A stretch of DNA of 56,996 nucleotides from an uncultured Anaerolinea sp. (GTDB lineage: Bacteria; Chloroflexota; Anaerolineae; Anaerolineales; Anaerolineaceae), in NCBI GenBank assembly GCA_964470275.1, contig CAYYBP010000001.1, forward strand, positions 1 to 56,996, written 5' to 3'. The notes under the pieces were generated by a model, which saw nothing but the letters and a program-made list of their open reading frames with translations, was not told the DNA's origin and did no database searches. Shown here piece after piece: positions 1-56,996 of the stretch (its first letter is position 1; every line of letters begins with the position of its first letter). Position numbers and translations under genes: made by a program.

Positions 1-490
<490 letters not shown>

Positions 491-571
491 TCAATTTCCT
501 GGTCAGGATTGAACTTTGATTTTTTTAAGCGAACGGGTCTAAGTATAACGAATATTCCGGTTTTTGACCGG

Positions 572-1963
572 TCAACTCACCAGTTCTTTTAATTTTTTAC
601 CTACCCGGCTGGTCGATTTACCGTCGTCAAAGGTGCATATCTCGCTGATAATATTCTTTCGGCCGGCCTGTCTTTCCTCCGGGTTTGTGAAACCACGGTT
701 GACCGCCTCGATGTATTCGCTCTTCGATCTCACCACGTCCAACCCGCCTGAATTGGTGATGGGGATGTAATGCTCGCGGACGTACAGTTCTTTCAACACC
801 CTGTCAAACCGCTTTGAGAATCCCGGGTCATAAGCCGGACCGATCTGGGGGCGGTCGTATACAGCCCCGTCAACCGACAGGGTGGAGGACGAATTGATGT
901 GAACCGCGCAGTGGTACAGCGTCGAGCACAGCTGCTCGATATCCGCCCGGGTGATGTTGATCTGCCCTTTGCTCTCGCTCGCCTGCCAGCTCCGATCCAC
1001 GCGGATGTTCACGCCGTTGCGCAGCACCTCCACCCAGCGATCTGAACCGTCGCCGGGGTGCCGCCGGAACAGGATCACCGGGTCTCCAGCGACCTTGCCG
1101 GCACTGATGGCGTCGTCCAGTTGCTTGAGGAACAGGTGCTCGTTTGGCACGATGCGGTAGGTTCCCCCGCCGAACAGGATCACCGGCCTGCCCGTGGGCA
1201 TATCGAGCTTTTGCCGCCACGCGGCTTCCTCCTGGATATACGAGGGATCGTAATAAAAATCGAACTGCGGCGGTCCGGTCACCGTGATCATTTCGGCGGT
1301 GATGTAGGGGTAAGACCGCAGGAGCTCGTCGCGGTTGTACTTGTTCCATACCAGGTAATGCGTAAAGGGAATCGGCAGCCTGGTGCGGCTGGTCACGTTG
1401 TCGAAGGAAAGGATGGAGGTGATGGCAGGAATTCCCCGTTTTTGCGCGCAGCGCAGCAGCGGTTCTTCCTTGTTGACAAAGGGGGTTATCGAGAAAATGA
1501 CGTCCGGGCGAGCGGTTTCAAGGATTTGATCGAATTCGCGGTAATTGGTTTCCGTCCAGAACAGGCGGTCTTCTTCTTTTTGAAGGTCTTCAACGCGCTT
1601 CGGATCTGATACTTTGACGCGATCCTGCAATATTTTCTTCTGATAAGAGAGCTGTTCCCGTAAACTGAGCAGCGACCCTTCCCGCCGGAGGTCGATCTCG
1701 GTGGTGATCGTTTTGCGGTACAGCTTGTGCCAGAAGTTCAGCAGCTCGCGCGCTTCCCTGAAGTCCGCCCCAAAGGTGAAGTTCGGCACCTGGTAGATTT
1801 CCGCCCCTCTTGCCTTGAACTCCGCTTCCAGTTCCGCGTCCGCCCAGCTCAGCCCAATCAGCGGTTGCACGAACTCGCTCAGCGCGTCCAACATCCCGGT
1901 CCTCAGGATGTAGCGCACAGAGAAGTGGGTGAAGATGGGGATGAAAAGCCTTGGTTTGGGCAT
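572..1963 (-). CDS. GT-B-fold glycosyl/glycerophosphotransferase-like protein (TagF-like; family uncertain)
   Basis: 463-aa ORF with balanced composition. The C-terminal half (PVILFGGGTYR...FRRHPGD...LYHCAVHINSSSTLSVDGAVYDRPQI) resembles the TagF/CDP-glycerol glycerophosphotransferase layout (ILYAPTxR ... HP ... DYSS..FD...RP.I). The call rests on pattern only. Confidence 0.45.
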   Translation of the reverse strand: MPKPRLFIPIFTHFSVRYILRTGMLDALSEFVQPLIGLSWADAELEAEFKARGAEIYQVPNFTFGADFREARELLNFWHKLYRKTITTEIDLRREGSLLSLREQLSYQKKILQDRVKVSDPKRVEDLQKEEDRLFWTETNYREFDQILETARPDVIFSITPFVNKEEPLLRCAQKRGIPAITSILSFDNVTSRTRLPIPFTHYLVWNKYNRDELLRSYPYITAEMITVTGPPQFDFYYDPSYIQEEAAWRQKLDMPTGRPVILFGGGTYRIVPNEHLFLKQLDDAISAGKVAGDPVILFRRHPGDGSDRWVEVLRNGVNIRVDRSWQASESKGQINITRADIEQLCSTLYHCAVHINSSSTLSVDGAVYDRPQIGPAYDPGFSKRFDRVLKELYVREHYIPITNSGGLDVVRSKSEYIEAVNRGFTNPEERQAGRKNIISEICTFDDGKSTSRVGKKLKELVS

Positions 1964-2032
1964 GGCAACTCCAGGGTCGGATGTAGACCGGTTGATCGAT
2001 CGGTTGGTATGCCAGCTATTATAAATGGATAT

Positions 2033-3682
2033 CTACTTTTTACCGGAGTACATCAGCGGGGGGTCGAGGTACTCCACTCCCGCCTTTTCAGCCGCTGCCC
2101 GGATGAAGGCCAGGAAGAGCGGGTGGGGTCGGGTTGGCCGAGAGAGGAACTCGGGATGGAACTGCGTGCCCAGCATGAAAGGGTGATCCCGCAGCTCCGT
2201 GATCTCCACCAGTTGCTTATCCGGCGACAACCCCGAGTAGACCATACCGTGCTCCGCGAACTGGTCGCGGTACTGGTTGTTGAACTCAAAGCGGTGGCGG
2301 TGGCGTTCTTCAACTTTTTTCAACCCGTACGCCTTCTGCGCGATCGATCCCCGCTGCAAATCGCAGGGATACAGACCCAGGCGCATGGTTCCGCCCATAT
2401 CCTCGATATTTTTCTGTTCAGGCATCAGGTCGATCACCGGGTGGAGCGTGGCGGGATCAAATTCAGACGAATTGACCTTTTCTGTTCCCAGTACGTAGCG
2501 CCCGAATTCAACCACGAGCAATTGCATCCCAAGGCACAGGCCGAAATATGGCACTTTGTTCACGCGCGCGTAATGGGCGGCGGCGATTTTACCCTCGATG
2601 CCGCGGCTGCCGAACCCCCCCGGCACGACAATACCGCTCACTTTATCCAACATTTCAAGGTTGTCTTCTTTTTCCAGGTCGGCGGAATGAATCCACTTCA
2701 AGTCCAGGTCGAGCCCCAGGAACAACGAGGCGTGCTTGAGCGCTTCACGAACGCTGATATAGGCATCGTGCAATTCCACGTATTTGCCGACCAGTGCGAT
2801 GGAGATCTTGGGGCGTTTCTTTTTCGTTTCGGTGATCAGCATTTCCCAGCCGGTCCAATCCGGCTGCTGCCTGGGCTCCAGGTGTAGATTTTCCATCAGG
2901 AATTCCGCGACGCGCTCTTTTTCCAGCAGCAGGGGGATCTCATACAGGATCGGCGCGGTCACCATGCTGATGACTGCCCGTTTTTCCACGTCGCAAAAGA
3001 GGGCGATTTTCTCCCGCAGGTTCTCCTTGATGGGCATATCGCTGCGCGCCATGATCATGTTGGGCGTGATACCGATGGAGCGTAATTCACTCACCGAGTG
3101 CTGGGTGGGCTTGGTCTTGATCTCGTCGGTTGCCCCGATGTATGGCAGCCACGTCACGTGGATGTAGGTGGTGTTTTCCCTGCCCAGGTCGGTGCGCAGC
3201 TGGCGCAGCGCCTCGAGAAAGGGCAGGCTCTCGATATCGCCGACCGTGCCGCCTACTTCCACGATGACGATCTCAGCCTTCGTCGTCTTTGCCACCAGGC
3301 CGATCCTGCGTTTGATCTCGTCCGTGATGTGGGGGATGACCTGGATGGTGCCGCCAAGATAATCGCCGCGTCGTTCCTTTGAGATCACCTCTGCGTACAC
3401 CTGGCCGGTGGTGATGTTGCACACCCGGTTCAGGCGGATGTCAATAAACCGTTCGTAATGTCCCAGGTCGAGATCGGTCTCCGCTCCGTCATCCAGCACA
3501 AATACCTCTCCGTGCTGGTAAGGGCTCATGGTTCCCGGGTCTACGTTGATGTACGGATCCAGTTTTTGCACCGCGACCTTAAATCCGCGTTCCTTCAGGA
3601 TTCGCCCTATGGCCGCAGCGGTGACACCTTTACCGACAGAACTGACAACACCACCTGTGATGAAAATGTATTTTGTGGGCAT
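2033..3682 (-). CDS. pyrG: CTP synthase
   Basis: 549 aa. N-terminus [19 protein letters not shown]. Glutamine amidotransferase active site GLCLGMQ and HRHRFEFN near the C-terminus. SD AGGAG at 3688-3692. Confidence 0.97.
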
Positions 3683-3712
3683 TCTTTCTCCTATGCGGTT
3701 TATATAAAGCAG

Positions 3713-3742
3713 CGAGGAGGGCTGTTTTTCCTGCCCTCCTCG
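3713..3742 (-). promoter_or_regulatory. GC-rich 10-bp hairpin in the pyrG 5' leader (candidate attenuator or translational switch)
   Basis: Minus strand reads CGAGGAGGGC-N10-GCCCTCCTCG followed by CUGCUUUAUAUAAA, about 30 nt upstream of the pyrG ATG. The 3' arm is also complementary to the pyrG SD. Confidence 0.3.
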
Positions 3743-3829
3743 TTAGATGGGTTTGCCTGAAGCCAAACGATTCATTTGCTGCATCACCATGTATTCACCT
3801 GGGTAAAGTGTAACACAACTTGAATTCTA

Positions 3830-3861
3830 TAATAAGAAAACCATCCCGAAGGATGGTTTTT
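3830..3861 (-). terminator. Intrinsic terminator downstream of the S1-domain gene
   Basis: Minus strand reads AAAACCATCC-TTCG-GGATGGTTTT followed by CTTATTAT, starting 6 nt after the S1 gene stop. Confidence 0.7.
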
Positions 3862-3866
3862 GATGG

Positions 3867-4706
3867 TTAAGTGGTTTGCACCTTGTTCTCGAGCGTCCTG
3901 GAGAGAATTTCTTCCTGTTCCGCGGAGGAAGTTTTCACTTTCTTGGTTTCCTGTCGTTTCTTGCGTTCCTTGGCTTTTTCCATCGCCTCGCGCATCGCCA
4001 GTTCCATCGCGGTGGGTTCTGGTTCAGCCGGCTCATTGATGGATTCCATCAGGTCGCTGTTGTCCACATCGGATTTGCGGCGTGGTTTACGATCTGTCTT
4101 CTTTTCCCGTGACGGTCTGGCTGAGGGGCGCGCCGCGGGGGTTTCGGTCTTTTCTTCAACAATTTTTTCAGGTTCCGGTTGAATAGCCTTCATGCTCAGC
4201 TTGATCTGTTTCTTGCGTTTGTTCACGTCAATGATCTGGGCTTCGATTTCGTCGCCTTCCTTGACGACATCCGACGGCACCTTTACATACCCGTGTGCCA
4301 TTTCGCTGATATGAACCAGCCCTGGCCTTTCGGCCCCGATCTCAACAAAAGCACCAAATTTTTCCAGTCGCACCACAGTTCCTTTGACCGTGTCGCCGAC
4401 CTTGACCTCGCGCCATTCAAGGTCGAGTGGTTTAATCATCGTCAATTCGATGCGTTCTTCGTCGTCCTTGCGCGTGATCTTTTTGACCCAAACATCGATC
4501 TCATCGCCGATCTTGAGCACTTCATCGATCTTTTTGTTGGCGGTTTCTTCCGGAACAACAACCTGTGAAATATGCATGAAAGCTGGTTTTCCTACCCCGA
4601 TATCCAATATCGCGCCGGCGAGGTTGACCTTGACTACTTTTGCTTTGTATTGCATTTTAGATCGGGGTTCCAGGTTTTCGTTTAACTCAGCGTTCATTTC
4701 CATCAC
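3867..4706 (-). CDS. S1 RNA-binding domain protein (two S1/OB repeats plus a K/R/E-rich tail)
   Basis: Two S1-like repeats (KVNLAGAILDIGVGKPAFMHISQV; GTVVRLEKFGAFVEIGAERPGLVHISEM), then a highly charged low-complexity C-terminus. The exact start is uncertain (GTG/ATG cluster). Confidence 0.85.
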   Translation of the reverse strand: MMEMNAELNENLEPRSKMQYKAKVVKVNLAGAILDIGVGKPAFMHISQVVVPEETANKKIDEVLKIGDEIDVWVKKITRKDDEERIELTMIKPLDLEWREVKVGDTVKGTVVRLEKFGAFVEIGAERPGLVHISEMAHGYVKVPSDVVKEGDEIEAQIIDVNKRKKQIKLSMKAIQPEPEKIVEEKTETPAARPSARPSREKKTDRKPRRKSDVDNSDLMESINEPAEPEPTAMELAMREAMEKAKERKKRQETKKVKTSSAEQEEILSRTLENKVQTT

Positions 4707-4798
4707 ACGTCTCTTTCGTAATCGTTATTTTGCGAAAGGGGATTATACCCCTTGCTGTTGTATCTGTCAATTTTTTTATCGCCCGCATCGATTTGTTC

Positions 4799-6049
4799 TT
4801 AGTTTCCCTTCAATAACAACTCGACCGCCTTCTCCAGCTGGGAGTCGCGTTCCGCGGCGATATCCTCTTCCGTGATCTCAACGACCACGTCCGGGGTCAG
4901 ACCCACTTCGTGGATCAACCGCCCGTTGGGCGTCAGCCACCTGGCGATCGTCACCTTTACCGCTCCCTGGTTATTATCCAGAGGCACCCAGTTTTGCACC
5001 GATCCTTTGCCGTAAGTGGTGGTGCCCACGATCTTGCCGCGGTCAAGGTCCTGGATCGCGCCCGCCGTGATTTCAGACGCGGAGGCCGATCCGCCGTTCA
5101 CCAGCACGACCAGTGGGATCTCGGTCGCCAGGCCGCCCGGGATGGCATCAAAGGGAACCTCTTCACCCGTGCCAAGTTTTTCGATCATGACCACACCCGA
5201 GGGGATGAATTGCGAGATCACTTCGATGGCGGTGTCCACATATCCGCCGCCGTTGTCCCTTAGGTCAAGGATCAATCCAACCGGGTCCTGTGCGAGCAGT
5301 TCCTGCAGCGCGGCCTTCATGTCGTCGGCGGTGGTCTCCGCGAACGAATACAGCGCGATGTAACCAATTTTGTTGTCAAGCATCTTGCTTTCAATACTGG
5401 GGATGATGATTTTTTCGCGCACGATGCTGAATTCCAGAGTCTCTTCCGGGTCATGCCGTTGTATGGTCAGAACAACGGTTGTGCCTTCAGGTCCGAGCAC
5501 GGATTGAAGCGTGATGCTCGGGTCAGTGCCGGAAACATCCTTTCCATCGATGGCGATGATCTCATCTCCAGGTTTCAGCCCGGCTTTCTCGGCGGGTGAA
5601 TCGGGCATCGGGCTGATGATGGTTAGCAATTCTCCGCTCGTGTCCACCCAGGCGCCGATGCCGGTGTAAGAGCCGTCCAGCGGGGTGGTTGCCTGTTCAT
5701 ATTCCATCGGGGTCATGTACCCGGTGTGCTTGTCACCCAGCGAATCCAGCATGCCGCGGATGGCGCCCTGCATCAGCGAGAGGTCGTCAACCGGCTGGTC
5801 TACAAATTGATCATGCACGATCTGCCAGGCTTCCCAAAAGGGTTCAAACAGCCTGTCAAGTTCGGTGCTTGATGGTTTTGTGACCTGTGGTTCCATGGTC
5901 GGTGCTGCGGTCGGTTCAGCCAGCGTTTCGATATTCGATGCGGATGGGATCAACCATCCAACGATCACACCGCCGGAAAACGCCCCGGCTAACAGGATGA
6001 TGGAAACCAGGGCCAGCAGGATGTTTCTTGCAGTATGGTTAGGGTTCAT
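4799..6049 (-). CDS. Carboxy-terminal processing protease (peptidase S41), membrane anchored
   Basis: N-terminal TM helix. PDZ signature GLKPGDEIIAIDG. S41 catalytic region LVNGGSASASEITAGA...TYGKGSVQ. Confidence 0.92.
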   Translation of the reverse strand: MNPNHTARNILLALVSIILLAGAFSGGVIVGWLIPSASNIETLAEPTAAPTMEPQVTKPSSTELDRLFEPFWEAWQIVHDQFVDQPVDDLSLMQGAIRGMLDSLGDKHTGYMTPMEYEQATTPLDGSYTGIGAWVDTSGELLTIISPMPDSPAEKAGLKPGDEIIAIDGKDVSGTDPSITLQSVLGPEGTTVVLTIQRHDPEETLEFSIVREKIIIPSIESKMLDNKIGYIALYSFAETTADDMKAALQELLAQDPVGLILDLRDNGGGYVDTAIEVISQFIPSGVVMIEKLGTGEEVPFDAIPGGLATEIPLVVLVNGGSASASEITAGAIQDLDRGKIVGTTTYGKGSVQNWVPLDNNQGAVKVTIARWLTPNGRLIHEVGLTPDVVVEITEEDIAAERDSQLEKAVELLLKGN

Positions 6050-6324
6050 TTTTGATCTCCAGCGATTTCTTTACCATTATTTTCGGTTAAATCTTTGGTT
6101 TGTTTTAAATGATTCACTCGTTTTGCCAGTTCCTGCATTTGTTCATTTTCAGAGTGAAACGGATCTTTCATGTTCTTCCCGGTTTGCTGCATCATCTCGA
6201 ACCAGTGTTTACCTGTCGTTTTATGCCGCAGGCTGGTGATGAGACTGATGTTCAACGACACCACCGTCAATATCAACAGGATGATGAGCACCCACCCCAG
6301 CGGAGAAATACCGTTTGAGGTCAT
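6046..6324 (-). CDS. Small single-pass membrane protein, unknown function
   Basis: 92 aa with one clear TM helix (GWVLIILLILTVVSLNISLI). ATGA start/stop overlaps with both the upstream HAD gene and the downstream protease gene suggest translational coupling. Confidence 0.6.
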   Translation of the reverse strand: MTSNGISPLGWVLIILLILTVVSLNISLITSLRHKTTGKHWFEMMQQTGKNMKDPFHSENEQMQELAKRVNHLKQTKDLTENNGKEIAGDQK

Positions 6325-6980
6325 CCAGCCTGCCCCTGTCCGCCTCTCGTCACCGGCAGCACATCCAGCAGGTCATACAGGCTGAAGATCGCGGCGTCGG
6401 CATAAGGCGACCTGGTTTCCGTGCCGACCTGGATGGTGAAATACCCCAGGCGGTGCGCAGTTTCAAGGTTGCGCGGCGCGTCGTCGATGACGATGCACTC
6501 CCCCGGGTTTTGGATCTGCGCCAGTTCCTGCGCCCGGGCGTAAGCTTCAGGGAATGGTTTGCAGTACGGCGAAATCTGGAGAATGTCGATGATCTGCTCG
6601 AACGTGCCGTCCAGGCCGAGGGCTGCGATCACCCTTTTTGCGTGCCCCTGGTTGGCGTTGGTAAAGATCACCTTTCTTTCATCATACAGGCTGAGTGTCC
6701 GCATCAGCATTTCATCATTCCGCAGGTAGTTTTCGATGGGGATGTCATGCACGTAATCAAGGAATTCCAGTTCGTCAATATCATAGCGGATCTTCAGACC
6801 GCGCAGCGTGGTGCCGTATTCATGCCACAGGTTGTCGCGCAGTTGCTGAACGTTCTGTTTGTCGATCCCCAGGTGGGTGACGATGAATTCATCCATCCGC
6901 ACCCCGATCGCCTGCCAGATGCCGGTCGTTGATGGGTATAACGTGTCGTCCAGGTCGAACAGAAGCGCTTCAAAACTCAT
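6321..6980 (-). CDS. HAD-superfamily hydrolase (pyrimidine 5'-nucleotidase-like)
   Basis: Motif I at the N-terminus (LLFDLDDTLYP). FTNA (motif II-like) and IVIDDAPRN (motif IV-like). Confidence 0.85.
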   Translation of the reverse strand: MSFEALLFDLDDTLYPSTTGIWQAIGVRMDEFIVTHLGIDKQNVQQLRDNLWHEYGTTLRGLKIRYDIDELEFLDYVHDIPIENYLRNDEMLMRTLSLYDERKVIFTNANQGHAKRVIAALGLDGTFEQIIDILQISPYCKPFPEAYARAQELAQIQNPGECIVIDDAPRNLETAHRLGYFTIQVGTETRSPYADAAIFSLYDLLDVLPVTRGGQGQAG

Positions 6981-7045
6981 AGCGGAAAGTATACCTTATT
7001 GTCTACGGGCGGTAAGAGGAAACCCGGTAGGATATAATACCTTGT

Positions 7046-8791
7046 ATGAAGATTAAGATTCTGCCCGATGAGGTAGCCTCTCAGATCGCTGCCGGCGAAG
7101 TCATCGAGAGACCGGCGTCCGTGGTGAAGGAGCTGCTCGAAAACACCATCGATGCCGGCGCCGCTCGCGTTCAAATTCGGGTCGACGACGCGGGGAAGAG
7201 GCTCATCGAGGTCAGTGATGACGGCGTGGGGATTTCGGTGGATGACCTGCCCCTGGCGGTTGTGGGTCACGCCACCAGCAAACTAAACTCTGCGGATGAC
7301 CTTTTTCATATCACAACGCTAGGTTTCCGGGGGGAGGCGCTCGCGTCGATCGGCGCGGTTTCGCGCATGACCCTTGTTTCCAAAAACGAAGGCGCGTCGA
7401 ACGGCGCCAGCATCGTCGTTGAGGGCGGCAAAGTGATCGGTACTGAGTTGACCGGCGGTCCATCTGGTACCGTTGTGCGGGTGCAGGACCTGTTTTTCAA
7501 TACTCCTGCCAGGTTGAAGTTCCTCAAACGCGACCTCACCGAACGCCAACAGATCGACGCCCTGGTGACGCGCTACGCCCTCGCATACCCGGATAAAGCC
7601 ATTCATCTCCAGGAAGACGGCAAACCCGTGCTCATGACCACCGGCAACGGCAACCGGCGGGAGATTTTGACGCAGATCTACGGCGTTGACCTGGCGAAGC
7701 AGTTGCTTGAAGTTGTGTTTGAAGAAGAGGGAACACAGATTCACGGCTTTATCAGCCCCATTTCGGTAAACCGTTCAAACCGCAAGGACATCACGTTTTT
7801 TGTCAACGGGCGCTGGGTGCAGGATACCACTCTCACCGCTGCTTTGGTAAAAGCCTACCAGACCTACCTGATGGTTGGCCGTTACCCGCTGGCGGTTCTG
7901 TTTCTCCAACTCCCGCCGGAAGAGATCGACGTGAACGTTCACCCGGCCAAGTCCGAGGTGAGGTTCAGGTATCCAGACCAGGTCTTTTCCACCCTGCAGC
8001 GGGCGGTGCGCAGAGCCCTGATGGCCTATTCGCCGGTTCCCCAGGTTACCCCTCCCGCCTGGCGCTTCGAACAGGGTCCCGCCATCCCGGCAGTATCGCC
8101 GGGCGCGTGGGATGCCTGGAGCAGCCGGGATGAAAACGGGACCGCCAGTAACACGCCAGCCCCGCCGCCGGAGGCCGGTACATATCAGCCGGCCGCGCTT
8201 GGCGGCATCCCGCTCCTGCGCCTGATCGGTCAGATCGGGGGCACCTACCTGGTGGCCGAAGGACCGGATGGTTTGTACCTCATTGACCAGCACGCGGCGC
8301 ATGAGAGGATCTTGTACGAAAAAATGACCCGGCAAAAGGGCAAAGTCGTCACCCAGGACCTTCTCGTTCCGCAGGTGCTGCAGCTTCCCCCTCAATCTGC
8401 CAGGCTGCTCGTCGATAAACTGCCCGTTCTCATCCAGATTGGTTTCAAGATCGAAGAATTCGGAGCGAACACGTTCAGGATCAGTGCTGTCCCGGCGATT
8501 TTCAACCAGCGCGACCCGCAGGCGGCGGTGCGCAGCGTGATCGAGGATTTTGAAGAAGATGAGACCCCGCTGGCGGGAATGCTTGAAGAACAATTGATCG
8601 CCAGGATCTGCAAGCGCATGGCGGTGAAGGGGGGCACGCGTTTATCGCCCGAGGAGCAGGAAGCCATCCTGCGAGACCTGGAGAATTGTGCCTCTCCGCG
8701 CACCTGCCCGCATGGTCGTCCGACGATGATAAACCTTTCTGTCGATCTGCTCGAAAGGCAGTTCGGCAGGCGCGGCGCGCGTTCGATCTAA
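7046..8791 (+). CDS. mutL: DNA mismatch repair protein MutL (endonuclease type)
   Basis: GHKL ATPase N-terminus (IAAGEVIERPASVVKELLENTIDAG, GFRGEAL). C-terminal DQHAAHERILYE endonuclease motif. Confidence 0.96.
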   Translation: MKIKILPDEVASQIAAGEVIERPASVVKELLENTIDAGAARVQIRVDDAGKRLIEVSDDGVGISVDDLPLAVVGHATSKLNSADDLFHITTLGFRGEALASIGAVSRMTLVSKNEGASNGASIVVEGGKVIGTELTGGPSGTVVRVQDLFFNTPARLKFLKRDLTERQQIDALVTRYALAYPDKAIHLQEDGKPVLMTTGNGNRREILTQIYGVDLAKQLLEVVFEEEGTQIHGFISPISVNRSNRKDITFFVNGRWVQDTTLTAALVKAYQTYLMVGRYPLAVLFLQLPPEEIDVNVHPAKSEVRFRYPDQVFSTLQRAVRRALMAYSPVPQVTPPAWRFEQGPAIPAVSPGAWDAWSSRDENGTASNTPAPPPEAGTYQPAALGGIPLLRLIGQIGGTYLVAEGPDGLYLIDQHAAHERILYEKMTRQKGKVVTQDLLVPQVLQLPPQSARLLVDKLPVLIQIGFKIEEFGANTFRISAVPAIFNQRDPQAAVRSVIEDFEEDETPLAGMLEEQLIARICKRMAVKGGTRLSPEEQEAILRDLENCASPRTCPHGRPTMINLSVDLLERQFGRRGARSI

Positions 8792-9552
8792 ATTCCCCCC
8801 ACAAGTTCAGAGATTTGCGGCAGCGCCAGGCTGACATCCATGTTCAGTACCAGGTCCGCCCTGCGGTCAAGCGGGGTGGGCGAGTAATTGATCAGCATCA
8901 CTTTGGCGCCTTTCTCGAGCGCGTCGTAAGGCAGGCTCGCCGCTGGGAAAACCTCAAGCGATGAACCCGCCACCAGCAGCAGGTCGCAGGATCTAATTTC
9001 TGTTTCCGCCGCCTGCCAGGCTTTCATCGGTAGGGCTTCCTCGTACAGGGTGATATCTGGTCTCACCACCCCGCCGCATTTGGGGCAGCGCGGGATCGAG
9101 CCGCTTTGAATTTCCTCAATAATTTCCTTGGCATCGGGCGCAATAGCTCCGCACATTGGGCAGTAGAATACCCGCATATTACCGTGCAACTCGATGACCC
9201 TTGAAGATCCGGCTCGCTGGTGCAGACCGTCAATGTTTTGCGTGATGACTGCTTTTACGATCCCGGCCTGTTCGAGCACAGCGAGCGCGGTGTGAGCCGG
9301 GTTCGGGCTCGCCGCGGTGGCGGCTTTCATCAGTGGTCTTAACCAGTCGTAAAAAACTTTCGGGCGAAATCTGAACGCGGTGGCAGAGGCAACCTCCATT
9401 GGGTCGTCTTTCTGCCACAGGCCGCTGCCGGCGCTGCGGAAATCTGGTATCCCGGACGGGGTGGAAATTCCCGCGCCGCTGAACACGACCATATGGGTGG
9501 ATTGCCGAACAAGCTGCGCGGCAGCGTTGACCAGATCCCTGCTGATTGCCAT
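8788..9552 (-). CDS. NAD-dependent protein deacylase (sirtuin, CobB-like)
   Basis: GAGISTPSGIPDFRS, QNIDGLH, Zn ribbon CPMCG...CPKCGG. ATG at 9552 shares one nucleotide with the upstream stop (TGATG); the ORF-track start at 9555 is a TTG. Confidence 0.92.
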   Translation of the reverse strand: MAISRDLVNAAAQLVRQSTHMVVFSGAGISTPSGIPDFRSAGSGLWQKDDPMEVASATAFRFRPKVFYDWLRPLMKAATAASPNPAHTALAVLEQAGIVKAVITQNIDGLHQRAGSSRVIELHGNMRVFYCPMCGAIAPDAKEIIEEIQSGSIPRCPKCGGVVRPDITLYEEALPMKAWQAAETEIRSCDLLLVAGSSLEVFPAASLPYDALEKGAKVMLINYSPTPLDRRADLVLNMDVSLALPQISELVGGI

Positions 9553-10700
9553 CAACCGATTCTGCTGGAGAGGAATTGAGCCAGCTGCACCACCTGTTGA
9601 GCGAACAAACCCTCTGGTTGGGCTTTAATCGCGGGCATGAATTTCTGGTTCGCCTGGAAAACCTGTTCAGGGATGGCCGGGATCATCGCCCTCACCGGGT
9701 TTCCGGGAAGCAATTTCGACACCATATCTGCGGTCATTTGAAGGTCGGAACGGGTGCGATTGTACAGAATGACATCGATGTAGGTATCCGGCTGAGAGAT
9801 CAATTCTTTCAGGTAGCTGAGCAGCCGCCGTGTGCGCAGCACAGTCGCCGGGTAGGAATCCGTAAGAACGAGAAGTTGATCACACATCAGGCTGACTTTC
9901 TGCCATCCCGGAAGCATGGGATTGCCGATATCCAGGATCGTCACTCCTGCGAGTCCTTTCAGGCAGGCGGCAACGGCAGCGATCTTTTCTTCCAGGTTTC
10001 CAAATGCGCTCATATCCTGTTTGTCCGACGCCATGAACACGCTTGGACCAAACGAGGTGTGAACCGAGTACTTCTCAACGCTTTTGGCGGTGATCTTCGA
10101 AGCAGCAAGCGACAGTACTTTTTCCAGCCCATACGAGTCGGCGATATCCAGTTCCAGTCCCCAGGTCCCCTGGCCGGGGCGGAGTTCTGCGGCGAGGACT
10201 TCTTTCACCTGTGATTGAGCGATCGCTATCGCGAGATTTAGAGCCAGCGTCGAAGCCCCCAACCCGCCTTTTGCCGCGAGAATTCCACACATCCAGCCCC
10301 TTTTCTTCACGGGTGGAATAGTGCTTATCTTGGCGTTCTCCAGCAGGGTTTTAACGTGGGCGGTCAATTCCAGCGGATGGATCGGCTTGGTCAGGTAGTC
10401 ATCCGCTCCTGCATCGTAACCGGTGACCTTGTCCTGCACCTGGTTCTTGGCGGTGAACATCAGTATCGGGATGGCGGCGGTGGCTGGGTTGGCTTTGAGC
10501 TTTTGGGCGACCTCGTACCCGTCGATGGTGGGCATCAGCACATCCAGGATGACGAGATCGGGCTTGTTCTTCTCAGCCATATCGATCGCCATCTCGCCGG
10601 TGTTGGCGGCTGTGATCTTATACCCCTGACCTTGCAGCATCATTCCCACCAGGCGCAGGGTCTCCATATCATCATCTACGATCAGGATCTTCTCAGCCAT
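9552..10700 (-). CDS. Response-regulator receiver domain fused to a ParA/MinD-like (CpaE/TadZ-like) domain with a degenerate P-loop
   Basis: Canonical receiver (ILIVDDD ... VILDVLMP ... MFTA ... LTKP). ParA-like domain with KGGLGAST in place of KGGxGK[ST]. Start moved to MAEKILIV (ATG 10700), preceded by GGGAGGGAGA; the longer ORF-track start has no RBS. Confidence 0.8.
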   Translation of the reverse strand: MAEKILIVDDDMETLRLVGMMLQGQGYKITAANTGEMAIDMAEKNKPDLVILDVLMPTIDGYEVAQKLKANPATAAIPILMFTAKNQVQDKVTGYDAGADDYLTKPIHPLELTAHVKTLLENAKISTIPPVKKRGWMCGILAAKGGLGASTLALNLAIAIAQSQVKEVLAAELRPGQGTWGLELDIADSYGLEKVLSLAASKITAKSVEKYSVHTSFGPSVFMASDKQDMSAFGNLEEKIAAVAACLKGLAGVTILDIGNPMLPGWQKVSLMCDQLLVLTDSYPATVLRTRRLLSYLKELISQPDTYIDVILYNRTRSDLQMTADMVSKLLPGNPVRAMIPAIPEQVFQANQKFMPAIKAQPEGLFAQQVVQLAQFLSSRIG

Positions 10701-10804
10701 TCTCCCTCCCTTTCTTATTCTTGTAGTCAGTCTAGCATATTCAGCAGGCGACTTCAAGAGCTTGTTGTGACTCTCCTGCATTTCCTGGATGCTATAATGA
10801 CAGT

Positions 10805-12232
10805 ATGCAGCATGATCCGTTCAGCAGAGAGGCTATTACCAGGCTGGGGCTCGACCTGGGCAAACCGGTTTTGGTTGGCTTTTCCGCCGGTCCTGATTCG
10901 CTTTGCCTGCTGCACCTGCTGCGGAGCAGCGGTTACACCGTCGTAGCCGCGCACCTCGACCATAGTCTGCGTCCAGCCTCCGGCGACGAAGCTAAAAAGG
11001 CTGGTGAACTTTGCGCCAGCCTGGGGATTCCGTTTCATCTCGAGAAGGCGGATGTGGCGGGTTACGCGGCGAAAAATGGGATTTCCATCGAAGAGGCGGG
11101 CAGAGAGCTGCGTTACACGTTCCTGTTTGCCCAGGCTGCCAGGTCCAATGCGCAAGCCGTGGTGACAGGCCATCACGCCGGCGACCAGGTGGAGACGGTG
11201 TTGATGCATTTCCTACGCGGCAGCGGGCTGAGCGGGCTGGCGGGGATACGGCCTGTGCTGCTGCCGAATCCCTGGAGTGACGTCATTCCCCTCGTCCGGC
11301 CATTGCTTGGCGTTACCCGCGAGCAGATTGACCATTACTGCCGCCAGAATCACCTCAACCCGGTCGTGGATGAATCGAATGCCGATCCCCGCTACTTCCG
11401 CAACCGCATCCGTCATGAACTGGTGCCGTACCTGCAGACATTCAACCCCGAGTTTACCCAGCACCTGGTGAACATGAGCGAGGTGGTGAGAGAAGAGGAC
11501 GATTACCTTGTTTGTGAAACCCGGCGCGCCTGGGAGCAGGTGGTTATTGAACAGGGTGAAACATATCTTGTGCTCGAACGCGACCGATTCAATTCGCTGC
11601 CCATCGCGCTCGCACGCCGGCTCATGCGAGCGGCCATCGGCGCGCTCAACCGTGACTTGCGTGATATCAATTTCACCACTGTTGACCGCGCGCTCGCATT
11701 TGCCCGTTCATCAAACCACGCCAACCAGGAGGAATTGCAGGCCGGGTTGGACCTGCTCATCCACATGCGCGATCAATTGGTGCTGGTCACGCATCAAAAC
11801 CTGCCTGGCGCGCTGTGGCCGCAATACGCACCGGGGACGGATGTTGTCCTCGCCGTGCCGGGTGAAACACGCATCAACGCTTACTGGTCTATCAGCTCCT
11901 CCCTTTGCGACCGCGAGCACCCGACCCTGGCCGATCCCGCTATCGGGCTCATGGACGCTTGCATCCTGGATGCTCCACTCCGGCTCGGCACAGTTAAACC
12001 CGGAGACCGTTTCCAGCCACTTGGCATGGAAGCCGGCACGCAAAAACTCGGGGATTTCTGGACCAACAATGGGCTCTCTGCGCGCGCACGGGAGCATTGG
12101 CCACTGGTCAGGTCCGGCGGCGAGATCGTGTGGGTGCCCGGCTTTCGCGTGGCCCACTCAGCACGCGTGAAACCCGACACAACGCAAGTATTGCGATTGG
12201 AATTGATCAGGAAAACAAAACCGGAGCCGTGA
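10805..12232 (+). CDS. tilS: tRNA(Ile)-lysidine synthase
   Basis: PP-loop VGFSAGPDSLCLLHLL, GHHAGDQVETVLM, C-terminal TilS domain (WPLV..GGEIVWVPG). Confidence 0.93.
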   Translation: MQHDPFSREAITRLGLDLGKPVLVGFSAGPDSLCLLHLLRSSGYTVVAAHLDHSLRPASGDEAKKAGELCASLGIPFHLEKADVAGYAAKNGISIEEAGRELRYTFLFAQAARSNAQAVVTGHHAGDQVETVLMHFLRGSGLSGLAGIRPVLLPNPWSDVIPLVRPLLGVTREQIDHYCRQNHLNPVVDESNADPRYFRNRIRHELVPYLQTFNPEFTQHLVNMSEVVREEDDYLVCETRRAWEQVVIEQGETYLVLERDRFNSLPIALARRLMRAAIGALNRDLRDINFTTVDRALAFARSSNHANQEELQAGLDLLIHMRDQLVLVTHQNLPGALWPQYAPGTDVVLAVPGETRINAYWSISSSLCDREHPTLADPAIGLMDACILDAPLRLGTVKPGDRFQPLGMEAGTQKLGDFWTNNGLSARAREHWPLVRSGGEIVWVPGFRVAHSARVKPDTTQVLRLELIRKTKPEP

Positions 12233-12250
12233 GGGCCCCGGTTTGAGCGT

Positions 12251-13144
12251 TTATCCTTCGCCAGTGAGTTGGCGCAGTTTTGTGCTGATTTCGCGCCATT
12301 GAATTTTGGAGACCCCAAGCTTTTGACGGATGGCATCCTTCTCCATGCCGGAGCGCCAATCATCCACCGAACAGGTCCAGCGGCACATGTCAAAGGAAAG
12401 ATGTTTATCCAGTCCGGCTTCCTTGCCGATATCCTCCAGCAGGTACTCCAGCCGGCGAGGCGACCATGGAAAGACCTGTTCCACCGGGTGATATTGCTCC
12501 AGGTATTCCTGGTAGGCTTCCACCCAATCCCCCGTGAGCGGGATATTGCGTTCTTTGTATCGGCTACCGCTGGCGGAGTAGCGCACGAACAGCCGCGGAC
12601 TCTTGTTGCTTTCCAGGTCGATGTGGTTCAGGTTAAGCGCGAGGCATTCGCGCTTTTTTATTCCGGTCGACAGCAAGAGGCTTAACAAAACGTACAGGCG
12701 CGCGTCCGGTTTTTCCGAGGTACGGTATTTCCTGGCGGTTTCCAGCACGCGCAGCTCTTCATCCGGCGTGAGTATCTGGGCCAGGGGGCTGACGACCGCC
12801 TTCTGCAGCACTCTCTCCGCCGGGTCCATGGGGATGCGGCCGGATTGCGTCAACCAGCGGAAGAAAGACTTGATCGAGGTGATGCGCCGTGACAGCGTTT
12901 TCGGGCTGCAGGGCACCCTGCGTTCGTGCTGCAGCCAATCCAGGAAGCGGTTGATGTCGCTGGTTGTGATGCTGCCGACCATCGTTTCTGGCGGGAAGAA
13001 ATCGCTGAACAGGTTCATGTCGCCAAGAAAAGCCTTGACGGTGTGAGGTGATTTTCCCTGATCGTTGAGAAAATATTCCCAGGCGCTGATCGCCGAGTGA
13101 AAAGTGGTTTCAGACGTGATGTGCAGCTCAGGAACTGTGTTCAT
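12251..13144 (-). CDS. Tyrosine-recombinase (XerC/XerD)-like protein with a degenerate active site
   Basis: SAM-like N-terminal core-binding domain (HTVKAFLGDMNLFSDFF ... TLSRRITSIKSFFRWL) and an integrase-fold C-terminal domain. By-eye alignment to XerD gives K-K-D-R-V-(no Tyr) at the R-K-H-R-H-Y positions. Confidence 0.75.
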   Translation of the reverse strand: MNTVPELHITSETTFHSAISAWEYFLNDQGKSPHTVKAFLGDMNLFSDFFPPETMVGSITTSDINRFLDWLQHERRVPCSPKTLSRRITSIKSFFRWLTQSGRIPMDPAERVLQKAVVSPLAQILTPDEELRVLETARKYRTSEKPDARLYVLLSLLLSTGIKKRECLALNLNHIDLESNKSPRLFVRYSASGSRYKERNIPLTGDWVEAYQEYLEQYHPVEQVFPWSPRRLEYLLEDIGKEAGLDKHLSFDMCRWTCSVDDWRSGMEKDAIRQKLGVSKIQWREISTKLRQLTGEG

Positions 13145-13236
13145 GATCCCATCCTTGAAAAAATATTTCGTATAGCATTATTAACCTGAGTTTACACAGG
13201 GAAAGGGACTTTGTCAATAAGCAATTTTCAGGTGAT

Positions 13237-14256
13237 TTACGGGTATAGCGCTGCCCTAATGATCTCACGGATGGGATCGACATTGGGGATCAACACCATA
13301 GCGCCGCCGTCGGTCACAAAGTGGGTGATATCCTCTTCCCCGATTGCATACTGCTTGACGATGGCCGGGTCTGACACTATTTTGGCCGCGAACGGCAGCA
13401 GCTCGGTCATTTTTGAGAAGGGCAGGTCCGTCTCTACGCTGTTTTTGAAGAGCTCGTAGAATTCGGAGGCGCGGCTGAGCCCGTTGAGGCTCATCGCCTG
13501 TTTGAAGATCGCCTGAAAGACCTCCTGTGCGCGCCGGGTTCGGTCAAAGTCGCTGGTGGAATAGCGGGAGCGCACATACCACAACGCCGTGTCGCCGTCC
13601 ATGTAATTCACGCCGGGGCCGACGTAACAATACTTGTACACCGCTTGCGGCAGGTCGCAGCGGTCGTACAGCTCGTATGCCGCGTTGACACTGATGCCGC
13701 CAAGTGTATCCACGATCCCTACAAAACCGGCGAAGTTGGTCATCATGTAGTAATCAACGGGAATGTTGAAATTGTATTTCAACGTTTCCTGCAGCAACTC
13801 AAAGCCCCCGTACGCCATCGCCGTGTTGATCCTTTCATATCCGATCCCGGGGATTTGGACGTACAGGTCGCGCGGAAAAGAGGTCAGGGTGGCAATCCCT
13901 CGATCGGGTATCAGGGAGAGCAGCATGATGACATCGCTCCGGTATCCCTCTCCGGGGCGCCAGTCCGATCCCAGCAGCAGAATATTCACCTGTCCTTCCG
14001 GTCGATCCAGCCCGAGGAAGATCCTATCCGAGGGGGTGGCCACCGGTGTGAGGGTGGCTGCCGCGCTGGTGGGGGTGCCGGTGGGTTGGCGCGTTTCATA
14101 TGCCGGCTGGAACGGGGTGGGGGTCGCCGGGTAGTTCCCTTCAATGTCCGCCACCGGGATGGGCGTGTTGACGCCGGCCCGGCCTGGAACCACGCAGCTT
14201 GTGATTAAGAGTAACATCGTAAAAATTACGATGAGAAATCTGTTTCGCATAAGCAT
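13237..14256 (-). CDS. LytR-CpsA-Psr (LCP) family cell-envelope glycopolymer transferase
   Basis: TM anchor, T/P-rich linker, LCP core NILLLGSDWRPGEGYRSDVIMLLSL. Start set to MLMRNRF (ATG 14256) with GGAG 9 nt upstream. Confidence 0.85.
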   Translation of the reverse strand: MLMRNRFLIVIFTMLLLITSCVVPGRAGVNTPIPVADIEGNYPATPTPFQPAYETRQPTGTPTSAAATLTPVATPSDRIFLGLDRPEGQVNILLLGSDWRPGEGYRSDVIMLLSLIPDRGIATLTSFPRDLYVQIPGIGYERINTAMAYGGFELLQETLKYNFNIPVDYYMMTNFAGFVGIVDTLGGISVNAAYELYDRCDLPQAVYKYCYVGPGVNYMDGDTALWYVRSRYSTSDFDRTRRAQEVFQAIFKQAMSLNGLSRASEFYELFKNSVETDLPFSKMTELLPFAAKIVSDPAIVKQYAIGEEDITHFVTDGGAMVLIPNVDPIREIIRAALYP

Positions 14257-14369
14257 TATTTTACTCCACTTACAGGACGGAAAAAACGCGCTCAAGTTCC
14301 CGCGTTGCGCTATTTTCTATTCTGAAGGTTGACAATCCTTCAGAGTCTGTTAAAATATCCACCAGAAAT

Positions 14370-14454
<85 letters not shown>

Positions 14455-14460
14455 CTCAAA

Positions 14461-14488
14461 CCCGCAGTTGAAATGACTGCGGGTTTTG
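14461..14488 (+). terminator. Intrinsic terminator after tRNA-Leu
   Basis: CCCGCAGT-TGAAATG-ACTGCGGG followed by TTTTGTATTG. Confidence 0.75.
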
Positions 14489-14525
14489 TATTGTCTCAGT
14501 CTGCAGAATGCGGTAATATTAATCC

Positions 14526-14921
14526 ATGCAGAAGTTTTTCGAAAAATTTAAAATCAAGATCGACCTGAAAAAGGTCGGGTTGATCGTCGCCACGGTGATC
14601 CTGTTCTTCCTCGTCATGGACTTGAACACCCGTTTGAGCGAGTTGTCCCGCCTGACAACCCAGCGGGATGAAGCCGCCACAGTGGTGGCGCAGCTCAGCA
14701 GCACCCTGGAGGTGCTCGAAACACAGGTGGCGTTTGCCCAGTCAGGGGGGGCGGTTGAGGAGTGGGCCTACAACGAAGGGCACATGGTGCGCGAGAACGA
14801 GGTGCTCGTCATCCCGCTTTCACCGCCGGGCACGACCCAGGTTCCTGCGCTGGTCCCCACGCCCGTGCCGGAGCCTGTCGCCAACTGGCAGATCTGGCTG
14901 GCGCTGCTTCTAGGAAAATAG
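14526..14921 (+). CDS. Septum formation initiator-like protein (FtsB/DivIC family)
   Basis: 131 aa. One N-terminal TM helix, a coiled-coil segment, then VEEWAYNEGHMVRENEVLVIP, resembling the FtsB/DivIC C-terminal motif. Confidence 0.6.
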   Translation: MQKFFEKFKIKIDLKKVGLIVATVILFFLVMDLNTRLSELSRLTTQRDEAATVVAQLSSTLEVLETQVAFAQSGGAVEEWAYNEGHMVRENEVLVIPLSPPGTTQVPALVPTPVPEPVANWQIWLALLLGK

Positions 14922-14954
14922 AAAAAGACTCCTGAAAAATCAGGAGTCTTTTTT
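14922..14954. terminator. Bidirectional intrinsic terminator between convergent genes
   Basis: AAAAAGACTCCTG-AAAAAT-CAGGAGTCTTTTTT. The right arm overlaps the last codons and stop of the GAF-PP2C gene. Confidence 0.8.
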
Positions 14955-17900
14955 CAAGCGGTGGATGGCCAGCATGGTCAGGTCATCGGAAACCGGTTCA
15001 TCCTGCCGAAAGGCCGTGACGTGTTCCTCGATTCCCTCCAGTAATTCTGAAGCTGATTTGAAAGGATCTTCTTTGAACGCGGACAGCAGACGTTTTTCTG
15101 AGAATTGGTCGCCAGCGGGCGAGAATGTCTCGGTGACGCCATCTGTGTAAAACAACAGCGTGTCGCCTTCCTTCATCGAGATCTTGTGGCAGGGGTATTT
15201 TTCCCCTTCCAGCACGCCAAGCGCGACCCCGCCCCTGGCGAGTCTCTCAATATGGCGCGTGTGATGCCTGAACAACAGGGGCAGGTTGTGACCGGCGTTG
15301 GCGTATTCCAGCACCCCGCTGCGCGGGTCCAGAACCGCGTAGATCGCTGTGACGAACATCCCGTTTTCCGACTCCTCCTCCAGCAGTTCGTTCACCCTGG
15401 TCATTACATCGGCTGGTGAACTCAGCGATTGCGCCGCCGAGCGGATCAGGGTTCGCGTCACGGTCATGTACAGCGCTGCGGGCATGCCTTTATCCGCGAC
15501 ATCCGCGATCGCGAAGGCGATGCGCCCGTCCCTGGTGGTGAACACGTCATAAAAATCGCCGCCCACTTCCCTGGCGGTTCTCCACCGCAGGTCAACCTCC
15601 CAGCCGTCGATTTCCGGCATGGTTTGCGGCAGGAAGGTTTTTTGAATCTGCCGCGCCAGTTGCATCTCGCGTTCGATCCGTTCTCGGTCGACCATTTCAA
15701 TTTTTAATCTTTCATTTTGAATGGCCAGCGCGGTTTGCTGTGCGACTCCTTTGATCAGTTCTACCCGTTTCTGGTGGTATGCCGCCTGAATGTTGGTCTC
15801 ACGTGTGAGCATAATGCCGTAATGCTCGCCTTTGATCCCCAACGGGAACCCCAGCAGCCAGCTTGAACTTTCAGGGATGCTGGCGTTCATGTCCATCTGG
15901 CAGTTCAATCTGCGCCAAGTCGTAAATGGGGTCTCCGGATCGGGCAGCAGGCAGCCGGCAATGCTGTCCTGTTCGTGGATCCAATCCAGCAGCGGGAATT
16001 CACCTGGCAAAAACGACCGCCCAAGGATTTCTTCCTGCTCGGTGTGCGAGGGTGTCGCCACCTTGGCGGGTTTGTAGCGTGTTTCCTCGGCATCCCACAG
16101 GTACACCACGCAGGTATCCACGCCAGCCAGGATGGGCATCAACTGCACGATCGTGTCAAGAATGTCCTGCAGATCGTTCTGGCTGACCACTGCCTGCGCA
16201 ACTTGCAGCAATACCGCCGTGACGTAGGCTTCTTCCTGCCGGTTCTCCAACAGGCGGATATTTTCCAGTCCAACGGTCATCTGCTGGGCAATTCCCTGCA
16301 GGATGGCCAGCGTCTGGTCGGTGAACCGGTTTTCAGTCCCGGGCGCGCCTTTGCTGTTGTGCGAGACCAGGAAGGCTCCGTGCAGCTCACCGTGGGCGAT
16401 CAACGGCACAAGCACCAGGGTGTGGATTTTCTCTGAATGTTGCAGCGATTTAAGTCCCAGTTCAGTTTCGGGGTCAGTCACAAAGACCGGCGCCAGCGTG
16501 GCGTGCAGCCTTAATAACGCCACTGCTTCCGTATCCTTGATCTGCTTTTCCCGCTCAAGCGGTTGAAATCCGTACCAGTTCATCAGTTTGAAAGTTTCAT
16601 TATCGGGTTGGATCAGCAATACCGCGCATTGTTCAATGCCCACCAGCAGCGGAGCGAGCCGTACGATGGTGGAAAGCAGCGCGTCAACCGTGGTGATCGA
16701 CTGCATCGCTTCCGCCACCTGCAGCAGGACCGTGGAGGACCAGGCTTCTTCCTGGGCGGTGGCGTACAGCCTGGCGTTTTGAATCGCGACCGCAGCGTAG
16801 CTCGCGAGCGTGGTGGCGATGGCTGACGCTTCGGATCCGTACCTGCCTTCGGTGTGATGCGCCAGCGTCAATACCCCCAGTATTTCGTCACCCGACCGCA
16901 GCGGAACTGCCAGCGAGGAGTAATTGGGCTTGAACTTTCGAGCCGCACCAAGCGGTCCGATCGGGTCATCCGGTTGGCGGATGACTGGTTCGTTGCTGGT
17001 GATGCCCTTGTTCAAGAAATTACGCACAGGGATCGATTCTTCCGTGGAGAGGATGATCTTTTTCCCCGGAACCCCCCGCACCGCGGCAAGGTTGAGGGCT
17101 CTCTCCTCGACTGCTGTTTCCGGGTTGTTGTCTGTCAGCCAGACCGCGGACGCGTCGCATGGCAGGCTGCTCTCCAGCGCTTCCAGGATCCGGTCCAGCA
17201 GGTCGGGCAGGGCAAGGTTGGTGATCAATAAACCGGCGATGTCCCGAAAACTATCCGATACCTGCCGCCGCCAGCTCTCAGAATGGAAGAGAGAGGCGTT
17301 TCGCAGTGACAGTGCGATCCCTGATGCCAGGCTTTCAAACAGGTCCAGGTCAGCCTGGGTGAAGGCGCGTAGTTTATCGGATTGCAGGTCGAGCACGCCG
17401 GTGACATCATCCCCGAATTTTAGCGGGATCGTCAACTCGGACCGCACCTTCTTGGGGAAATACCTGGAGGGTGTGTAAAGCGGGCTCGAAGCCACGTCGT
17501 TGGCCAGGATGGTGATCCCGCTGCGCGCTGCGGTAGGGATGATCCCCGTCGGCGAGTTCAGATCAAAGGCGAAAGCGTTCGGTTTCAACTTTTGCGCCTG
17601 GGGTGAGGTGCCAGCCTGGAAGATCACCTTCATGCGGTTGCTGTGAACGGTGAATATGTGCACATACGGGATGGAAAACCGGCTCGAGATGATCGTCACC
17701 ACCTTGTTGAGCAGCTCCTCCAGGTTGAGGATCGACGAAAGCACGTACCCGATCTCCGCGACTGCCGAGAGTTGCGCTGCCCGCTGATCCAGCGTCGTGA
17801 ACAGCCGCGTGCTCTCGATCGCCAGCGCGATCGTATCCCCCAGAGACCGCAGCACCAGCATGTCATTTTCGTGAAAAGCTTCTGCTTCGTTCGATTGGAT

Positions 17901-18755
17901 GTCCAGCACGCCCAGGATGCGATTGTCCGCGATCAACGGCAGCACGACCTCAGCCTTGGTATCCGGCAGCGATGCGTGCGCTTGATAGAGCGGCTCCCGG
18001 GTTACGTCATTGGCCAGAACCTCTTTCCCTTTTCTGGCTGCGGCCCCGACCAATCCTTTTTCAAAATCTACAGACTTGAACAGGTTTTCCTGGTTTGGCA
18101 GGCAGCCGAGTGAACTGGCGCGAAAATTGATCTTCCGTTCTTCCCCGTCCAGCGTGAAGATTCCCACGTGGTAATAATTGAAGGAGCATTGGATCAGGTT
18201 GGTGACCCTGGAGCAAAGATCGTCCAGGTTCATGATGTTGGTGATCTGGGAACTGACCGAACGTACCAGTGAGAGCTGGTCATAGCGCCAGTTCTTGATC
18301 GATACCTGGCGGTTTACCTGCATCGCCAGCGCGGCGATCCCCATCAGGGTTCGTAATAAGACGACGTCCTGCGGATCGAAAGGCTCTTCTTCCGGGCGCT
18401 CAACGAACAGCACTCCCAGCAGGTTGTCCTGGGTGATGACAGGCAAGGCGATCGCGTCCGGATGGACTGATTTCGTTGCCCTTTTCCGGCGCGTGGAATA
18501 AGCGCTGCGTTTTTCAAACGCTTTTTGTACAGCCACGGGGGCGCCTTTTGAAGGTAGCAGGCCGCTTTTCTTTTCACCAGGCAGCGGATAAAAGGGTTCC
18601 GCCAGCCACAAACGGGCATTACACCGCAGCCTGGTCCGAACCGCCTGACTGAAGGCGGTGCACAGGCTCTCGGCATCCGGTTGAGAGAGCAGCTCTTCAC
18701 CGAGCGAAAGGAATTCTTCCCAGGAGGAAAAAACTACTGGCTCAGGGTCAGTCAT
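14940..18755 (-). CDS. Six-GAF-domain PP2C (SpoIIE/RsbU-type) serine phosphatase
   Basis: 1271 aa. C-terminal PP2C (REVGGDFYDVF ... IADVADKGMPAALYM ... YANAGHNLPLL ... LLFYTDGVTE). It is preceded by about six ~165-aa modules, each ending in a recurring A(L/V)AI(E/Q)N(A/T/E)RL-type helix typical of GAF domains. Confidence 0.9.
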   Translation of the reverse strand: MTDPEPVVFSSWEEFLSLGEELLSQPDAESLCTAFSQAVRTRLRCNARLWLAEPFYPLPGEKKSGLLPSKGAPVAVQKAFEKRSAYSTRRKRATKSVHPDAIALPVITQDNLLGVLFVERPEEEPFDPQDVVLLRTLMGIAALAMQVNRQVSIKNWRYDQLSLVRSVSSQITNIMNLDDLCSRVTNLIQCSFNYYHVGIFTLDGEERKINFRASSLGCLPNQENLFKSVDFEKGLVGAAARKGKEVLANDVTREPLYQAHASLPDTKAEVVLPLIADNRILGVLDIQSNEAEAFHENDMLVLRSLGDTIALAIESTRLFTTLDQRAAQLSAVAEIGYVLSSILNLEELLNKVVTIISSRFSIPYVHIFTVHSNRMKVIFQAGTSPQAQKLKPNAFAFDLNSPTGIIPTAARSGITILANDVASSPLYTPSRYFPKKVRSELTIPLKFGDDVTGVLDLQSDKLRAFTQADLDLFESLASGIALSLRNASLFHSESWRRQVSDSFRDIAGLLITNLALPDLLDRILEALESSLPCDASAVWLTDNNPETAVEERALNLAAVRGVPGKKIILSTEESIPVRNFLNKGITSNEPVIRQPDDPIGPLGAARKFKPNYSSLAVPLRSGDEILGVLTLAHHTEGRYGSEASAIATTLASYAAVAIQNARLYATAQEEAWSSTVLLQVAEAMQSITTVDALLSTIVRLAPLLVGIEQCAVLLIQPDNETFKLMNWYGFQPLEREKQIKDTEAVALLRLHATLAPVFVTDPETELGLKSLQHSEKIHTLVLVPLIAHGELHGAFLVSHNSKGAPGTENRFTDQTLAILQGIAQQMTVGLENIRLLENRQEEAYVTAVLLQVAQAVVSQNDLQDILDTIVQLMPILAGVDTCVVYLWDAEETRYKPAKVATPSHTEQEEILGRSFLPGEFPLLDWIHEQDSIAGCLLPDPETPFTTWRRLNCQMDMNASIPESSSWLLGFPLGIKGEHYGIMLTRETNIQAAYHQKRVELIKGVAQQTALAIQNERLKIEMVDRERIEREMQLARQIQKTFLPQTMPEIDGWEVDLRWRTAREVGGDFYDVFTTRDGRIAFAIADVADKGMPAALYMTVTRTLIRSAAQSLSSPADVMTRVNELLEEESENGMFVTAIYAVLDPRSGVLEYANAGHNLPLLFRHHTRHIERLARGGVALGVLEGEKYPCHKISMKEGDTLLFYTDGVTETFSPAGDQFSEKRLLSAFKEDPFKSASELLEGIEEHVTAFRQDEPVSDDLTMLAIHRLKKDS

Positions 18756-19159
18756 TCTTTAAGTTTGGTCAGCGTCAGCCGGTTATGGTTTTCGTAAAAA
18801 TCAAATTTCACTTCGTCCATAAGCTGGCACATCAGGTAATACCCAAGACCGTTGTTCTTACGGTCTTTTAATGCTGCGGATAGATTGGGAACGGGGATAC
18901 ACGCGGGGTCGAATGGCTGGCCAAAGTCCTCCAGGATCACCTGGATCCCAGAAGTGAGCTGGTCGCAGGTGCAGATGACTTCACCAATGTCTTCACCTCC
19001 ATAGGAATGCTCAATTATATTAGAAACAGCCTCGTCTACGGCTGTTTCTAATTCAAAGAGCGCTTTGTCCGAAAGACCGGCGGTCTCTCCTTCACCTCTA
19101 ACGTATTCCGCGATGAGCGAGAGACTCTCAAACCGGCCAGGAAAGATCCTGGTTATCAT
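18752..19159 (-). CDS. Anti-sigma-factor-like serine kinase (RsbW/SpoIIAB-type HATPase)
   Basis: 135 aa. N-box-like ETAVDEAVSNIIEHSY and G-box-like NNGLGYYLMCQLMDEV. Its stop region overlaps the start of the phosphatase gene by 4 nt (18752-18755). Confidence 0.85.
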   Translation of the reverse strand: MITRIFPGRFESLSLIAEYVRGEGETAGLSDKALFELETAVDEAVSNIIEHSYGGEDIGEVICTCDQLTSGIQVILEDFGQPFDPACIPVPNLSAALKDRKNNGLGYYLMCQLMDEVKFDFYENHNRLTLTKLKE

Positions 19160-19170
19160 ACATATATTTC

Positions 19171-19506
19171 TTAGAAATTACCCACCGCATCCAAAACAGT
19201 ATCGTAGATTTTGAATATCTGGGTGAAACCAGCGAGTTCGAAAACCGATTTAATATTATCCTGCATGGCGGCCAGCAGCAGGTCGCCCCGGTTATAGCGT
19301 TTACTGGCTTTCAAGGCTGCGATAAGAACCCGGAGACCAGCGCTCGAAATGAAATCCAACTCAGTCATATCTATCACGATCTTGAATTGACCGCGGTCGT
19401 GAACCTGGGCAATTTCTTCAGCGAGTTTCGGGGCGGTCGCGCTGTCTACGCGTCCGGCCACTTTTACTACATCACAGCGTTTGAATTGAGTGGTTGATGT
19501 TTCCAT
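19171..19506 (-). CDS. STAS-domain anti-sigma-factor antagonist (RsbV/SpoIIAA-like)
   Basis: 111 aa. Phosphorylatable-serine motif DFISSAGLRVLI. Confidence 0.88.
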   Translation of the reverse strand: METSTTQFKRCDVVKVAGRVDSATAPKLAEEIAQVHDRGQFKIVIDMTELDFISSAGLRVLIAALKASKRYNRGDLLLAAMQDNIKSVFELAGFTQIFKIYDTVLDAVGNF

Positions 19507-19545
19507 TTGATCGCTCCAGTCGTAAACGTTTGTCCAATATTATGT

Positions 19546-19554
19546 ATTATAACA
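19546..19554 (-). promoter_or_regulatory. Candidate extended -10 promoter (TGTTATAAT) for the STAS / kinase / phosphatase operon
   Basis: Minus strand reads TGTTATAAT about 40 nt upstream of the STAS ATG, with GGAG as RBS. There is no good -35. Confidence 0.35.
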
Positions 19555-19681
19555 TGCGCGTGAAGGGGCTTGACACTTGACAGTTAATCCGGCTTGGAAT
19601 TGTGGTATCATGAAAAAAATCGGACTGATACAAGTCACTATCACAGGATATTTCTTAATCAAGAAGAAAAACAGGATCACT

Positions 19682-20407
19682 ATGAACGAAAAAGACAATC
19701 CACAAAACGTGATAAATAAGTTTGCCCGAAGGCAAAAGATGATGCCTTATCTATTAGGCGGGTTGGCTGGTTTGCTTGCGCTGGCAGGGATCTTTATTAT
19801 CATTTCTGTTGTCACCGGCTCGGGAAATCCATTCAAAACGATATTTGCCACCAAGACACCCACCCCCACGTTGACCTTTACCCCCACCGCCACGGTTCCC
19901 TCTCCGACGCCAACCATGACGGCAACGGTCACAGAGACAGCCACTCCCACCATGACCGATACCCCCTCTGGCCCCCAGTATTACGAGGTCAAAGAAGGTG
20001 ACTCGTGCTACGCTTTGGCGGCAACATTTGAAGTTGACTTCATGGTCTTAATGCAGATCAACAACTTCCCGGCGAACAGCTGCCCCATCAAGCCCGGCGA
20101 CAAGATTCTCATCCCTGCGCCCGGCCAGCAGCTGCCAACCGCGACACCCTTGCCCACCGGGCTGCCGCGTGGAACCGAAATCGAATACACAATTCAACCC
20201 GGCGATACACTCGCTGCCATCGCAGTCCGGTTCAATAGCACGCTCGATGACATCCTTCGTTTGAACAAGATCGATGACGAAAATGCGATCGAAGCAGGTC
20301 AGATCATCAAGATTCGCATCAACCTGGTGACGCAGACCCCCACCTTCGTCCCGACCAGCACCCTCTCAAATGCCCCAACGCAGCCAACAGCGACCGTAAC
20401 TCCTTAA
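19682..20407 (+). CDS. Membrane-anchored protein with two LysM domains and Thr/Pro-rich linkers
   Basis: TM helix MMPYLLGGLAGLLALAGIFIIISVV. LysM repeats YYEVKEGDSCYALAATF...KPGDKILIP and YTIQPGDTLAAIAVRF...AGQIIKI. Start taken as MNEKDN (ATG 19682) rather than the upstream TTG at 19577. Confidence 0.85.
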   Translation: MNEKDNPQNVINKFARRQKMMPYLLGGLAGLLALAGIFIIISVVTGSGNPFKTIFATKTPTPTLTFTPTATVPSPTPTMTATVTETATPTMTDTPSGPQYYEVKEGDSCYALAATFEVDFMVLMQINNFPANSCPIKPGDKILIPAPGQQLPTATPLPTGLPRGTEIEYTIQPGDTLAAIAVRFNSTLDDILRLNKIDDENAIEAGQIIKIRINLVTQTPTFVPTSTLSNAPTQPTATVTP

Positions 20408-20427
20408 ACCATTCGTTTGAAGCAAAG

Positions 20428-20456
20428 ACAGCCCCTGCGTAATGAACAGGGGCTGT
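20428..20456. terminator. Hairpin between convergent LysM and queG genes (probable bidirectional terminator)
   Basis: ACAGCCCCTG-N9-CAGGGGCTGT. The flanking U-tracts are weak on both strands. Confidence 0.55.
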
Positions 20457-20460
20457 GTTG

Positions 20461-21513
20461 TTATATGTCAGCGAGCTGCTTCAAGACGTCCCTGGCGGTC
20501 GTGCTCACCATCGGGTCCTCCTCGGTTTGAAGTATCTCCTCGATGATCTCCACTGCTTCGCGCATCCGGTGGTTGCCCATCCACACCAGGATGTTGCGTT
20601 TGAGCCCGTTAAGCTTTGCGCGCTTTATCGCGCTGGAAGAAAATCTGTGGTCGAAATCATCTTTGGTGAAGCGCAGAACGCGGAGCATTTTTTCAACCGA
20701 AAAGCCGCTCAGGGTTTGCCCGTCGTCAACACGTGTCAGTACTTTGCGGTTCCATGGGCATACTGTCTGGCACAAGTCGCAGCCGAACACCCACTCTCCG
20801 ACCTTCCCGCCTTGCCCTGCGAGGATCTCGCCTTTGTTCTCGATCGTGAGGTAGGAGATGCATCTCGCCGCGTCGATCGTCCGGTCCTCCTGGATACAGC
20901 CGGTGGGGCAGGCATCCAAGCACCGCGTGCAGCTGCCGCAATGGTCCTCCGGGTAAGGCGGGTTGGTTCTTAATGGCATCGCGGTGAAGATCTCCGTGAG
21001 GAGAAAACCGGAACCCTCCCGCGGAGAGATGACACACGAGTTCCTGCCGATCCAGCCCAAACCGGCCCGCACCGCCAGTTCACGCTCCAGGATCGGTGCG
21101 CTATCTGTGAAAACCCTGGGTTGTGGCGATTCAGGAAAAGCATTAACCAGCATATCGCACAGCGGTTTTAACAGGTCTGGCAGGCGGGAGTGGTAGTCCT
21201 CGCAGGCCGCGTAACCGCTGATCCTTCCAACCCATTCCCCGCCAGCTGCGCTCTCGCTTGTCAGATGGTAGGGGTATCCAAGCACGATGATGGACTGCAG
21301 ACCCGGGTAGAGAAGTGCCGGGTCCGACCGGGTCTGACGGTGATAGGCTGAGTCGAGGTACGCCATTCCTCCGTGCTTTCCTTCATCCAGCCACCGGATG
21401 TACCTTTCGTAGCTTTCAGCCGGTCCAGGTGAAGCGATGCCAAATAAAGAAAAGCCAAGGCGCAATGCCCTGGCTTTCAGTTCTTCTTCCAATCCGGCGG
21501 ATTCTTTCAGCAT
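20461..21513 (-). CDS. queG: Epoxyqueuosine reductase
   Basis: Two 4Fe-4S motifs (CGSCTRCLDACPTGC; CDLCQTVCPWN), the B12-binding N-terminal region and a HEAT-like C-terminal tail. Confidence 0.92.
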   Translation of the reverse strand: MLKESAGLEEELKARALRLGFSLFGIASPGPAESYERYIRWLDEGKHGGMAYLDSAYHRQTRSDPALLYPGLQSIIVLGYPYHLTSESAAGGEWVGRISGYAACEDYHSRLPDLLKPLCDMLVNAFPESPQPRVFTDSAPILERELAVRAGLGWIGRNSCVISPREGSGFLLTEIFTAMPLRTNPPYPEDHCGSCTRCLDACPTGCIQEDRTIDAARCISYLTIENKGEILAGQGGKVGEWVFGCDLCQTVCPWNRKVLTRVDDGQTLSGFSVEKMLRVLRFTKDDFDHRFSSSAIKRAKLNGLKRNILVWMGNHRMREAVEIIEEILQTEEDPMVSTTARDVLKQLADI

Positions 21514-21517
21514 GTCC

Positions 21518-22279
21518 TTATGGCGTGGCCGTGGACGGTGTCACCGTGGGTGAGGGGGTTACCGGGGTCGGGCTGGGACCGAAAGTCGCGGTCGCGGTGG
21601 GTAGCGTCCCGGTGATCGTGGGCGTCGGCGGAACGAGGGTGGGGGTGAGGGTGATATCACTCACAACAATACTGATGCTCGCGTACTCGCCGAACGCGTA
21701 ACCGGCGGCGCTGTACATCTTCCAGTAGCTGGTGTGAGGTCCGGCCACGGTCGGGGCAACGAACGTGATGCTCACTTCCGTGTATTCACCAGGGGCGACA
21801 TCTTTCCCGAGCATGACCAGGTATTCGTTATTCTTCCCCAGCAGGTCACCCTCCAGGTAAACGATCCCGTAATCCTTGGTCCAGGTGGTGGCTCCGGAGT
21901 TTTGAAACCGCCAGGTCTTGACGAATTGCTCTCCGGGTTTCACCACCGTGCCATCCGGGTAGGTGACATCCGCGATGAACAAGGAGTTATCCGTGATGGA
22001 ATCCGGCGGCAGAGTGAGCACCTGTCCCATCGTGGGTGTAGGGCTGGCCGCTTCAGGGGTCGGGCTTTCCGGTCCCGGGGTGAGGGTTTCAGTTGGAACA
22101 GGTGTGGGGGTGGTGGTCGGGATGGCTGAAGCCGCCCTTGTCAATTCCGCCTTGACTGTCGCTGCGATTTCGGTCATCTTCTGGTTCGGATCGGCAGTTG
22201 CCTTTGCCCCGCAACCCGCGATCATTACCGTCGCCAGGGCGATAACAAGCACTCCGATAATTCTTTTTTTCACTAGCAT
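21518..22279 (-). CDS. Lipoprotein with an NBR1-like (Ig-like FW) domain and Thr/Pro-rich linkers
   Basis: Lipobox IAGC. Core FVKTWRFQNSGATTWTKDYGIVYLEG...VAPGEYTEVSITFVAPTVAGPHTSYWKM resembles the Nbr1_FW fold. Start set to MLVKKR (ATG 22279) with GGAGG 9 nt upstream. Confidence 0.75.
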   Translation of the reverse strand: MLVKKRIIGVLVIALATVMIAGCGAKATADPNQKMTEIAATVKAELTRAASAIPTTTPTPVPTETLTPGPESPTPEAASPTPTMGQVLTLPPDSITDNSLFIADVTYPDGTVVKPGEQFVKTWRFQNSGATTWTKDYGIVYLEGDLLGKNNEYLVMLGKDVAPGEYTEVSITFVAPTVAGPHTSYWKMYSAAGYAFGEYASISIVVSDITLTPTLVPPTPTITGTLPTATATFGPSPTPVTPSPTVTPSTATP

Positions 22280-22314
22280 TCTTCTTTCCTCCAGCAATTT
22301 AAAACTCACCGCTT

Positions 22315-22343
22315 ATTGTCAAACAACTTGGGAGGCTTGTCAA
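22315..22343 (-). promoter_or_regulatory. Candidate sigma-70-type promoter for the NBR1-like lipoprotein gene
   Basis: Minus strand reads TTGACA-17 nt-GACAAT about 35 nt upstream of the ATG. Confidence 0.35.
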
Positions 22344-22462
22344 GAGCCTGCAATTTGCCATATTTCACCGTGCCGCCAGGTAGATGTAACGAGGACGGGT
22401 TGCCTGCGGATTTTTGACTCCCAGTCGGGGTGTAATATCCTTTTTTGAAAACCTTACTGGTT

Positions 22463-22786
22463 TTACACCAGGGTCTCCACCGGGATTATGCTTTGCAGCA
22501 GCAGGTCCCCCTCTTTGCGGGTCACCTGCACGCTCACCACCAGCGCCCCCTCGGCTGCCTGCTTGCCGGTGTGCAGTGTAAAATCAACCCGGTTATTGAG
22601 CACACCCAGGATGGACGCGGATGAGATTACCCTTTGATCTTCAGAGAGCAGCTCCAGGCTGACCGTTGTATCGAGGGAAGCCCCGGAAAATCCGATCGAG
22701 ACCCTCACGCGTTTCTGGTCTTCCAGCAGCCGAGCGCATTGCTCCACGATTTGCACCGGGATGGGTTCAGCGGTTTCTGCGCTCAT
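22463..22786 (-). CDS. Hypothetical 107-aa protein, translationally coupled to the DUF1015-like gene
   Basis: Balanced, beta-strand-like composition. ATGA start/stop overlap with the upstream gene at 22783-22786. I recognise no motif. Confidence 0.55.
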   Translation of the reverse strand: MSAETAEPIPVQIVEQCARLLEDQKRVRVSIGFSGASLDTTVSLELLSEDQRVISSASILGVLNNRVDFTLHTGKQAAEGALVVSVQVTRKEGDLLLQSIIPVETLV

Positions 22787-24065
22787 CGGATAATTTTCCG
22801 GGCTTCCATATAGAAGCGTTTTTCATGGGCCTCGCCCATTGAGAAGGTTTTTCGCGGCAGCGCCCCATCCAGGATGACCGTGCGGAATAGATCGCTTTTC
22901 TGCATCGCGGGCAGGTAAAATCCCGCGTTTCCCACCTGGCTGCCAAGATTGAAGACGATCTCGTCGCCGTGTACGTAGTCAATTTGGGTGGCGCTGTCTG
23001 CCTTCAACCATGCGTCAAGGATGGGCTGCAGGCTTCCCACCGGCAGGTTCGCCGATGGTTTGGCGATCGATACCAAGTAATACGCGTCCGGGGTGATCAT
23101 CCCGATCATGTGGCAGTCAACACTGCCTTGCCTGACGCGTGCTCTCAATAACGCCGGGTTTTCAAGCCGTTCAAAGTGAGCGCGGGAACCCGCGTATTCC
23201 CGGATTCGTGTTATCGGGTCGCCCTGGACATCGAATAACACCCGGTGGATCGGTTCAAATTCCAGGCCCCGGTCGTGAATATTCTCGATTTCCACCAACG
23301 CGTACCGCGACGGGTGGTCCATCTCGACCACCGGTTTCAATTCCTCCCAGATCGCCTTGGCGGTCGCCAGCGAGTGATTGCCGTCGCCCACCGCAAAAAG
23401 CAGTACCCCTTTATCCGGGGAAAGATCGTATTTCGGATAAAAAACTTCCGGGCTGGCGAGGTGCTGCAACCCGTCCAGGATGCGGCTCTCGAGTTCTTCA
23501 CTAACGATCCTGCCGTGCAGGTGGCCGCTGCCCTTCATCAGGTCAAAGTTGTAGACCACTGGCAGCGTTGATTTCTCGGCTTCCACCGCGCCGATGACGA
23601 CATCTTCCGGATCATCGATCAAGACCAGAATGTGCGGCAGTTCAAGCGGGGCGTCTTTGCGTATGCGCATCCGCGGCGGCAGGCGGTCAAGGATTGTTCC
23701 CTCGGTGGCCCTGATCAGGCTTTGCGACCCCTTGGAAAAATCGTACTTCTCCAGGTCAAGCGCCATCATCAATCCCCGCCGCACCTTTCCGTCCACAGTC
23801 CGTTCAACGTAAATGGTGTGATCCTGCGGCTGCAGCGTTCCATCTTCCAGGTACTGCTTCATATGGTTATTGATGCTGATCACCTTCTGTGCTTCCTCCT
23901 GTTTGCCCAGGTAAACTTCGGGCAGAATGAGGTGCAGTGTGGAAGGTATCCTGGCTCTGAAGTGTATTGATCGCACGCGATCACGGCCCATTTTTCCAGG
24001 TTGATGTGCCTGGCCGGCAGGAAGGTATCTGGGATCTGAACACCGATGGATGGATAATTTTTCAT
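22783..24065 (-). CDS. DUF1015-like conserved protein, interrupted by an apparent 1-nt frameshift near 23946
   Basis: The body lies in the long ORF (PSTLHLILPEVYL ... ATEGTILDRLPPRMRIRKDAPLELPHILVLIDDP ... FAVGDGNHSLATAKA ... EPIHRVLF). A plausible N-terminus MKNYPSIGVQIPDTFLPARHINLEKWAVIACDQYTSEPGY sits in another frame (ORF 23880-24065). The 5' extension of the long ORF to 24330 overlaps degV and is R/G/P-rich junk. Confidence 0.6.
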
Positions 24066-24158
24066 AAGAGGAGCCTTTTTGGTTTATTTTACCAGACAGA
24101 CCCGGAATGAAAAAATCCTCCCGTTTTACCGGGAGGATTTTGCGTAAACAGGAAATCA

Positions 24159-25019
24159 CTACATGCCGGACATGAACGCGAGCCCCAGCGCTCCCGGGCC
24201 AGCGTGCGTGCCCAACACCGGGCTGACCGTGCTCAGCAGTGCGTCCGTGACCAGCGACGACGGGAACCGTTTGACCGCCTTCTCGAGCAGCGCCTCTCCC
24301 TCGCGGGGGGCGTTGGCGTGCACCGCGCATAGCCGCAGCGGACCGGCTTCGTTTTTCAACCTGGTTTCTACCAGGTCAAGCAGGCGGTCGCTGGCCTTAG
24401 AAAGCGTACGGACCCGCTCGATCGCTTCGATCCGCCCATCGCGCAGCTCCAGTAGCGGTTTCAGATTCAACATCGTCCCCAAAAAAGCCTGGGCCCCGCC
24501 AATTCTGCCGCCGCGATGCAGGAATTCAAGTGTGCTCAACACAAAGTACACGCCGGTGCTGGCAGCCGCTTTCGCCGCCACCGCCTTGCACTCCGCCAGG
24601 CTCGCGCCGGCTGCCGCCATGCGCGCCGCGCTTAACACCTGGAACCCCATTGCCATGCTCGTGCTGCTGGAGTCGAACAATTCAATGTTGCCCCCGGGGG
24701 TGGCGCGCATTGCCTGGGTGGCTGAATCCAGTGTGCCCGAGAGCTTGCCGGAGATGTGGATGCTGAGGATGTCATACTCATCCGCCACCAGTTGTTGGTA
24801 CAGCTCCTTGAATTGCTCAGGTGTGACCTGCGACGTGGACGGCATTACCGTGTCTTTGGAAAGCCGCTCATAAAAATCTTTTGGCGTGATATCGATTCCA
24901 TCCCGAAGAATCTCGTTTCCCCAGATCACCTGGAGCGGGAGAAACCTGATTGGCAGCCCCGCCAACATTTCATCCGGGATATTTGATGTGCTATCTGTTA
25001 CGATCATGACCTTGCGCAT
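24159..25019 (-). CDS. DegV family fatty-acid-binding protein
   Basis: 286 aa. MIVTDSTSNIPDE N-terminus and SGTLDSA, typical of DegV. Confidence 0.9.
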   Translation of the reverse strand: MRKVMIVTDSTSNIPDEMLAGLPIRFLPLQVIWGNEILRDGIDITPKDFYERLSKDTVMPSTSQVTPEQFKELYQQLVADEYDILSIHISGKLSGTLDSATQAMRATPGGNIELFDSSSTSMAMGFQVLSAARMAAAGASLAECKAVAAKAAASTGVYFVLSTLEFLHRGGRIGGAQAFLGTMLNLKPLLELRDGRIEAIERVRTLSKASDRLLDLVETRLKNEAGPLRLCAVHANAPREGEALLEKAVKRFPSSLVTDALLSTVSPVLGTHAGPGALGLAFMSGM

Positions 25020-25226
25020 AAAGATTTACCTCCAAAAAAGCACCGAATAAGCGATTTGGATATAGAAACCCCGATTTGTCTGGCTGGTTGCATGTGGATG
25101 GGCGGTTTCTCAGTGAATCCCAACGCGCTTGACACCCATGGTACAATAGATATAGAACTTATGTACTACATGATACGATACATGAACCAGCATATCTTGT
25201 TTCTTCATTCAGACAACCCTCCGGCG

Positions 25227-25245
25227 GATTCGTTTCTGATTCGTT
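25227..25245 (+). repeat. Direct repeat GATTCGTT-N3-GATTCGTT (11-bp period) upstream of the ffh promoter candidate
   Basis: Read directly from the sequence. It lies about 27 bp upstream of the candidate -35. Confidence 0.5.
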
Positions 25246-25271
25246 CCTACAGTTATCGAAACCATGGGCTC

Positions 25272-25300
25272 TTGACCAAACCTGCCAGAGAAGCTAAAAT
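25272..25300 (+). promoter_or_regulatory. Candidate sigma-70-type promoter for the ffh-rpsP operon
   Basis: TTGACC (25272-25277), 17 nt, TAAAAT (25295-25300), about 45 nt upstream of the GTG start of ffh. Confidence 0.45.
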
Positions 25301-25345
25301 GCTGCGGTTATAATAGGGTTGCTAAATCAATAAGGAACCGAAAAA

Positions 25346-26668
25346 GTGTTTGAGAATTTATCCGGCAGGTTAGAACAGATCTTCACCCAGCTCCGCCGCA
25401 AGGGAAAGCTCTCGGCGGAGGATGTGGATTCCATGATGCGCGAAATCCGTCTCGCGCTGCTCGAAGCGGATGTCAATTACACGGTCGTCAAGGAATTCAC
25501 CTCCCGGGTGCGCGAGCGGGCGGTGGGTACCGAGGTGTCAAAGGCCCTCAATCCCGCCCAGCAGGTGATCAAGATCGTCAACGACGAGCTGATCCGCACG
25601 CTGGGTGAGCCTGCCAGGTTGAATCTTTCGGGGGTAAAACCTTACGCATTGATGCTTGTGGGTCTGCAGGGCTCAGGCAAGACCACCACCGCCGCCAAGC
25701 TCGCGAAACGCCTGAGGTCAGATGGAGAACGCGTGCTTCTGGTAGCCGCCGACCCCTACCGGCCAGCAGCCGTAAAACAACTGCAGACGCTTGGCGAGAA
25801 AATTGGCGTCGAAGTGATCGCGGACCCGGCAAAGAAACCGCCTGAGCTGGCTGCCCAGGCCTGGGACAAGGCCCAAAAGGGCGGTTACACGGTCATGATC
25901 ATCGACACCGCCGGCCGTTCGCAGCTCGACCAGCCGCTGATGGATGAACTGCAGGCGATCGCGCGCAAGGTGAAATTGGTCGAGACACTGTTGGTGGTGG
26001 ATGCCATGATCGGGCAGGAGGCCCTGCGTATCGCTGAGGGCTTCCGCGATGCTGTGGCGATCACGGGTCTGATCTTCACCAAGATCGACGGTGATGCCCG
26101 CGGCGGGGCTGCCATCTCCGTGCGCAACGCGACCGGTGTTCCCATCAAGTATCTCGGCACCGGCGAGGGGATTGACGCGCTGGAAGTGTTTGATCCCGCA
26201 AGATTGGCTTCCCGAATTTTGGGAATGGGTGATATGATTGGGCTGATCGAAAAAGCGGAAGCTGCTTTTGATCAAAAAGTCCAAAAAGAACAGGCTGACC
26301 GGATGATGAAAGGTCAGTTCACTCTTGAGGATTTTGCCGATCAGATCAAGCAGATTCGCAAGATGGGTTCGATCTCGCAGGTGATGGACATGCTCCCCGG
26401 TGGATTGGGGCAGATGTCCCGTAATGTTTCCCCTGACGAGACGGAACGCAACATCAAGAAAACTGAAGCGATCATCAACTCGATGACGCGCCAGGAAAGA
26501 CGGAACCCGGACCTTCTCAACGCTTCACGCCGGCGGCGTATCGCTGGCGGGGCGGGCACGAACGTTCAGGAAGTGAATCGCCTGATCAAGCAGTTCAGGG
26601 ATGCGCAGCGTCTGATGAAAACTTTGCAGAAAACAGGCGGGAAGGGACTTTCCCGATTGTTCAAGTGA
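25346..26668 (+). CDS. ffh: Signal recognition particle protein Ffh
   Basis: GTG start. NG domain GLQGSGKTTTAAKLA, DTAGR, TKIDGDARGG. Met-rich M domain. Confidence 0.97.
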   Translation: MFENLSGRLEQIFTQLRRKGKLSAEDVDSMMREIRLALLEADVNYTVVKEFTSRVRERAVGTEVSKALNPAQQVIKIVNDELIRTLGEPARLNLSGVKPYALMLVGLQGSGKTTTAAKLAKRLRSDGERVLLVAADPYRPAAVKQLQTLGEKIGVEVIADPAKKPPELAAQAWDKAQKGGYTVMIIDTAGRSQLDQPLMDELQAIARKVKLVETLLVVDAMIGQEALRIAEGFRDAVAITGLIFTKIDGDARGGAAISVRNATGVPIKYLGTGEGIDALEVFDPARLASRILGMGDMIGLIEKAEAAFDQKVQKEQADRMMKGQFTLEDFADQIKQIRKMGSISQVMDMLPGGLGQMSRNVSPDETERNIKKTEAIINSMTRQERRNPDLLNASRRRRIAGGAGTNVQEVNRLIKQFRDAQRLMKTLQKTGGKGLSRLFK

Positions 26669-26776
26669 TCAAAAATGAAACAGCGGTAAGCGCTTCCTTC
26701 AGCGCCCCTCGCCAAAGCGAAATTTTTGGATTCACATCATATTTGATCATTTCTAAAGATACAGGAGATTAACCAG

Positions 26777-27115
26777 ATGGTAAGAATTCGTTTACGCAGA
26801 GTAGGCCTAAAGAATCAACCCAGTTACCGGATCGTCGTCGCGGACAAAGAAAGCCCGCGTGATGGCAGGTTCCTGGAGATCATTGGTCACTACAATCCCA
26901 CCACCGATCCTTTCACGCTGGAAGTGAAAGAAGACCGGGTATACGAGTGGATGAAGAATGGCGCTCAAACCAGCGAATCCGTGATGCGGTTGTTCAAGAT
27001 CACCGGTCTGCTCGAACGCTATGAAAGATTTAAGAATGGCGAGGCAGTTGAAACCCTTCTGGCTGAAGCCCGCAAAGCCACTGACGAACGCCACGCCAAA
27101 ATCGCGACCAAATAA
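26777..27115 (+). CDS. rpsP: 30S ribosomal protein S16 (with a C-terminal extension)
   Basis: MVRIRLRRVGLKNQPSYRIVVADKESPRDGRFLEIIGHYNP. Confidence 0.96.
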   Translation: MVRIRLRRVGLKNQPSYRIVVADKESPRDGRFLEIIGHYNPTTDPFTLEVKEDRVYEWMKNGAQTSESVMRLFKITGLLERYERFKNGEAVETLLAEARKATDERHAKIATK

Positions 27116-27181
27116 CCTGCCATGCAGCGCTCAGACAGATCCAATCAAAGGTATCAGAAGTTCAACACTGAGGAGAGCCAC

Positions 27182-27418
27182 GTGAAGGAACTGATCGAAT
27201 ACGTTGCGCTTTCACTGGTGGATGATCCCTCCCAGGTCGTCGTCACCACTTACCGGGCCGGCGGCCGCGAGAATCTTGAGCTTCACGTCGCACGTGAGGA
27301 TATGGGCCGTGTGATCGGCAAGGGCGGACGGGTGGCCAACGCCATGCGTATTCTGCTGCGCGTCGCCGCAGCCCGCGAGGGGACGCAGGCCAATCTCGAG
27401 GTTGCTGAACCAAAATGA
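27182..27418 (+). CDS. KH-domain RNA-binding protein (YlqC/UPF0109 family)
   Basis: VKELIEYVALSLVDDPSQV...GRVIGKGGRVANAMRILL. GTG at 27182 is preceded by GAGGAG. Conserved position between rpsP and rimM. Confidence 0.85.
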   Translation: MKELIEYVALSLVDDPSQVVVTTYRAGGRENLELHVAREDMGRVIGKGGRVANAMRILLRVAAAREGTQANLEVAEPK

Positions 27419-27975
27419 GCCGCAGCTCCAGCTCCAGACCGGAACATCTAGACAATCCAGGCTCGCCTCAATCCGGCGAGCCTGTCTACTTGATGATCGG
27501 AAAGATGCGCCGCTCCCATGGCATCCATGGGGAGATGCAAATGGAAGTGATCACCGAGTTTCCCCAGACCATCAAACCGGGCAAGAATGTCTTCATTGGC
27601 GATGAAAAACGCGAACACACCATCGCCACCAGCCGTCCGGCAGCGAAGTTCCTGATCGTTTCACTTGAAGGGTTTCCAACGCGGGAATCTGTTGATGGGT
27701 TCAAGAATGAGTATGTCTATATTAAAGCTGAGAACCTCGCTGCACTTCCCCCCGGGAGACTGTATCAGCATGAGGTGATTGGCATGCAGGTAATGGACGA
27801 AGATGGGGGAATACTGGGGGAGGTCGTGGATATCCTCGTCACCGGGGCGAACGATGTGTACGTGGTGCGCGGGCAGAGCGGCGAAGAGCTCCTTCTTCCG
27901 GCGATTAAATCTGTGATACTCAGCATGGACAGGGAGTCAAAGACGATGATCGTGCGCCTGCAACAATGGGCATAG
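27415..27975 (+). CDS. rimM: 16S rRNA processing protein RimM
   Basis: IGKMRRSHGIHGEM (RimM N-terminal barrel) and a PRC-barrel C-terminus. ATGA overlap with the KH gene. An alternative start is MIGK at 27493. Confidence 0.88.
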   Translation: MSRSSSSRPEHLDNPGSPQSGEPVYLMIGKMRRSHGIHGEMQMEVITEFPQTIKPGKNVFIGDEKREHTIATSRPAAKFLIVSLEGFPTRESVDGFKNEYVYIKAENLAALPPGRLYQHEVIGMQVMDEDGGILGEVVDILVTGANDVYVVRGQSGEELLLPAIKSVILSMDRESKTMIVRLQQWA

Positions 27976-29093
27976 GGGTTCCCTTGGACGAAAAGAAATA
28001 CTGGGTGGGTCTTAACCTCGTAAAAGGCATTGGGGCGGTCAGGTTCCGGCAGCTGCTGGACGTGTTCGGCACCGCCGCGGACGCCTGGAACGCCCCGCTT
28101 TCCGCATATACCTCAACCGGTTTACCCCAAAAGATCATCGAAAACCTCGTCCGGGTCAAAGGTCAGGTTGATCTCGACCTGGTGATGGAAAAGATCGAAA
28201 AAAACAACATCCGCGTGATGACCTGGCAGGACGCGGATTACCCCAGAAGATTGAAGGAAATTGACCAATCACCCCCCGTTCTTTACATCCGCGGCTCTAT
28301 CCAGGTGGAAGACGATTGGGCGGTCGCCGTGGTGGGCACCCGCCGGGTGACCCCGTACGGCCGGCAGGTGGCTGTTGAGATCACCCGCTATCTTGCGCAG
28401 AACGGCGTCACTGTGGTCAGCGGGCTGGCGCGCGGGGTGGACGCGATCGCTCACCAAAGCGCGCTGACGGCTGGTGGCCGCACCCTGGCCGTGCTTGGCA
28501 GCGGGGTCGACGTCATCTATCCGCCAGAACACCGCAAACTGGCGTCCGATATCATGCAGAATGGCGCCCTGGTCAGCGATTACCCGCCGGGCACCCAGCC
28601 TGACGGCGTTAATTTTCCTCCGCGCAACCGCATTATTTCAGGTCTTTCGCTGGCTACCATCGTAGTTGAGGCGGGTGAAAAAAGCGGCGCGCTTATCACG
28701 GCTGAATTCGCCGTGGAACAGGGGCGCGATGTGTTCGCCGTCCCCGGCAGCATCCTCGCTCCGCAAAGTGAGGGCACCAACCGCCTGATCGAGCAGGGAG
28801 CCCGCCCCTTGCTCAAGATGAGTGATATCCTGGAGGTCTTGAAGCTGGAGCAGATCCCGGAAAAGCAACAGGCGCGCCGCATCAGCCCGTTAAACCCCGT
28901 CGAACAAAACCTGCTCAACCACCTCTCCACCGATCCGGTGCACATCGATGAGCTCAGCGGACGGACTGGATTGCCAATAAACGACGTTTCGGCTACACTC
29001 ACATTGATGGAACTCAAAGGACTGGTAGCGCAGGTCGGCGGGATGAATTACGTCGCCATGCGCGAGCAACAAGCCTACTATAAGGGTAACTGA
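27966..29093 (+). CDS. dprA: DNA-processing protein DprA (Smf)
   Basis: Rossmann-like core VVSGLARGVDAIAHQSAL..GGRTLAVLGSGVDVIYPPEH ... GALITAEFAVEQGRDVFAVPG, plus a C-terminal winged-helix region. Confidence 0.93.
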   Translation: MGIGVPLDEKKYWVGLNLVKGIGAVRFRQLLDVFGTAADAWNAPLSAYTSTGLPQKIIENLVRVKGQVDLDLVMEKIEKNNIRVMTWQDADYPRRLKEIDQSPPVLYIRGSIQVEDDWAVAVVGTRRVTPYGRQVAVEITRYLAQNGVTVVSGLARGVDAIAHQSALTAGGRTLAVLGSGVDVIYPPEHRKLASDIMQNGALVSDYPPGTQPDGVNFPPRNRIISGLSLATIVVEAGEKSGALITAEFAVEQGRDVFAVPGSILAPQSEGTNRLIEQGARPLLKMSDILEVLKLEQIPEKQQARRISPLNPVEQNLLNHLSTDPVHIDELSGRTGLPINDVSATLTLMELKGLVAQVGGMNYVAMREQQAYYKGN

Positions 29094-29094
29094 T

Positions 29095-30183
29095 ATGGCG
29101 GATCATTTTTACGCTGTGATCATGGCCGGCGGGGGCGGAACCCGCCTATGGCCGCTTTCCAGGAATAAAAACCCCAAGCAGATGCTGCAAATTTTCGGCG
29201 GCAGGTCGCTATTCCAGATCGCGGTCGACCGCCTGCTGGACAGGTTCACGCCCGCGTCCATTTACGTGGTGACGGTGGCGAGCCAGGTGGACGAACTGGC
29301 AAAACAGCAGCCCGCGATCCCCAGGAAGAATTTCCTCGTTGAGCCTCTTCCCCGGGGCACTGCCTCAGTTGTCGCCATGGCTTCAGCCGCGTTGCTCAAG
29401 AAAGACCCGCAGGCGGTATTGGCAGTTCTGACCGCTGACCACCTGATCAGCGACATTCCCTCATTCCTTGATGGACTGGAAGCGTCTTGCGCGATCGCCA
29501 ACCAGGGGTATATCGTCACGCTGGGCATCAAACCCTCCGCGCCGGCGACCGGGTATGGGTACATCCAGGGTGGTGAACTGCTGGGTGAATTCAATAGCAT
29601 ACCTGTTTACCGGGTTGAACGCTTCATTGAAAAACCAGATCTTGAAAAAGCCAGGCATCTCTGCGAGGACCCGAATGTGAGCTGGAACTCGGGCATGTTC
29701 ATCTTCCGCGCTGACCTGATGCGTAAAGAGATCGAAGCCTACATGCCCGCCCTGCATGAACACATCCTGCGGTTGCTGCCGCTCCTTGGACAGAACCACT
29801 CAGGCAGTTTATTCGCGGATGAGTGGGGGCGGATATCCGCGCAAACCATCGATTATGGCATAATGGAAAAATCCACCCGCACTGCGGTCATCCCGGTCGA
29901 CATCGGCTGGCAGGACGTGGGCAGCTGGGATTCGTTCTTTGAGGTTTACCCGCAGGATGAAAATGGGAATATCATCCTCAACGCCCGCCACATCGGCATC
30001 GACTCCATGGATACACTGGTTGTGTCTGACAAAACGGATCAACTGGTGGTGACGTTGGGTATAAAAAACTTGATTATCATTAATACTCGCGACGCGGTGC
30101 TGATCTGTCCGCGCGGCGAAAGCCAAAGGATAAAAGACCTGGTGAATTACTTGAAAGAGAACCATTACACCCTGTTCTTATAG
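29095..30183 (+). CDS. Mannose-1-phosphate guanylyltransferase-like nucleotidyltransferase
   Basis: VIMAGGGGTRLWPLSR signature, GYGYI, FIEKPD. It lacks a C-terminal PMI/cupin domain. Confidence 0.88.
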   Translation: MADHFYAVIMAGGGGTRLWPLSRNKNPKQMLQIFGGRSLFQIAVDRLLDRFTPASIYVVTVASQVDELAKQQPAIPRKNFLVEPLPRGTASVVAMASAALLKKDPQAVLAVLTADHLISDIPSFLDGLEASCAIANQGYIVTLGIKPSAPATGYGYIQGGELLGEFNSIPVYRVERFIEKPDLEKARHLCEDPNVSWNSGMFIFRADLMRKEIEAYMPALHEHILRLLPLLGQNHSGSLFADEWGRISAQTIDYGIMEKSTRTAVIPVDIGWQDVGSWDSFFEVYPQDENGNIILNARHIGIDSMDTLVVSDKTDQLVVTLGIKNLIIINTRDAVLICPRGESQRIKDLVNYLKENHYTLFL

Positions 30184-30194
30184 GAGCGCATACT

Positions 30195-32498
30195 GTGGAA
30201 GCCTATTGCGTCAAATGCAAAGAAAAACGGGAAATATCCGAAGCCAACGCTGAATTTAACGCCCTCGGCACGCCGGTGACTCGCGGCAAGTGCCCGGTGT
30301 GTGGCACAACTATGTACCGCATCGGGGAAACCCCGGCGCACGCGGGTATGGAAAAGCCCGTGCGGAGACACTCGCGCCCCCGCAGCGGGAAACTGGTAAT
30401 CGTTGAATCACCGGCCAAAGCCAAGACCGTCGGGCGTTTTCTCGGTAAGGGCTACACTGTCCGCGCATCGGTCGGGCATGTCCGCGATCTGCTGCGTTCA
30501 GAACTCTCAGTCGATGTGGATAACGATTTCACCCCGAAATACCGGGTACCGAACGAGAAACGACCGGTGGTGAAGGAACTCAAAGCCCTGGCCAAGGAAG
30601 CTGAAGAGATCTTCCTGGCGACAGACCCTGACCGCGAGGGGGAAGCCATCGCCTGGCACCTGCTTGAGGCAGCCCAGATAGATCCGAAGCTTTCGCACCG
30701 GGTGGTTTTTCACGAGATTACCGACCATGCCATCAACGAAGCTTTCGCCAATCCGCGTGAGATCAACATGGACCTGGTGGATGCCCAGCAGGCGCGTCGT
30801 GTGTTGGACCGCCTGGTTGGATACTCGATCAGCCCGGTGCTCTGGGAAAAGGTGCGCAGCAGGCTTTCAGCCGGGCGGGTGCAGTCCGTGGCGTTGCGTT
30901 TGATCGTGGAACGGGAACGTGAAATCGAGGCTTTTACCCCGGTAGAATACTGGTCGATCGGCGCGGAGCTCACGCCCCACGGCAAGAAAACAAAATACAT
31001 GACCAAACTTGCCAAGATTGATGAGAACGACCCGGATCTCTCCAATAAGGAAATTGTCGACGGCTACCTGGTTGAAATTGAAGAATCTCCATTTACGATC
31101 AGCCGCATCAAACGCAGTGAACGCCGCCGCAAGCCTTCCGCACCATTCATCACCAGCACGCTACAGCAGGAGTCCTCGCGCAAACTTGGGTACACCGCCC
31201 GCAAGACCATGATGATCGCCCAGCAGCTTTATGAAGGGTTGGATGTGGGAGAAGGCGGAGCGACCGGTCTCATCACGTACATGCGCACCGATTCAATTAA
31301 TATCGCTGAGGTCGCCCAGCAGGAAGCCAGGGACTTTATCAAGCAGGCATACGGTGGAGATTTTCTGCCCGAGACAGCTCCCGTGTATAAGACGCGCGCG
31401 GTCTCAGCCCAGGAAGCGCATGAAGCCATCAGACCGACCTCTGTTGTCCGGCAACCGGAAATAATTAAGGAATTCCTCTCTCCTGAGCAATTCAAGCTGT
31501 ACCAGCTCGTCTGGCAGCGGTTTGTTGCCTCTCAAATGGAATCAGCCGTGTATGACACCTTATCGGTTGAGGTGACCGCCGCTGGCAAGGACCACAGCTA
31601 TCTCTTCAGGGCGTCGGGGTCGACCATAAAATTCCCCGGCTTTCTGATCGTGTATGAAGAAGCGGCGGATGAAGATATCAAGGCGGATGAACCCGAAAAT
31701 ATCCGCATCCCGGCCGGTTTGGAGGAGGGGCAGAAACAGGAATTGATTCATCTCCTTCCGGAGCAGCACTTCACTCAACCGCCTCCAAGATACACCGAAG
31801 CGACCCTGGTGCAGGTGCTGGAAGAATATGGCATCGGGCGCCCATCCACTTATGCCCCGATCCTGTCGACTATTCAACAAAGAGGTTATGTGCTGAGAGA
31901 GGCCAAACGTTTATCACCGACTGAAACCGGAATCCTGGTGAACGACCTGGTGGTCGAGCACTTCCCGGATATTGTGGACCTCAACTTCACCGCCGGCATG
32001 GAAGCTGAGTTGGACCAGGTTGCCGCAGGCGACGAAAGCTGGAAAAAGGTAATCCGGGATTTCTACGTCACTTTTGAACCGGAGGTGAAAAAGGCGCAGG
32101 CTGAAATGCCTGTAACCAAAACCGAGCCGGAGAAGATCGGACGCGCTTGCCCGGAATGTGGCCATGACCTGGTGATTCGATGGGGAAGGTATGGCAAGTT
32201 CATCAGCTGCTCGAACTTCCCGGCCTGCCGCCATACAGAAGCCCTCCTGGAAAAAATCGGCGTGACCTGCCCCAAAGATGGAGGGGAAATCGTGCTGCGC
32301 AAGACGCGAAAAGGCCGCTTGTTCTTCGCCTGCGCCAATTACCCGAACTGTGATTTCACCAGTTGGAAACGCCCTGTTTCCACACCTTGCCCGAAATGCG
32401 GCGGTTTGCTGGTGCTCGCCAATAAGCGCGAGGTGCAGTGCTCGCAGTGCGAAGAGACCTTCATGATCGAGGACGTTGGGGTGGCGGTACCGGATTAG
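30195..32498 (+). CDS. topA: DNA topoisomerase I with an extra N-terminal zinc ribbon
   Basis: GTG start. Toprim KLVIVESPAKAKT, catalytic-Tyr region GLITYMRTDS, three C-terminal Cys4 ribbons. An N-terminal ~45-aa CxxC...CxxC module precedes Toprim. Confidence 0.96.
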   Translation: MEAYCVKCKEKREISEANAEFNALGTPVTRGKCPVCGTTMYRIGETPAHAGMEKPVRRHSRPRSGKLVIVESPAKAKTVGRFLGKGYTVRASVGHVRDLLRSELSVDVDNDFTPKYRVPNEKRPVVKELKALAKEAEEIFLATDPDREGEAIAWHLLEAAQIDPKLSHRVVFHEITDHAINEAFANPREINMDLVDAQQARRVLDRLVGYSISPVLWEKVRSRLSAGRVQSVALRLIVEREREIEAFTPVEYWSIGAELTPHGKKTKYMTKLAKIDENDPDLSNKEIVDGYLVEIEESPFTISRIKRSERRRKPSAPFITSTLQQESSRKLGYTARKTMMIAQQLYEGLDVGEGGATGLITYMRTDSINIAEVAQQEARDFIKQAYGGDFLPETAPVYKTRAVSAQEAHEAIRPTSVVRQPEIIKEFLSPEQFKLYQLVWQRFVASQMESAVYDTLSVEVTAAGKDHSYLFRASGSTIKFPGFLIVYEEAADEDIKADEPENIRIPAGLEEGQKQELIHLLPEQHFTQPPPRYTEATLVQVLEEYGIGRPSTYAPILSTIQQRGYVLREAKRLSPTETGILVNDLVVEHFPDIVDLNFTAGMEAELDQVAAGDESWKKVIRDFYVTFEPEVKKAQAEMPVTKTEPEKIGRACPECGHDLVIRWGRYGKFISCSNFPACRHTEALLEKIGVTCPKDGGEIVLRKTRKGRLFFACANYPNCDFTSWKRPVSTPCPKCGGLLVLANKREVQCSQCEETFMIEDVGVAVPD

Positions 32499-32572
32499 GC
32501 ATAATTATTGCAACATATCCTGTGTAGGTTATGAGAGATTCCAGCCTACAATCACGATTGCAGGAGCTTATC

Positions 32573-33736
32573 ATGGACAGGATAGTTGCGAAGCTGAAAG
32601 AATTAATCCAGAAACCACTGTATGCCGCCATCGCGGGTTTTGTGGTGGGTCTGATCATTGGTCTGCCGGTGCTGGGGTGGGGTTTATGGCCGGTAAAATG
32701 GAAGGACGCTGACGCGAGTTTTTTGCGGCAGGATCTCAAAGAACAATACCTTTGCATGGTTGTTGATTCATACAGCCTGAACAAGGATGCCAACCTGGCA
32801 TTGTCACGGCTGGAATCAATGAACAGCGAAATCAAAGACGATCTTTCTGTCCTCGATACACTGCAAAAAGGTGGATGCAACTACGCTGCGAGTGATCCGA
32901 TTGTGATGGAATTGAAGACAGCCTTGCTCGCTGCAGCTCCGGCGACCCCGGTCGTGGGGGACCAGGAAACAGCAGTTCCCCAGCCTACGCAGACTCCCGC
33001 TGCTGGAAAACAAAAGAATACAGCCCTTTTGCTTACCCTCCTGTGCGCGTTATTCTTGTTGATTGGCGGAGCGCTGGCTTATATTTTCCTGATCAGAAAT
33101 CGGCGCAACCGCGAGGATGTTCCCCCGCCGCTTGAAGAAGATATCGATTACATCGAGGAAGAAGTCGCCGAGGAATCAGAAGAGCCTGTTATGGCTGAAA
33201 CCCCTGAGGAGCTGGATATCGAGGAATCCCTTGACGTTCCTGTCTATCCAGTCCCACCTGTTACCCCAATAATGAGTGTTTCACCCAAGGTATCCTCCTC
33301 GATTTCAGGTGAGTCAGCGGCTCATTTTATCACCACGTACGTGATCGGCGATGACCTGTACGATGACAGCTTCAGCATTGATGCGCCGAATGGGGCTTTC
33401 CTCGGCGAATGTGGTGTTGGGATTTCAGACACGATCGGTGTGGGAGATCCGAAAAAGGTGACCGCTTTCGAGGTCTGGCTGTTCGATAAAAACGATATCC
33501 AGACCGTCACAAAGGTTTTGATGAGTTCACACGCCATGAACGATGGTGCTATCAAACAGCGCCTGGCTTCCAAGGGTGAACCGATCCTGGTAGAACCTGG
33601 CCAGCAGATCCTGCTGGAGACCGCCACCTTGCAGCTTGAGGCTAAAGTGTTGGAATTGGTTTATGGCCAGGGAGCAATGCCTTCGGGAAGCTTTTTTGAG
33701 CGCATGACGCTCGAACTGACAGTATTTCCGAAGTAA
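32573..33736 (+). CDS. Uncharacterised two-TM membrane protein with an acidic linker and a conserved-looking C-terminal domain
   Basis: Start taken at MDRIVAKL (AGGAG 7 nt upstream); the ORF track starts at 32531. TM1 is AAIAGFVVGLIIGLPVLGWGLW and TM2 is ALLLTLLCALFLLIGGALAYIFLI. These are followed by a D/E-rich stretch and a ~170-aa C-terminal domain. Confidence 0.7.
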   Translation: MDRIVAKLKELIQKPLYAAIAGFVVGLIIGLPVLGWGLWPVKWKDADASFLRQDLKEQYLCMVVDSYSLNKDANLALSRLESMNSEIKDDLSVLDTLQKGGCNYAASDPIVMELKTALLAAAPATPVVGDQETAVPQPTQTPAAGKQKNTALLLTLLCALFLLIGGALAYIFLIRNRRNREDVPPPLEEDIDYIEEEVAEESEEPVMAETPEELDIEESLDVPVYPVPPVTPIMSVSPKVSSSISGESAAHFITTYVIGDDLYDDSFSIDAPNGAFLGECGVGISDTIGVGDPKKVTAFEVWLFDKNDIQTVTKVLMSSHAMNDGAIKQRLASKGEPILVEPGQQILLETATLQLEAKVLELVYGQGAMPSGSFFERMTLELTVFPK

Positions 33737-33746
33737 TCGCAATATA

Positions 33747-33781
33747 CAAAAAAAATCCGGGGAGACCCGGATTTTTTTTTA
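33747..33781. terminator. Strong bidirectional intrinsic terminator
   Basis: A9-ATCCGGG-GAGA-CCCGGAT-T9 between the end of the plus-strand ffh-to-topA run and the end of greA. Confidence 0.85.
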
Positions 33782-34246
33782 CTTAATGGCCAGGATCTTA
33801 AATTTGATCTCACCGCCTGGGGTGATGGCGGTGATGATATCACCGACCCGTCTGCCAAGCAAAGCATCACCGATCGGGGAGTCGTATGAGATGCGTCCGC
33901 TGCGCGAGTCTGCCTCCTGAGGACCAACGATGAAGAAAGTTTCCTCGGGTTCACCGCCTTCCTGGATGGTCACGGTTGAGCCTATTTCTACCACGCCCAG
34001 GTTTGAGCGGTTGTCATCGATGATCACCACATCCCGCAGCACCCTGGTGAGCTCCTGGATGCGTCCTTCCAGGAAAGCCTGCTGCTCTTTGGCTGCGGAG
34101 TAGTCCGCGTTTTCAGAGAGGTCGCCCATTTGGATGGCAGCTCTCAGCCGTTTCGCGAGTTCATCTCGGGCGGGACCCTCCAGGTGTTTTAGTTCGGCGC
34201 GTAATTTTTCCGCACCTTCTTTGGTAAGGTAAGAAGGTTGTTTCAT
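33779..34246 (-). CDS. greA: Transcription elongation factor GreA
   Basis: MKQPSYLTKEGAEKLRAELKHL... coiled-coil N-terminus and the FKBP-like C-terminus (VSYDSPIG-type: ISYDSPIGDALLG). Start at ATG 34246 with GGAG upstream. Confidence 0.93.
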   Translation of the reverse strand: MKQPSYLTKEGAEKLRAELKHLEGPARDELAKRLRAAIQMGDLSENADYSAAKEQQAFLEGRIQELTRVLRDVVIIDDNRSNLGVVEIGSTVTIQEGGEPEETFFIVGPQEADSRSGRISYDSPIGDALLGRRVGDIITAITPGGEIKFKILAIK

Positions 34247-34275
34247 TGAGACTCCATTCAAGTGGTGATTATAAC

Positions 34276-35427
34276 TTACGGCAGCAGCAGGGGATCGAAT
34301 AATTTCTGGTATTCATCCACCGCGAACCGGTCGGTCATACCAGCAAGGTAATCGCAAATTGTCTTTTCCTTCCCTTTTTGATCGATCTGCTCCTGGAATT
34401 GAACCGGAAGCATGGTGGGTTCATTATTATACGCGTTGAATAATTCAGTAAGCACTCTTTCCGCTTTTTTCTGCATGCGTACAACGCGGTAATGCCGGTA
34501 CATGTTGCTGTAAAGGAAGCTTTTTAGTGAGCGGTTTTTCTCTCGCATGTCTTCATCAAAACCGACGACGTTGTGAGGAAGCCTTTGCAATTCCTCAAGC
34601 GTCTGCGCGCCGCTGGCTTCCAGGTGTTTGATCGTGCTGGAAATCATGCTGTTAACCTCTAATCCGATCAATTCGCGGATGACCTGGTGCCGTTCGAGAT
34701 CATCCAACTGACAGGAAGCGATTTTGGATTGGTCGACCACCATTTTCCATAACTCAATATCCGCCAGCATGTCGGTGGTGATCATCCCAGAGCGTAAACC
34801 GTCGTCAAGATCATGAGAAGTGTACGCCAGTTCATCGGCGACGTTGGTGATTTGCGCCTCAAGGTGGCCGCGCAGGTGCGCGTCGAATTCAAGTGCGTCG
34901 GTCTTGTCGTATTCCGTCTCGTGCTTGACGATGCCCTCCAATACCTCCCAGGAAAGGTTGAGCCCGGGGAAATCGGGGTACCGGTGTTCGATTTCGGTGA
35001 CAATTCGGTACGAGTGATGGTTATGATTGAAACCGCCGTGGTCTTTCATCAGGAGGTTCAGGATCGATTCGCCGGAGTGACCGAATGGCGGGTGGCCAAG
35101 ATCGTGCGCCATGCAAATCGTCTCAACCAGGTCTTCGTTCGCCCCCAGAGCACGCGCAATTGTCCGCCCGATCTGGGTCACTTCAAGTGTATGGGTCAGA
35201 CGGGTGCGGTAGTAATCGCCCTCGTAGTTGATGAAAACCTGGGTTTTGTATTCCAGCCTGCGAAAAGCGCTGGTGTGCAGGATGCGGTCTCGGTCGCGCT
35301 GGAAACAGGTGCGATATTCCGGTTCATTTTCAGGGTATTTACGCCCTTTTGACCGGCTGGCAAAAACCGCGTAAGGGGCGAGCGTTTTCTCTTCAATCGT
35401 CTCGAGGTATTCTCTACCGTATCTCAT
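34276..35427 (-). CDS. dgt: dGTPase-like HD-domain deoxynucleoside triphosphate triphosphohydrolase
   Basis: RTRLTHTLEVTQIGRTIA ... MAHDLGHPPFGHSGE ... DRFAVDEY. Confidence 0.88.
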   Translation of the reverse strand: MRYGREYLETIEEKTLAPYAVFASRSKGRKYPENEPEYRTCFQRDRDRILHTSAFRRLEYKTQVFINYEGDYYRTRLTHTLEVTQIGRTIARALGANEDLVETICMAHDLGHPPFGHSGESILNLLMKDHGGFNHNHHSYRIVTEIEHRYPDFPGLNLSWEVLEGIVKHETEYDKTDALEFDAHLRGHLEAQITNVADELAYTSHDLDDGLRSGMITTDMLADIELWKMVVDQSKIASCQLDDLERHQVIRELIGLEVNSMISSTIKHLEASGAQTLEELQRLPHNVVGFDEDMREKNRSLKSFLYSNMYRHYRVVRMQKKAERVLTELFNAYNNEPTMLPVQFQEQIDQKGKEKTICDYLAGMTDRFAVDEYQKLFDPLLLP

Positions 35428-35440
35428 CGTGTTCTTCCTT

Positions 35441-36241
35441 TCAAGTCATTCCTATCCTGGTACCTGATGTTCCACCGGATAATAGGCGATAAATGTTCTC
35501 TTCAATAAATCCTGTGAAGATGATCACTTCTGAGCAATGACCATTTGCAACAAGGTTTATCATGCTGAGCACCTTGCTGCGCATGCCACCGGTGACATCC
35601 GTGCTGGCCGACCCACCCAGGTATTGGGGGATCTCATCACGATCGGCCGGGTCAATCCGTTCTATCAGGGTATTGCGTGATGGGAAGTCCATCCATACGC
35701 CTGGTTCGATTCCAGCAAGTAAAATGCGATGTGGATTGAGCTGCCTCGCCAGGTAATCGAACTGCTCCTCGGTTGAGAGAATCGTCGCTCCGATCTGATG
35801 GTCAAAGACGACATCTCCATAAACGACCGGCACAATTCCGTGCTCGAGTGAAGAAGTGATCGGTCGAAGATCCCAGGAGCTGATCACTTTATTGGTGGTG
35901 TGGATCTGCGCGCTTGGAGGGAACGCGATGGCTGGAATACCCTGCCCGGCAAACGCGTTCATGACAAGGGTATTCAACGCTTTTGCTTCACGCCATACTT
36001 CAACGAGGCCATTCCATTCTTCAGGGCTGTATACGCCATCCCTGGTCCGGTACCTGGCGGCAGGGACATGACCGAAGGATCCAGAACCGTGCCCGAGCAG
36101 CAGTTGAAGATCTGGTTGTTCTCTCAATGCACGGGCGATCTCGCTGCATATGCGGTCGAGCACCTGCTGCCTGGCGGTGTGGGGAGTGTCTTTATCGGTG
36201 ATCAGCGCGCCGCCGAGTTTGAGAAAGACGAGGCGCTTCAT
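35441..36241 (-). CDS. Isopentenyl phosphate kinase (amino-acid-kinase fold)
   Basis: VFLKLGGALITDK and GHGSGSFGH signatures. 266 aa. ATGA overlap with mvk upstream. Confidence 0.78.
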   Translation of the reverse strand: MKRLVFLKLGGALITDKDTPHTARQQVLDRICSEIARALREQPDLQLLLGHGSGSFGHVPAARYRTRDGVYSPEEWNGLVEVWREAKALNTLVMNAFAGQGIPAIAFPPSAQIHTTNKVISSWDLRPITSSLEHGIVPVVYGDVVFDHQIGATILSTEEQFDYLARQLNPHRILLAGIEPGVWMDFPSRNTLIERIDPADRDEIPQYLGGSASTDVTGGMRSKVLSMINLVANGHCSEVIIFTGFIEENIYRLLSGGTSGTRIGMT

Positions 36242-37200
36242 GAGGAGGTTCCACTGCCTGCAGGAATGGTCGTGACGATGGTTTGGGTTGCCCCGTTTGC
36301 CAGCAACGCATTGGCGACCGCTTCAGCCAAATCAGGTTTCACAAGCGCGATGATATTCCCTCCGACGCCCCCACCCGAGAGCTTTGCGCCACTGGCTCCG
36401 GCCGCTAGAGCTGCGTAAACCAGCTGGTCAAGTCTCTGCGATGATACGCCCATCTGGCGCAGCAGCTGGTGATTTTCACTTAACAAATCTCCGTTAGTGA
36501 TCAGTGAGTGTTTTTCCAGAATGTCGGCAACCTTTAAGGAGATTTCTCCGATGCGGTTGAAATAACCTTCGTAGGTTTCAGGGTCTGCCGACCAGCGTTC
36601 CCGCACACCCGTTACTGCATCTGCTGTGGAGCTTTGAACACCTGAATCCGCGATAACCAGGTTCAGGTCATTGGCGATGTGTAATTTTCGCAATCCGCCG
36701 GATTTTTTGAACAGGACCGGTGCCTGGTACGTGATGACCGTGTTATCGATGCCGGAGGGCGTACCGTGATGGATCTTCTCCACCTCATACGCGATGCGGT
36801 TGACGGATTCATCATTTAGCGGATGGCCCAGGAAATCGGCCACAGCCCGTACCAGCGATATCGCGACCGACGCGCTGGATCCAAGACCGGCGGCAACCGG
36901 GACCGAGCTGCTGATGCGGATCTCACAAGCAGGCAAGGACAATACCCCAAGTTCGTCTAAAACCAACTGAACCGCTGTGCGTAGAGGGTTTTCCGTTGTT
37001 AAAGCTGCGAGGTCACAGTCCAACCCAATTAGCGGAGCGATCAGTCTCACATCCCCCGCCGAAGCAAAGGGGCGTGCAAAAACCGCTGTGCGGGTAAAAA
37101 CCTGGAATACCGGCAGCGCGATGGCCGGAGCGCCGTAAACAACCGCATGTTCACCACAGAGAATGATCTTGCCGGGTGCTTTTCTGGAAATGGCTGGCAT
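36238..37200 (-). CDS. mvk: Mevalonate kinase (GHMP kinase)
   Basis: APGKIILCGEHAVVYG N-terminal motif, GLGSSASV motif II, KLSGGGVGG motif III. Confidence 0.85.
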   Translation of the reverse strand: MPAISRKAPGKIILCGEHAVVYGAPAIALPVFQVFTRTAVFARPFASAGDVRLIAPLIGLDCDLAALTTENPLRTAVQLVLDELGVLSLPACEIRISSSVPVAAGLGSSASVAISLVRAVADFLGHPLNDESVNRIAYEVEKIHHGTPSGIDNTVITYQAPVLFKKSGGLRKLHIANDLNLVIADSGVQSSTADAVTGVRERWSADPETYEGYFNRIGEISLKVADILEKHSLITNGDLLSENHQLLRQMGVSSQRLDQLVYAALAAGASGAKLSGGGVGGNIIALVKPDLAEAVANALLANGATQTIVTTIPAGSGTSS

Positions 37201-37207
37201 GGTTTCT

Positions 37208-38080
37208 CTAGAACAGGTAGAAAATAACCATCACCGCGACCCCCCAAAGCAGGATCGAAACCTGGAAAGGACGGTCCTTAAGAAGGATCTCTTCCGGTTC
37301 TCCGCCAGCGTTTTCCATGTTGATAAGGTAAAGGTAGCGGAAAATGGCGTAGAGCACGAATGGGATGGTGAGCATCATCGAATGATTTTCCGGCAGGTTT
37401 GGCGCTGAAAAGGTGTACAGTGAGTAAGCAATGATCGTCGCGGAAGAAACAATGGTGATCAATTGATCGATAAAGGCGATGGAATAGCCGGACAGCACCC
37501 TGCGGTGGGATTCGGGATTTCCATTTACCATCACGGAAAGCTCTGCCCGGCGCTTGCCAAAGCCCAGGTATAACGCCAGCAGGGTCATTACCACGTATAA
37601 CCACGGCGAAAAACGCTGGACTTCGATGACTGAGACGCCGGCCGCCACCCTGAGGTCAAAACAGGCAGCGATCACCAATACATCGATGAGTGGATAATGC
37701 TTGAGCCATTTGGTGTAGACCATGTTCAAAACAAAATAGATTGCGCTGATAATGAAGAAACCACGTGAAAGCAGCAGCGAACCCAGCAGCGCGACCAGCA
37801 GGAATACTACCGCAGCAGTAAGCGCAGCGCTGATGGGCAGTTTTCCGGATGCGATCGGGCGGTTCTTTTTCACCGGGTGGTTGCGGTCGGCTTCCCGGTC
37901 AAGCACATCATTGATCAGGTAAACGCTGCTCGCCAGCAGGCAAAACAGGAAAAACGCAGCCAGGGTGTCGAGGAAGGCGTCGAGGTGCAGAAGCTTGCGG
38001 TCAAAAACCAGCGCGGCAAAAATGAAGGCGTTTTTGGTCCATTGACGCGGTCGCATGGCTTTGAAGAGGTACTTTAGCAT
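37208..38080 (-). CDS. UbiA-family prenyltransferase resembling decaprenyl-phosphate phosphoribosyltransferase (DPPR synthase)
   Basis: About 8 TM helices. First Asp-rich motif NDVLDREADRNHPVKKNRPIASG closely follows the NDxxDxxxDRxHPxKxxRPIAxG pattern I associate with Rv3806c-type enzymes. Confidence 0.7.
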   Translation of the reverse strand: MLKYLFKAMRPRQWTKNAFIFAALVFDRKLLHLDAFLDTLAAFFLFCLLASSVYLINDVLDREADRNHPVKKNRPIASGKLPISAALTAAVVFLLVALLGSLLLSRGFFIISAIYFVLNMVYTKWLKHYPLIDVLVIAACFDLRVAAGVSVIEVQRFSPWLYVVMTLLALYLGFGKRRAELSVMVNGNPESHRRVLSGYSIAFIDQLITIVSSATIIAYSLYTFSAPNLPENHSMMLTIPFVLYAIFRYLYLINMENAGGEPEEILLKDRPFQVSILLWGVAVMVIFYLF

Positions 38081-38126
38081 AAAGTAAATATATCATAAGT
38101 CTGATGGATGAATGTAAAATTGAATT

Positions 38127-38954
38127 ATGGAAAAAATCCGGCTGGATGTGTATCTCGAGGAGCACGGTTTTGCGCATAGTCGATCGTTAGCGCAAAGGCT
38201 GGTGATGGCGGGGCAGGTGCGGGTGAACGGGCAAATTGCGCTCAAACCAGCCGTCAAAGTTACCGATAGCGACGTGATCGAATTAATCGCCCCGCCAAGG
38301 TTCGTCTCCCGTGGAGGGGAGAAATTACTGGGGGCGCTGACCGGGTTCAACCTCACCTCGCTTAGCGGCAAGATCTGTGTAGATGTGGGCGCGAGCACCG
38401 GGGGATTCACCGATTGCCTGCTTCAGCACGGTGCGGAAAGGGTTTACACGGTGGATGTCGGTTATGGCATCCTCGAATGGAAGATTCGCAACGATCCAAG
38501 GGTGGTCGTGATGGAAAGGCAGAATGCGAGGTATGTCCAGACCTTTCCTGAGGGGATCGACCTGGTGGTGGTCGATGCGTCCTTCATATCCTTGCGAACC
38601 CTGCTGCCAGTGATTCGAAAATGGTTTCTTGACCAGCCTGGTCAGGTTATTGCGTTGATCAAACCGCAATTTGAAGCCGGACGCGCAGAAACCGCCAAGG
38701 GCAGCGGTGTGATCAGGGATCCAGAAATCCATAAATCTGTTTTACGGGATGTACTAGCCTTTGCCAGCGGGGAGGACTACGAGGTAAAGGGGTTGGTCAG
38801 GTCACCTCTTACTGGACCCAAAGGAAACATCGAGTTCCTGGTATATCTGGTCTGCCCCAGGAGCGGGGAATGTGATATTGAAGCTTTGATAAGCGCCCTC
38901 TCCTGGCCGCAAAAGACGGGCGGGGGGATTGATGACACCGGTTTGGAAAAATGA
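38127..38954 (+). CDS. tlyA: TlyA-family rRNA 2'-O-methyltransferase (hemolysin A-like)
   Basis: S4 domain (RLDVYLEEHGFAHSRSLAQRLVMAGQVRVNG) plus an FtsJ-type SAM site (DVGASTGGFTDCLL). Confidence 0.92.
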   Translation: MEKIRLDVYLEEHGFAHSRSLAQRLVMAGQVRVNGQIALKPAVKVTDSDVIELIAPPRFVSRGGEKLLGALTGFNLTSLSGKICVDVGASTGGFTDCLLQHGAERVYTVDVGYGILEWKIRNDPRVVVMERQNARYVQTFPEGIDLVVVDASFISLRTLLPVIRKWFLDQPGQVIALIKPQFEAGRAETAKGSGVIRDPEIHKSVLRDVLAFASGEDYEVKGLVRSPLTGPKGNIEFLVYLVCPRSGECDIEALISALSWPQKTGGGIDDTGLEK

Positions 38955-38978
38955 AATAAGGTATACTTTACCCCGATC

Positions 38979-40778
38979 ATGCCGGTTGAGACGATTCGTA
39001 ACTTCTGTATCATCGCTCACGTTGACCACGGGAAATCCACCCTGGCTGACCGCATGTTGCAATTAACTGGCACGATCTCGGACCGCGAAATGGTTGAGCA
39101 GGTTCTTGACACGATGGATTTGGAACGCGAAAAAGGCGTTACCATCAAAGCTTCAGCAGTCCGAATGAATTACAACTACCAGGGAACGGATTACGAACTT
39201 AACCTGATTGACACCCCCGGGCACGTTGATTTCAATTACGAGGTCAGCCGGGCGCTTGAAGCCTGTGAAGGCGCGTTACTGGTTGTGGACGCGACCCAGG
39301 GAATCGAGGCGCAAACCCTTGCCAACCTGTACCTGGCGGTTGAATCCAACCTCGAGATCATCCCGGTGATCAACAAAATTGACCTGGCGTCCGCCCAGGC
39401 GGATGTGGTGGCGGAAGATATCGAAGCGCTGTTAGGCACTCCGGCCGAATCGATCTTGCGAGTCTCCGCCAAGGAAGGTATTGGCGTCAGGGAAGTATTG
39501 GACGCGATTGTTGCTCAGATCCCTGCGCCGAAAGGCCAGAACGCGCATCCATTGCAGGCGTTGATCTTTGACAGCCACTATGATTCCTACAAAGGTGTTA
39601 TCGCCTACATCCGCGTGATGCAGGGACAGATTGGATCCGATGATACCTTGCGATTAATGGCCACCCGGTCGGACGTGAAACCGGTTGAAATTGGCGTGTT
39701 TTCCCCGGGAATGATCCCTACTAACAACCTTTCAGCCGGTGACGTTGGCTATGTGGCAACCGGTTTGAAAACGGTGAAGGAATGCCGGGTGGGTGATACC
39801 TTTACCCTCTCTGCCAATCCAGCCGCAGAACCCTTGCCCGGCTACCGGCACCCGAAGCCGATGGTTTTTGCCGGTATCTATCCGGTTGAGGGAGAAGATT
39901 ACGAAGCGTTGAAGGAAGCGCTGGAACGGTTGCAGTTAAATGATGCCTCGCTGGTGTATGAACCAGAAACCTCCCAGGCTTTGAACTTTGGTTTTCGCTG
40001 CGGTTTCCTGGGTCTATTTCACATGGAGATCATCCAGGAACGCATTGAACGTGAATACAACCTCAATATCGTTGTCACCGCTCCATCCGTGGAGTATGAA
40101 GTTGTTCTTGCCAGCGGCGAAGTCCTAACAATCTCGTCTCCCGCCAAACTTCCGGATGAAGGCATGATCGCTGAAGTGCGCGAACCATGGATGCGCCTGG
40201 AAATTATCAGTCCCACTGAATTCTACGGGACGATCATGGAATTGACGACCAAGCGCCGGGGTACCTTCATTTCACAGGATTATCCATCGCCGAACCGGGT
40301 GCAGTTGAACTATGATATTCCTCTTTCTGAACTAATCGTTGATTTCTTTGATGATCTCAAATCTCGAACGCGGGGGTACGCCTCAATGGACTACCATATC
40401 CTCGATTACCGTCCGGGGAACCTGGTGAAATTGGAAATCCTTGTGGACAACGAACCGGTGGATGCCTTGGCAGCCATTGTCCATAAGGAAGATGCCTACC
40501 GCAAAGGTCAATCCCTCATCACCAAGTTAAAAGCGCTCATCCCGCGGCAGCTCTTTGATGTAGCCATCCAGGCATCCGCCAGCGGCCGGGTAATCTCGCG
40601 TGCCAATGTCAAGGCATTGCGCAAGGATGTGTTGGCGAAGTGTTATGGCGGTGATATCACCCGAAAGAAGAAGCTGCTTGAAAAACAAAAGAAAGGCAAA
40701 CGCCGGATGAAGATGGTGGGGGATGTTGAGATCCCGCAGGAAGCGTTCATGGCCGTGCTGCGGCTGGAGGATGAATGA
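38979..40778 (+). CDS. lepA: Elongation factor 4 (LepA)
   Basis: [33 protein letters not shown] and the LepA-specific C-terminus ([25 protein letters not shown]). Confidence 0.97.
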
Positions 40779-41809
40779 TCGAATCTAAACCTGCAGTAAA
40801 AAAGCTGAATCTGCGGTGGCTGCCGGGTGTGTTGATCAGTGCGGTGGCGATTTTTGCAGTCGTTCGCTTTTCTAATATCAAGGATGTCGGGTCTGCGTTC
40901 CGCTCAGTGAAGGTCAGCTTCCTGTTGCTGCTGGCGGGGTTGAGTGTCCTCACATTGGTGGTAAGAGGAGTTGCCTGGAAGTCCATTCTTGGCAATAAAG
41001 TTAAATTTGACACTGCTTTTTTCGGTGTGTGTGAGGGGTATTTACTCAATAACCTGCTCCCATTCAGGGCCGGTGAACTGGCGCGAGGTTTATTTGTAGG
41101 CAGGTCATCAGGTCTTGGCACAATGCATGTTCTTTCAACCATCCTGATTGAGAGGGCATTTGATATCGTATTTGCTGCCAGCATCTTCCTCCTCACACTG
41201 CCAAGAGTGGTCGGCGCCAGTTGGATGAAACCGGTGGGGTTCACTGCCTTTGCAGTTGTCTTGATCGGGCTGCTCGTTCTATTTCTTATCTCGAAAAATC
41301 GCGAGCGGGTAAAAACATGGATCGAGGCGAGAAAATTCCGCTCGAGTTTTATCAATACCCGCATTGTTCCGCAGGTGAACAAATTGTTGAACGGTCTCGA
41401 AGCACTGGTGAATCCAGCCCAATTCTTCCTCAGCATCTTCTGGATCGGGATGACGTGGGTGTTGTGGGTTCTGATCTATTACCTGGCTGTATCTCAGGTG
41501 GTGAATACAGCCCCACTGTGGTGGGGTGGTTTCATTGCCAGCCTGCTTGCCCTGGGTGTAGCAATTCCCTCTGCTCCGGCAGCGGTGGGTGTGTATGAAG
41601 CTTCCATCGTCGGCGCTTTTTCCATCCTGGGTATTTCAAGCGGGATTGCCCTGGCTTATGGTATTGTCCTTCATGTTGCCCAGATCATTACGACTTCCAT
41701 ATTTGGACTTTGGGGATTGATCAGGGACGGTCAGAACTTTTCAGAAATTCTGACGTCTATTAAATTAAAAAGACAGGCAGAAGAAATCAATAGTGACCAG
41801 GAGTTATGA
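40775..41809 (+). CDS. UPF0104 / lysylphosphatidylglycerol-synthase-TM-like (flippase-like) integral membrane protein
   Basis: 344 aa, about 8 TM helices. [15 protein letters not shown] motif as in the TIGR00374-type family. ATGA overlap with the lepA stop. Confidence 0.65.
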
Positions 41810-42834
41810 TGAAAGGCTTTACATTGATCACCGGCGGAGCAGGTTTTATTGGTTCGAATTATGCTGCCCGGTGCATTGAACGAGGTGAAAAGGTTGTCAT
41901 TTTCGACAACCTATCCAGGCATGGAACCGAAGAAAATATCGAATGGTTGAGCGACCGGTTCAATCGTGATTCCTTCACATTGATTCGGGAGGACATTCGG
42001 GACGCTGAGGGGGTTAAAGCCGCCGCGTCAGGCGCAGACCGCATCCTCCACCTGGCTGCCCAGGTGGCGGTGACCACCTCGGTGACAGACCCGCGGACAG
42101 ATTTCGATATCAATGCCAAGGGTACATTCAACGCCCTTGAAGCAGCCCGCGCATCCGGACGGAAGCCGGCTTTCATATATGCATCCACCAACAAGGTATA
42201 CGGCGCGATGGAAACCGTGGCTGTGGTGGAAAATGAAACCCGCTTTGATTACAAGGACCTTCCGGATGGGGTTTCCGAAGAACAATCCTTGGATTTTCAC
42301 TCACCCTACGGTTGTTCAAAGGGCAGCGGGGACCAGTACGTTCGAGATTACGCGAGGATCTACCAACTGCCCACGGTCGTGTTCAGGCAGTCCTGTATTT
42401 ATGGCACCAGGCAATTTGGCGTTGAGGACCAGGGCTGGCTGGCCTGGTTTATTATCGCCGCTGTAAAACAACGTCCGATCACCATTTATGGGAACGGTAA
42501 ACAGGTCCGGGATGTGTTGTTCATCGACGATCTCCTTGATGCGTATGATGCTGCTTTCGGCCATATCAACACGGTCGCTGGCCAGGTCTTCAATATTGGC
42601 GGAGGTCGTGATAATTCAATTTCGGTCTGGATGGAATTTCGACCCATGATAGAAGCCATGTTGGGGCACCCAGTTAAAACCCGGCAGCGTGATTGGCGCC
42701 CGGGTGATCAGCCGGTTTTTATCTCGAATATCCGGAAAGCGCGCGCCCTGCTTGACTGGCAGCCGAAGGTTAAACTCGACCAGGGAATCAGGCGTTTGTT
42801 TGATTGGGTCATGGATAACCAGATTTTGTTCTGA
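41806..42834 (+). CDS. NAD-dependent sugar epimerase/dehydratase (extended SDR)
   Basis: ITGGAGFIGSNY Rossmann motif, catalytic STNKVYG ... YGCSK (YxxxK). Resembles CDP-paratose/UDP-hexose epimerases. ATGA overlap with the upstream gene. Confidence 0.85.
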   Translation: MMKGFTLITGGAGFIGSNYAARCIERGEKVVIFDNLSRHGTEENIEWLSDRFNRDSFTLIREDIRDAEGVKAAASGADRILHLAAQVAVTTSVTDPRTDFDINAKGTFNALEAARASGRKPAFIYASTNKVYGAMETVAVVENETRFDYKDLPDGVSEEQSLDFHSPYGCSKGSGDQYVRDYARIYQLPTVVFRQSCIYGTRQFGVEDQGWLAWFIIAAVKQRPITIYGNGKQVRDVLFIDDLLDAYDAAFGHINTVAGQVFNIGGGRDNSISVWMEFRPMIEAMLGHPVKTRQRDWRPGDQPVFISNIRKARALLDWQPKVKLDQGIRRLFDWVMDNQILF

Positions 42835-43997
42835 TGAAAATCCTGATCGTGCTTACCTACTATCGTCCACATATCAGTGGGTTGACCATTTACGCTGAGC
42901 GCATCGCGAAGGCGTTCACCGCCCGTGGTCACCAGGTGACTGTGTTGACGTCGCGTTTCGACCAAAGTCTGCCGGGGGAGGAAGTGACGGACGGGGTGAG
43001 GATTGTGCGCGCGCCGGTACTCCTGCGATTGAGCAAAGGCGTGATCATGCCCACCTTTGGCGCCCTGGCAAATCGCCTTGTGAAAGAGCACGACGTGCTG
43101 CAGTTGCATCTCCCTCAATTCGACGCTGCCGGCGTGGCATTGCGCGGGCGGCTGCTTAAGAAACCGACCGTTGTTACCTATCATTGTGACCTTGAATTAC
43201 CACCCGGTATTTTCAACCGCATCGCCAACACGGCCGTGCTGTTGATGAACGATCTGGCAGCGAAATTTACGCACCGCATCGTGACCTATACCCAGGATTA
43301 CGCTGATCATTCCAGCTATACAAGGAAATATCTTCAAAAGGTGCGTGTCATCCCCCCGCCGGTGGTCATGCCGCAGGTAAGCCCGGCGGAAATCCTGGAG
43401 TTTGCCAGGCAGCACAACCTGCGGGGTCGAAAACCGGTGATCGGGATGGCTGCAAGATTCGCCACTGAAAAAGGGGTCGAGGTATTGCTGAGGGCGATCC
43501 CCACGATCCTCAATTCATACCCCCAGGCACTCTTTCAGTTCGTGGGGCCGTATCAGAACCTGATCGGCGAGGAGCAGTACCTGCAGCGCTTGCAGCCAGA
43601 GATCGAAAAATATGAATCCACCGGCAACTGGAAATTCCTGGGCTCGATGTCGCCGGCAGAAATGTCCGCTTTTTACTCGAACCTCGACCTGTTGGTGGTT
43701 CCCAGCCTCAATTCAACCGAAGCATTTGGTTTGGTCCAGATCGAGGCCATGATGCATGGTGTGCGGTGCGTTACCTCAGATCTGCCAGGTGTGCGTCAAC
43801 CGGTCCGGTCGCATGGCATGGGTTCGATCTTCCCGATCGGTGATTCGTCTGAGTTGTCCAGGCAGATCTTACTGGCACTGAAAAAAAATGCTGTTATTGA
43901 AAATGCATATACTGATTTTTCCGTGTATTCTCCGGATAAAATTGCTGAAGCTTACGAACACTTGTTTGACGAGATCGCTCAAGAACTGCAAAAGTAG
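42834..43997 (+). CDS. Glycosyltransferase, GT4-like (GT-B fold, retaining)
   Basis: EX7E region STEAFGLVQIEAMMHGVRCVTSDLPG. N-terminal MKILIVLTYYRPHISG. TGATG overlap with the epimerase gene. Confidence 0.88.
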   Translation: MKILIVLTYYRPHISGLTIYAERIAKAFTARGHQVTVLTSRFDQSLPGEEVTDGVRIVRAPVLLRLSKGVIMPTFGALANRLVKEHDVLQLHLPQFDAAGVALRGRLLKKPTVVTYHCDLELPPGIFNRIANTAVLLMNDLAAKFTHRIVTYTQDYADHSSYTRKYLQKVRVIPPPVVMPQVSPAEILEFARQHNLRGRKPVIGMAARFATEKGVEVLLRAIPTILNSYPQALFQFVGPYQNLIGEEQYLQRLQPEIEKYESTGNWKFLGSMSPAEMSAFYSNLDLLVVPSLNSTEAFGLVQIEAMMHGVRCVTSDLPGVRQPVRSHGMGSIFPIGDSSELSRQILLALKKNAVIENAYTDFSVYSPDKIAEAYEHLFDEIAQELQK

Positions 43998-44023
43998 AGA
44001 CCATTCAGGTTGGAGAAGAACCC

Positions 44024-47000
44024 TTGTTAGAAGAGACTGATCAAGACACTCTCCATGGTGGAAGGAAGAAACCACCTGTCAACCGTTCCTGGGTGTGGGA
44101 TGTGTTGCTGATCGGTATTCTTCTTATCAGCGCATACCTGAGGTTTACGGGGATCAACTGGGACGCGAACCAGCATCTACACCCGGACGAGCGTTTCTTA
44201 ACCATGGTGGAAACCTCTCTCACCCCGGTTAAGGACCTGGCCGAGTATTTTGATTCTGCCCGGTCGAGCATGAACCCCAATAACCACGGTTTCACGTTCT
44301 ATGTGTACGGGACCCTGCCGATTTTCCTTGTCCGCTATGTTGGGGAGTGGATCGGTCAGACGGGGTACGACCAGATCAACATTGTAGGCAGGGTGCTCTC
44401 AGGTATCTTTGACCTGGGCACAATTGTTTTCATCTATTTGATCGGCAAGCGCATTTACAGGCATCCACGGCTCGGGTTGCTGGCAGCGTTGTTCAGCGGG
44501 CTGGCGGTGTTGCAAATTCAGCTCTCGCATTATTTCACAGTAGACAACTTTGCCAACTTTTTCACATACGGCGCCATTTATTGCGCGGTTTGTATCTCCA
44601 CACAGAACCACCAGTCTGAAAATAAACCTGATACCCAGGCAGAGCGAGAAAACAAATCCCGGGTGCCGGCCTGGTTGACAACTGGATGGCGCTGGTCGGT
44701 TCCGTATCTTCTGTTTGGGTTACTTTATGGCATGGCGCTGGCATCCAAATTAAGCATCTGGGCGCTTGCTGTGCTCTTACCACTCGCGGGTTTGCTCGCA
44801 TATCTCAAGACCCCGTCTGAAAACCGGGAAACCAGCGTGCCGCTCATTATCCGCAACCTGGCAGTCGCGGGCATCCTGGCTTTCTTAACTTTTAGATTCT
44901 TCCAGCCATACTCATTTATGGGTCCGGGTTTCTTCGGTCTAAAGTTGAACCCGGGCTGGCTCTCCAGCATGCGTGAACTTTCCACGCTCATGAAGGGAGA
45001 CGTGGACGTGCCGTACGCTCTGCAATGGGCCAGGCGGCCCGACACCTTCACGATTCAGAACCTGGTGCTGTGGGGGCTCGGGATTCCATTGGGGGTTCTT
45101 TCCCTTGTGGGGCTGCTCTGGATGACCTGGCGGATGATAAAAGGTGACTGGCAAAAGCATGTTCTAATCTGGAGCTGGACGGTTTTCGTGCTGGTCAATC
45201 AGTCACTCACCTTTGTTAAAAGCATGCGGTATATCATCTCCATTTATCCAGCGCTGGCGCTCATCGCGGCATGGACGATATTCAAGCTTTTCGAGAAAGC
45301 TGGTGTTTCAGGCGTAAAGCTCAAATCGATACCTTTCAATTGGCGTCGGATGCTGGCTGTCTCTGTTACAGCGCTCACAATCATAAGCACTTTTCTTTGG
45401 GCGTTTGCTTTTCTTTCCATATACCAGAAACCGGTCACCCGGGTGGCTGCAAGTGATTGGATCTACGAAAACATACCGGCAGCGATCAACCTTCACATTG
45501 AGGGGGCCGACGGACAGAAAATTACCCAGCCGGTTGCTTATCAGAACACGGCTGTGATCTCGGCGGAAACCCCTTACACTTACCATTTTACGATCGACCA
45601 GCCAGCCCAGTTATCCGTGGTAGAGGTGGAGAATGTGCTCAGCCAATCCAGCGACACCGGATTGGTCTCGATCCTTGCCACGGTTTATAAAATTGACGGG
45701 GAAGCCCGCACAATTAGCGGGGCAGGCTTCTTGCAATCCGAGTTCCGCGGCACATCTGATTCCAGGGGAGACCTGGCATCAATCATTTTAGATCAACCGG
45801 CTTTGCTTGAGACTGGCGCTCAGTACCTCCTGGAGCTAAGCGTGGCTGAGTCTGATGTTTTCCTGCGCATAGGTGGTGGAGTAAGCTTGAAATTGGATCA
45901 GGAAGAGCTGCTCCTGCCATCCCCAGTCTATAAATTAACTCAAAATTCACCTTTCCAGGTGAACTTTGTACCGAGAGCAACAGGCGAATTCTCCGCCTTA
46001 ACGCTGCACAGGGTCGTGGACCTTGCCGGCACCAACGAGGACAGTGTATTAACCGCCTTGCTGATGGATCCGAACGATCCACAGCAGATCCTCGCTTCGG
46101 GCGAAATCATCGCTAATTTTAAGCCGCAGGATGACCCGCGCGGTGAAAGCGCGACCATCCAGCTGGATAAACCTGTCAACCTTGACGATACCCACATGTA
46201 TACCCTGGTGCTGACCGTGGGTGGTAAAGCTGAGCTTGGCATCTACAACAGCGTAACCGTGCTTGAATCTACCTGGGATGACGCCCTACCGGTTGGATTA
46301 CATGGATTTAACCAGTTTGGCTACTGGGATGGTATATACGGGAATAATCTGAATCTGGAGTTGTACTGGGACGATAATCAGGCGAAACTTGACCGCCTTG
46401 AGACGATGCTCAACCGTGGTGATGCGATCTTCATGAGCTCGAACCGCCAATGGGGAACAATCCCAAGGGTGCCTGAGAGATACCCGTTGACCACCGAGTT
46501 TTACCGCGCGTTGATCGGCTGCCCCGAAAATGAGGATATCCTCAAGTGTTTTGCGATCGCAGAACCGGGGCGTTATCAGGGTGAGTTGGGATACGAGTTA
46601 ACCGCGGTCTTTCAAAATGACCCGGCGATAGGGAATCTCCGGATCAATGACCAGCGGGCGGAAGAAGCATTTACCGTGTATGACCATCCCAAGGTCCTCA
46701 TCTTCACCAAAAGCGCAGATTATGATCCTGCCCGGGTGGAGCGCATCCTGGGGGCGGTGGATCTCACTACCGCGGTACATAAGACCCCGCTGCAGGCTAC
46801 CAGGATCGGGGGCAATCTGCGCTTGAGCGCGGACGCTTCAGCCATCCAGACCTCTGGTGGCACCTGGGTGAAACTGTTCCCGCCGGATTCGCTGTTGAAC
46901 AGGCTGCCCTGGCTGGCGGCGGTAACCTGGTACCTGGTCATTCTACTGCTTGGTTGGATAATTTACCCGATAACCCGTTTTTTCCTGGCAGGGCTGCCAG

Positions 47001-49357
47001 ATCGCGGCTACACATTCAGCCGCCTTATCGGCATCCTGGTCGTTGCCTATCTTGCGTGGCTGGCCGGATCGATCGGATTTTCATTCAGCCGCCTGACGAT
47101 TTCGATCCTTTTAGTGCTATTACTATTGATCAATGGATTGATATTCGTGCGAAAGCGGACAGACATCCTTGATGAAGTGAAAAAGAACCGGCGGCTGATA
47201 CTGACCGCTGAGCTGGTCATGCTGGCATTCTTCCTGGTTGACCTGGCGATTCGCATCGGCAATCCCGACCTGTGGCACCCCTGGAAGGGCGGTGAAAAGC
47301 CGATGGACCTGTCTTATTTCACCGCGGTGCTCAAGAGCACGACCTTTCCGCCGTATGATCCCTGGTATTCAGGCGGATACATCAATTACTACTACTATGG
47401 TTTTGTCGTGGTGGGAGTGTTGGTCAAGTGGCTGGGGATTCAACCCGCCGTGGCTTACAACCTGATCATTCCCACTCTTTTTGCGCTTACCGGACTCGGT
47501 GCTTTTGGTATAGGTTGGAACCTGTTTTCACGAAGGGATACGACCGATACCGAAGATGATCCCCAATCCAGGATTGCGGGTAAACGAAGTTTATTCGCAG
47601 GGCTGGCATCTGCGGTCGGCGTTCTAATTGCAGGCAACCTGGGTACAATCAGGATCTTCTGGCTGGGGCTGCAACGCCTGGGATCTCCGGATGGGCTGAT
47701 CGACAATGCCCGGTTCTTTCAACCGATCGGCTGGTTTTTTGCCGGTTTGGGCAGGTTCATCACGGGCAGCAAACTGTCGGTGGGAATGGGTGAATGGTAT
47801 TGGAATCCTTCACGCGCAATTCCGGGGGATGTGATCACTGAATTTCCCTTCTTCACGTTCACCTACGCGGACCTGCACGCGCATATGATCGCGCTGCCCA
47901 TCACCTTGCTGGTATTGGGTTGGGCGGTATCTGTTCTGTTTCGAAAATGGCAGCCTTTCACTGACAAACCCTGGAAGGACTGGATTTCACTGGCAGGACC
48001 GATTCTATTTGGCGGATTTGTCATTGCGACCCTCCGACCTACCAACACATGGGACCTGCCGACGTATTTATTGTTTGGAATTATCGTACTTCTATATACG
48101 GTCATCCGTTATGCGGAATTACCAACGAACTTTTTTGCGGGGCTGTCTGGGTGGTTGCGAAAGTTGATATTTGCCCTGCTGCTAGTTGGGATTCTCGTCG
48201 CGGCGGTTCAGGTATTCTATCTTCCGTTCTCTCAACATTATGGCCAGGCATACGGCGCGCTCGATCCATGGAAAGGAGCGCACAGCCCGTTGAAGGACTA
48301 CCTTGTGCATTGGGGCTGGCAGCTTTTCCTGATTACCACCTGGTTTGCCTGGGAGACGCGCGAATGGCTGGCTGCCACGCCGTCCTCGGTTGTCCCAAAG
48401 ATCAAGCCCTACCTGGGTTACCTTCAGCTGGTATTATTCCTGCTTCTGCTTGTGATGATCCTGTTGACCCTGCTGGGGATCAATATCGGGTGGATTGTGG
48501 GGATTCTCGGAGCCTGGGCGCTCGTGCTGTTACTGCGCAAAGACCAGCCGGATGCCAAACGGTTTATCCTGTTCATGATCGGCACCGGGCTGGTACTGAC
48601 GCTTTTCGTTGAGTTATTTACCCTGCAGGGGGATATCGGCCGCATGAACACGGTCTTTAAGTTCTATTACCAGGCATGGACCCTTCTCAGCCTGGGGGCA
48701 GGGGCGGCGTTAATCTGGCTCTTACCCCCGGTCACCACGGCCTGGAAATCCGGAGTTGCCACCGCCTGGCAGGTGATCCTGGTGCTGCTGCTTTCTGGAG
48801 CGCTTCTATATCCAGTTACAGCCAGCGCCGACAAAATTCGCGATCGAATGTCAGACGAAGCGCCGGCGGGGCTGAATGGCGACGCCTACATGTTAACCTC
48901 GACCTACAATGATATGGGGGTGGATTTGGATCTCTCCCGTGATTACCAGGCGATACAGTGGATGCGGATGAACGTCAAGGGATCGCCAGTGATCGTTGAA
49001 GCCAACACGGTCGAGTACCGCTGGGGGAACCGCTTCACCATCAACACTGGTCTGCCGGGAGTGCTTGGATGGAACTGGCACCAGCGTCAGCAGCGGGGTT
49101 TCCTGGATTACAACGGCATAACCAATCGTTTGAACGAGATCCCACTCTTTTACCAGACGACCTCTGTGGAAGAAGCGCTCTCGTTTATTGACAGGTACAA
49201 TGTGAAATATATCATTGTGGGCCAGCTTGAAAGGGTCTATTATCCCGGTGAGGGGCTGAACAAATTCGAGAAATATAACGGGGTTTACTGGAAGGAAGTC
49301 TTCCGGTTGCAGGACACGGTTATTTACGAAGTAATTGCGCGCGATGGGGATTCATGA
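44024..49357 (+). CDS. Giant (1777 aa) polytopic membrane protein with three parts: an N-terminal PMT/ArnT-like GT-C region, a duplicated extracytoplasmic module and a C-terminal Chlor_Arch_YYY (DUF2298) domain
   Basis: TTG start with GGAG upstream. N-terminal loop motif HPDER...NNHGF after TM1. Soluble region at about aa 480-950 with an internal duplication. The C-terminal ~820 aa carry GEKPMDLSY...FPPYDPWYSGGYINYYYYG, EFPFFTFTYADLHAHM and RMNTVFKFYYQAW, paralogous to the next ORF. Confidence 0.8.
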   Translation: MLEETDQDTLHGGRKKPPVNRSWVWDVLLIGILLISAYLRFTGINWDANQHLHPDERFLTMVETSLTPVKDLAEYFDSARSSMNPNNHGFTFYVYGTLPIFLVRYVGEWIGQTGYDQINIVGRVLSGIFDLGTIVFIYLIGKRIYRHPRLGLLAALFSGLAVLQIQLSHYFTVDNFANFFTYGAIYCAVCISTQNHQSENKPDTQAERENKSRVPAWLTTGWRWSVPYLLFGLLYGMALASKLSIWALAVLLPLAGLLAYLKTPSENRETSVPLIIRNLAVAGILAFLTFRFFQPYSFMGPGFFGLKLNPGWLSSMRELSTLMKGDVDVPYALQWARRPDTFTIQNLVLWGLGIPLGVLSLVGLLWMTWRMIKGDWQKHVLIWSWTVFVLVNQSLTFVKSMRYIISIYPALALIAAWTIFKLFEKAGVSGVKLKSIPFNWRRMLAVSVTALTIISTFLWAFAFLSIYQKPVTRVAASDWIYENIPAAINLHIEGADGQKITQPVAYQNTAVISAETPYTYHFTIDQPAQLSVVEVENVLSQSSDTGLVSILATVYKIDGEARTISGAGFLQSEFRGTSDSRGDLASIILDQPALLETGAQYLLELSVAESDVFLRIGGGVSLKLDQEELLLPSPVYKLTQNSPFQVNFVPRATGEFSALTLHRVVDLAGTNEDSVLTALLMDPNDPQQILASGEIIANFKPQDDPRGESATIQLDKPVNLDDTHMYTLVLTVGGKAELGIYNSVTVLESTWDDALPVGLHGFNQFGYWDGIYGNNLNLELYWDDNQAKLDRLETMLNRGDAIFMSSNRQWGTIPRVPERYPLTTEFYRALIGCPENEDILKCFAIAEPGRYQGELGYELTAVFQNDPAIGNLRINDQRAEEAFTVYDHPKVLIFTKSADYDPARVERILGAVDLTTAVHKTPLQATRIGGNLRLSADASAIQTSGGTWVKLFPPDSLLNRLPWLAAVTWYLVILLLGWIIYPITRFFLAGLPDRGYTFSRLIGILVVAYLAWLAGSIGFSFSRLTISILLVLLLLINGLIFVRKRTDILDEVKKNRRLILTAELVMLAFFLVDLAIRIGNPDLWHPWKGGEKPMDLSYFTAVLKSTTFPPYDPWYSGGYINYYYYGFVVVGVLVKWLGIQPAVAYNLIIPTLFALTGLGAFGIGWNLFSRRDTTDTEDDPQSRIAGKRSLFAGLASAVGVLIAGNLGTIRIFWLGLQRLGSPDGLIDNARFFQPIGWFFAGLGRFITGSKLSVGMGEWYWNPSRAIPGDVITEFPFFTFTYADLHAHMIALPITLLVLGWAVSVLFRKWQPFTDKPWKDWISLAGPILFGGFVIATLRPTNTWDLPTYLLFGIIVLLYTVIRYAELPTNFFAGLSGWLRKLIFALLLVGILVAAVQVFYLPFSQHYGQAYGALDPWKGAHSPLKDYLVHWGWQLFLITTWFAWETREWLAATPSSVVPKIKPYLGYLQLVLFLLLLVMILLTLLGINIGWIVGILGAWALVLLLRKDQPDAKRFILFMIGTGLVLTLFVELFTLQGDIGRMNTVFKFYYQAWTLLSLGAGAALIWLLPPVTTAWKSGVATAWQVILVLLLSGALLYPVTASADKIRDRMSDEAPAGLNGDAYMLTSTYNDMGVDLDLSRDYQAIQWMRMNVKGSPVIVEANTVEYRWGNRFTINTGLPGVLGWNWHQRQQRGFLDYNGITNRLNEIPLFYQTTSVEEALSFIDRYNVKYIIVGQLERVYYPGEGLNKFEKYNGVYWKEVFRLQDTVIYEVIARDGDS

Positions 49358-51930
49358 TGGATGAGGTGCCTGTCGTACTCGCGTTTTACGCGCTTTCCAC
49401 GCTGTTGGGATTGACCGCGCTGCCGTTTATTTATCGTTTTCTTCCCAATCTGCCCAGCCGCGGATTCGCGCTTGCCCGCCCATTGAGCCTGCTGGTGTGG
49501 GGCTATCTTTTCTGGCTGTTGTGCTCGCTTGGGGTGCTGCAAAACAACGCCGGCGGGATGCTTGTGGCTTATGGCGGGCTGCTGGCGATTTCCATCTGGT
49601 CCCTCCGCCGCACGGGCTTACATGAATTTACCGGTTGGCTAAAACAAAACCTGGGCACCATTCTCACGGCTGAAGCGCTTTTCATTTTATTCTTTGTGGG
49701 ATGGACCCTCGTGCGGGGAATGGATCCGGATGTGGCGTACACGGAAAAACCGATGGAACTGGCGTTTATTAATTCCATTCTGCGTTCGCCGACTTTTCCT
49801 CCCCATGACCCCTGGTTATCAGGGTACGCCATTTCGTATTACTACTTTGGGTATGTGGTAATCGCCATGCTCGCGAAGCTCTCCGGGGCAGCCTCTGCGG
49901 TGGCTTTCAATTTATCGAGCGCCTTATGGTTCGCGATGACAGCTGCCGCGCTGTATGGCGTTGTGTTTGATATCCTCAAACATTGGATCACGAAACGGAA
50001 GAAGGAAGATCTTCCTGCTCAAGTGAAATTTGCCAGGAATGGAGCTTTTCTTGCTCCGCTATTCGTGTTAATAACCAGTACCCTCGAAGGCCTGCTGGAA
50101 ATCCTGCACGCCGGAGGAATTTTCTGGAAGACCGACGCCGGGGGTGTTTACACCTCCAGATTTTGGTCCTGGTTGTCGATCCTGGATCTCGATCAGCCCC
50201 CCATACTGCCATTCGATTGGATTCCTTCACGCTCAGGCGGGTGGTTGTGGTGGCGCGGCTCCAGGGTGATTCAAGACCTGACCCTGGGAAACCAGCACGT
50301 CGAAGTGATCGATGAGTTCCCGTTTTTCTCGTATCTTCTGTCCGACCTTCACCCGCACGTGCTGGCGATGCCCTTTGCTATCCTGGCGATCGGTGTGAGT
50401 CTCAATTTTCTCCTTGGCGTAGAATCCTTTCACGGGAAATTTAATGGGATCTTTGAATGGATGCGAAGCTGGAAATTCTGGCTGACAGCGCTCATACTGG
50501 GCAGCATGGCGTTTTTCAACACCTGGGATTTTCCCATCTACGTGGGGCTGTTTTGCCTGGTCTGGTTCTATTCCCGGATTACCGAGAGCGGCTGGAAGAA
50601 AAGGCATGTTTGGGAATTCATCAAGAACGGCATGGTGCTGGGTGTGACGGGTGTGGTGCTCTTTCTACCGTTTTACCTCGGGTTTTCCTCGCAGGCTGGC
50701 GGTATCCTGCCGAGCCTTGAATTCATGACCCGCGGCATCCACTTTTGGGTGCTTTTCGGGGTTCTGCTGGTGCCGATCATCGCCTGGTTGATCCACACGT
50801 TCAGAATCAAAGGCACAGGAAATACATTGATCGCTGGCCTTCGGATTACTTTGATCGTGTTATCCGGCTTATTCCTGTTGTCAGTTATTTATGGGGCGAT
50901 TCTCTTTTCGTTTTCTGTGGTCGGCGATCAATGGGCTCAGTCCACGAATCCTTTCCTGGCGAGCCTGGGGGCCAAACTGCTTCAAGCCGGTAGCGCTTTC
51001 GCCGGGGTGCATGGTGGTTACCCGGCAGCCGAAGTGCTCAAACAGAGCCTCCTAAGAAGGATCGTATCGCCCGGCACCTGGCTCACGCTGGTGGGTATCC
51101 TGACTCTCATGCTGGGTTCATTGCTCAAACCCCGCGTCGGCCAAAGTGAACTTAACACAACGGAAGGAAATGTTGCGACCGACGATCACCATCGCTCGAA
51201 GTCAGAAGTTTTTCTACTCATTCTTTTGCTGATTGGTGGAGCGCTGATCGTATTTCCCGAATTCTTCTATTTGCGTGACCAGTTCGGCACGCGTATGAAC
51301 ACGATCTTCAAATTCTATTTCCAGGCGTGGATGCTATGGGGAATCGCTGCGGCAGCCGGGAGCGCGATCCTGTTCCGCAGTCTGCGCGGATGGCGGGCAG
51401 TTCTCTTTCAGACCACCTGGTGGATCGTTTTGGCAGCCAGCCTGGCTTACCCGGCAATCATGTTATGGAATAAAACCGACCAGTTTTCCATGGCTGACTG
51501 GACCCTGAACGGGAACGCATTTATCCAGCGATATAATCCGGACGAATATGATGCCATCCTATGGATGCAAAAAGCGCCTTTGGGTATCGTCACTGAAGCC
51601 ATTGGCGGCAGTTACAGTGATTACGCCCGGGTTTCGACCCGGTCTGGGCAACCCACCGTTTTGGGGTGGCCAGGCCACGAGAGCCAGTGGCGCGGCGGCG
51701 CAGAGGAAATGGGCAGCCGTTACGGAGATATCGAAGAATTGTATGAAACCAGGAATTGGGAGCGGGCGGCAGATATTCTGCAAACCTACGGAGTCCGTTA
51801 TGTCTATGTCGGAAATCTCGAACGCTCAACCTACCAGGTGAACACCGGCAAGTTTGACGAGATGTTGATGAAGGCATACACTAACGAAAGTGTTACTATC
51901 TACCAGGTGCCCATGGGCATCGGGCAATAA
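49354..51930 (+). CDS. Chlor_Arch_YYY (DUF2298/TIGR03662-like) polytopic membrane protein
   Basis: 858 aa. TEKPMELAF...FPPHDPWLSGYAISYYYFG, EFPFFSYLLSDLHPHV, RMNTIFKFYFQAW, C-terminal soluble domain YGVRYVYVGNLER. ATGA overlap with the giant ORF. Confidence 0.8.
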   Translation: MMDEVPVVLAFYALSTLLGLTALPFIYRFLPNLPSRGFALARPLSLLVWGYLFWLLCSLGVLQNNAGGMLVAYGGLLAISIWSLRRTGLHEFTGWLKQNLGTILTAEALFILFFVGWTLVRGMDPDVAYTEKPMELAFINSILRSPTFPPHDPWLSGYAISYYYFGYVVIAMLAKLSGAASAVAFNLSSALWFAMTAAALYGVVFDILKHWITKRKKEDLPAQVKFARNGAFLAPLFVLITSTLEGLLEILHAGGIFWKTDAGGVYTSRFWSWLSILDLDQPPILPFDWIPSRSGGWLWWRGSRVIQDLTLGNQHVEVIDEFPFFSYLLSDLHPHVLAMPFAILAIGVSLNFLLGVESFHGKFNGIFEWMRSWKFWLTALILGSMAFFNTWDFPIYVGLFCLVWFYSRITESGWKKRHVWEFIKNGMVLGVTGVVLFLPFYLGFSSQAGGILPSLEFMTRGIHFWVLFGVLLVPIIAWLIHTFRIKGTGNTLIAGLRITLIVLSGLFLLSVIYGAILFSFSVVGDQWAQSTNPFLASLGAKLLQAGSAFAGVHGGYPAAEVLKQSLLRRIVSPGTWLTLVGILTLMLGSLLKPRVGQSELNTTEGNVATDDHHRSKSEVFLLILLLIGGALIVFPEFFYLRDQFGTRMNTIFKFYFQAWMLWGIAAAAGSAILFRSLRGWRAVLFQTTWWIVLAASLAYPAIMLWNKTDQFSMADWTLNGNAFIQRYNPDEYDAILWMQKAPLGIVTEAIGGSYSDYARVSTRSGQPTVLGWPGHESQWRGGAEEMGSRYGDIEELYETRNWERAADILQTYGVRYVYVGNLERSTYQVNTGKFDEMLMKAYTNESVTIYQVPMGIGQ

Positions 51931-51953
51931 GAGCGAGGCTGAGCATAACATCC

Positions 51954-53642
51954 ATGCGTAAACCCAACCTGGAAATCCTTTTATACACGGTGTTAGTGAT
52001 CATCGCCGTGTTATTCAGGTTTATTGTGCTTGGATCCCAGCCGTTGGACGATCATGAGGCTTCGCTGGCATTGCAATCACTGCATGTCAGCCGGGGGGTG
52101 GATGTGCATTTGAGCGGCGAACCCGGGCTGATCGCCCTGAATACAGTGCTGTTCTTCATGTTTCGAACAAGCGACCTTTTGGCGCGCGTTCTACCGGCTT
52201 TGTTTGGTGCTTGCCTGGTTCTCGTTCCGTTGTTGTTCCGCGAGCGGGTGGGTCGCTCATCTGCGTTAATCTTCTCCTTATTCCTTGCTATCGATCCTTT
52301 GCTCGTTGGTGTTTCGCGTACTGCAGATGGGGCAACCCTGGCGATGCTTGGTTTGCTGGCAGGCATCGGTTTCTGGTTGAACCGGCGCTGGATTCTGAGC
52401 GGGATCGCTTTTGGAGCAGCCTTACTTGGAGGTGTTCACCTGTGGGCGGGCTTGATCGCGATGTGTATCGTGTGGATCCTCTTTAGAAAGCGAATTAGCC
52501 AACTCTATCAGCAGGAAACACCGGCAAAACCATGGTTGACTATCATCGCAGGCGCGGTATCCGTACTGATCGTCAGCACGTTGTTCCTGATCCATCCAGC
52601 CGGCATCAGCGCGCTGGGAGCAGGCGTGATCGATAATATTGTCTCCTGGGGTCAGGCATCAACGCAGCCTCTGGGCGGGCTCATGCTCGGCTGGGCGTTG
52701 ACCCAATTCCCGTTGATCATCGTTGCTGTGTGGGGCGGCCTCCATGCAGCTTTCCGTAAAGATCAGACCGTCCTCCCGCTGGCGGTATGGTGGGTGTTGG
52801 GACTGGCTCTCGTTGTGCTCAATCCCTCCCGTACTCTGAACGATTTCTATTGGACATCAATCCCGCTCATCCTCTTGGCGGCGACTGGTGTTAAGCATAT
52901 TTTCAACGGTTTGCGGTTTGACCAACGCACGGTGACCATCGCTGAGGCCGGTCTGACGCTTGTCCTGTTGGGTTTTTCATTCCTGAATACTGTGAACCTG
53001 CTCAATTCGCCCTACCTTGCTCCAGAGGTGTACCAGAACCACCTGATCGGCGCGTTGCTCCCGCTTATACTCCTGGTCGCGGTGAGCTTTTTGCTGGCGT
53101 GGGGCTGGTCTGCCGCGGCGACGCGCACCGGGTTTATCCTTGCCATCTTTGCGATTATTGGCGTCTCCCAACTTTCTGCCACAGCCAAAACAGCCGCGAT
53201 CACATCATACCCTGAAAATAACCTCTTTTCCTCCGGGTATCCGGTTGGAGCATCACCGATGGTTATAACCATCAAGGACCTGTCGAAATGGTCGACCGGA
53301 ATTGATCATCGCCTGGACGTGCAAATCGCCGGGCTGCGTATGGCATCACTGGAATGGCAGTTGAGGGATTTTGACAATTTATCCGTTGAAGAGGTCATCG
53401 ACCCGATCCTTTCTCCTTCGGTTGTGATCACCCCGTTGTCAACAGAAATGGCGGCGGCAGAAGCGTATCGCGGACAGAAGTTCGCCTGGACCATCCGTCC
53501 TGACATCAGATCGATGAAACCGATGGATTGGATGAAATGGTCGCTCTTCCGGGTCGCTCCGCCGAACAAAACCGAGATCATCCTCTGGGCAAAGAACGAA
53601 CTTTTCCCGGGCAGTACACAACCCCAACCGATTGGAGAATGA
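51954..53642 (+). CDS. Polytopic GT-C-like membrane protein (PMT_2/ArnT-like, possibly TIGR03663-related, with a divergent acidic motif)
   Basis: 562 aa, about 11-13 TM helices. The first loop after TM1 carries PLDDHEASLAL. C-terminal ~150-aa soluble domain. The family call is weak and rests on topology and motif position. Confidence 0.6.
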   Translation: MRKPNLEILLYTVLVIIAVLFRFIVLGSQPLDDHEASLALQSLHVSRGVDVHLSGEPGLIALNTVLFFMFRTSDLLARVLPALFGACLVLVPLLFRERVGRSSALIFSLFLAIDPLLVGVSRTADGATLAMLGLLAGIGFWLNRRWILSGIAFGAALLGGVHLWAGLIAMCIVWILFRKRISQLYQQETPAKPWLTIIAGAVSVLIVSTLFLIHPAGISALGAGVIDNIVSWGQASTQPLGGLMLGWALTQFPLIIVAVWGGLHAAFRKDQTVLPLAVWWVLGLALVVLNPSRTLNDFYWTSIPLILLAATGVKHIFNGLRFDQRTVTIAEAGLTLVLLGFSFLNTVNLLNSPYLAPEVYQNHLIGALLPLILLVAVSFLLAWGWSAAATRTGFILAIFAIIGVSQLSATAKTAAITSYPENNLFSSGYPVGASPMVITIKDLSKWSTGIDHRLDVQIAGLRMASLEWQLRDFDNLSVEEVIDPILSPSVVITPLSTEMAAAEAYRGQKFAWTIRPDIRSMKPMDWMKWSLFRVAPPNKTEIILWAKNELFPGSTQPQPIGE

Positions 53643-54349
53643 AATTGACCGAGATTTTCACCCCATTTGTGATCGCGATTGACGGACCTGCGGCATCAGG
53701 AAAATCCACCCTGGCAGAAAAACTTGCCGTAGAACTCGGCTTTTTATATTTCGATACCGGGGTCATGTACCGCGCGGTAACACTTGCGGCGCTGGATGAA
53801 CTTGATGGAGTGGATGATGAAGATGAAGTCACTCGCCTTGCTGAACAATCAACCATAGACGTTCAACCAGCCAGTTGTGCGGATGGACGCAAGATGGATG
53901 TGCTTTTAAACGGCAGTGATGTGACCTGGAAGATCCGCTCGCACGAAATTGATCTTAACGTGTCCAAGGTTTCCGCGTATCGCGGGGTGCGAAAAGCCCT
54001 CACAGACAAGCAGAGGGTGATCGGTTTGCGGGGGAAGGTGGTGATGGTTGGTCGGGATATCGGGACAGTGGTTTTCCCAGACGCCGGCTGCAAGCTCTAC
54101 CTGGATGCATCGCCTGAAGAACGCGCCCGCAGACGGCATGCGGAAAATGAAGCCCGGGGAAAATGCAGCTCATATGACGAGATCCTCCGATCAATTCGCC
54201 GCAGAGACAGGATCGATTCAACGCGGGAACACGCACCCTTGAAGGCGGCAGCTGACGCGGTGATTATCGACACCGACGGGAAAACTGCTGAGGAAGTTTT
54301 ACAGGAGTCGCTGGCTTATATACGTGAGAAATGTAAAAATCAGGGATAA
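53639..54349 (+). CDS. cmk: Cytidylate kinase
   Basis: Start MKLTEIF at ATG 53639 (GGAG upstream; ATGA overlap with the preceding stop). P-loop IAIDGPAASGKST, VMVGRDIGTVVFPDA. Confidence 0.93.
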   Translation: MKLTEIFTPFVIAIDGPAASGKSTLAEKLAVELGFLYFDTGVMYRAVTLAALDELDGVDDEDEVTRLAEQSTIDVQPASCADGRKMDVLLNGSDVTWKIRSHEIDLNVSKVSAYRGVRKALTDKQRVIGLRGKVVMVGRDIGTVVFPDAGCKLYLDASPEERARRRHAENEARGKCSSYDEILRSIRRRDRIDSTREHAPLKAAADAVIIDTDGKTAEEVLQESLAYIREKCKNQG

Positions 54350-54421
54350 TTAGAAAAGCAACGTTTTTTGCGAAGGACACAAACTGAATTAGACAACGAC
54401 CACGAGATCAAGGAGTGAGTT

Positions 54422-55753
54422 ATGTGCGATACGCTGGTTGCGCTGGGGAATTCGACCGCCGATGGGAACACGATCTTTGGGAAGAATTCGGACCGTGACC
54501 CGAACGAAGCCCACGAGCTCATTCTCATCCCCGCGGCTGAACATCCCGTGAACTCGAAAACAAAGTGCACGTATATTGAAGTTCCGCAGGTTGCTCAAAC
54601 GAACCGTGTATTGCTTGCCAAACCTTTTTGGATCTGGGGAGCGGAGATGGGTTCGAACGAGCACGGGGTGACGATCGGCAACGAAGCGGTCTTCACCAAA
54701 ACACCTTATCAGAAAACCCCCGGTTTGACCGGTATGGACATGTTGAGGCTGGCGTTGGAAAGAACAACCACGGCCACAGCAGCGCTTGAATTGATCATCA
54801 CCCTGCTTGAGGAATATGGACAGGGCGGCAACTGCGGATTTGCCCACAAGATCTACTATCACAACAGTCTTCTGGTCTGCGACCCGCGCGAAGCGTGGGT
54901 GCTTGAAACTTCGGGCAAGGAATGGGCAGCCGAGAAGGTTAAGGATATTCGCAGCATTTCCAACGCCATCACCATCGGTTCTGAGTGGGATATGGCGTCT
55001 TCAAACCTGGTGGACAACGCGCGCAATAACGGGTGGTGTAAACGCGGTGAGGAATTCAGTTTTTCAAAATGTTACTCGGATTTTCTTTACACAAAATTCA
55101 GCGATGCCCGCCACAGGCACACCTGCACCGCTGCTAGTCTCGCGGCGAAGAAGGGCAAACTGACCACCTCCGATTTCATGCAATTTCTGCGCTCCCACAC
55201 CGGCGACGAGGATCCCGATTGGACGCCGGAAAAGGGGATCGCGGGCGCGGATGTCTGCATGCACGCCAGCTGGGGTCCGATCCGCATCAACCAGACGGCT
55301 GGCTCAATGGTATCTGTTCTGTCCAGTGACAAAACCCCTGTACATTTGGTGACCGGTACCGCTGCGCCGTGTACCTCGCTTTTCAAGCCGGTCTGGATCG
55401 ATGCCGGTCTGCCGGATACAGGTAAACCCCCGACAGGAGAATACGACCAGGCGGCGCTCTTCTGGAGGCATGAGGTGGTCCACAGGAATGTTCTGCGCGA
55501 TTACAGCGCGAGAATCGGGGCCATCCGTAAAGACCAGGCTGAATTTGAATCGAAATACCTTCGAATAGTGACAGATCAATCTGGGTCATCAGCAACAGGT
55601 AGAAGCGAGGTCAGCCAGCAAGCGTTTGCGGATGCGGAAAGATTGGAAAACCAGTGGCTTGAGAAATCCAGGACCGAACGGGGCAAAGACCGGACTGGAT
55701 TGCTTTACCGCAATTTCTGGAATCAACTTGATAGAATCGCAAAAATGCAATAA
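54422..55753 (+). CDS. Ntn-hydrolase cysteine peptidase, C69/secernin-like
   Basis: The mature N-terminus would be Cys2 (MCDTLVALGNSTADGNTIFGKNSDRDPNE), as in C69 dipeptidases and secernins. RBS AAGGAG upstream. Confidence 0.7.
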   Translation: MCDTLVALGNSTADGNTIFGKNSDRDPNEAHELILIPAAEHPVNSKTKCTYIEVPQVAQTNRVLLAKPFWIWGAEMGSNEHGVTIGNEAVFTKTPYQKTPGLTGMDMLRLALERTTTATAALELIITLLEEYGQGGNCGFAHKIYYHNSLLVCDPREAWVLETSGKEWAAEKVKDIRSISNAITIGSEWDMASSNLVDNARNNGWCKRGEEFSFSKCYSDFLYTKFSDARHRHTCTAASLAAKKGKLTTSDFMQFLRSHTGDEDPDWTPEKGIAGADVCMHASWGPIRINQTAGSMVSVLSSDKTPVHLVTGTAAPCTSLFKPVWIDAGLPDTGKPPTGEYDQAALFWRHEVVHRNVLRDYSARIGAIRKDQAEFESKYLRIVTDQSGSSATGRSEVSQQAFADAERLENQWLEKSRTERGKDRTGLLYRNFWNQLDRIAKMQ

Positions 55754-55769
55754 AGTTATTTGATACTTG

Positions 55770-56996
55770 ATGATCAAACTGCACTTGTTTAACTCCGCGC
55801 CATATTTTGACACTCCCTACCATCTGATCGGCTGGCTGGGCTGGTTTTTTATGGCTGCTGTCATTTTATGGGTGGTGCGCAACAACCTTGAACCAATCCG
55901 CTCGAAGAAACTCCCGCGTGTTTTTATCTTTTTAGGGGTTGGCGCGGTCATCAGCGCGTTCTTTTTTGGATTTGATCTGCCTTTCATCGCGAATCTTCCT
56001 CTGCCAAACGTCCCTGTCGAAAATCAATCCCCCGCGGTGATGGTCTTCAGCATGATCCCAATCCTGCTGGCGGCGGGCATGCTTGGCGTCTGGCCTGCTG
56101 CGTTGCTGGGGTTTATCAGTGGGATCATCAGCGCTTTGTGGAACACGCACTCGATATTCACCCCGCTTGAGACTTCCGCCCTGGCGTTGATTTTGGCGCT
56201 GGTTCTGCGGCAATCTTACCGTACCCGGATATTTATTTTCATGCGCCGTCCGATCGGTGCAGCGCTAACGGTTTTCGTGCTTTCTGTTCCGCTTTTCCTG
56301 GTCAGCACGTTCTTCAGCACGAACGGGTCGCTTGCAGCCCGGCTTGATTACTCGTTCACCCGATCGTGGATATTGATTTTGGTCAACGGCATCCAATTGT
56401 TGATCGCCGGGCTTGTGTGCGAGCTGCTGAAGGTCAAGGGATCGCCGTATTGGATACAGCAATCCACGCTCAAGCCGTCTCCGATGGAAACGGGCTTGCA
56501 GAACCGCATACTCTATACCGCCATACCGATGGTGCTCGTGCTCATGCTAACCCTGTCGATAGCGGATTGGGTGGTGGCCGGCAAGGCTGCCCGCGACGTT
56601 CTGGTCACACAGCTCGAAAATTCCTCAAAAATCGCGGCGGAAAACATCCCGGCGATCCTCGAAACCGGCCGCAGCCTGGCCACTTCGCTGGTGGATGTGA
56701 ATATTCCGATCAATGAACCGGAACAGTTGACCGCGACGCTGCATGAAAAAATTCGTGAAATCCCGTTTTTCAACCAGTTTTACGTCTTTGATCTTACCGG
56801 CGCGCCGGTCACTGGTTATCCGGTTGCGGATATCAACCAGTTTCGTCTTTCGACAGAGGAAGAGATCGGGATACAGCTTGCGTTGAACGGCGTGCTCGTG
56901 CAGCATTACGTGACGAACCCGCTGCCGGGAGAAGAATCAGCGGTCATCTCGTTCATTACCACCATCCCTGATGAATATGGGCTGGCGAAGGGTGTG
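55770..56996 (+). CDS. Membrane sensor protein, N-terminal 409 codons (multi-TM block plus an extracytoplasmic Cache-like region); C-terminus outside the window
   Basis: Absent from the ORF track (no stop within the window). The frame from ATG 55770 is open to 56996: MIKLHLFNSAPYFDTPYHLIGWLGWFFMAAVILWVV..., about 6 TM helices, then another TM (ILYTAIPMVLVLMLTLSIADWVV) and a soluble segment (FNQFYVFDLTGAPVTGYPV) typical of Cache/sensor domains. Confidence 0.7.
   Translation, partial: MIKLHLFNSAPYFDTPYHLIGWLGWFFMAAVILWVVRNNLEPIRSKKLPRVFIFLGVGAVISAFFFGFDLPFIANLPLPNVPVENQSPAVMVFSMIPILLAAGMLGVWPAALLGFISGIISALWNTHSIFTPLETSALALILALVLRQSYRTRIFIFMRRPIGAALTVFVLSVPLFLVSTFFSTNGSLAARLDYSFTRSWILILVNGIQLLIAGLVCELLKVKGSPYWIQQSTLKPSPMETGLQNRILYTAIPMVLVLMLTLSIADWVVAGKAARDVLVTQLENSSKIAAENIPAILETGRSLATSLVDVNIPINEPEQLTATLHEKIREIPFFNQFYVFDLTGAPVTGYPVADINQFRLSTEEEIGIQLALNGVLVQHYVTNPLPGEESAVISFITTIPDEYGLAKGV

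What the first reader, a model, noticed from the sequence alone, without database searches (positions are those of the whole stretch)
44024..53642. Three giant GT-C-like / Chlor_Arch_YYY membrane proteins, one a fusion of the other two types: candidate undescribed glycosylation machinery
Seen in the sequence: three consecutive polytopic ORFs (1777, 858 and 562 aa) occupy 9.6 kb. The C-terminal ~820 aa of the 1777-aa protein align by eye along the whole 858-aa protein:
- [44 protein letters not shown] vs TEKPMELAFINSILRSPTFPPHDPWLSGYAISYYYFGYVVIAML
- EFPFFTFTYADLHAHMIALP vs EFPFFSYLLSDLHPHVLAMP
- RMNTVFKFYYQAWTL vs RMNTIFKFYFQAWML
- YNVKYIIVGQLERVYY vs YGVRYVYVGNLERSTY
The N-terminal ~480 aa of the giant form a separate multi-TM block. 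Its first loop reads HPDER...NNHGF. The 562-aa ORF has PLDDHEAS at the equivalent position after TM1.

Established, from memory: the YYYxG motif defines TIGR03662/DUF2298 (Chlor_Arch_YYY). This family is restricted mainly to Chloroflexi and Archaea and has no known function. A partner family, TIGR03663, is PMT-like with invariant DE and HGP and usually sits nearby.

Inference: the giant ORF is a Rosetta-stone fusion of a TIGR03663-like module and a YYY module, which then recur as separate neighbouring genes in the opposite order. That argues the two act as one machine. The acidic first-loop motifs and the topology fit GT-C glycosyltransferases that use polyprenyl-phosphate sugars outside the membrane. 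The acceptor is unknown; candidates are a lipoglycan, a sheath or S-layer polymer, or the Thr/Pro linkers.
Basis: partly seen in the sequence, partly recalled or inferred. Interest (0 to 1): 0.78.

Follow-up and report, generated by a model that had tools for sequence, protein, structure and literature searches.

The report
Conserved Anaerolineae operon of GT-C-type membrane glycosyltransferases
Three adjacent giant membrane proteins carry four modules with the fold of lipid-linked-sugar glycosyltransferases; the gene set is conserved across the Anaerolineae, already sits in known but uncharacterised families, and probably builds an unknown cell-envelope glycan.

Summary
The C-terminal ~820 aa of the giant is a paralogue of the 858-aa protein. 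Both are clear members of Chlor_Arch_YYY / DUF2298.

AlphaFold models and Foldseek place the giant's N-terminal block in the GT-C fold (AglB, Pmt4, STT3, EmbA/B/C, ArnT). They place the YYY module there too, less strongly (DPY19, AftA, plus an AglB-like C-terminal domain). The conserved acidic and histidine motifs are predicted to face outward.

The giant's N-module is not TIGR03663-like. It is a PMT_2/GT39-like subfamily, only remotely related to the 562-aa protein (hhalign 85%). The 562-aa protein is a divergent relative of TIGR03663, now named "flippase activity-associated protein Agl23".

The giant-YYY-Agl23-like triad is intact in 41 Anaerolineae genomes among the 80 loci fetched, including the cultured genera Ornatilinea and Bellilinea. 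A GT4 gene usually lies upstream and cmk downstream.

Most likely this is an outward-facing glycosylation assembly line that uses polyprenyl-phosphate sugars and is primed by a flipped glycolipid. The acceptor and the sugars are unknown. I rate it a new member of known, uncharacterised families, of moderate interest.

The parts
44024..45478 (+). Giant ORF, N-module (aa 1-485): PMT_2/GT39-like GT-C module of about 11 TM helices. The HPDE motif (aa 53-56, nt 44180-44191) lies in the first extracytoplasmic loop.
   Evidence: Homologues carry PF13231/PF02366. HPDE is invariant in 49/49 orthologues. AlphaFold pLDDT 86, and Foldseek finds AglB, Pmt4, STT3, Emb, ArnT and PglB.
45479..46891 (+). Giant ORF, middle region (aa 486-956): acidic extracytoplasmic region with two beta-sandwiches (aa 488-747) and an alpha/beta domain (aa 780-950). 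Candidate carbohydrate-binding or spacer region.
   Evidence: AlphaFold secondary structure. No Pfam or NCBIfam hit. Among 1.84 billion representatives there are 1716 hits at E<=1e-3, and in 50 of the best 150 the region lies mid-protein in 1500-1924-aa proteins. The long Foldseek alignments to EmbA/EmbB/EmbC are only suggestive.
46892..49357 (+). Giant ORF, C-module (aa 957-1777): Chlor_Arch_YYY / DUF2298 module with EKPM (aa 1091-1094), YYYY (aa 1122-1125), EFPFF..DLHAH and RMNT.
   Evidence: TIGR03662 517 bits, PF10060 392 bits. BLASTP vs ORF2 E 1e-42 and 3e-20. All candidate catalytic residues are conserved in 50 giant orthologues.
49354..51930 (+). Stand-alone YYY / DUF2298 protein (858 aa), about 16 TM helices plus a C-terminal globular domain. 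Its start overlaps the giant's stop codon.
   Evidence: TIGR03662 486 bits. AlphaFold pLDDT 85.9, pTM 0.90. Foldseek: CeDPY19 7.7e-6, AftA 2.7e-3, AglB C-terminal domain probability 0.99. E131, D152, Y162, Y163, E321, D331, H333, H335, R647 and N649 are invariant in 77 orthologues, and Y164 is kept in 72 of 77.
51954..53642 (+). Divergent TIGR03663 / Agl23-like PMT_2-superfamily membrane protein (562 aa) with a DxEA motif (D33, E35) after TM1. Either a fourth GT-C module or a lipid-linked-sugar translocator.
   Evidence: TIGR03663 41.6 bits (cut-off 126.25), E 8e-11. 44/44 relatives hit TIGR03663, best 7e-55. hhalign to the N-module family 85%. E35 conserved 60/61, D33 D/E 55/61.
40775..41809 (+). 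UPF0104 / PplT flippase-like membrane protein (the MprF flippase domain family).
   Evidence: PF03706 E 2e-36. TIGR00374 'flippase-like domain' above cut-off. 4-nt overlaps with lepA upstream and the epimerase gene downstream.
41806..42834 (+). SDR-family NDP-sugar epimerase/dehydratase.
   Evidence: PF16363/PF01370. Hits to GalE and RmlB models are below cut-off, so the substrate is unknown. Present in >=28/56 related loci, a flank-limited count.
42834..43997 (+). GT4 (GT-B) cytoplasmic glycosyltransferase, the candidate primer-glycolipid synthase.
   Evidence: PF00534/PF13439. Upstream of the giant in 49/56 related loci. GT4 + UPF0104 pairs make and probably flip glycosyl-phospholipids (gpgSDF, PMC12713373).
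53639..54349 (+). Cytidylate kinase (cmk). Its start overlaps the stop of the 562-aa ORF. It is probably co-transcribed; a role in the system is not shown.
   Evidence: PF02224 E 1e-69. Gene call in L002. Downstream in 46/56 related loci.
37208..38080 (-). UbiA-family polyprenyl-phosphate phosphoribosyltransferase (DPPR-synthase type), a possible source of a polyprenyl-P-pentofuranose donor. Linkage to the system is tentative.
   Evidence: NF008977 277 bits vs cut-off 234, and NF008978 242 vs 207. Syntenic in L084, L001 and L036, but tlyA and lepA lie between it and the cluster.

Best explanation
The region is the core of a conserved Anaerolineae operon: (tlyA-lepA)-UPF0104 flippase-like-SDR epimerase-GT4-giant-YYY-Agl23-like-cmk. 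It encodes an extracytoplasmic glycosylation assembly line.

Shown: three proteins carry four large polytopic modules. These are one PMT_2/GT39-like GT-C module, two paralogous YYY/DUF2298 modules with a GT-C-like fold and an OST-like C-terminal domain, and one Agl23-like PMT_2-superfamily protein. Each module keeps invariant acidic, histidine or arginine residues in loops predicted to lie outside the membrane. The gene set is inherited as a block.

Inferred mechanism: on the cytoplasmic face, the epimerase supplies a nucleotide sugar and the GT4 glycosylates a membrane lipid. The UPF0104 protein flips this primer. On the outer face, the GT-C modules transfer sugars from polyprenyl-phosphate carriers onto the growing glycan. 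The carboxylate at the start of the first outer loop (D55/E56 in the N-module, E131 of EKPM in YYY) would act as catalytic base. The beta-rich middle domain of the giant would hold the glycan acceptor. The Agl23-like protein would either add a further sugar or translocate the polyprenyl-P-sugar donor.

The most likely product is a lipid-anchored or wall-linked envelope glycan, by analogy with PIM -> LM/LAM. It may contain pentofuranose supplied through the nearby DPPR-synthase-like UbiA.

My confidence is about 0.75 that these are outward-acting enzymes dependent on lipid-linked sugars, about 0.4 that the acceptor is a glycolipid or polysaccharide rather than protein, and about 0.2 for a pentofuranose donor.
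For: - Family membership of the YYY modules.
- N-module: AlphaFold pLDDT 86, pTM 0.85. 33 Foldseek hits reach E<=1e-3. All but three (phage baseplate and tail-fibre proteins) are GT-C enzymes: AglB, Pmt4, STT3, EmbA/B/C, ArnT, PglB and ALG12/9. ALG3, AftA and AftD follow at weaker E-values.
- YYY: AlphaFold pLDDT 85.9, pTM 0.90. The only significant Foldseek hits are GT-C enzymes: DPY19 7.7e-6 and AftA 2.7e-3. The AglB C-terminal globular domain scores probability 0.99, and Pmt1/2 scores 0.84.
- Topology: KR-rich short loops alternate with acidic long loops. The N-module has an odd number of helices, which puts the acidic 488-aa middle region outside, and the YYY module starts N-out. This places HPDE, EKPM, D152, YYY, EFPFF/DLHPH and RMNT on the outer face.
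- Conservation: HPDE 49/49. E131, D152, E321, D331, H333, R647 and N649 are kept in essentially all of 50 giants and 77 stand-alone YYY proteins. E35 of the Agl23-like protein is kept in 60/61.
- Linkage: the fused giant is intact in 49 of the 80 fetched loci, and the complete triad is present in 41. GT4 is upstream in 49/56 loci. The block also occurs in a different genomic context in L087.
- Translational coupling between neighbouring genes.
- Precedents: GT4 + UPF0104 make and probably flip GlcNAc-PG (PMC12713373). Archaeal UPF0104 genes neighbour PMT/STT3-like and AglD-like GT genes (PMC5898192). PPPRS + flippase + SDR epimerase + GT-C with a CBM form a known system type (PMC11127046). Agl23 itself has a published activity (PMC11182771).
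Against: - No biochemical or genetic data exist for any DUF2298 protein.
- The fold match of YYY to GT-C is moderate (TM-scores 0.3-0.46). Profile-profile comparison of YYY with the PMT_2-like families finds nothing.
- No polyprenyl-phosphate hexose synthase (GT2) lies in the cluster.
- The UbiA gene is on the other strand, separated by tlyA and lepA, so its proximity may be plain synteny.
- The topology rests on hydropathy, the positive-inside rule and AlphaFold helices, not on a dedicated predictor.
- The 562-aa protein was not modelled.
- The only characterised TIGR03663 member is reported as a translocator, not a transferase.
- Some Anaerolineae carry a stand-alone YYY gene with no partner genes nearby (L045, L074, L078).
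Confidence: 0.55

Rival explanations
1. The machine glycosylates proteins rather than building a lipoglycan. The PMT-like N-module and the YYY modules, with their OST-like C-terminal domain, would transfer sugars from polyprenyl-phosphate carriers to secreted or S-layer proteins, for example onto Thr/Pro-rich linkers. YYY would then be a new family of protein glycosyltransferases shared by Archaea and Chloroflexota.
For: The best structural matches of YYY and the N-module include protein glycosyltransferases: DPY19, a C-mannosyltransferase; Pmt4 and Pmt1/2, O-mannosyltransferases; and AglB, STT3 and PglB. The YYY C-terminal domain resembles the AglB C-terminal globular domain (probability 0.99, TMt 0.46-0.50). 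In H. hispanica, Agl23 is described as supplying Dol-P-hexose for N- and O-glycans. The window encodes a LysM protein with long Thr/Pro-rich linkers (19577-20407).
Against: The GT4 + UPF0104 pair upstream points to a glycolipid primer. The Emb and AftA matches, and the beta-sandwich middle domain, fit a glycan acceptor equally well. No acceptor-peptide motif such as WWDYG was identified. No glycoproteomic data exist for Anaerolineae.
Confidence: 0.25
2. The 562-aa Agl23-like protein, and possibly other modules, is not a transferase. It would be a scramblase or flippase that moves polyprenyl-phosphate sugars or lipid-linked oligosaccharides across the membrane for the true transferases.
For: NCBIfam names TIGR03663 'flippase activity-associated protein Agl23'. 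Purified H. hispanica Agl23 translocated M5GN2-PP-lipid in proteoliposomes and rescued yeast rft1-delta (PMC11182771). The 562-aa family lacks a DE dipeptide, having DxE instead. It scores far below the TIGR03663 cut-off.
Against: The family belongs to the PMT_2/GT-C superfamily (PF13231 on relatives; hhalign to the N-module family). It keeps a near-invariant carboxylate, E35, at the position of the catalytic acid. The operon already encodes a flippase-like UPF0104 protein. The window protein is only a distant relative of Agl23, so the function may not carry over.
Confidence: 0.3
3. The three genes are unrelated neighbours kept together only by conserved synteny within one bacterial class, and the fusion has no functional meaning.
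For: Housekeeping genes (lepA, tlyA, cmk) are equally syntenic. All 80 loci examined come from one class. Some stand-alone YYY genes occur without partners.
Against: Start and stop codons overlap or are separated by short gaps. A gene fusion has been maintained in 49 of 80 loci and in >=50 clusters at 50% identity. The block recurs in a different genomic context in L087. From memory, the TIGRFAMs text also notes that TIGR03662 and TIGR03663 are neighbours in Archaea.
Confidence: 0.05

Closest known systems
TIGR03662 / PF10060 (Chlor_Arch_YYY, DUF2298) proteins of Chloroflexota and Archaea
   Same: Both YYY modules pass the curated cut-offs, carry the YYYxG motif and match the family's length and hydrophobicity. 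Orthologues are annotated 'YYY domain-containing protein' or 'DUF2298 domain-containing protein'.
   Different: Nothing family-level differs. The giant adds an N-terminal PMT_2-like GT-C module and a beta-rich middle region. From memory, the multi-domain class in the TIGRFAMs text has two YYY copies plus TPR repeats, which is a different architecture.
Agl23 of Haloarcula hispanica (TIGR03663, 'flippase activity-associated protein')
   Same: The 562-aa protein and all 44 of its relatives match TIGR03663. It is a polytopic PMT_2-superfamily protein encoded next to a YYY gene.
   Different: It scores 41.6 bits against a cut-off of 126.25. It has DxEA instead of the DE and HGP motifs I recall for the family. 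It is bacterial, so the carrier would be a bacterial polyprenol rather than dolichol. Its activity has not been tested.
Mycobacterial GT-C arabinosyl- and mannosyltransferases (EmbA/B/C, AftA, AftD, PimE) in the PIM -> LM/LAM and arabinogalactan pathways
   Same: There are structural matches to EmbA/B/C, AftA and AftD. A large extracytoplasmic beta-rich region is attached to the GT-C core. The logic is the same: a cytoplasmic GT4 step (PimA-like) precedes outer-face GT-C steps. A DPPR-synthase-type UbiA lies nearby.
   Different: No sequence-level relationship was found. No DprE1/DprE2 genes are in the window. The organism is a Chloroflexota member whose envelope glycans are unknown. Two GT-C modules sit in one polypeptide.
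Three-component extracytoplasmic glycosylation systems (GtrA/GtrB/GtrC type; PPPRS-MATE flippase-GT136 pentofuranose systems, PMC11127046)
   Same: The components are lipid-carrier sugar synthesis, a flippase and a GT-C transferase, with an optional SDR epimerase and a CBM on the GT-C.
   Different: The flippase candidate here is UPF0104, not MATE or GtrA. The cytoplasmic GT is GT4, not GT2. There are four GT-C-type modules instead of one. GT136 membership was not tested.
gpgSDF of Pseudomonas aeruginosa and hexSDF of Clostridioides difficile (GT4 + deacetylase + UPF0104 flippase making aminoglycosyl lipids)
   Same: The upstream genes pair a GT4 with a UPF0104 flippase-like protein.
   Different: An SDR epimerase takes the place of the deacetylase. 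The GT4 matches the GlcNAc-PG synthase model only weakly (28 bits against a cut-off of 480). The pair is followed by GT-C genes.

Membership tests
TIGR03662 / PF10060 (Chlor_Arch_YYY, DUF2298) | Score above the curated HMM cut-off | tested here: met
   Giant aa 963-1770: 516.8 bits. ORF2: 485.6 bits (cut-off 300.25). PF10060: 392 and 350 bits (cut-off 27.8).
TIGR03662 / PF10060 (Chlor_Arch_YYY, DUF2298) | YYYxG motif in a strongly hydrophobic 700-900-aa region | tested here: met
   YYYYG (giant aa 1122-1126) and YYYFG (ORF2 aa 162-166). Y162 and Y163 are invariant and Y164 is kept in 72 of 77 stand-alone YYY proteins; all three are invariant in the 50 giants.
TIGR03663 (Agl23 family) | Score above the curated HMM cut-off | tested here: not met
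   ORF3 scores 41.6 bits against a cut-off of 126.25 (E 7.7e-11). All 44 relatives match, best E 6.9e-55. It is a divergent relative, not a member by NCBI's rule. The giant's N-module has no hit, and only 12/57 of its relatives hit weakly.
TIGR03663 (Agl23 family) | Invariant DE dipeptide and HGP tripeptide near the N-terminus (as I recall the TIGRFAMs description) | tested here: not met
   The ORF3 family has D33-x-E35-A36 and (Q/E)-P-G instead. The recalled definition could not be checked against the model text.
TIGR03663 (Agl23 family) | Encoded near a TIGR03662 gene | tested here: met
   ORF3 lies directly downstream of ORF2. The complete giant / stand-alone YYY / Agl23-like triad is present in 41 of the 80 related loci fetched.
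TIGR03663 (Agl23 family) | Lipid-linked sugar translocation activity | not testable with these tools
   Known only for H. hispanica Agl23 (PMC11182771).
GT-C fold glycosyltransferase superfamily | Structural similarity of the membrane core to solved GT-C enzymes | tested here: met
   N-module: AglB 2.1e-8, Pmt4 6.2e-7, STT3, Emb, ArnT, PglB. YYY: CeDPY19 7.7e-6 and AftA 2.7e-3, both probability 1.0, with modest TM-scores of 0.3-0.46. ORF3 was not modelled; its link is hhalign 85% to the N-module family and PF13231 on its relatives.
GT-C fold glycosyltransferase superfamily | Conserved carboxylate at the start of the first long extracytoplasmic loop | tested here: met
   D55/E56 (49/49), E131 of EKPM (127/127) and E35 (60/61). 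All are placed outside by the positive-inside rule and the AlphaFold helices. Topology is predicted, not measured.
GT-C fold glycosyltransferase superfamily | Use of a polyprenyl-phosphate or -diphosphate-linked sugar donor | not testable with these tools
   Needs biochemistry.
GT39 / PMT protein O-mannosyltransferases (PF02366, PF13231) | Pfam PMT or PMT_2 match | tested here: inconclusive
   The window's N-module gives no Pfam hit even at E 10, but most homologues at 35-60% identity carry PF13231 and/or PF02366.
GT39 / PMT protein O-mannosyltransferases (PF02366, PF13231) | Luminal MIR domain between TM helices and protein O-mannosylation activity | tested here: not met
   No MIR domain was detected. 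The extracytoplasmic region is C-terminal and beta-sandwich rich. Activity was not tested.
Polyprenyl-P-pentofuranose three-component systems (PPPRS + flippase + GT136) | PPPRS / DPPR-synthase gene associated with the GT-C gene | tested here: inconclusive
   The UbiA at 37208-38080 passes the DPPR-synthase equivalog cut-offs. It lies on the opposite strand, 6 kb away, beyond tlyA and lepA. Synteny was seen in only a few loci with enough flank.
Polyprenyl-P-pentofuranose three-component systems (PPPRS + flippase + GT136) | GT-C of CAZy family GT136 and a MATE flippase | not tested
   No GT136 sequence or model was available. No MATE gene lies in the cluster.

The most novel reading that the evidence does not exclude
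YYY/DUF2298 would be a previously unrecognised catalytic family of GT-C glycosyltransferases with an OST-like C-terminal domain, shared by Chloroflexota and Archaea. Together with a PMT_2-like module and an Agl23-like partner, it would build a class-wide but chemically undescribed Anaerolineae envelope glycoconjugate. This could be a LAM-like lipoglycan, possibly containing pentofuranose, or a new type of protein glycosylation. If the latter, the archaeal homologues could be the missing outer-face transferases that use the Dol-P-hexose handled by Agl23.
Probability: 0.25. Interest if true: 0.75.

Novelty: new member of a known kind. Interest (0 to 1): 0.42.

Why it matters
DUF2298/Chlor_Arch_YYY is a large family: alone found 6869 cluster representatives among the scored candidates. 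No experimental function turned up in the papers I could search. The envelope chemistry of Anaerolineae, which are abundant in sludge, sediments and the subsurface, is essentially unknown.

This analysis assigns the family a GT-C-like fold. It gives a list of invariant outward-facing residues, a conserved operon partner set, and cultured organisms that carry the operon (Ornatilinea apprima, Bellilinea caldifistulae). That turns a domain of unknown function into a testable hypothesis.

It also bears on the debated role of Agl23-type proteins as flippase or transferase. The gain is incremental: the families, their adjacency and the GT-C character of the PMT_2 partners were already on record.

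Tried and rejected
- Pfam and NCBIfam scans of the giant's N-module and middle region alone gave no hits even at E 10.
- Sequence and profile searches of all three families against PDB sequences gave nothing usable. The best hit was GPI mannosyltransferase 1 at E 0.009 for the Agl23-like profile.
- hhalign of the YYY profile against the N-module and Agl23-like profiles found no relationship (probability 1-2.5%). The GT-C assignment of YYY therefore rests on structure only.
- Apparent 'stand-alone' N-module proteins of 700-870 aa on long contigs (P0001, P0007, P0011, P0051) looked like split architectures. They proved to be frameshift fragments of fused giants in long-read assemblies.
- The L087 locus first looked like a true split of N-module and middle+YYY with a 4-nt overlap. 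Reading the junction shows the second frame continues the homologous sequence upstream of the stop. A sequencing frameshift is likelier, so I do not count it as a split.
- L076 is the only convincing variant in which the giant-type YYY lacks the N-module and middle region.
- Promoter and terminator scans were no better than shuffled sequence.
- Literature searches for DUF2298, PF10060, TIGR03662, TIGR03663 and Chlor_Arch_YYY gave no functional paper. The 'YYY domain' hits refer to the unrelated Y_Y_Y domain.
- The primary Agl22/Agl23 paper (Lu et al. 2020) is not held.
- An assembly-artefact explanation for the fusion was rejected.

Full report
**1. Observation**

The giant's stop codon overlaps the ATG of the 858-aa ORF. 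The quoted motifs are all present.

BLASTP of the giant against the 858-aa protein gives two collinear segments. One covers aa 957-1415 vs 1-453 (E 1e-42). The other covers aa 1527-1740 vs 633-827 (E 3e-20). Both proteins pass the curated cut-offs of PF10060 (DUF2298) and TIGR03662 (Chlor_Arch_YYY) by a wide margin.

An identical giant occurs in an independent Logan assembly.

**2. What the other parts are**

*The 562-aa protein.* It matches only TIGR03663, and below cut-off (41.6 bits against 126.25, E 8e-11). NCBI now names this family 'flippase activity-associated protein Agl23'.
- Its 44 aligned relatives all match TIGR03663 (best E 7e-55).
- The more distant relatives carry PF13231 (PMT_2).

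*The giant's N-terminal 485 aa.* They have no Pfam or NCBIfam hit of their own.
- They have 454 significant homologues among the scored candidates. Most carry PF13231 and/or PF02366 and are annotated 'GT39', 'ArnT family' or 'phospholipid carrier-dependent glycosyltransferase', nearly all from Anaerolineae.
- In an alignment of 57 sequences, H53-P54-D55-E56 is invariant.

*How the two relate.*
- BLASTP between the N-module and the 562-aa protein finds nothing.
- hhalign of the two family profiles gives 85% probability (E 5.8e-6) over about 180 columns, from TM1 through the first loop. It aligns E56 of the giant with E35 of the 562-aa protein.
- Only 12 of 57 N-module relatives touch TIGR03663, and weakly.

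The two are therefore remote relatives within the PMT_2/GT-C superfamily, not 'the same type'.

**3. Structures**

*Giant aa 1-960.* The AlphaFold model has pLDDT 86 and pTM 0.85.
- It shows a helical membrane module (helices 22-468), two beta-sandwich regions (aa 488-747) and an alpha/beta domain (aa 780-950).
- Foldseek against the PDB returns 33 hits at E<=1e-3. All but three (phage baseplate and tail-fibre proteins) are GT-C enzymes: AglB 2e-8, Pmt4 6e-7, STT3, EmbA/B/C, ArnT, PglB and ALG12/9. ALG3, AftA and AftD follow at weaker E-values.

*The 858-aa YYY protein.* The model has pLDDT 85.9 and pTM 0.90.
- Its only significant matches are the C-mannosyltransferase DPY19 (E 7.7e-6, probability 1.0) and arabinosyltransferase AftA (E 2.7e-3, probability 1.0).
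- The C-terminal globular domain of AglB scores probability 0.99 (TMt 0.46-0.50). Pmt1/2 scores 0.84.
- All other hits have probability below 0.2.
- TM-scores are modest (0.3-0.46), and profile-profile comparison with the PMT_2-like families finds nothing.

I therefore call YYY 'GT-C-like' with moderate rather than high confidence.

**4. Topology**

I combined the AlphaFold helices with hydropathy and the positive-inside rule.
- The N-module starts inside (RKK before TM1) and has an odd number of TM helices (about 11).
- Its C-terminus and the acidic 488-aa middle region (65 D/E against 35 K/R) are therefore outside.
- The YYY module begins N-out, both in the giant and as a separate protein. 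This makes the fusion topologically coherent.
- In the 858-aa protein, every short K/R-rich loop falls on one side: residues 30-41, 84-99, 209-229, 355-372, 413-421, 484-488, 591-613 and 674-680.
- The motifs EKPM (131-134), D152, YYY (162-164), EFPFF..DLHPH (321-335) and RMNT (647-650), and the C-terminal domain, fall on the other side.
- In both the N-module and YYY, the conserved carboxylate sits at the start of the first helix of the first long outer loop, as in GT-C enzymes.

This is a prediction, not a measurement.

**5. Conservation and linkage**

A scan of one genome per GTDB species with the YYY alignment found more than 572 relatives. The best 80 loci are all Anaerolineae. They include the cultured Ornatilinea apprima and Bellilinea caldifistulae.

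I built HMMs for the four modules and ran them on all ORFs of these loci.
- 49 loci have an intact fused giant of 1583-1859 aa.
- 7 loci have the giant broken into adjacent ORFs.
- 12 are cut by a contig end, and 12 show no N-module. Of these 12, most are short contigs and one has a scaffold gap.
- 41 loci show the complete order giant / stand-alone YYY / Agl23-like.

Two variants stand out.
- L076, a rumen MAG, has a giant-type YYY without the N-module and middle region, preceded by a different PMT_2 protein.
- L087 carries the four-module block in a wholly different genomic context. Its apparent split is probably a frameshift.

'Stand-alone' N-module proteins in long-read MAGs are frameshift fragments.

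A full-library HMMER search with the middle region alone found 1716 cluster representatives at E<=1e-3. In 50 of the best 150, it sits mid-protein in 1500-1924-aa proteins. The fusion is therefore old and widespread.

Putative catalytic residues are conserved.
- E131, D152, E321, D331, H333, R647 and N649 are kept in essentially all of 50 giants and 77 stand-alone YYY proteins, and Y162/Y163 are invariant. Both paralogues are therefore under the same constraint.
- HPDE is kept in 49/49 N-modules.
- E35 is kept in 60/61 Agl23-like proteins, and D33 is D/E in 55/61.

**6. Context**

Upstream, with overlapping or abutting reading frames, lie these genes:
- lepA;
- a UPF0104/PplT flippase-like protein (PF03706, TIGR00374);
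- an SDR NDP-sugar epimerase/dehydratase;
- a GT4.

cmk follows, and its start overlaps the stop of the 562-aa ORF. In related loci, GT4 is upstream in 49/56 and cmk downstream in 46/56. The epimerase and UPF0104 counts (>=28 and >=13) are limited by the flank fetched. Many relatives carry an additional methyltransferase and a fifth GT-C gene (PMT_2, about 720 aa) between GT4 and the giant.

About 6 kb upstream on the other strand is a UbiA protein that passes the NCBIfam equivalog cut-offs for decaprenyl-phosphate phosphoribosyltransferase. It sits next to mevalonate kinase and isopentenyl phosphate kinase.

**7. Mechanism**

Literature precedents fit a two-compartment pathway.
- GT4 + UPF0104 operons make, and probably flip, glycosyl-phospholipids or glycolipids: gpgSDF in P. 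aeruginosa and hexSDF in C. difficile (PMC12713373).
- Archaeal UPF0104 genes neighbour PMT/STT3-like and AglD-like GT genes (PMC5898192).
- PplT domains are often fused to GT-B domains in Chloroflexi (bioRxiv 10.1101/2022.03.11.483950).
- Extracytoplasmic pentofuranosylation uses PPPRS (UbiA) + flippase + GT-C with a CBM, plus an optional SDR epimerase (PMC11127046).
- From established knowledge, mycobacterial PIM/LM/LAM synthesis starts with GT4 enzymes inside the cell and continues with GT-C enzymes outside.

I therefore propose the following. The trio makes and flips a glycolipid primer. The four GT-C-type modules extend or decorate it outside from polyprenyl-phosphate sugars. The middle domain acts as a glycan-binding element.

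Every step of this pathway is inferred. What is shown is limited to the folds, the conserved outward-facing residues and the genetic linkage.

Two alternatives remain open. One is a protein acceptor, given the similarity to OST, PMT and DPY19 and the Thr/Pro-rich LysM protein in the window. The other is a translocator role for the Agl23-like protein (PMC11182771).

**8. Comparison with what is known, and novelty**

- The YYY modules are members of TIGR03662/PF10060.
- The 562-aa protein is a sub-threshold relative of TIGR03663/Agl23.
- The N-module belongs to the PMT_2/GT39-like part of the GT-C superfamily. It lacks a MIR domain, so it is not a classical PMT.
- No paper in the held library gives a function for DUF2298.
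- The families and (from memory of the TIGRFAMs text) their adjacency were already recorded. The same operon is present in public genomes of cultured species.

The window therefore holds a new member of a known but uncharacterised kind.

What this analysis adds:
- a structural GT-C-like assignment for YYY;
- the OST-like C-terminal domain;
- the list of invariant outward-facing residues;
- the class-wide fused architecture;
- the operon model.

Interest is moderate. It would be high only if the glycoconjugate or a new transferase activity were demonstrated.

Noticed in passing
window 35441-38080 (-): A UbiA protein passes the curated cut-offs for decaprenyl-phosphate phosphoribosyltransferase (DPPR synthase). 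It sits in a row with mevalonate kinase (TIGR00549) and an archaeal-type isopentenyl phosphate kinase (NF040647). This suggests an alternative mevalonate pathway and a polyprenyl-P-ribose type lipid in an Anaerolineae genome.
   Followed up: partly
window 19577-20407 (+): A membrane-anchored LysM-domain protein with long Thr/Pro-rich linkers (TKTPTPTLTFTPTATVPSPTPTMTATVTETATPTMTDTPS and a C-terminal TQTPTFVPTSTLSNAPTQPTATVTP). It is a plausible O-glycosylation substrate. The surrounding 18-20 kb stretch has the lowest GC of the window, 0.50.
   Followed up: no
window 13237-14295 (-) and 572-1963 (-): A LytR-CpsA-Psr family protein and a TagF-like CDP-glycerol glycerophosphotransferase. Both are hallmarks of wall-linked anionic glycopolymers in monoderm bacteria, here in a Chloroflexota genome.
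   Followed up: no
window 14940-18755 (-): A 1271-aa protein with five GAF domains and a C-terminal SpoIIE/PP2C phosphatase domain. tRNA-Leu(CAG) lies at 14370-14455, and a XerC/integrase-like gene at 12251-13144.
   Followed up: no
window 32531-33736 (+): A 401-aa ORF with no Pfam or NCBIfam match. It has two hydrophobic segments, a Pro/Thr-rich stretch and a very acidic linker (EEDIDYIEEEVAEESEEPVMAETPEELDIEE).
   Followed up: no
L009 2389-5490; L058 2390-5507; also L083-L085, L088: Most related Anaerolineae have an extra SAM-methyltransferase gene and an extra PMT_2 GT-C gene (about 720-740 aa) between GT4 and the giant. Both are absent from the window's lineage. Several also have a small DUF952 gene between the giant and the stand-alone YYY gene.
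   Followed up: partly
window 45479-46000 (giant aa ~491-654): My middle-region HMM matches twice in the window's giant (aa 491-654 and 628-969). It matches only once in the shorter giants of 1600-1690 aa. The window's lineage therefore carries an extra beta-sandwich of about 130-150 aa, an internal duplication.
   Followed up: partly
L086 15696-21479 (-): In a more distant relative, the N-module carries an N-terminal helix-hairpin-helix (HHH_3) extension. The neighbouring genes are PMT_2 proteins fused or adjacent to PA14 domains. A similar DUF2298 / PMT2-PA14 neighbourhood is listed for 'Chloroflexi bacterium 44-23' in PMC8756737.
   Followed up: no
window 30195-32498 (+): Topoisomerase I with an N-terminal DUF5679 domain.
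   Followed up: no
L045, L074, L078: Some Anaerolineae bins carry a stand-alone YYY gene in an unrelated context (downstream of a DEAD-box helicase, or next to a tRNA synthetase). No giant or Agl23-like gene lies in the fetched flanks.
   Followed up: partly
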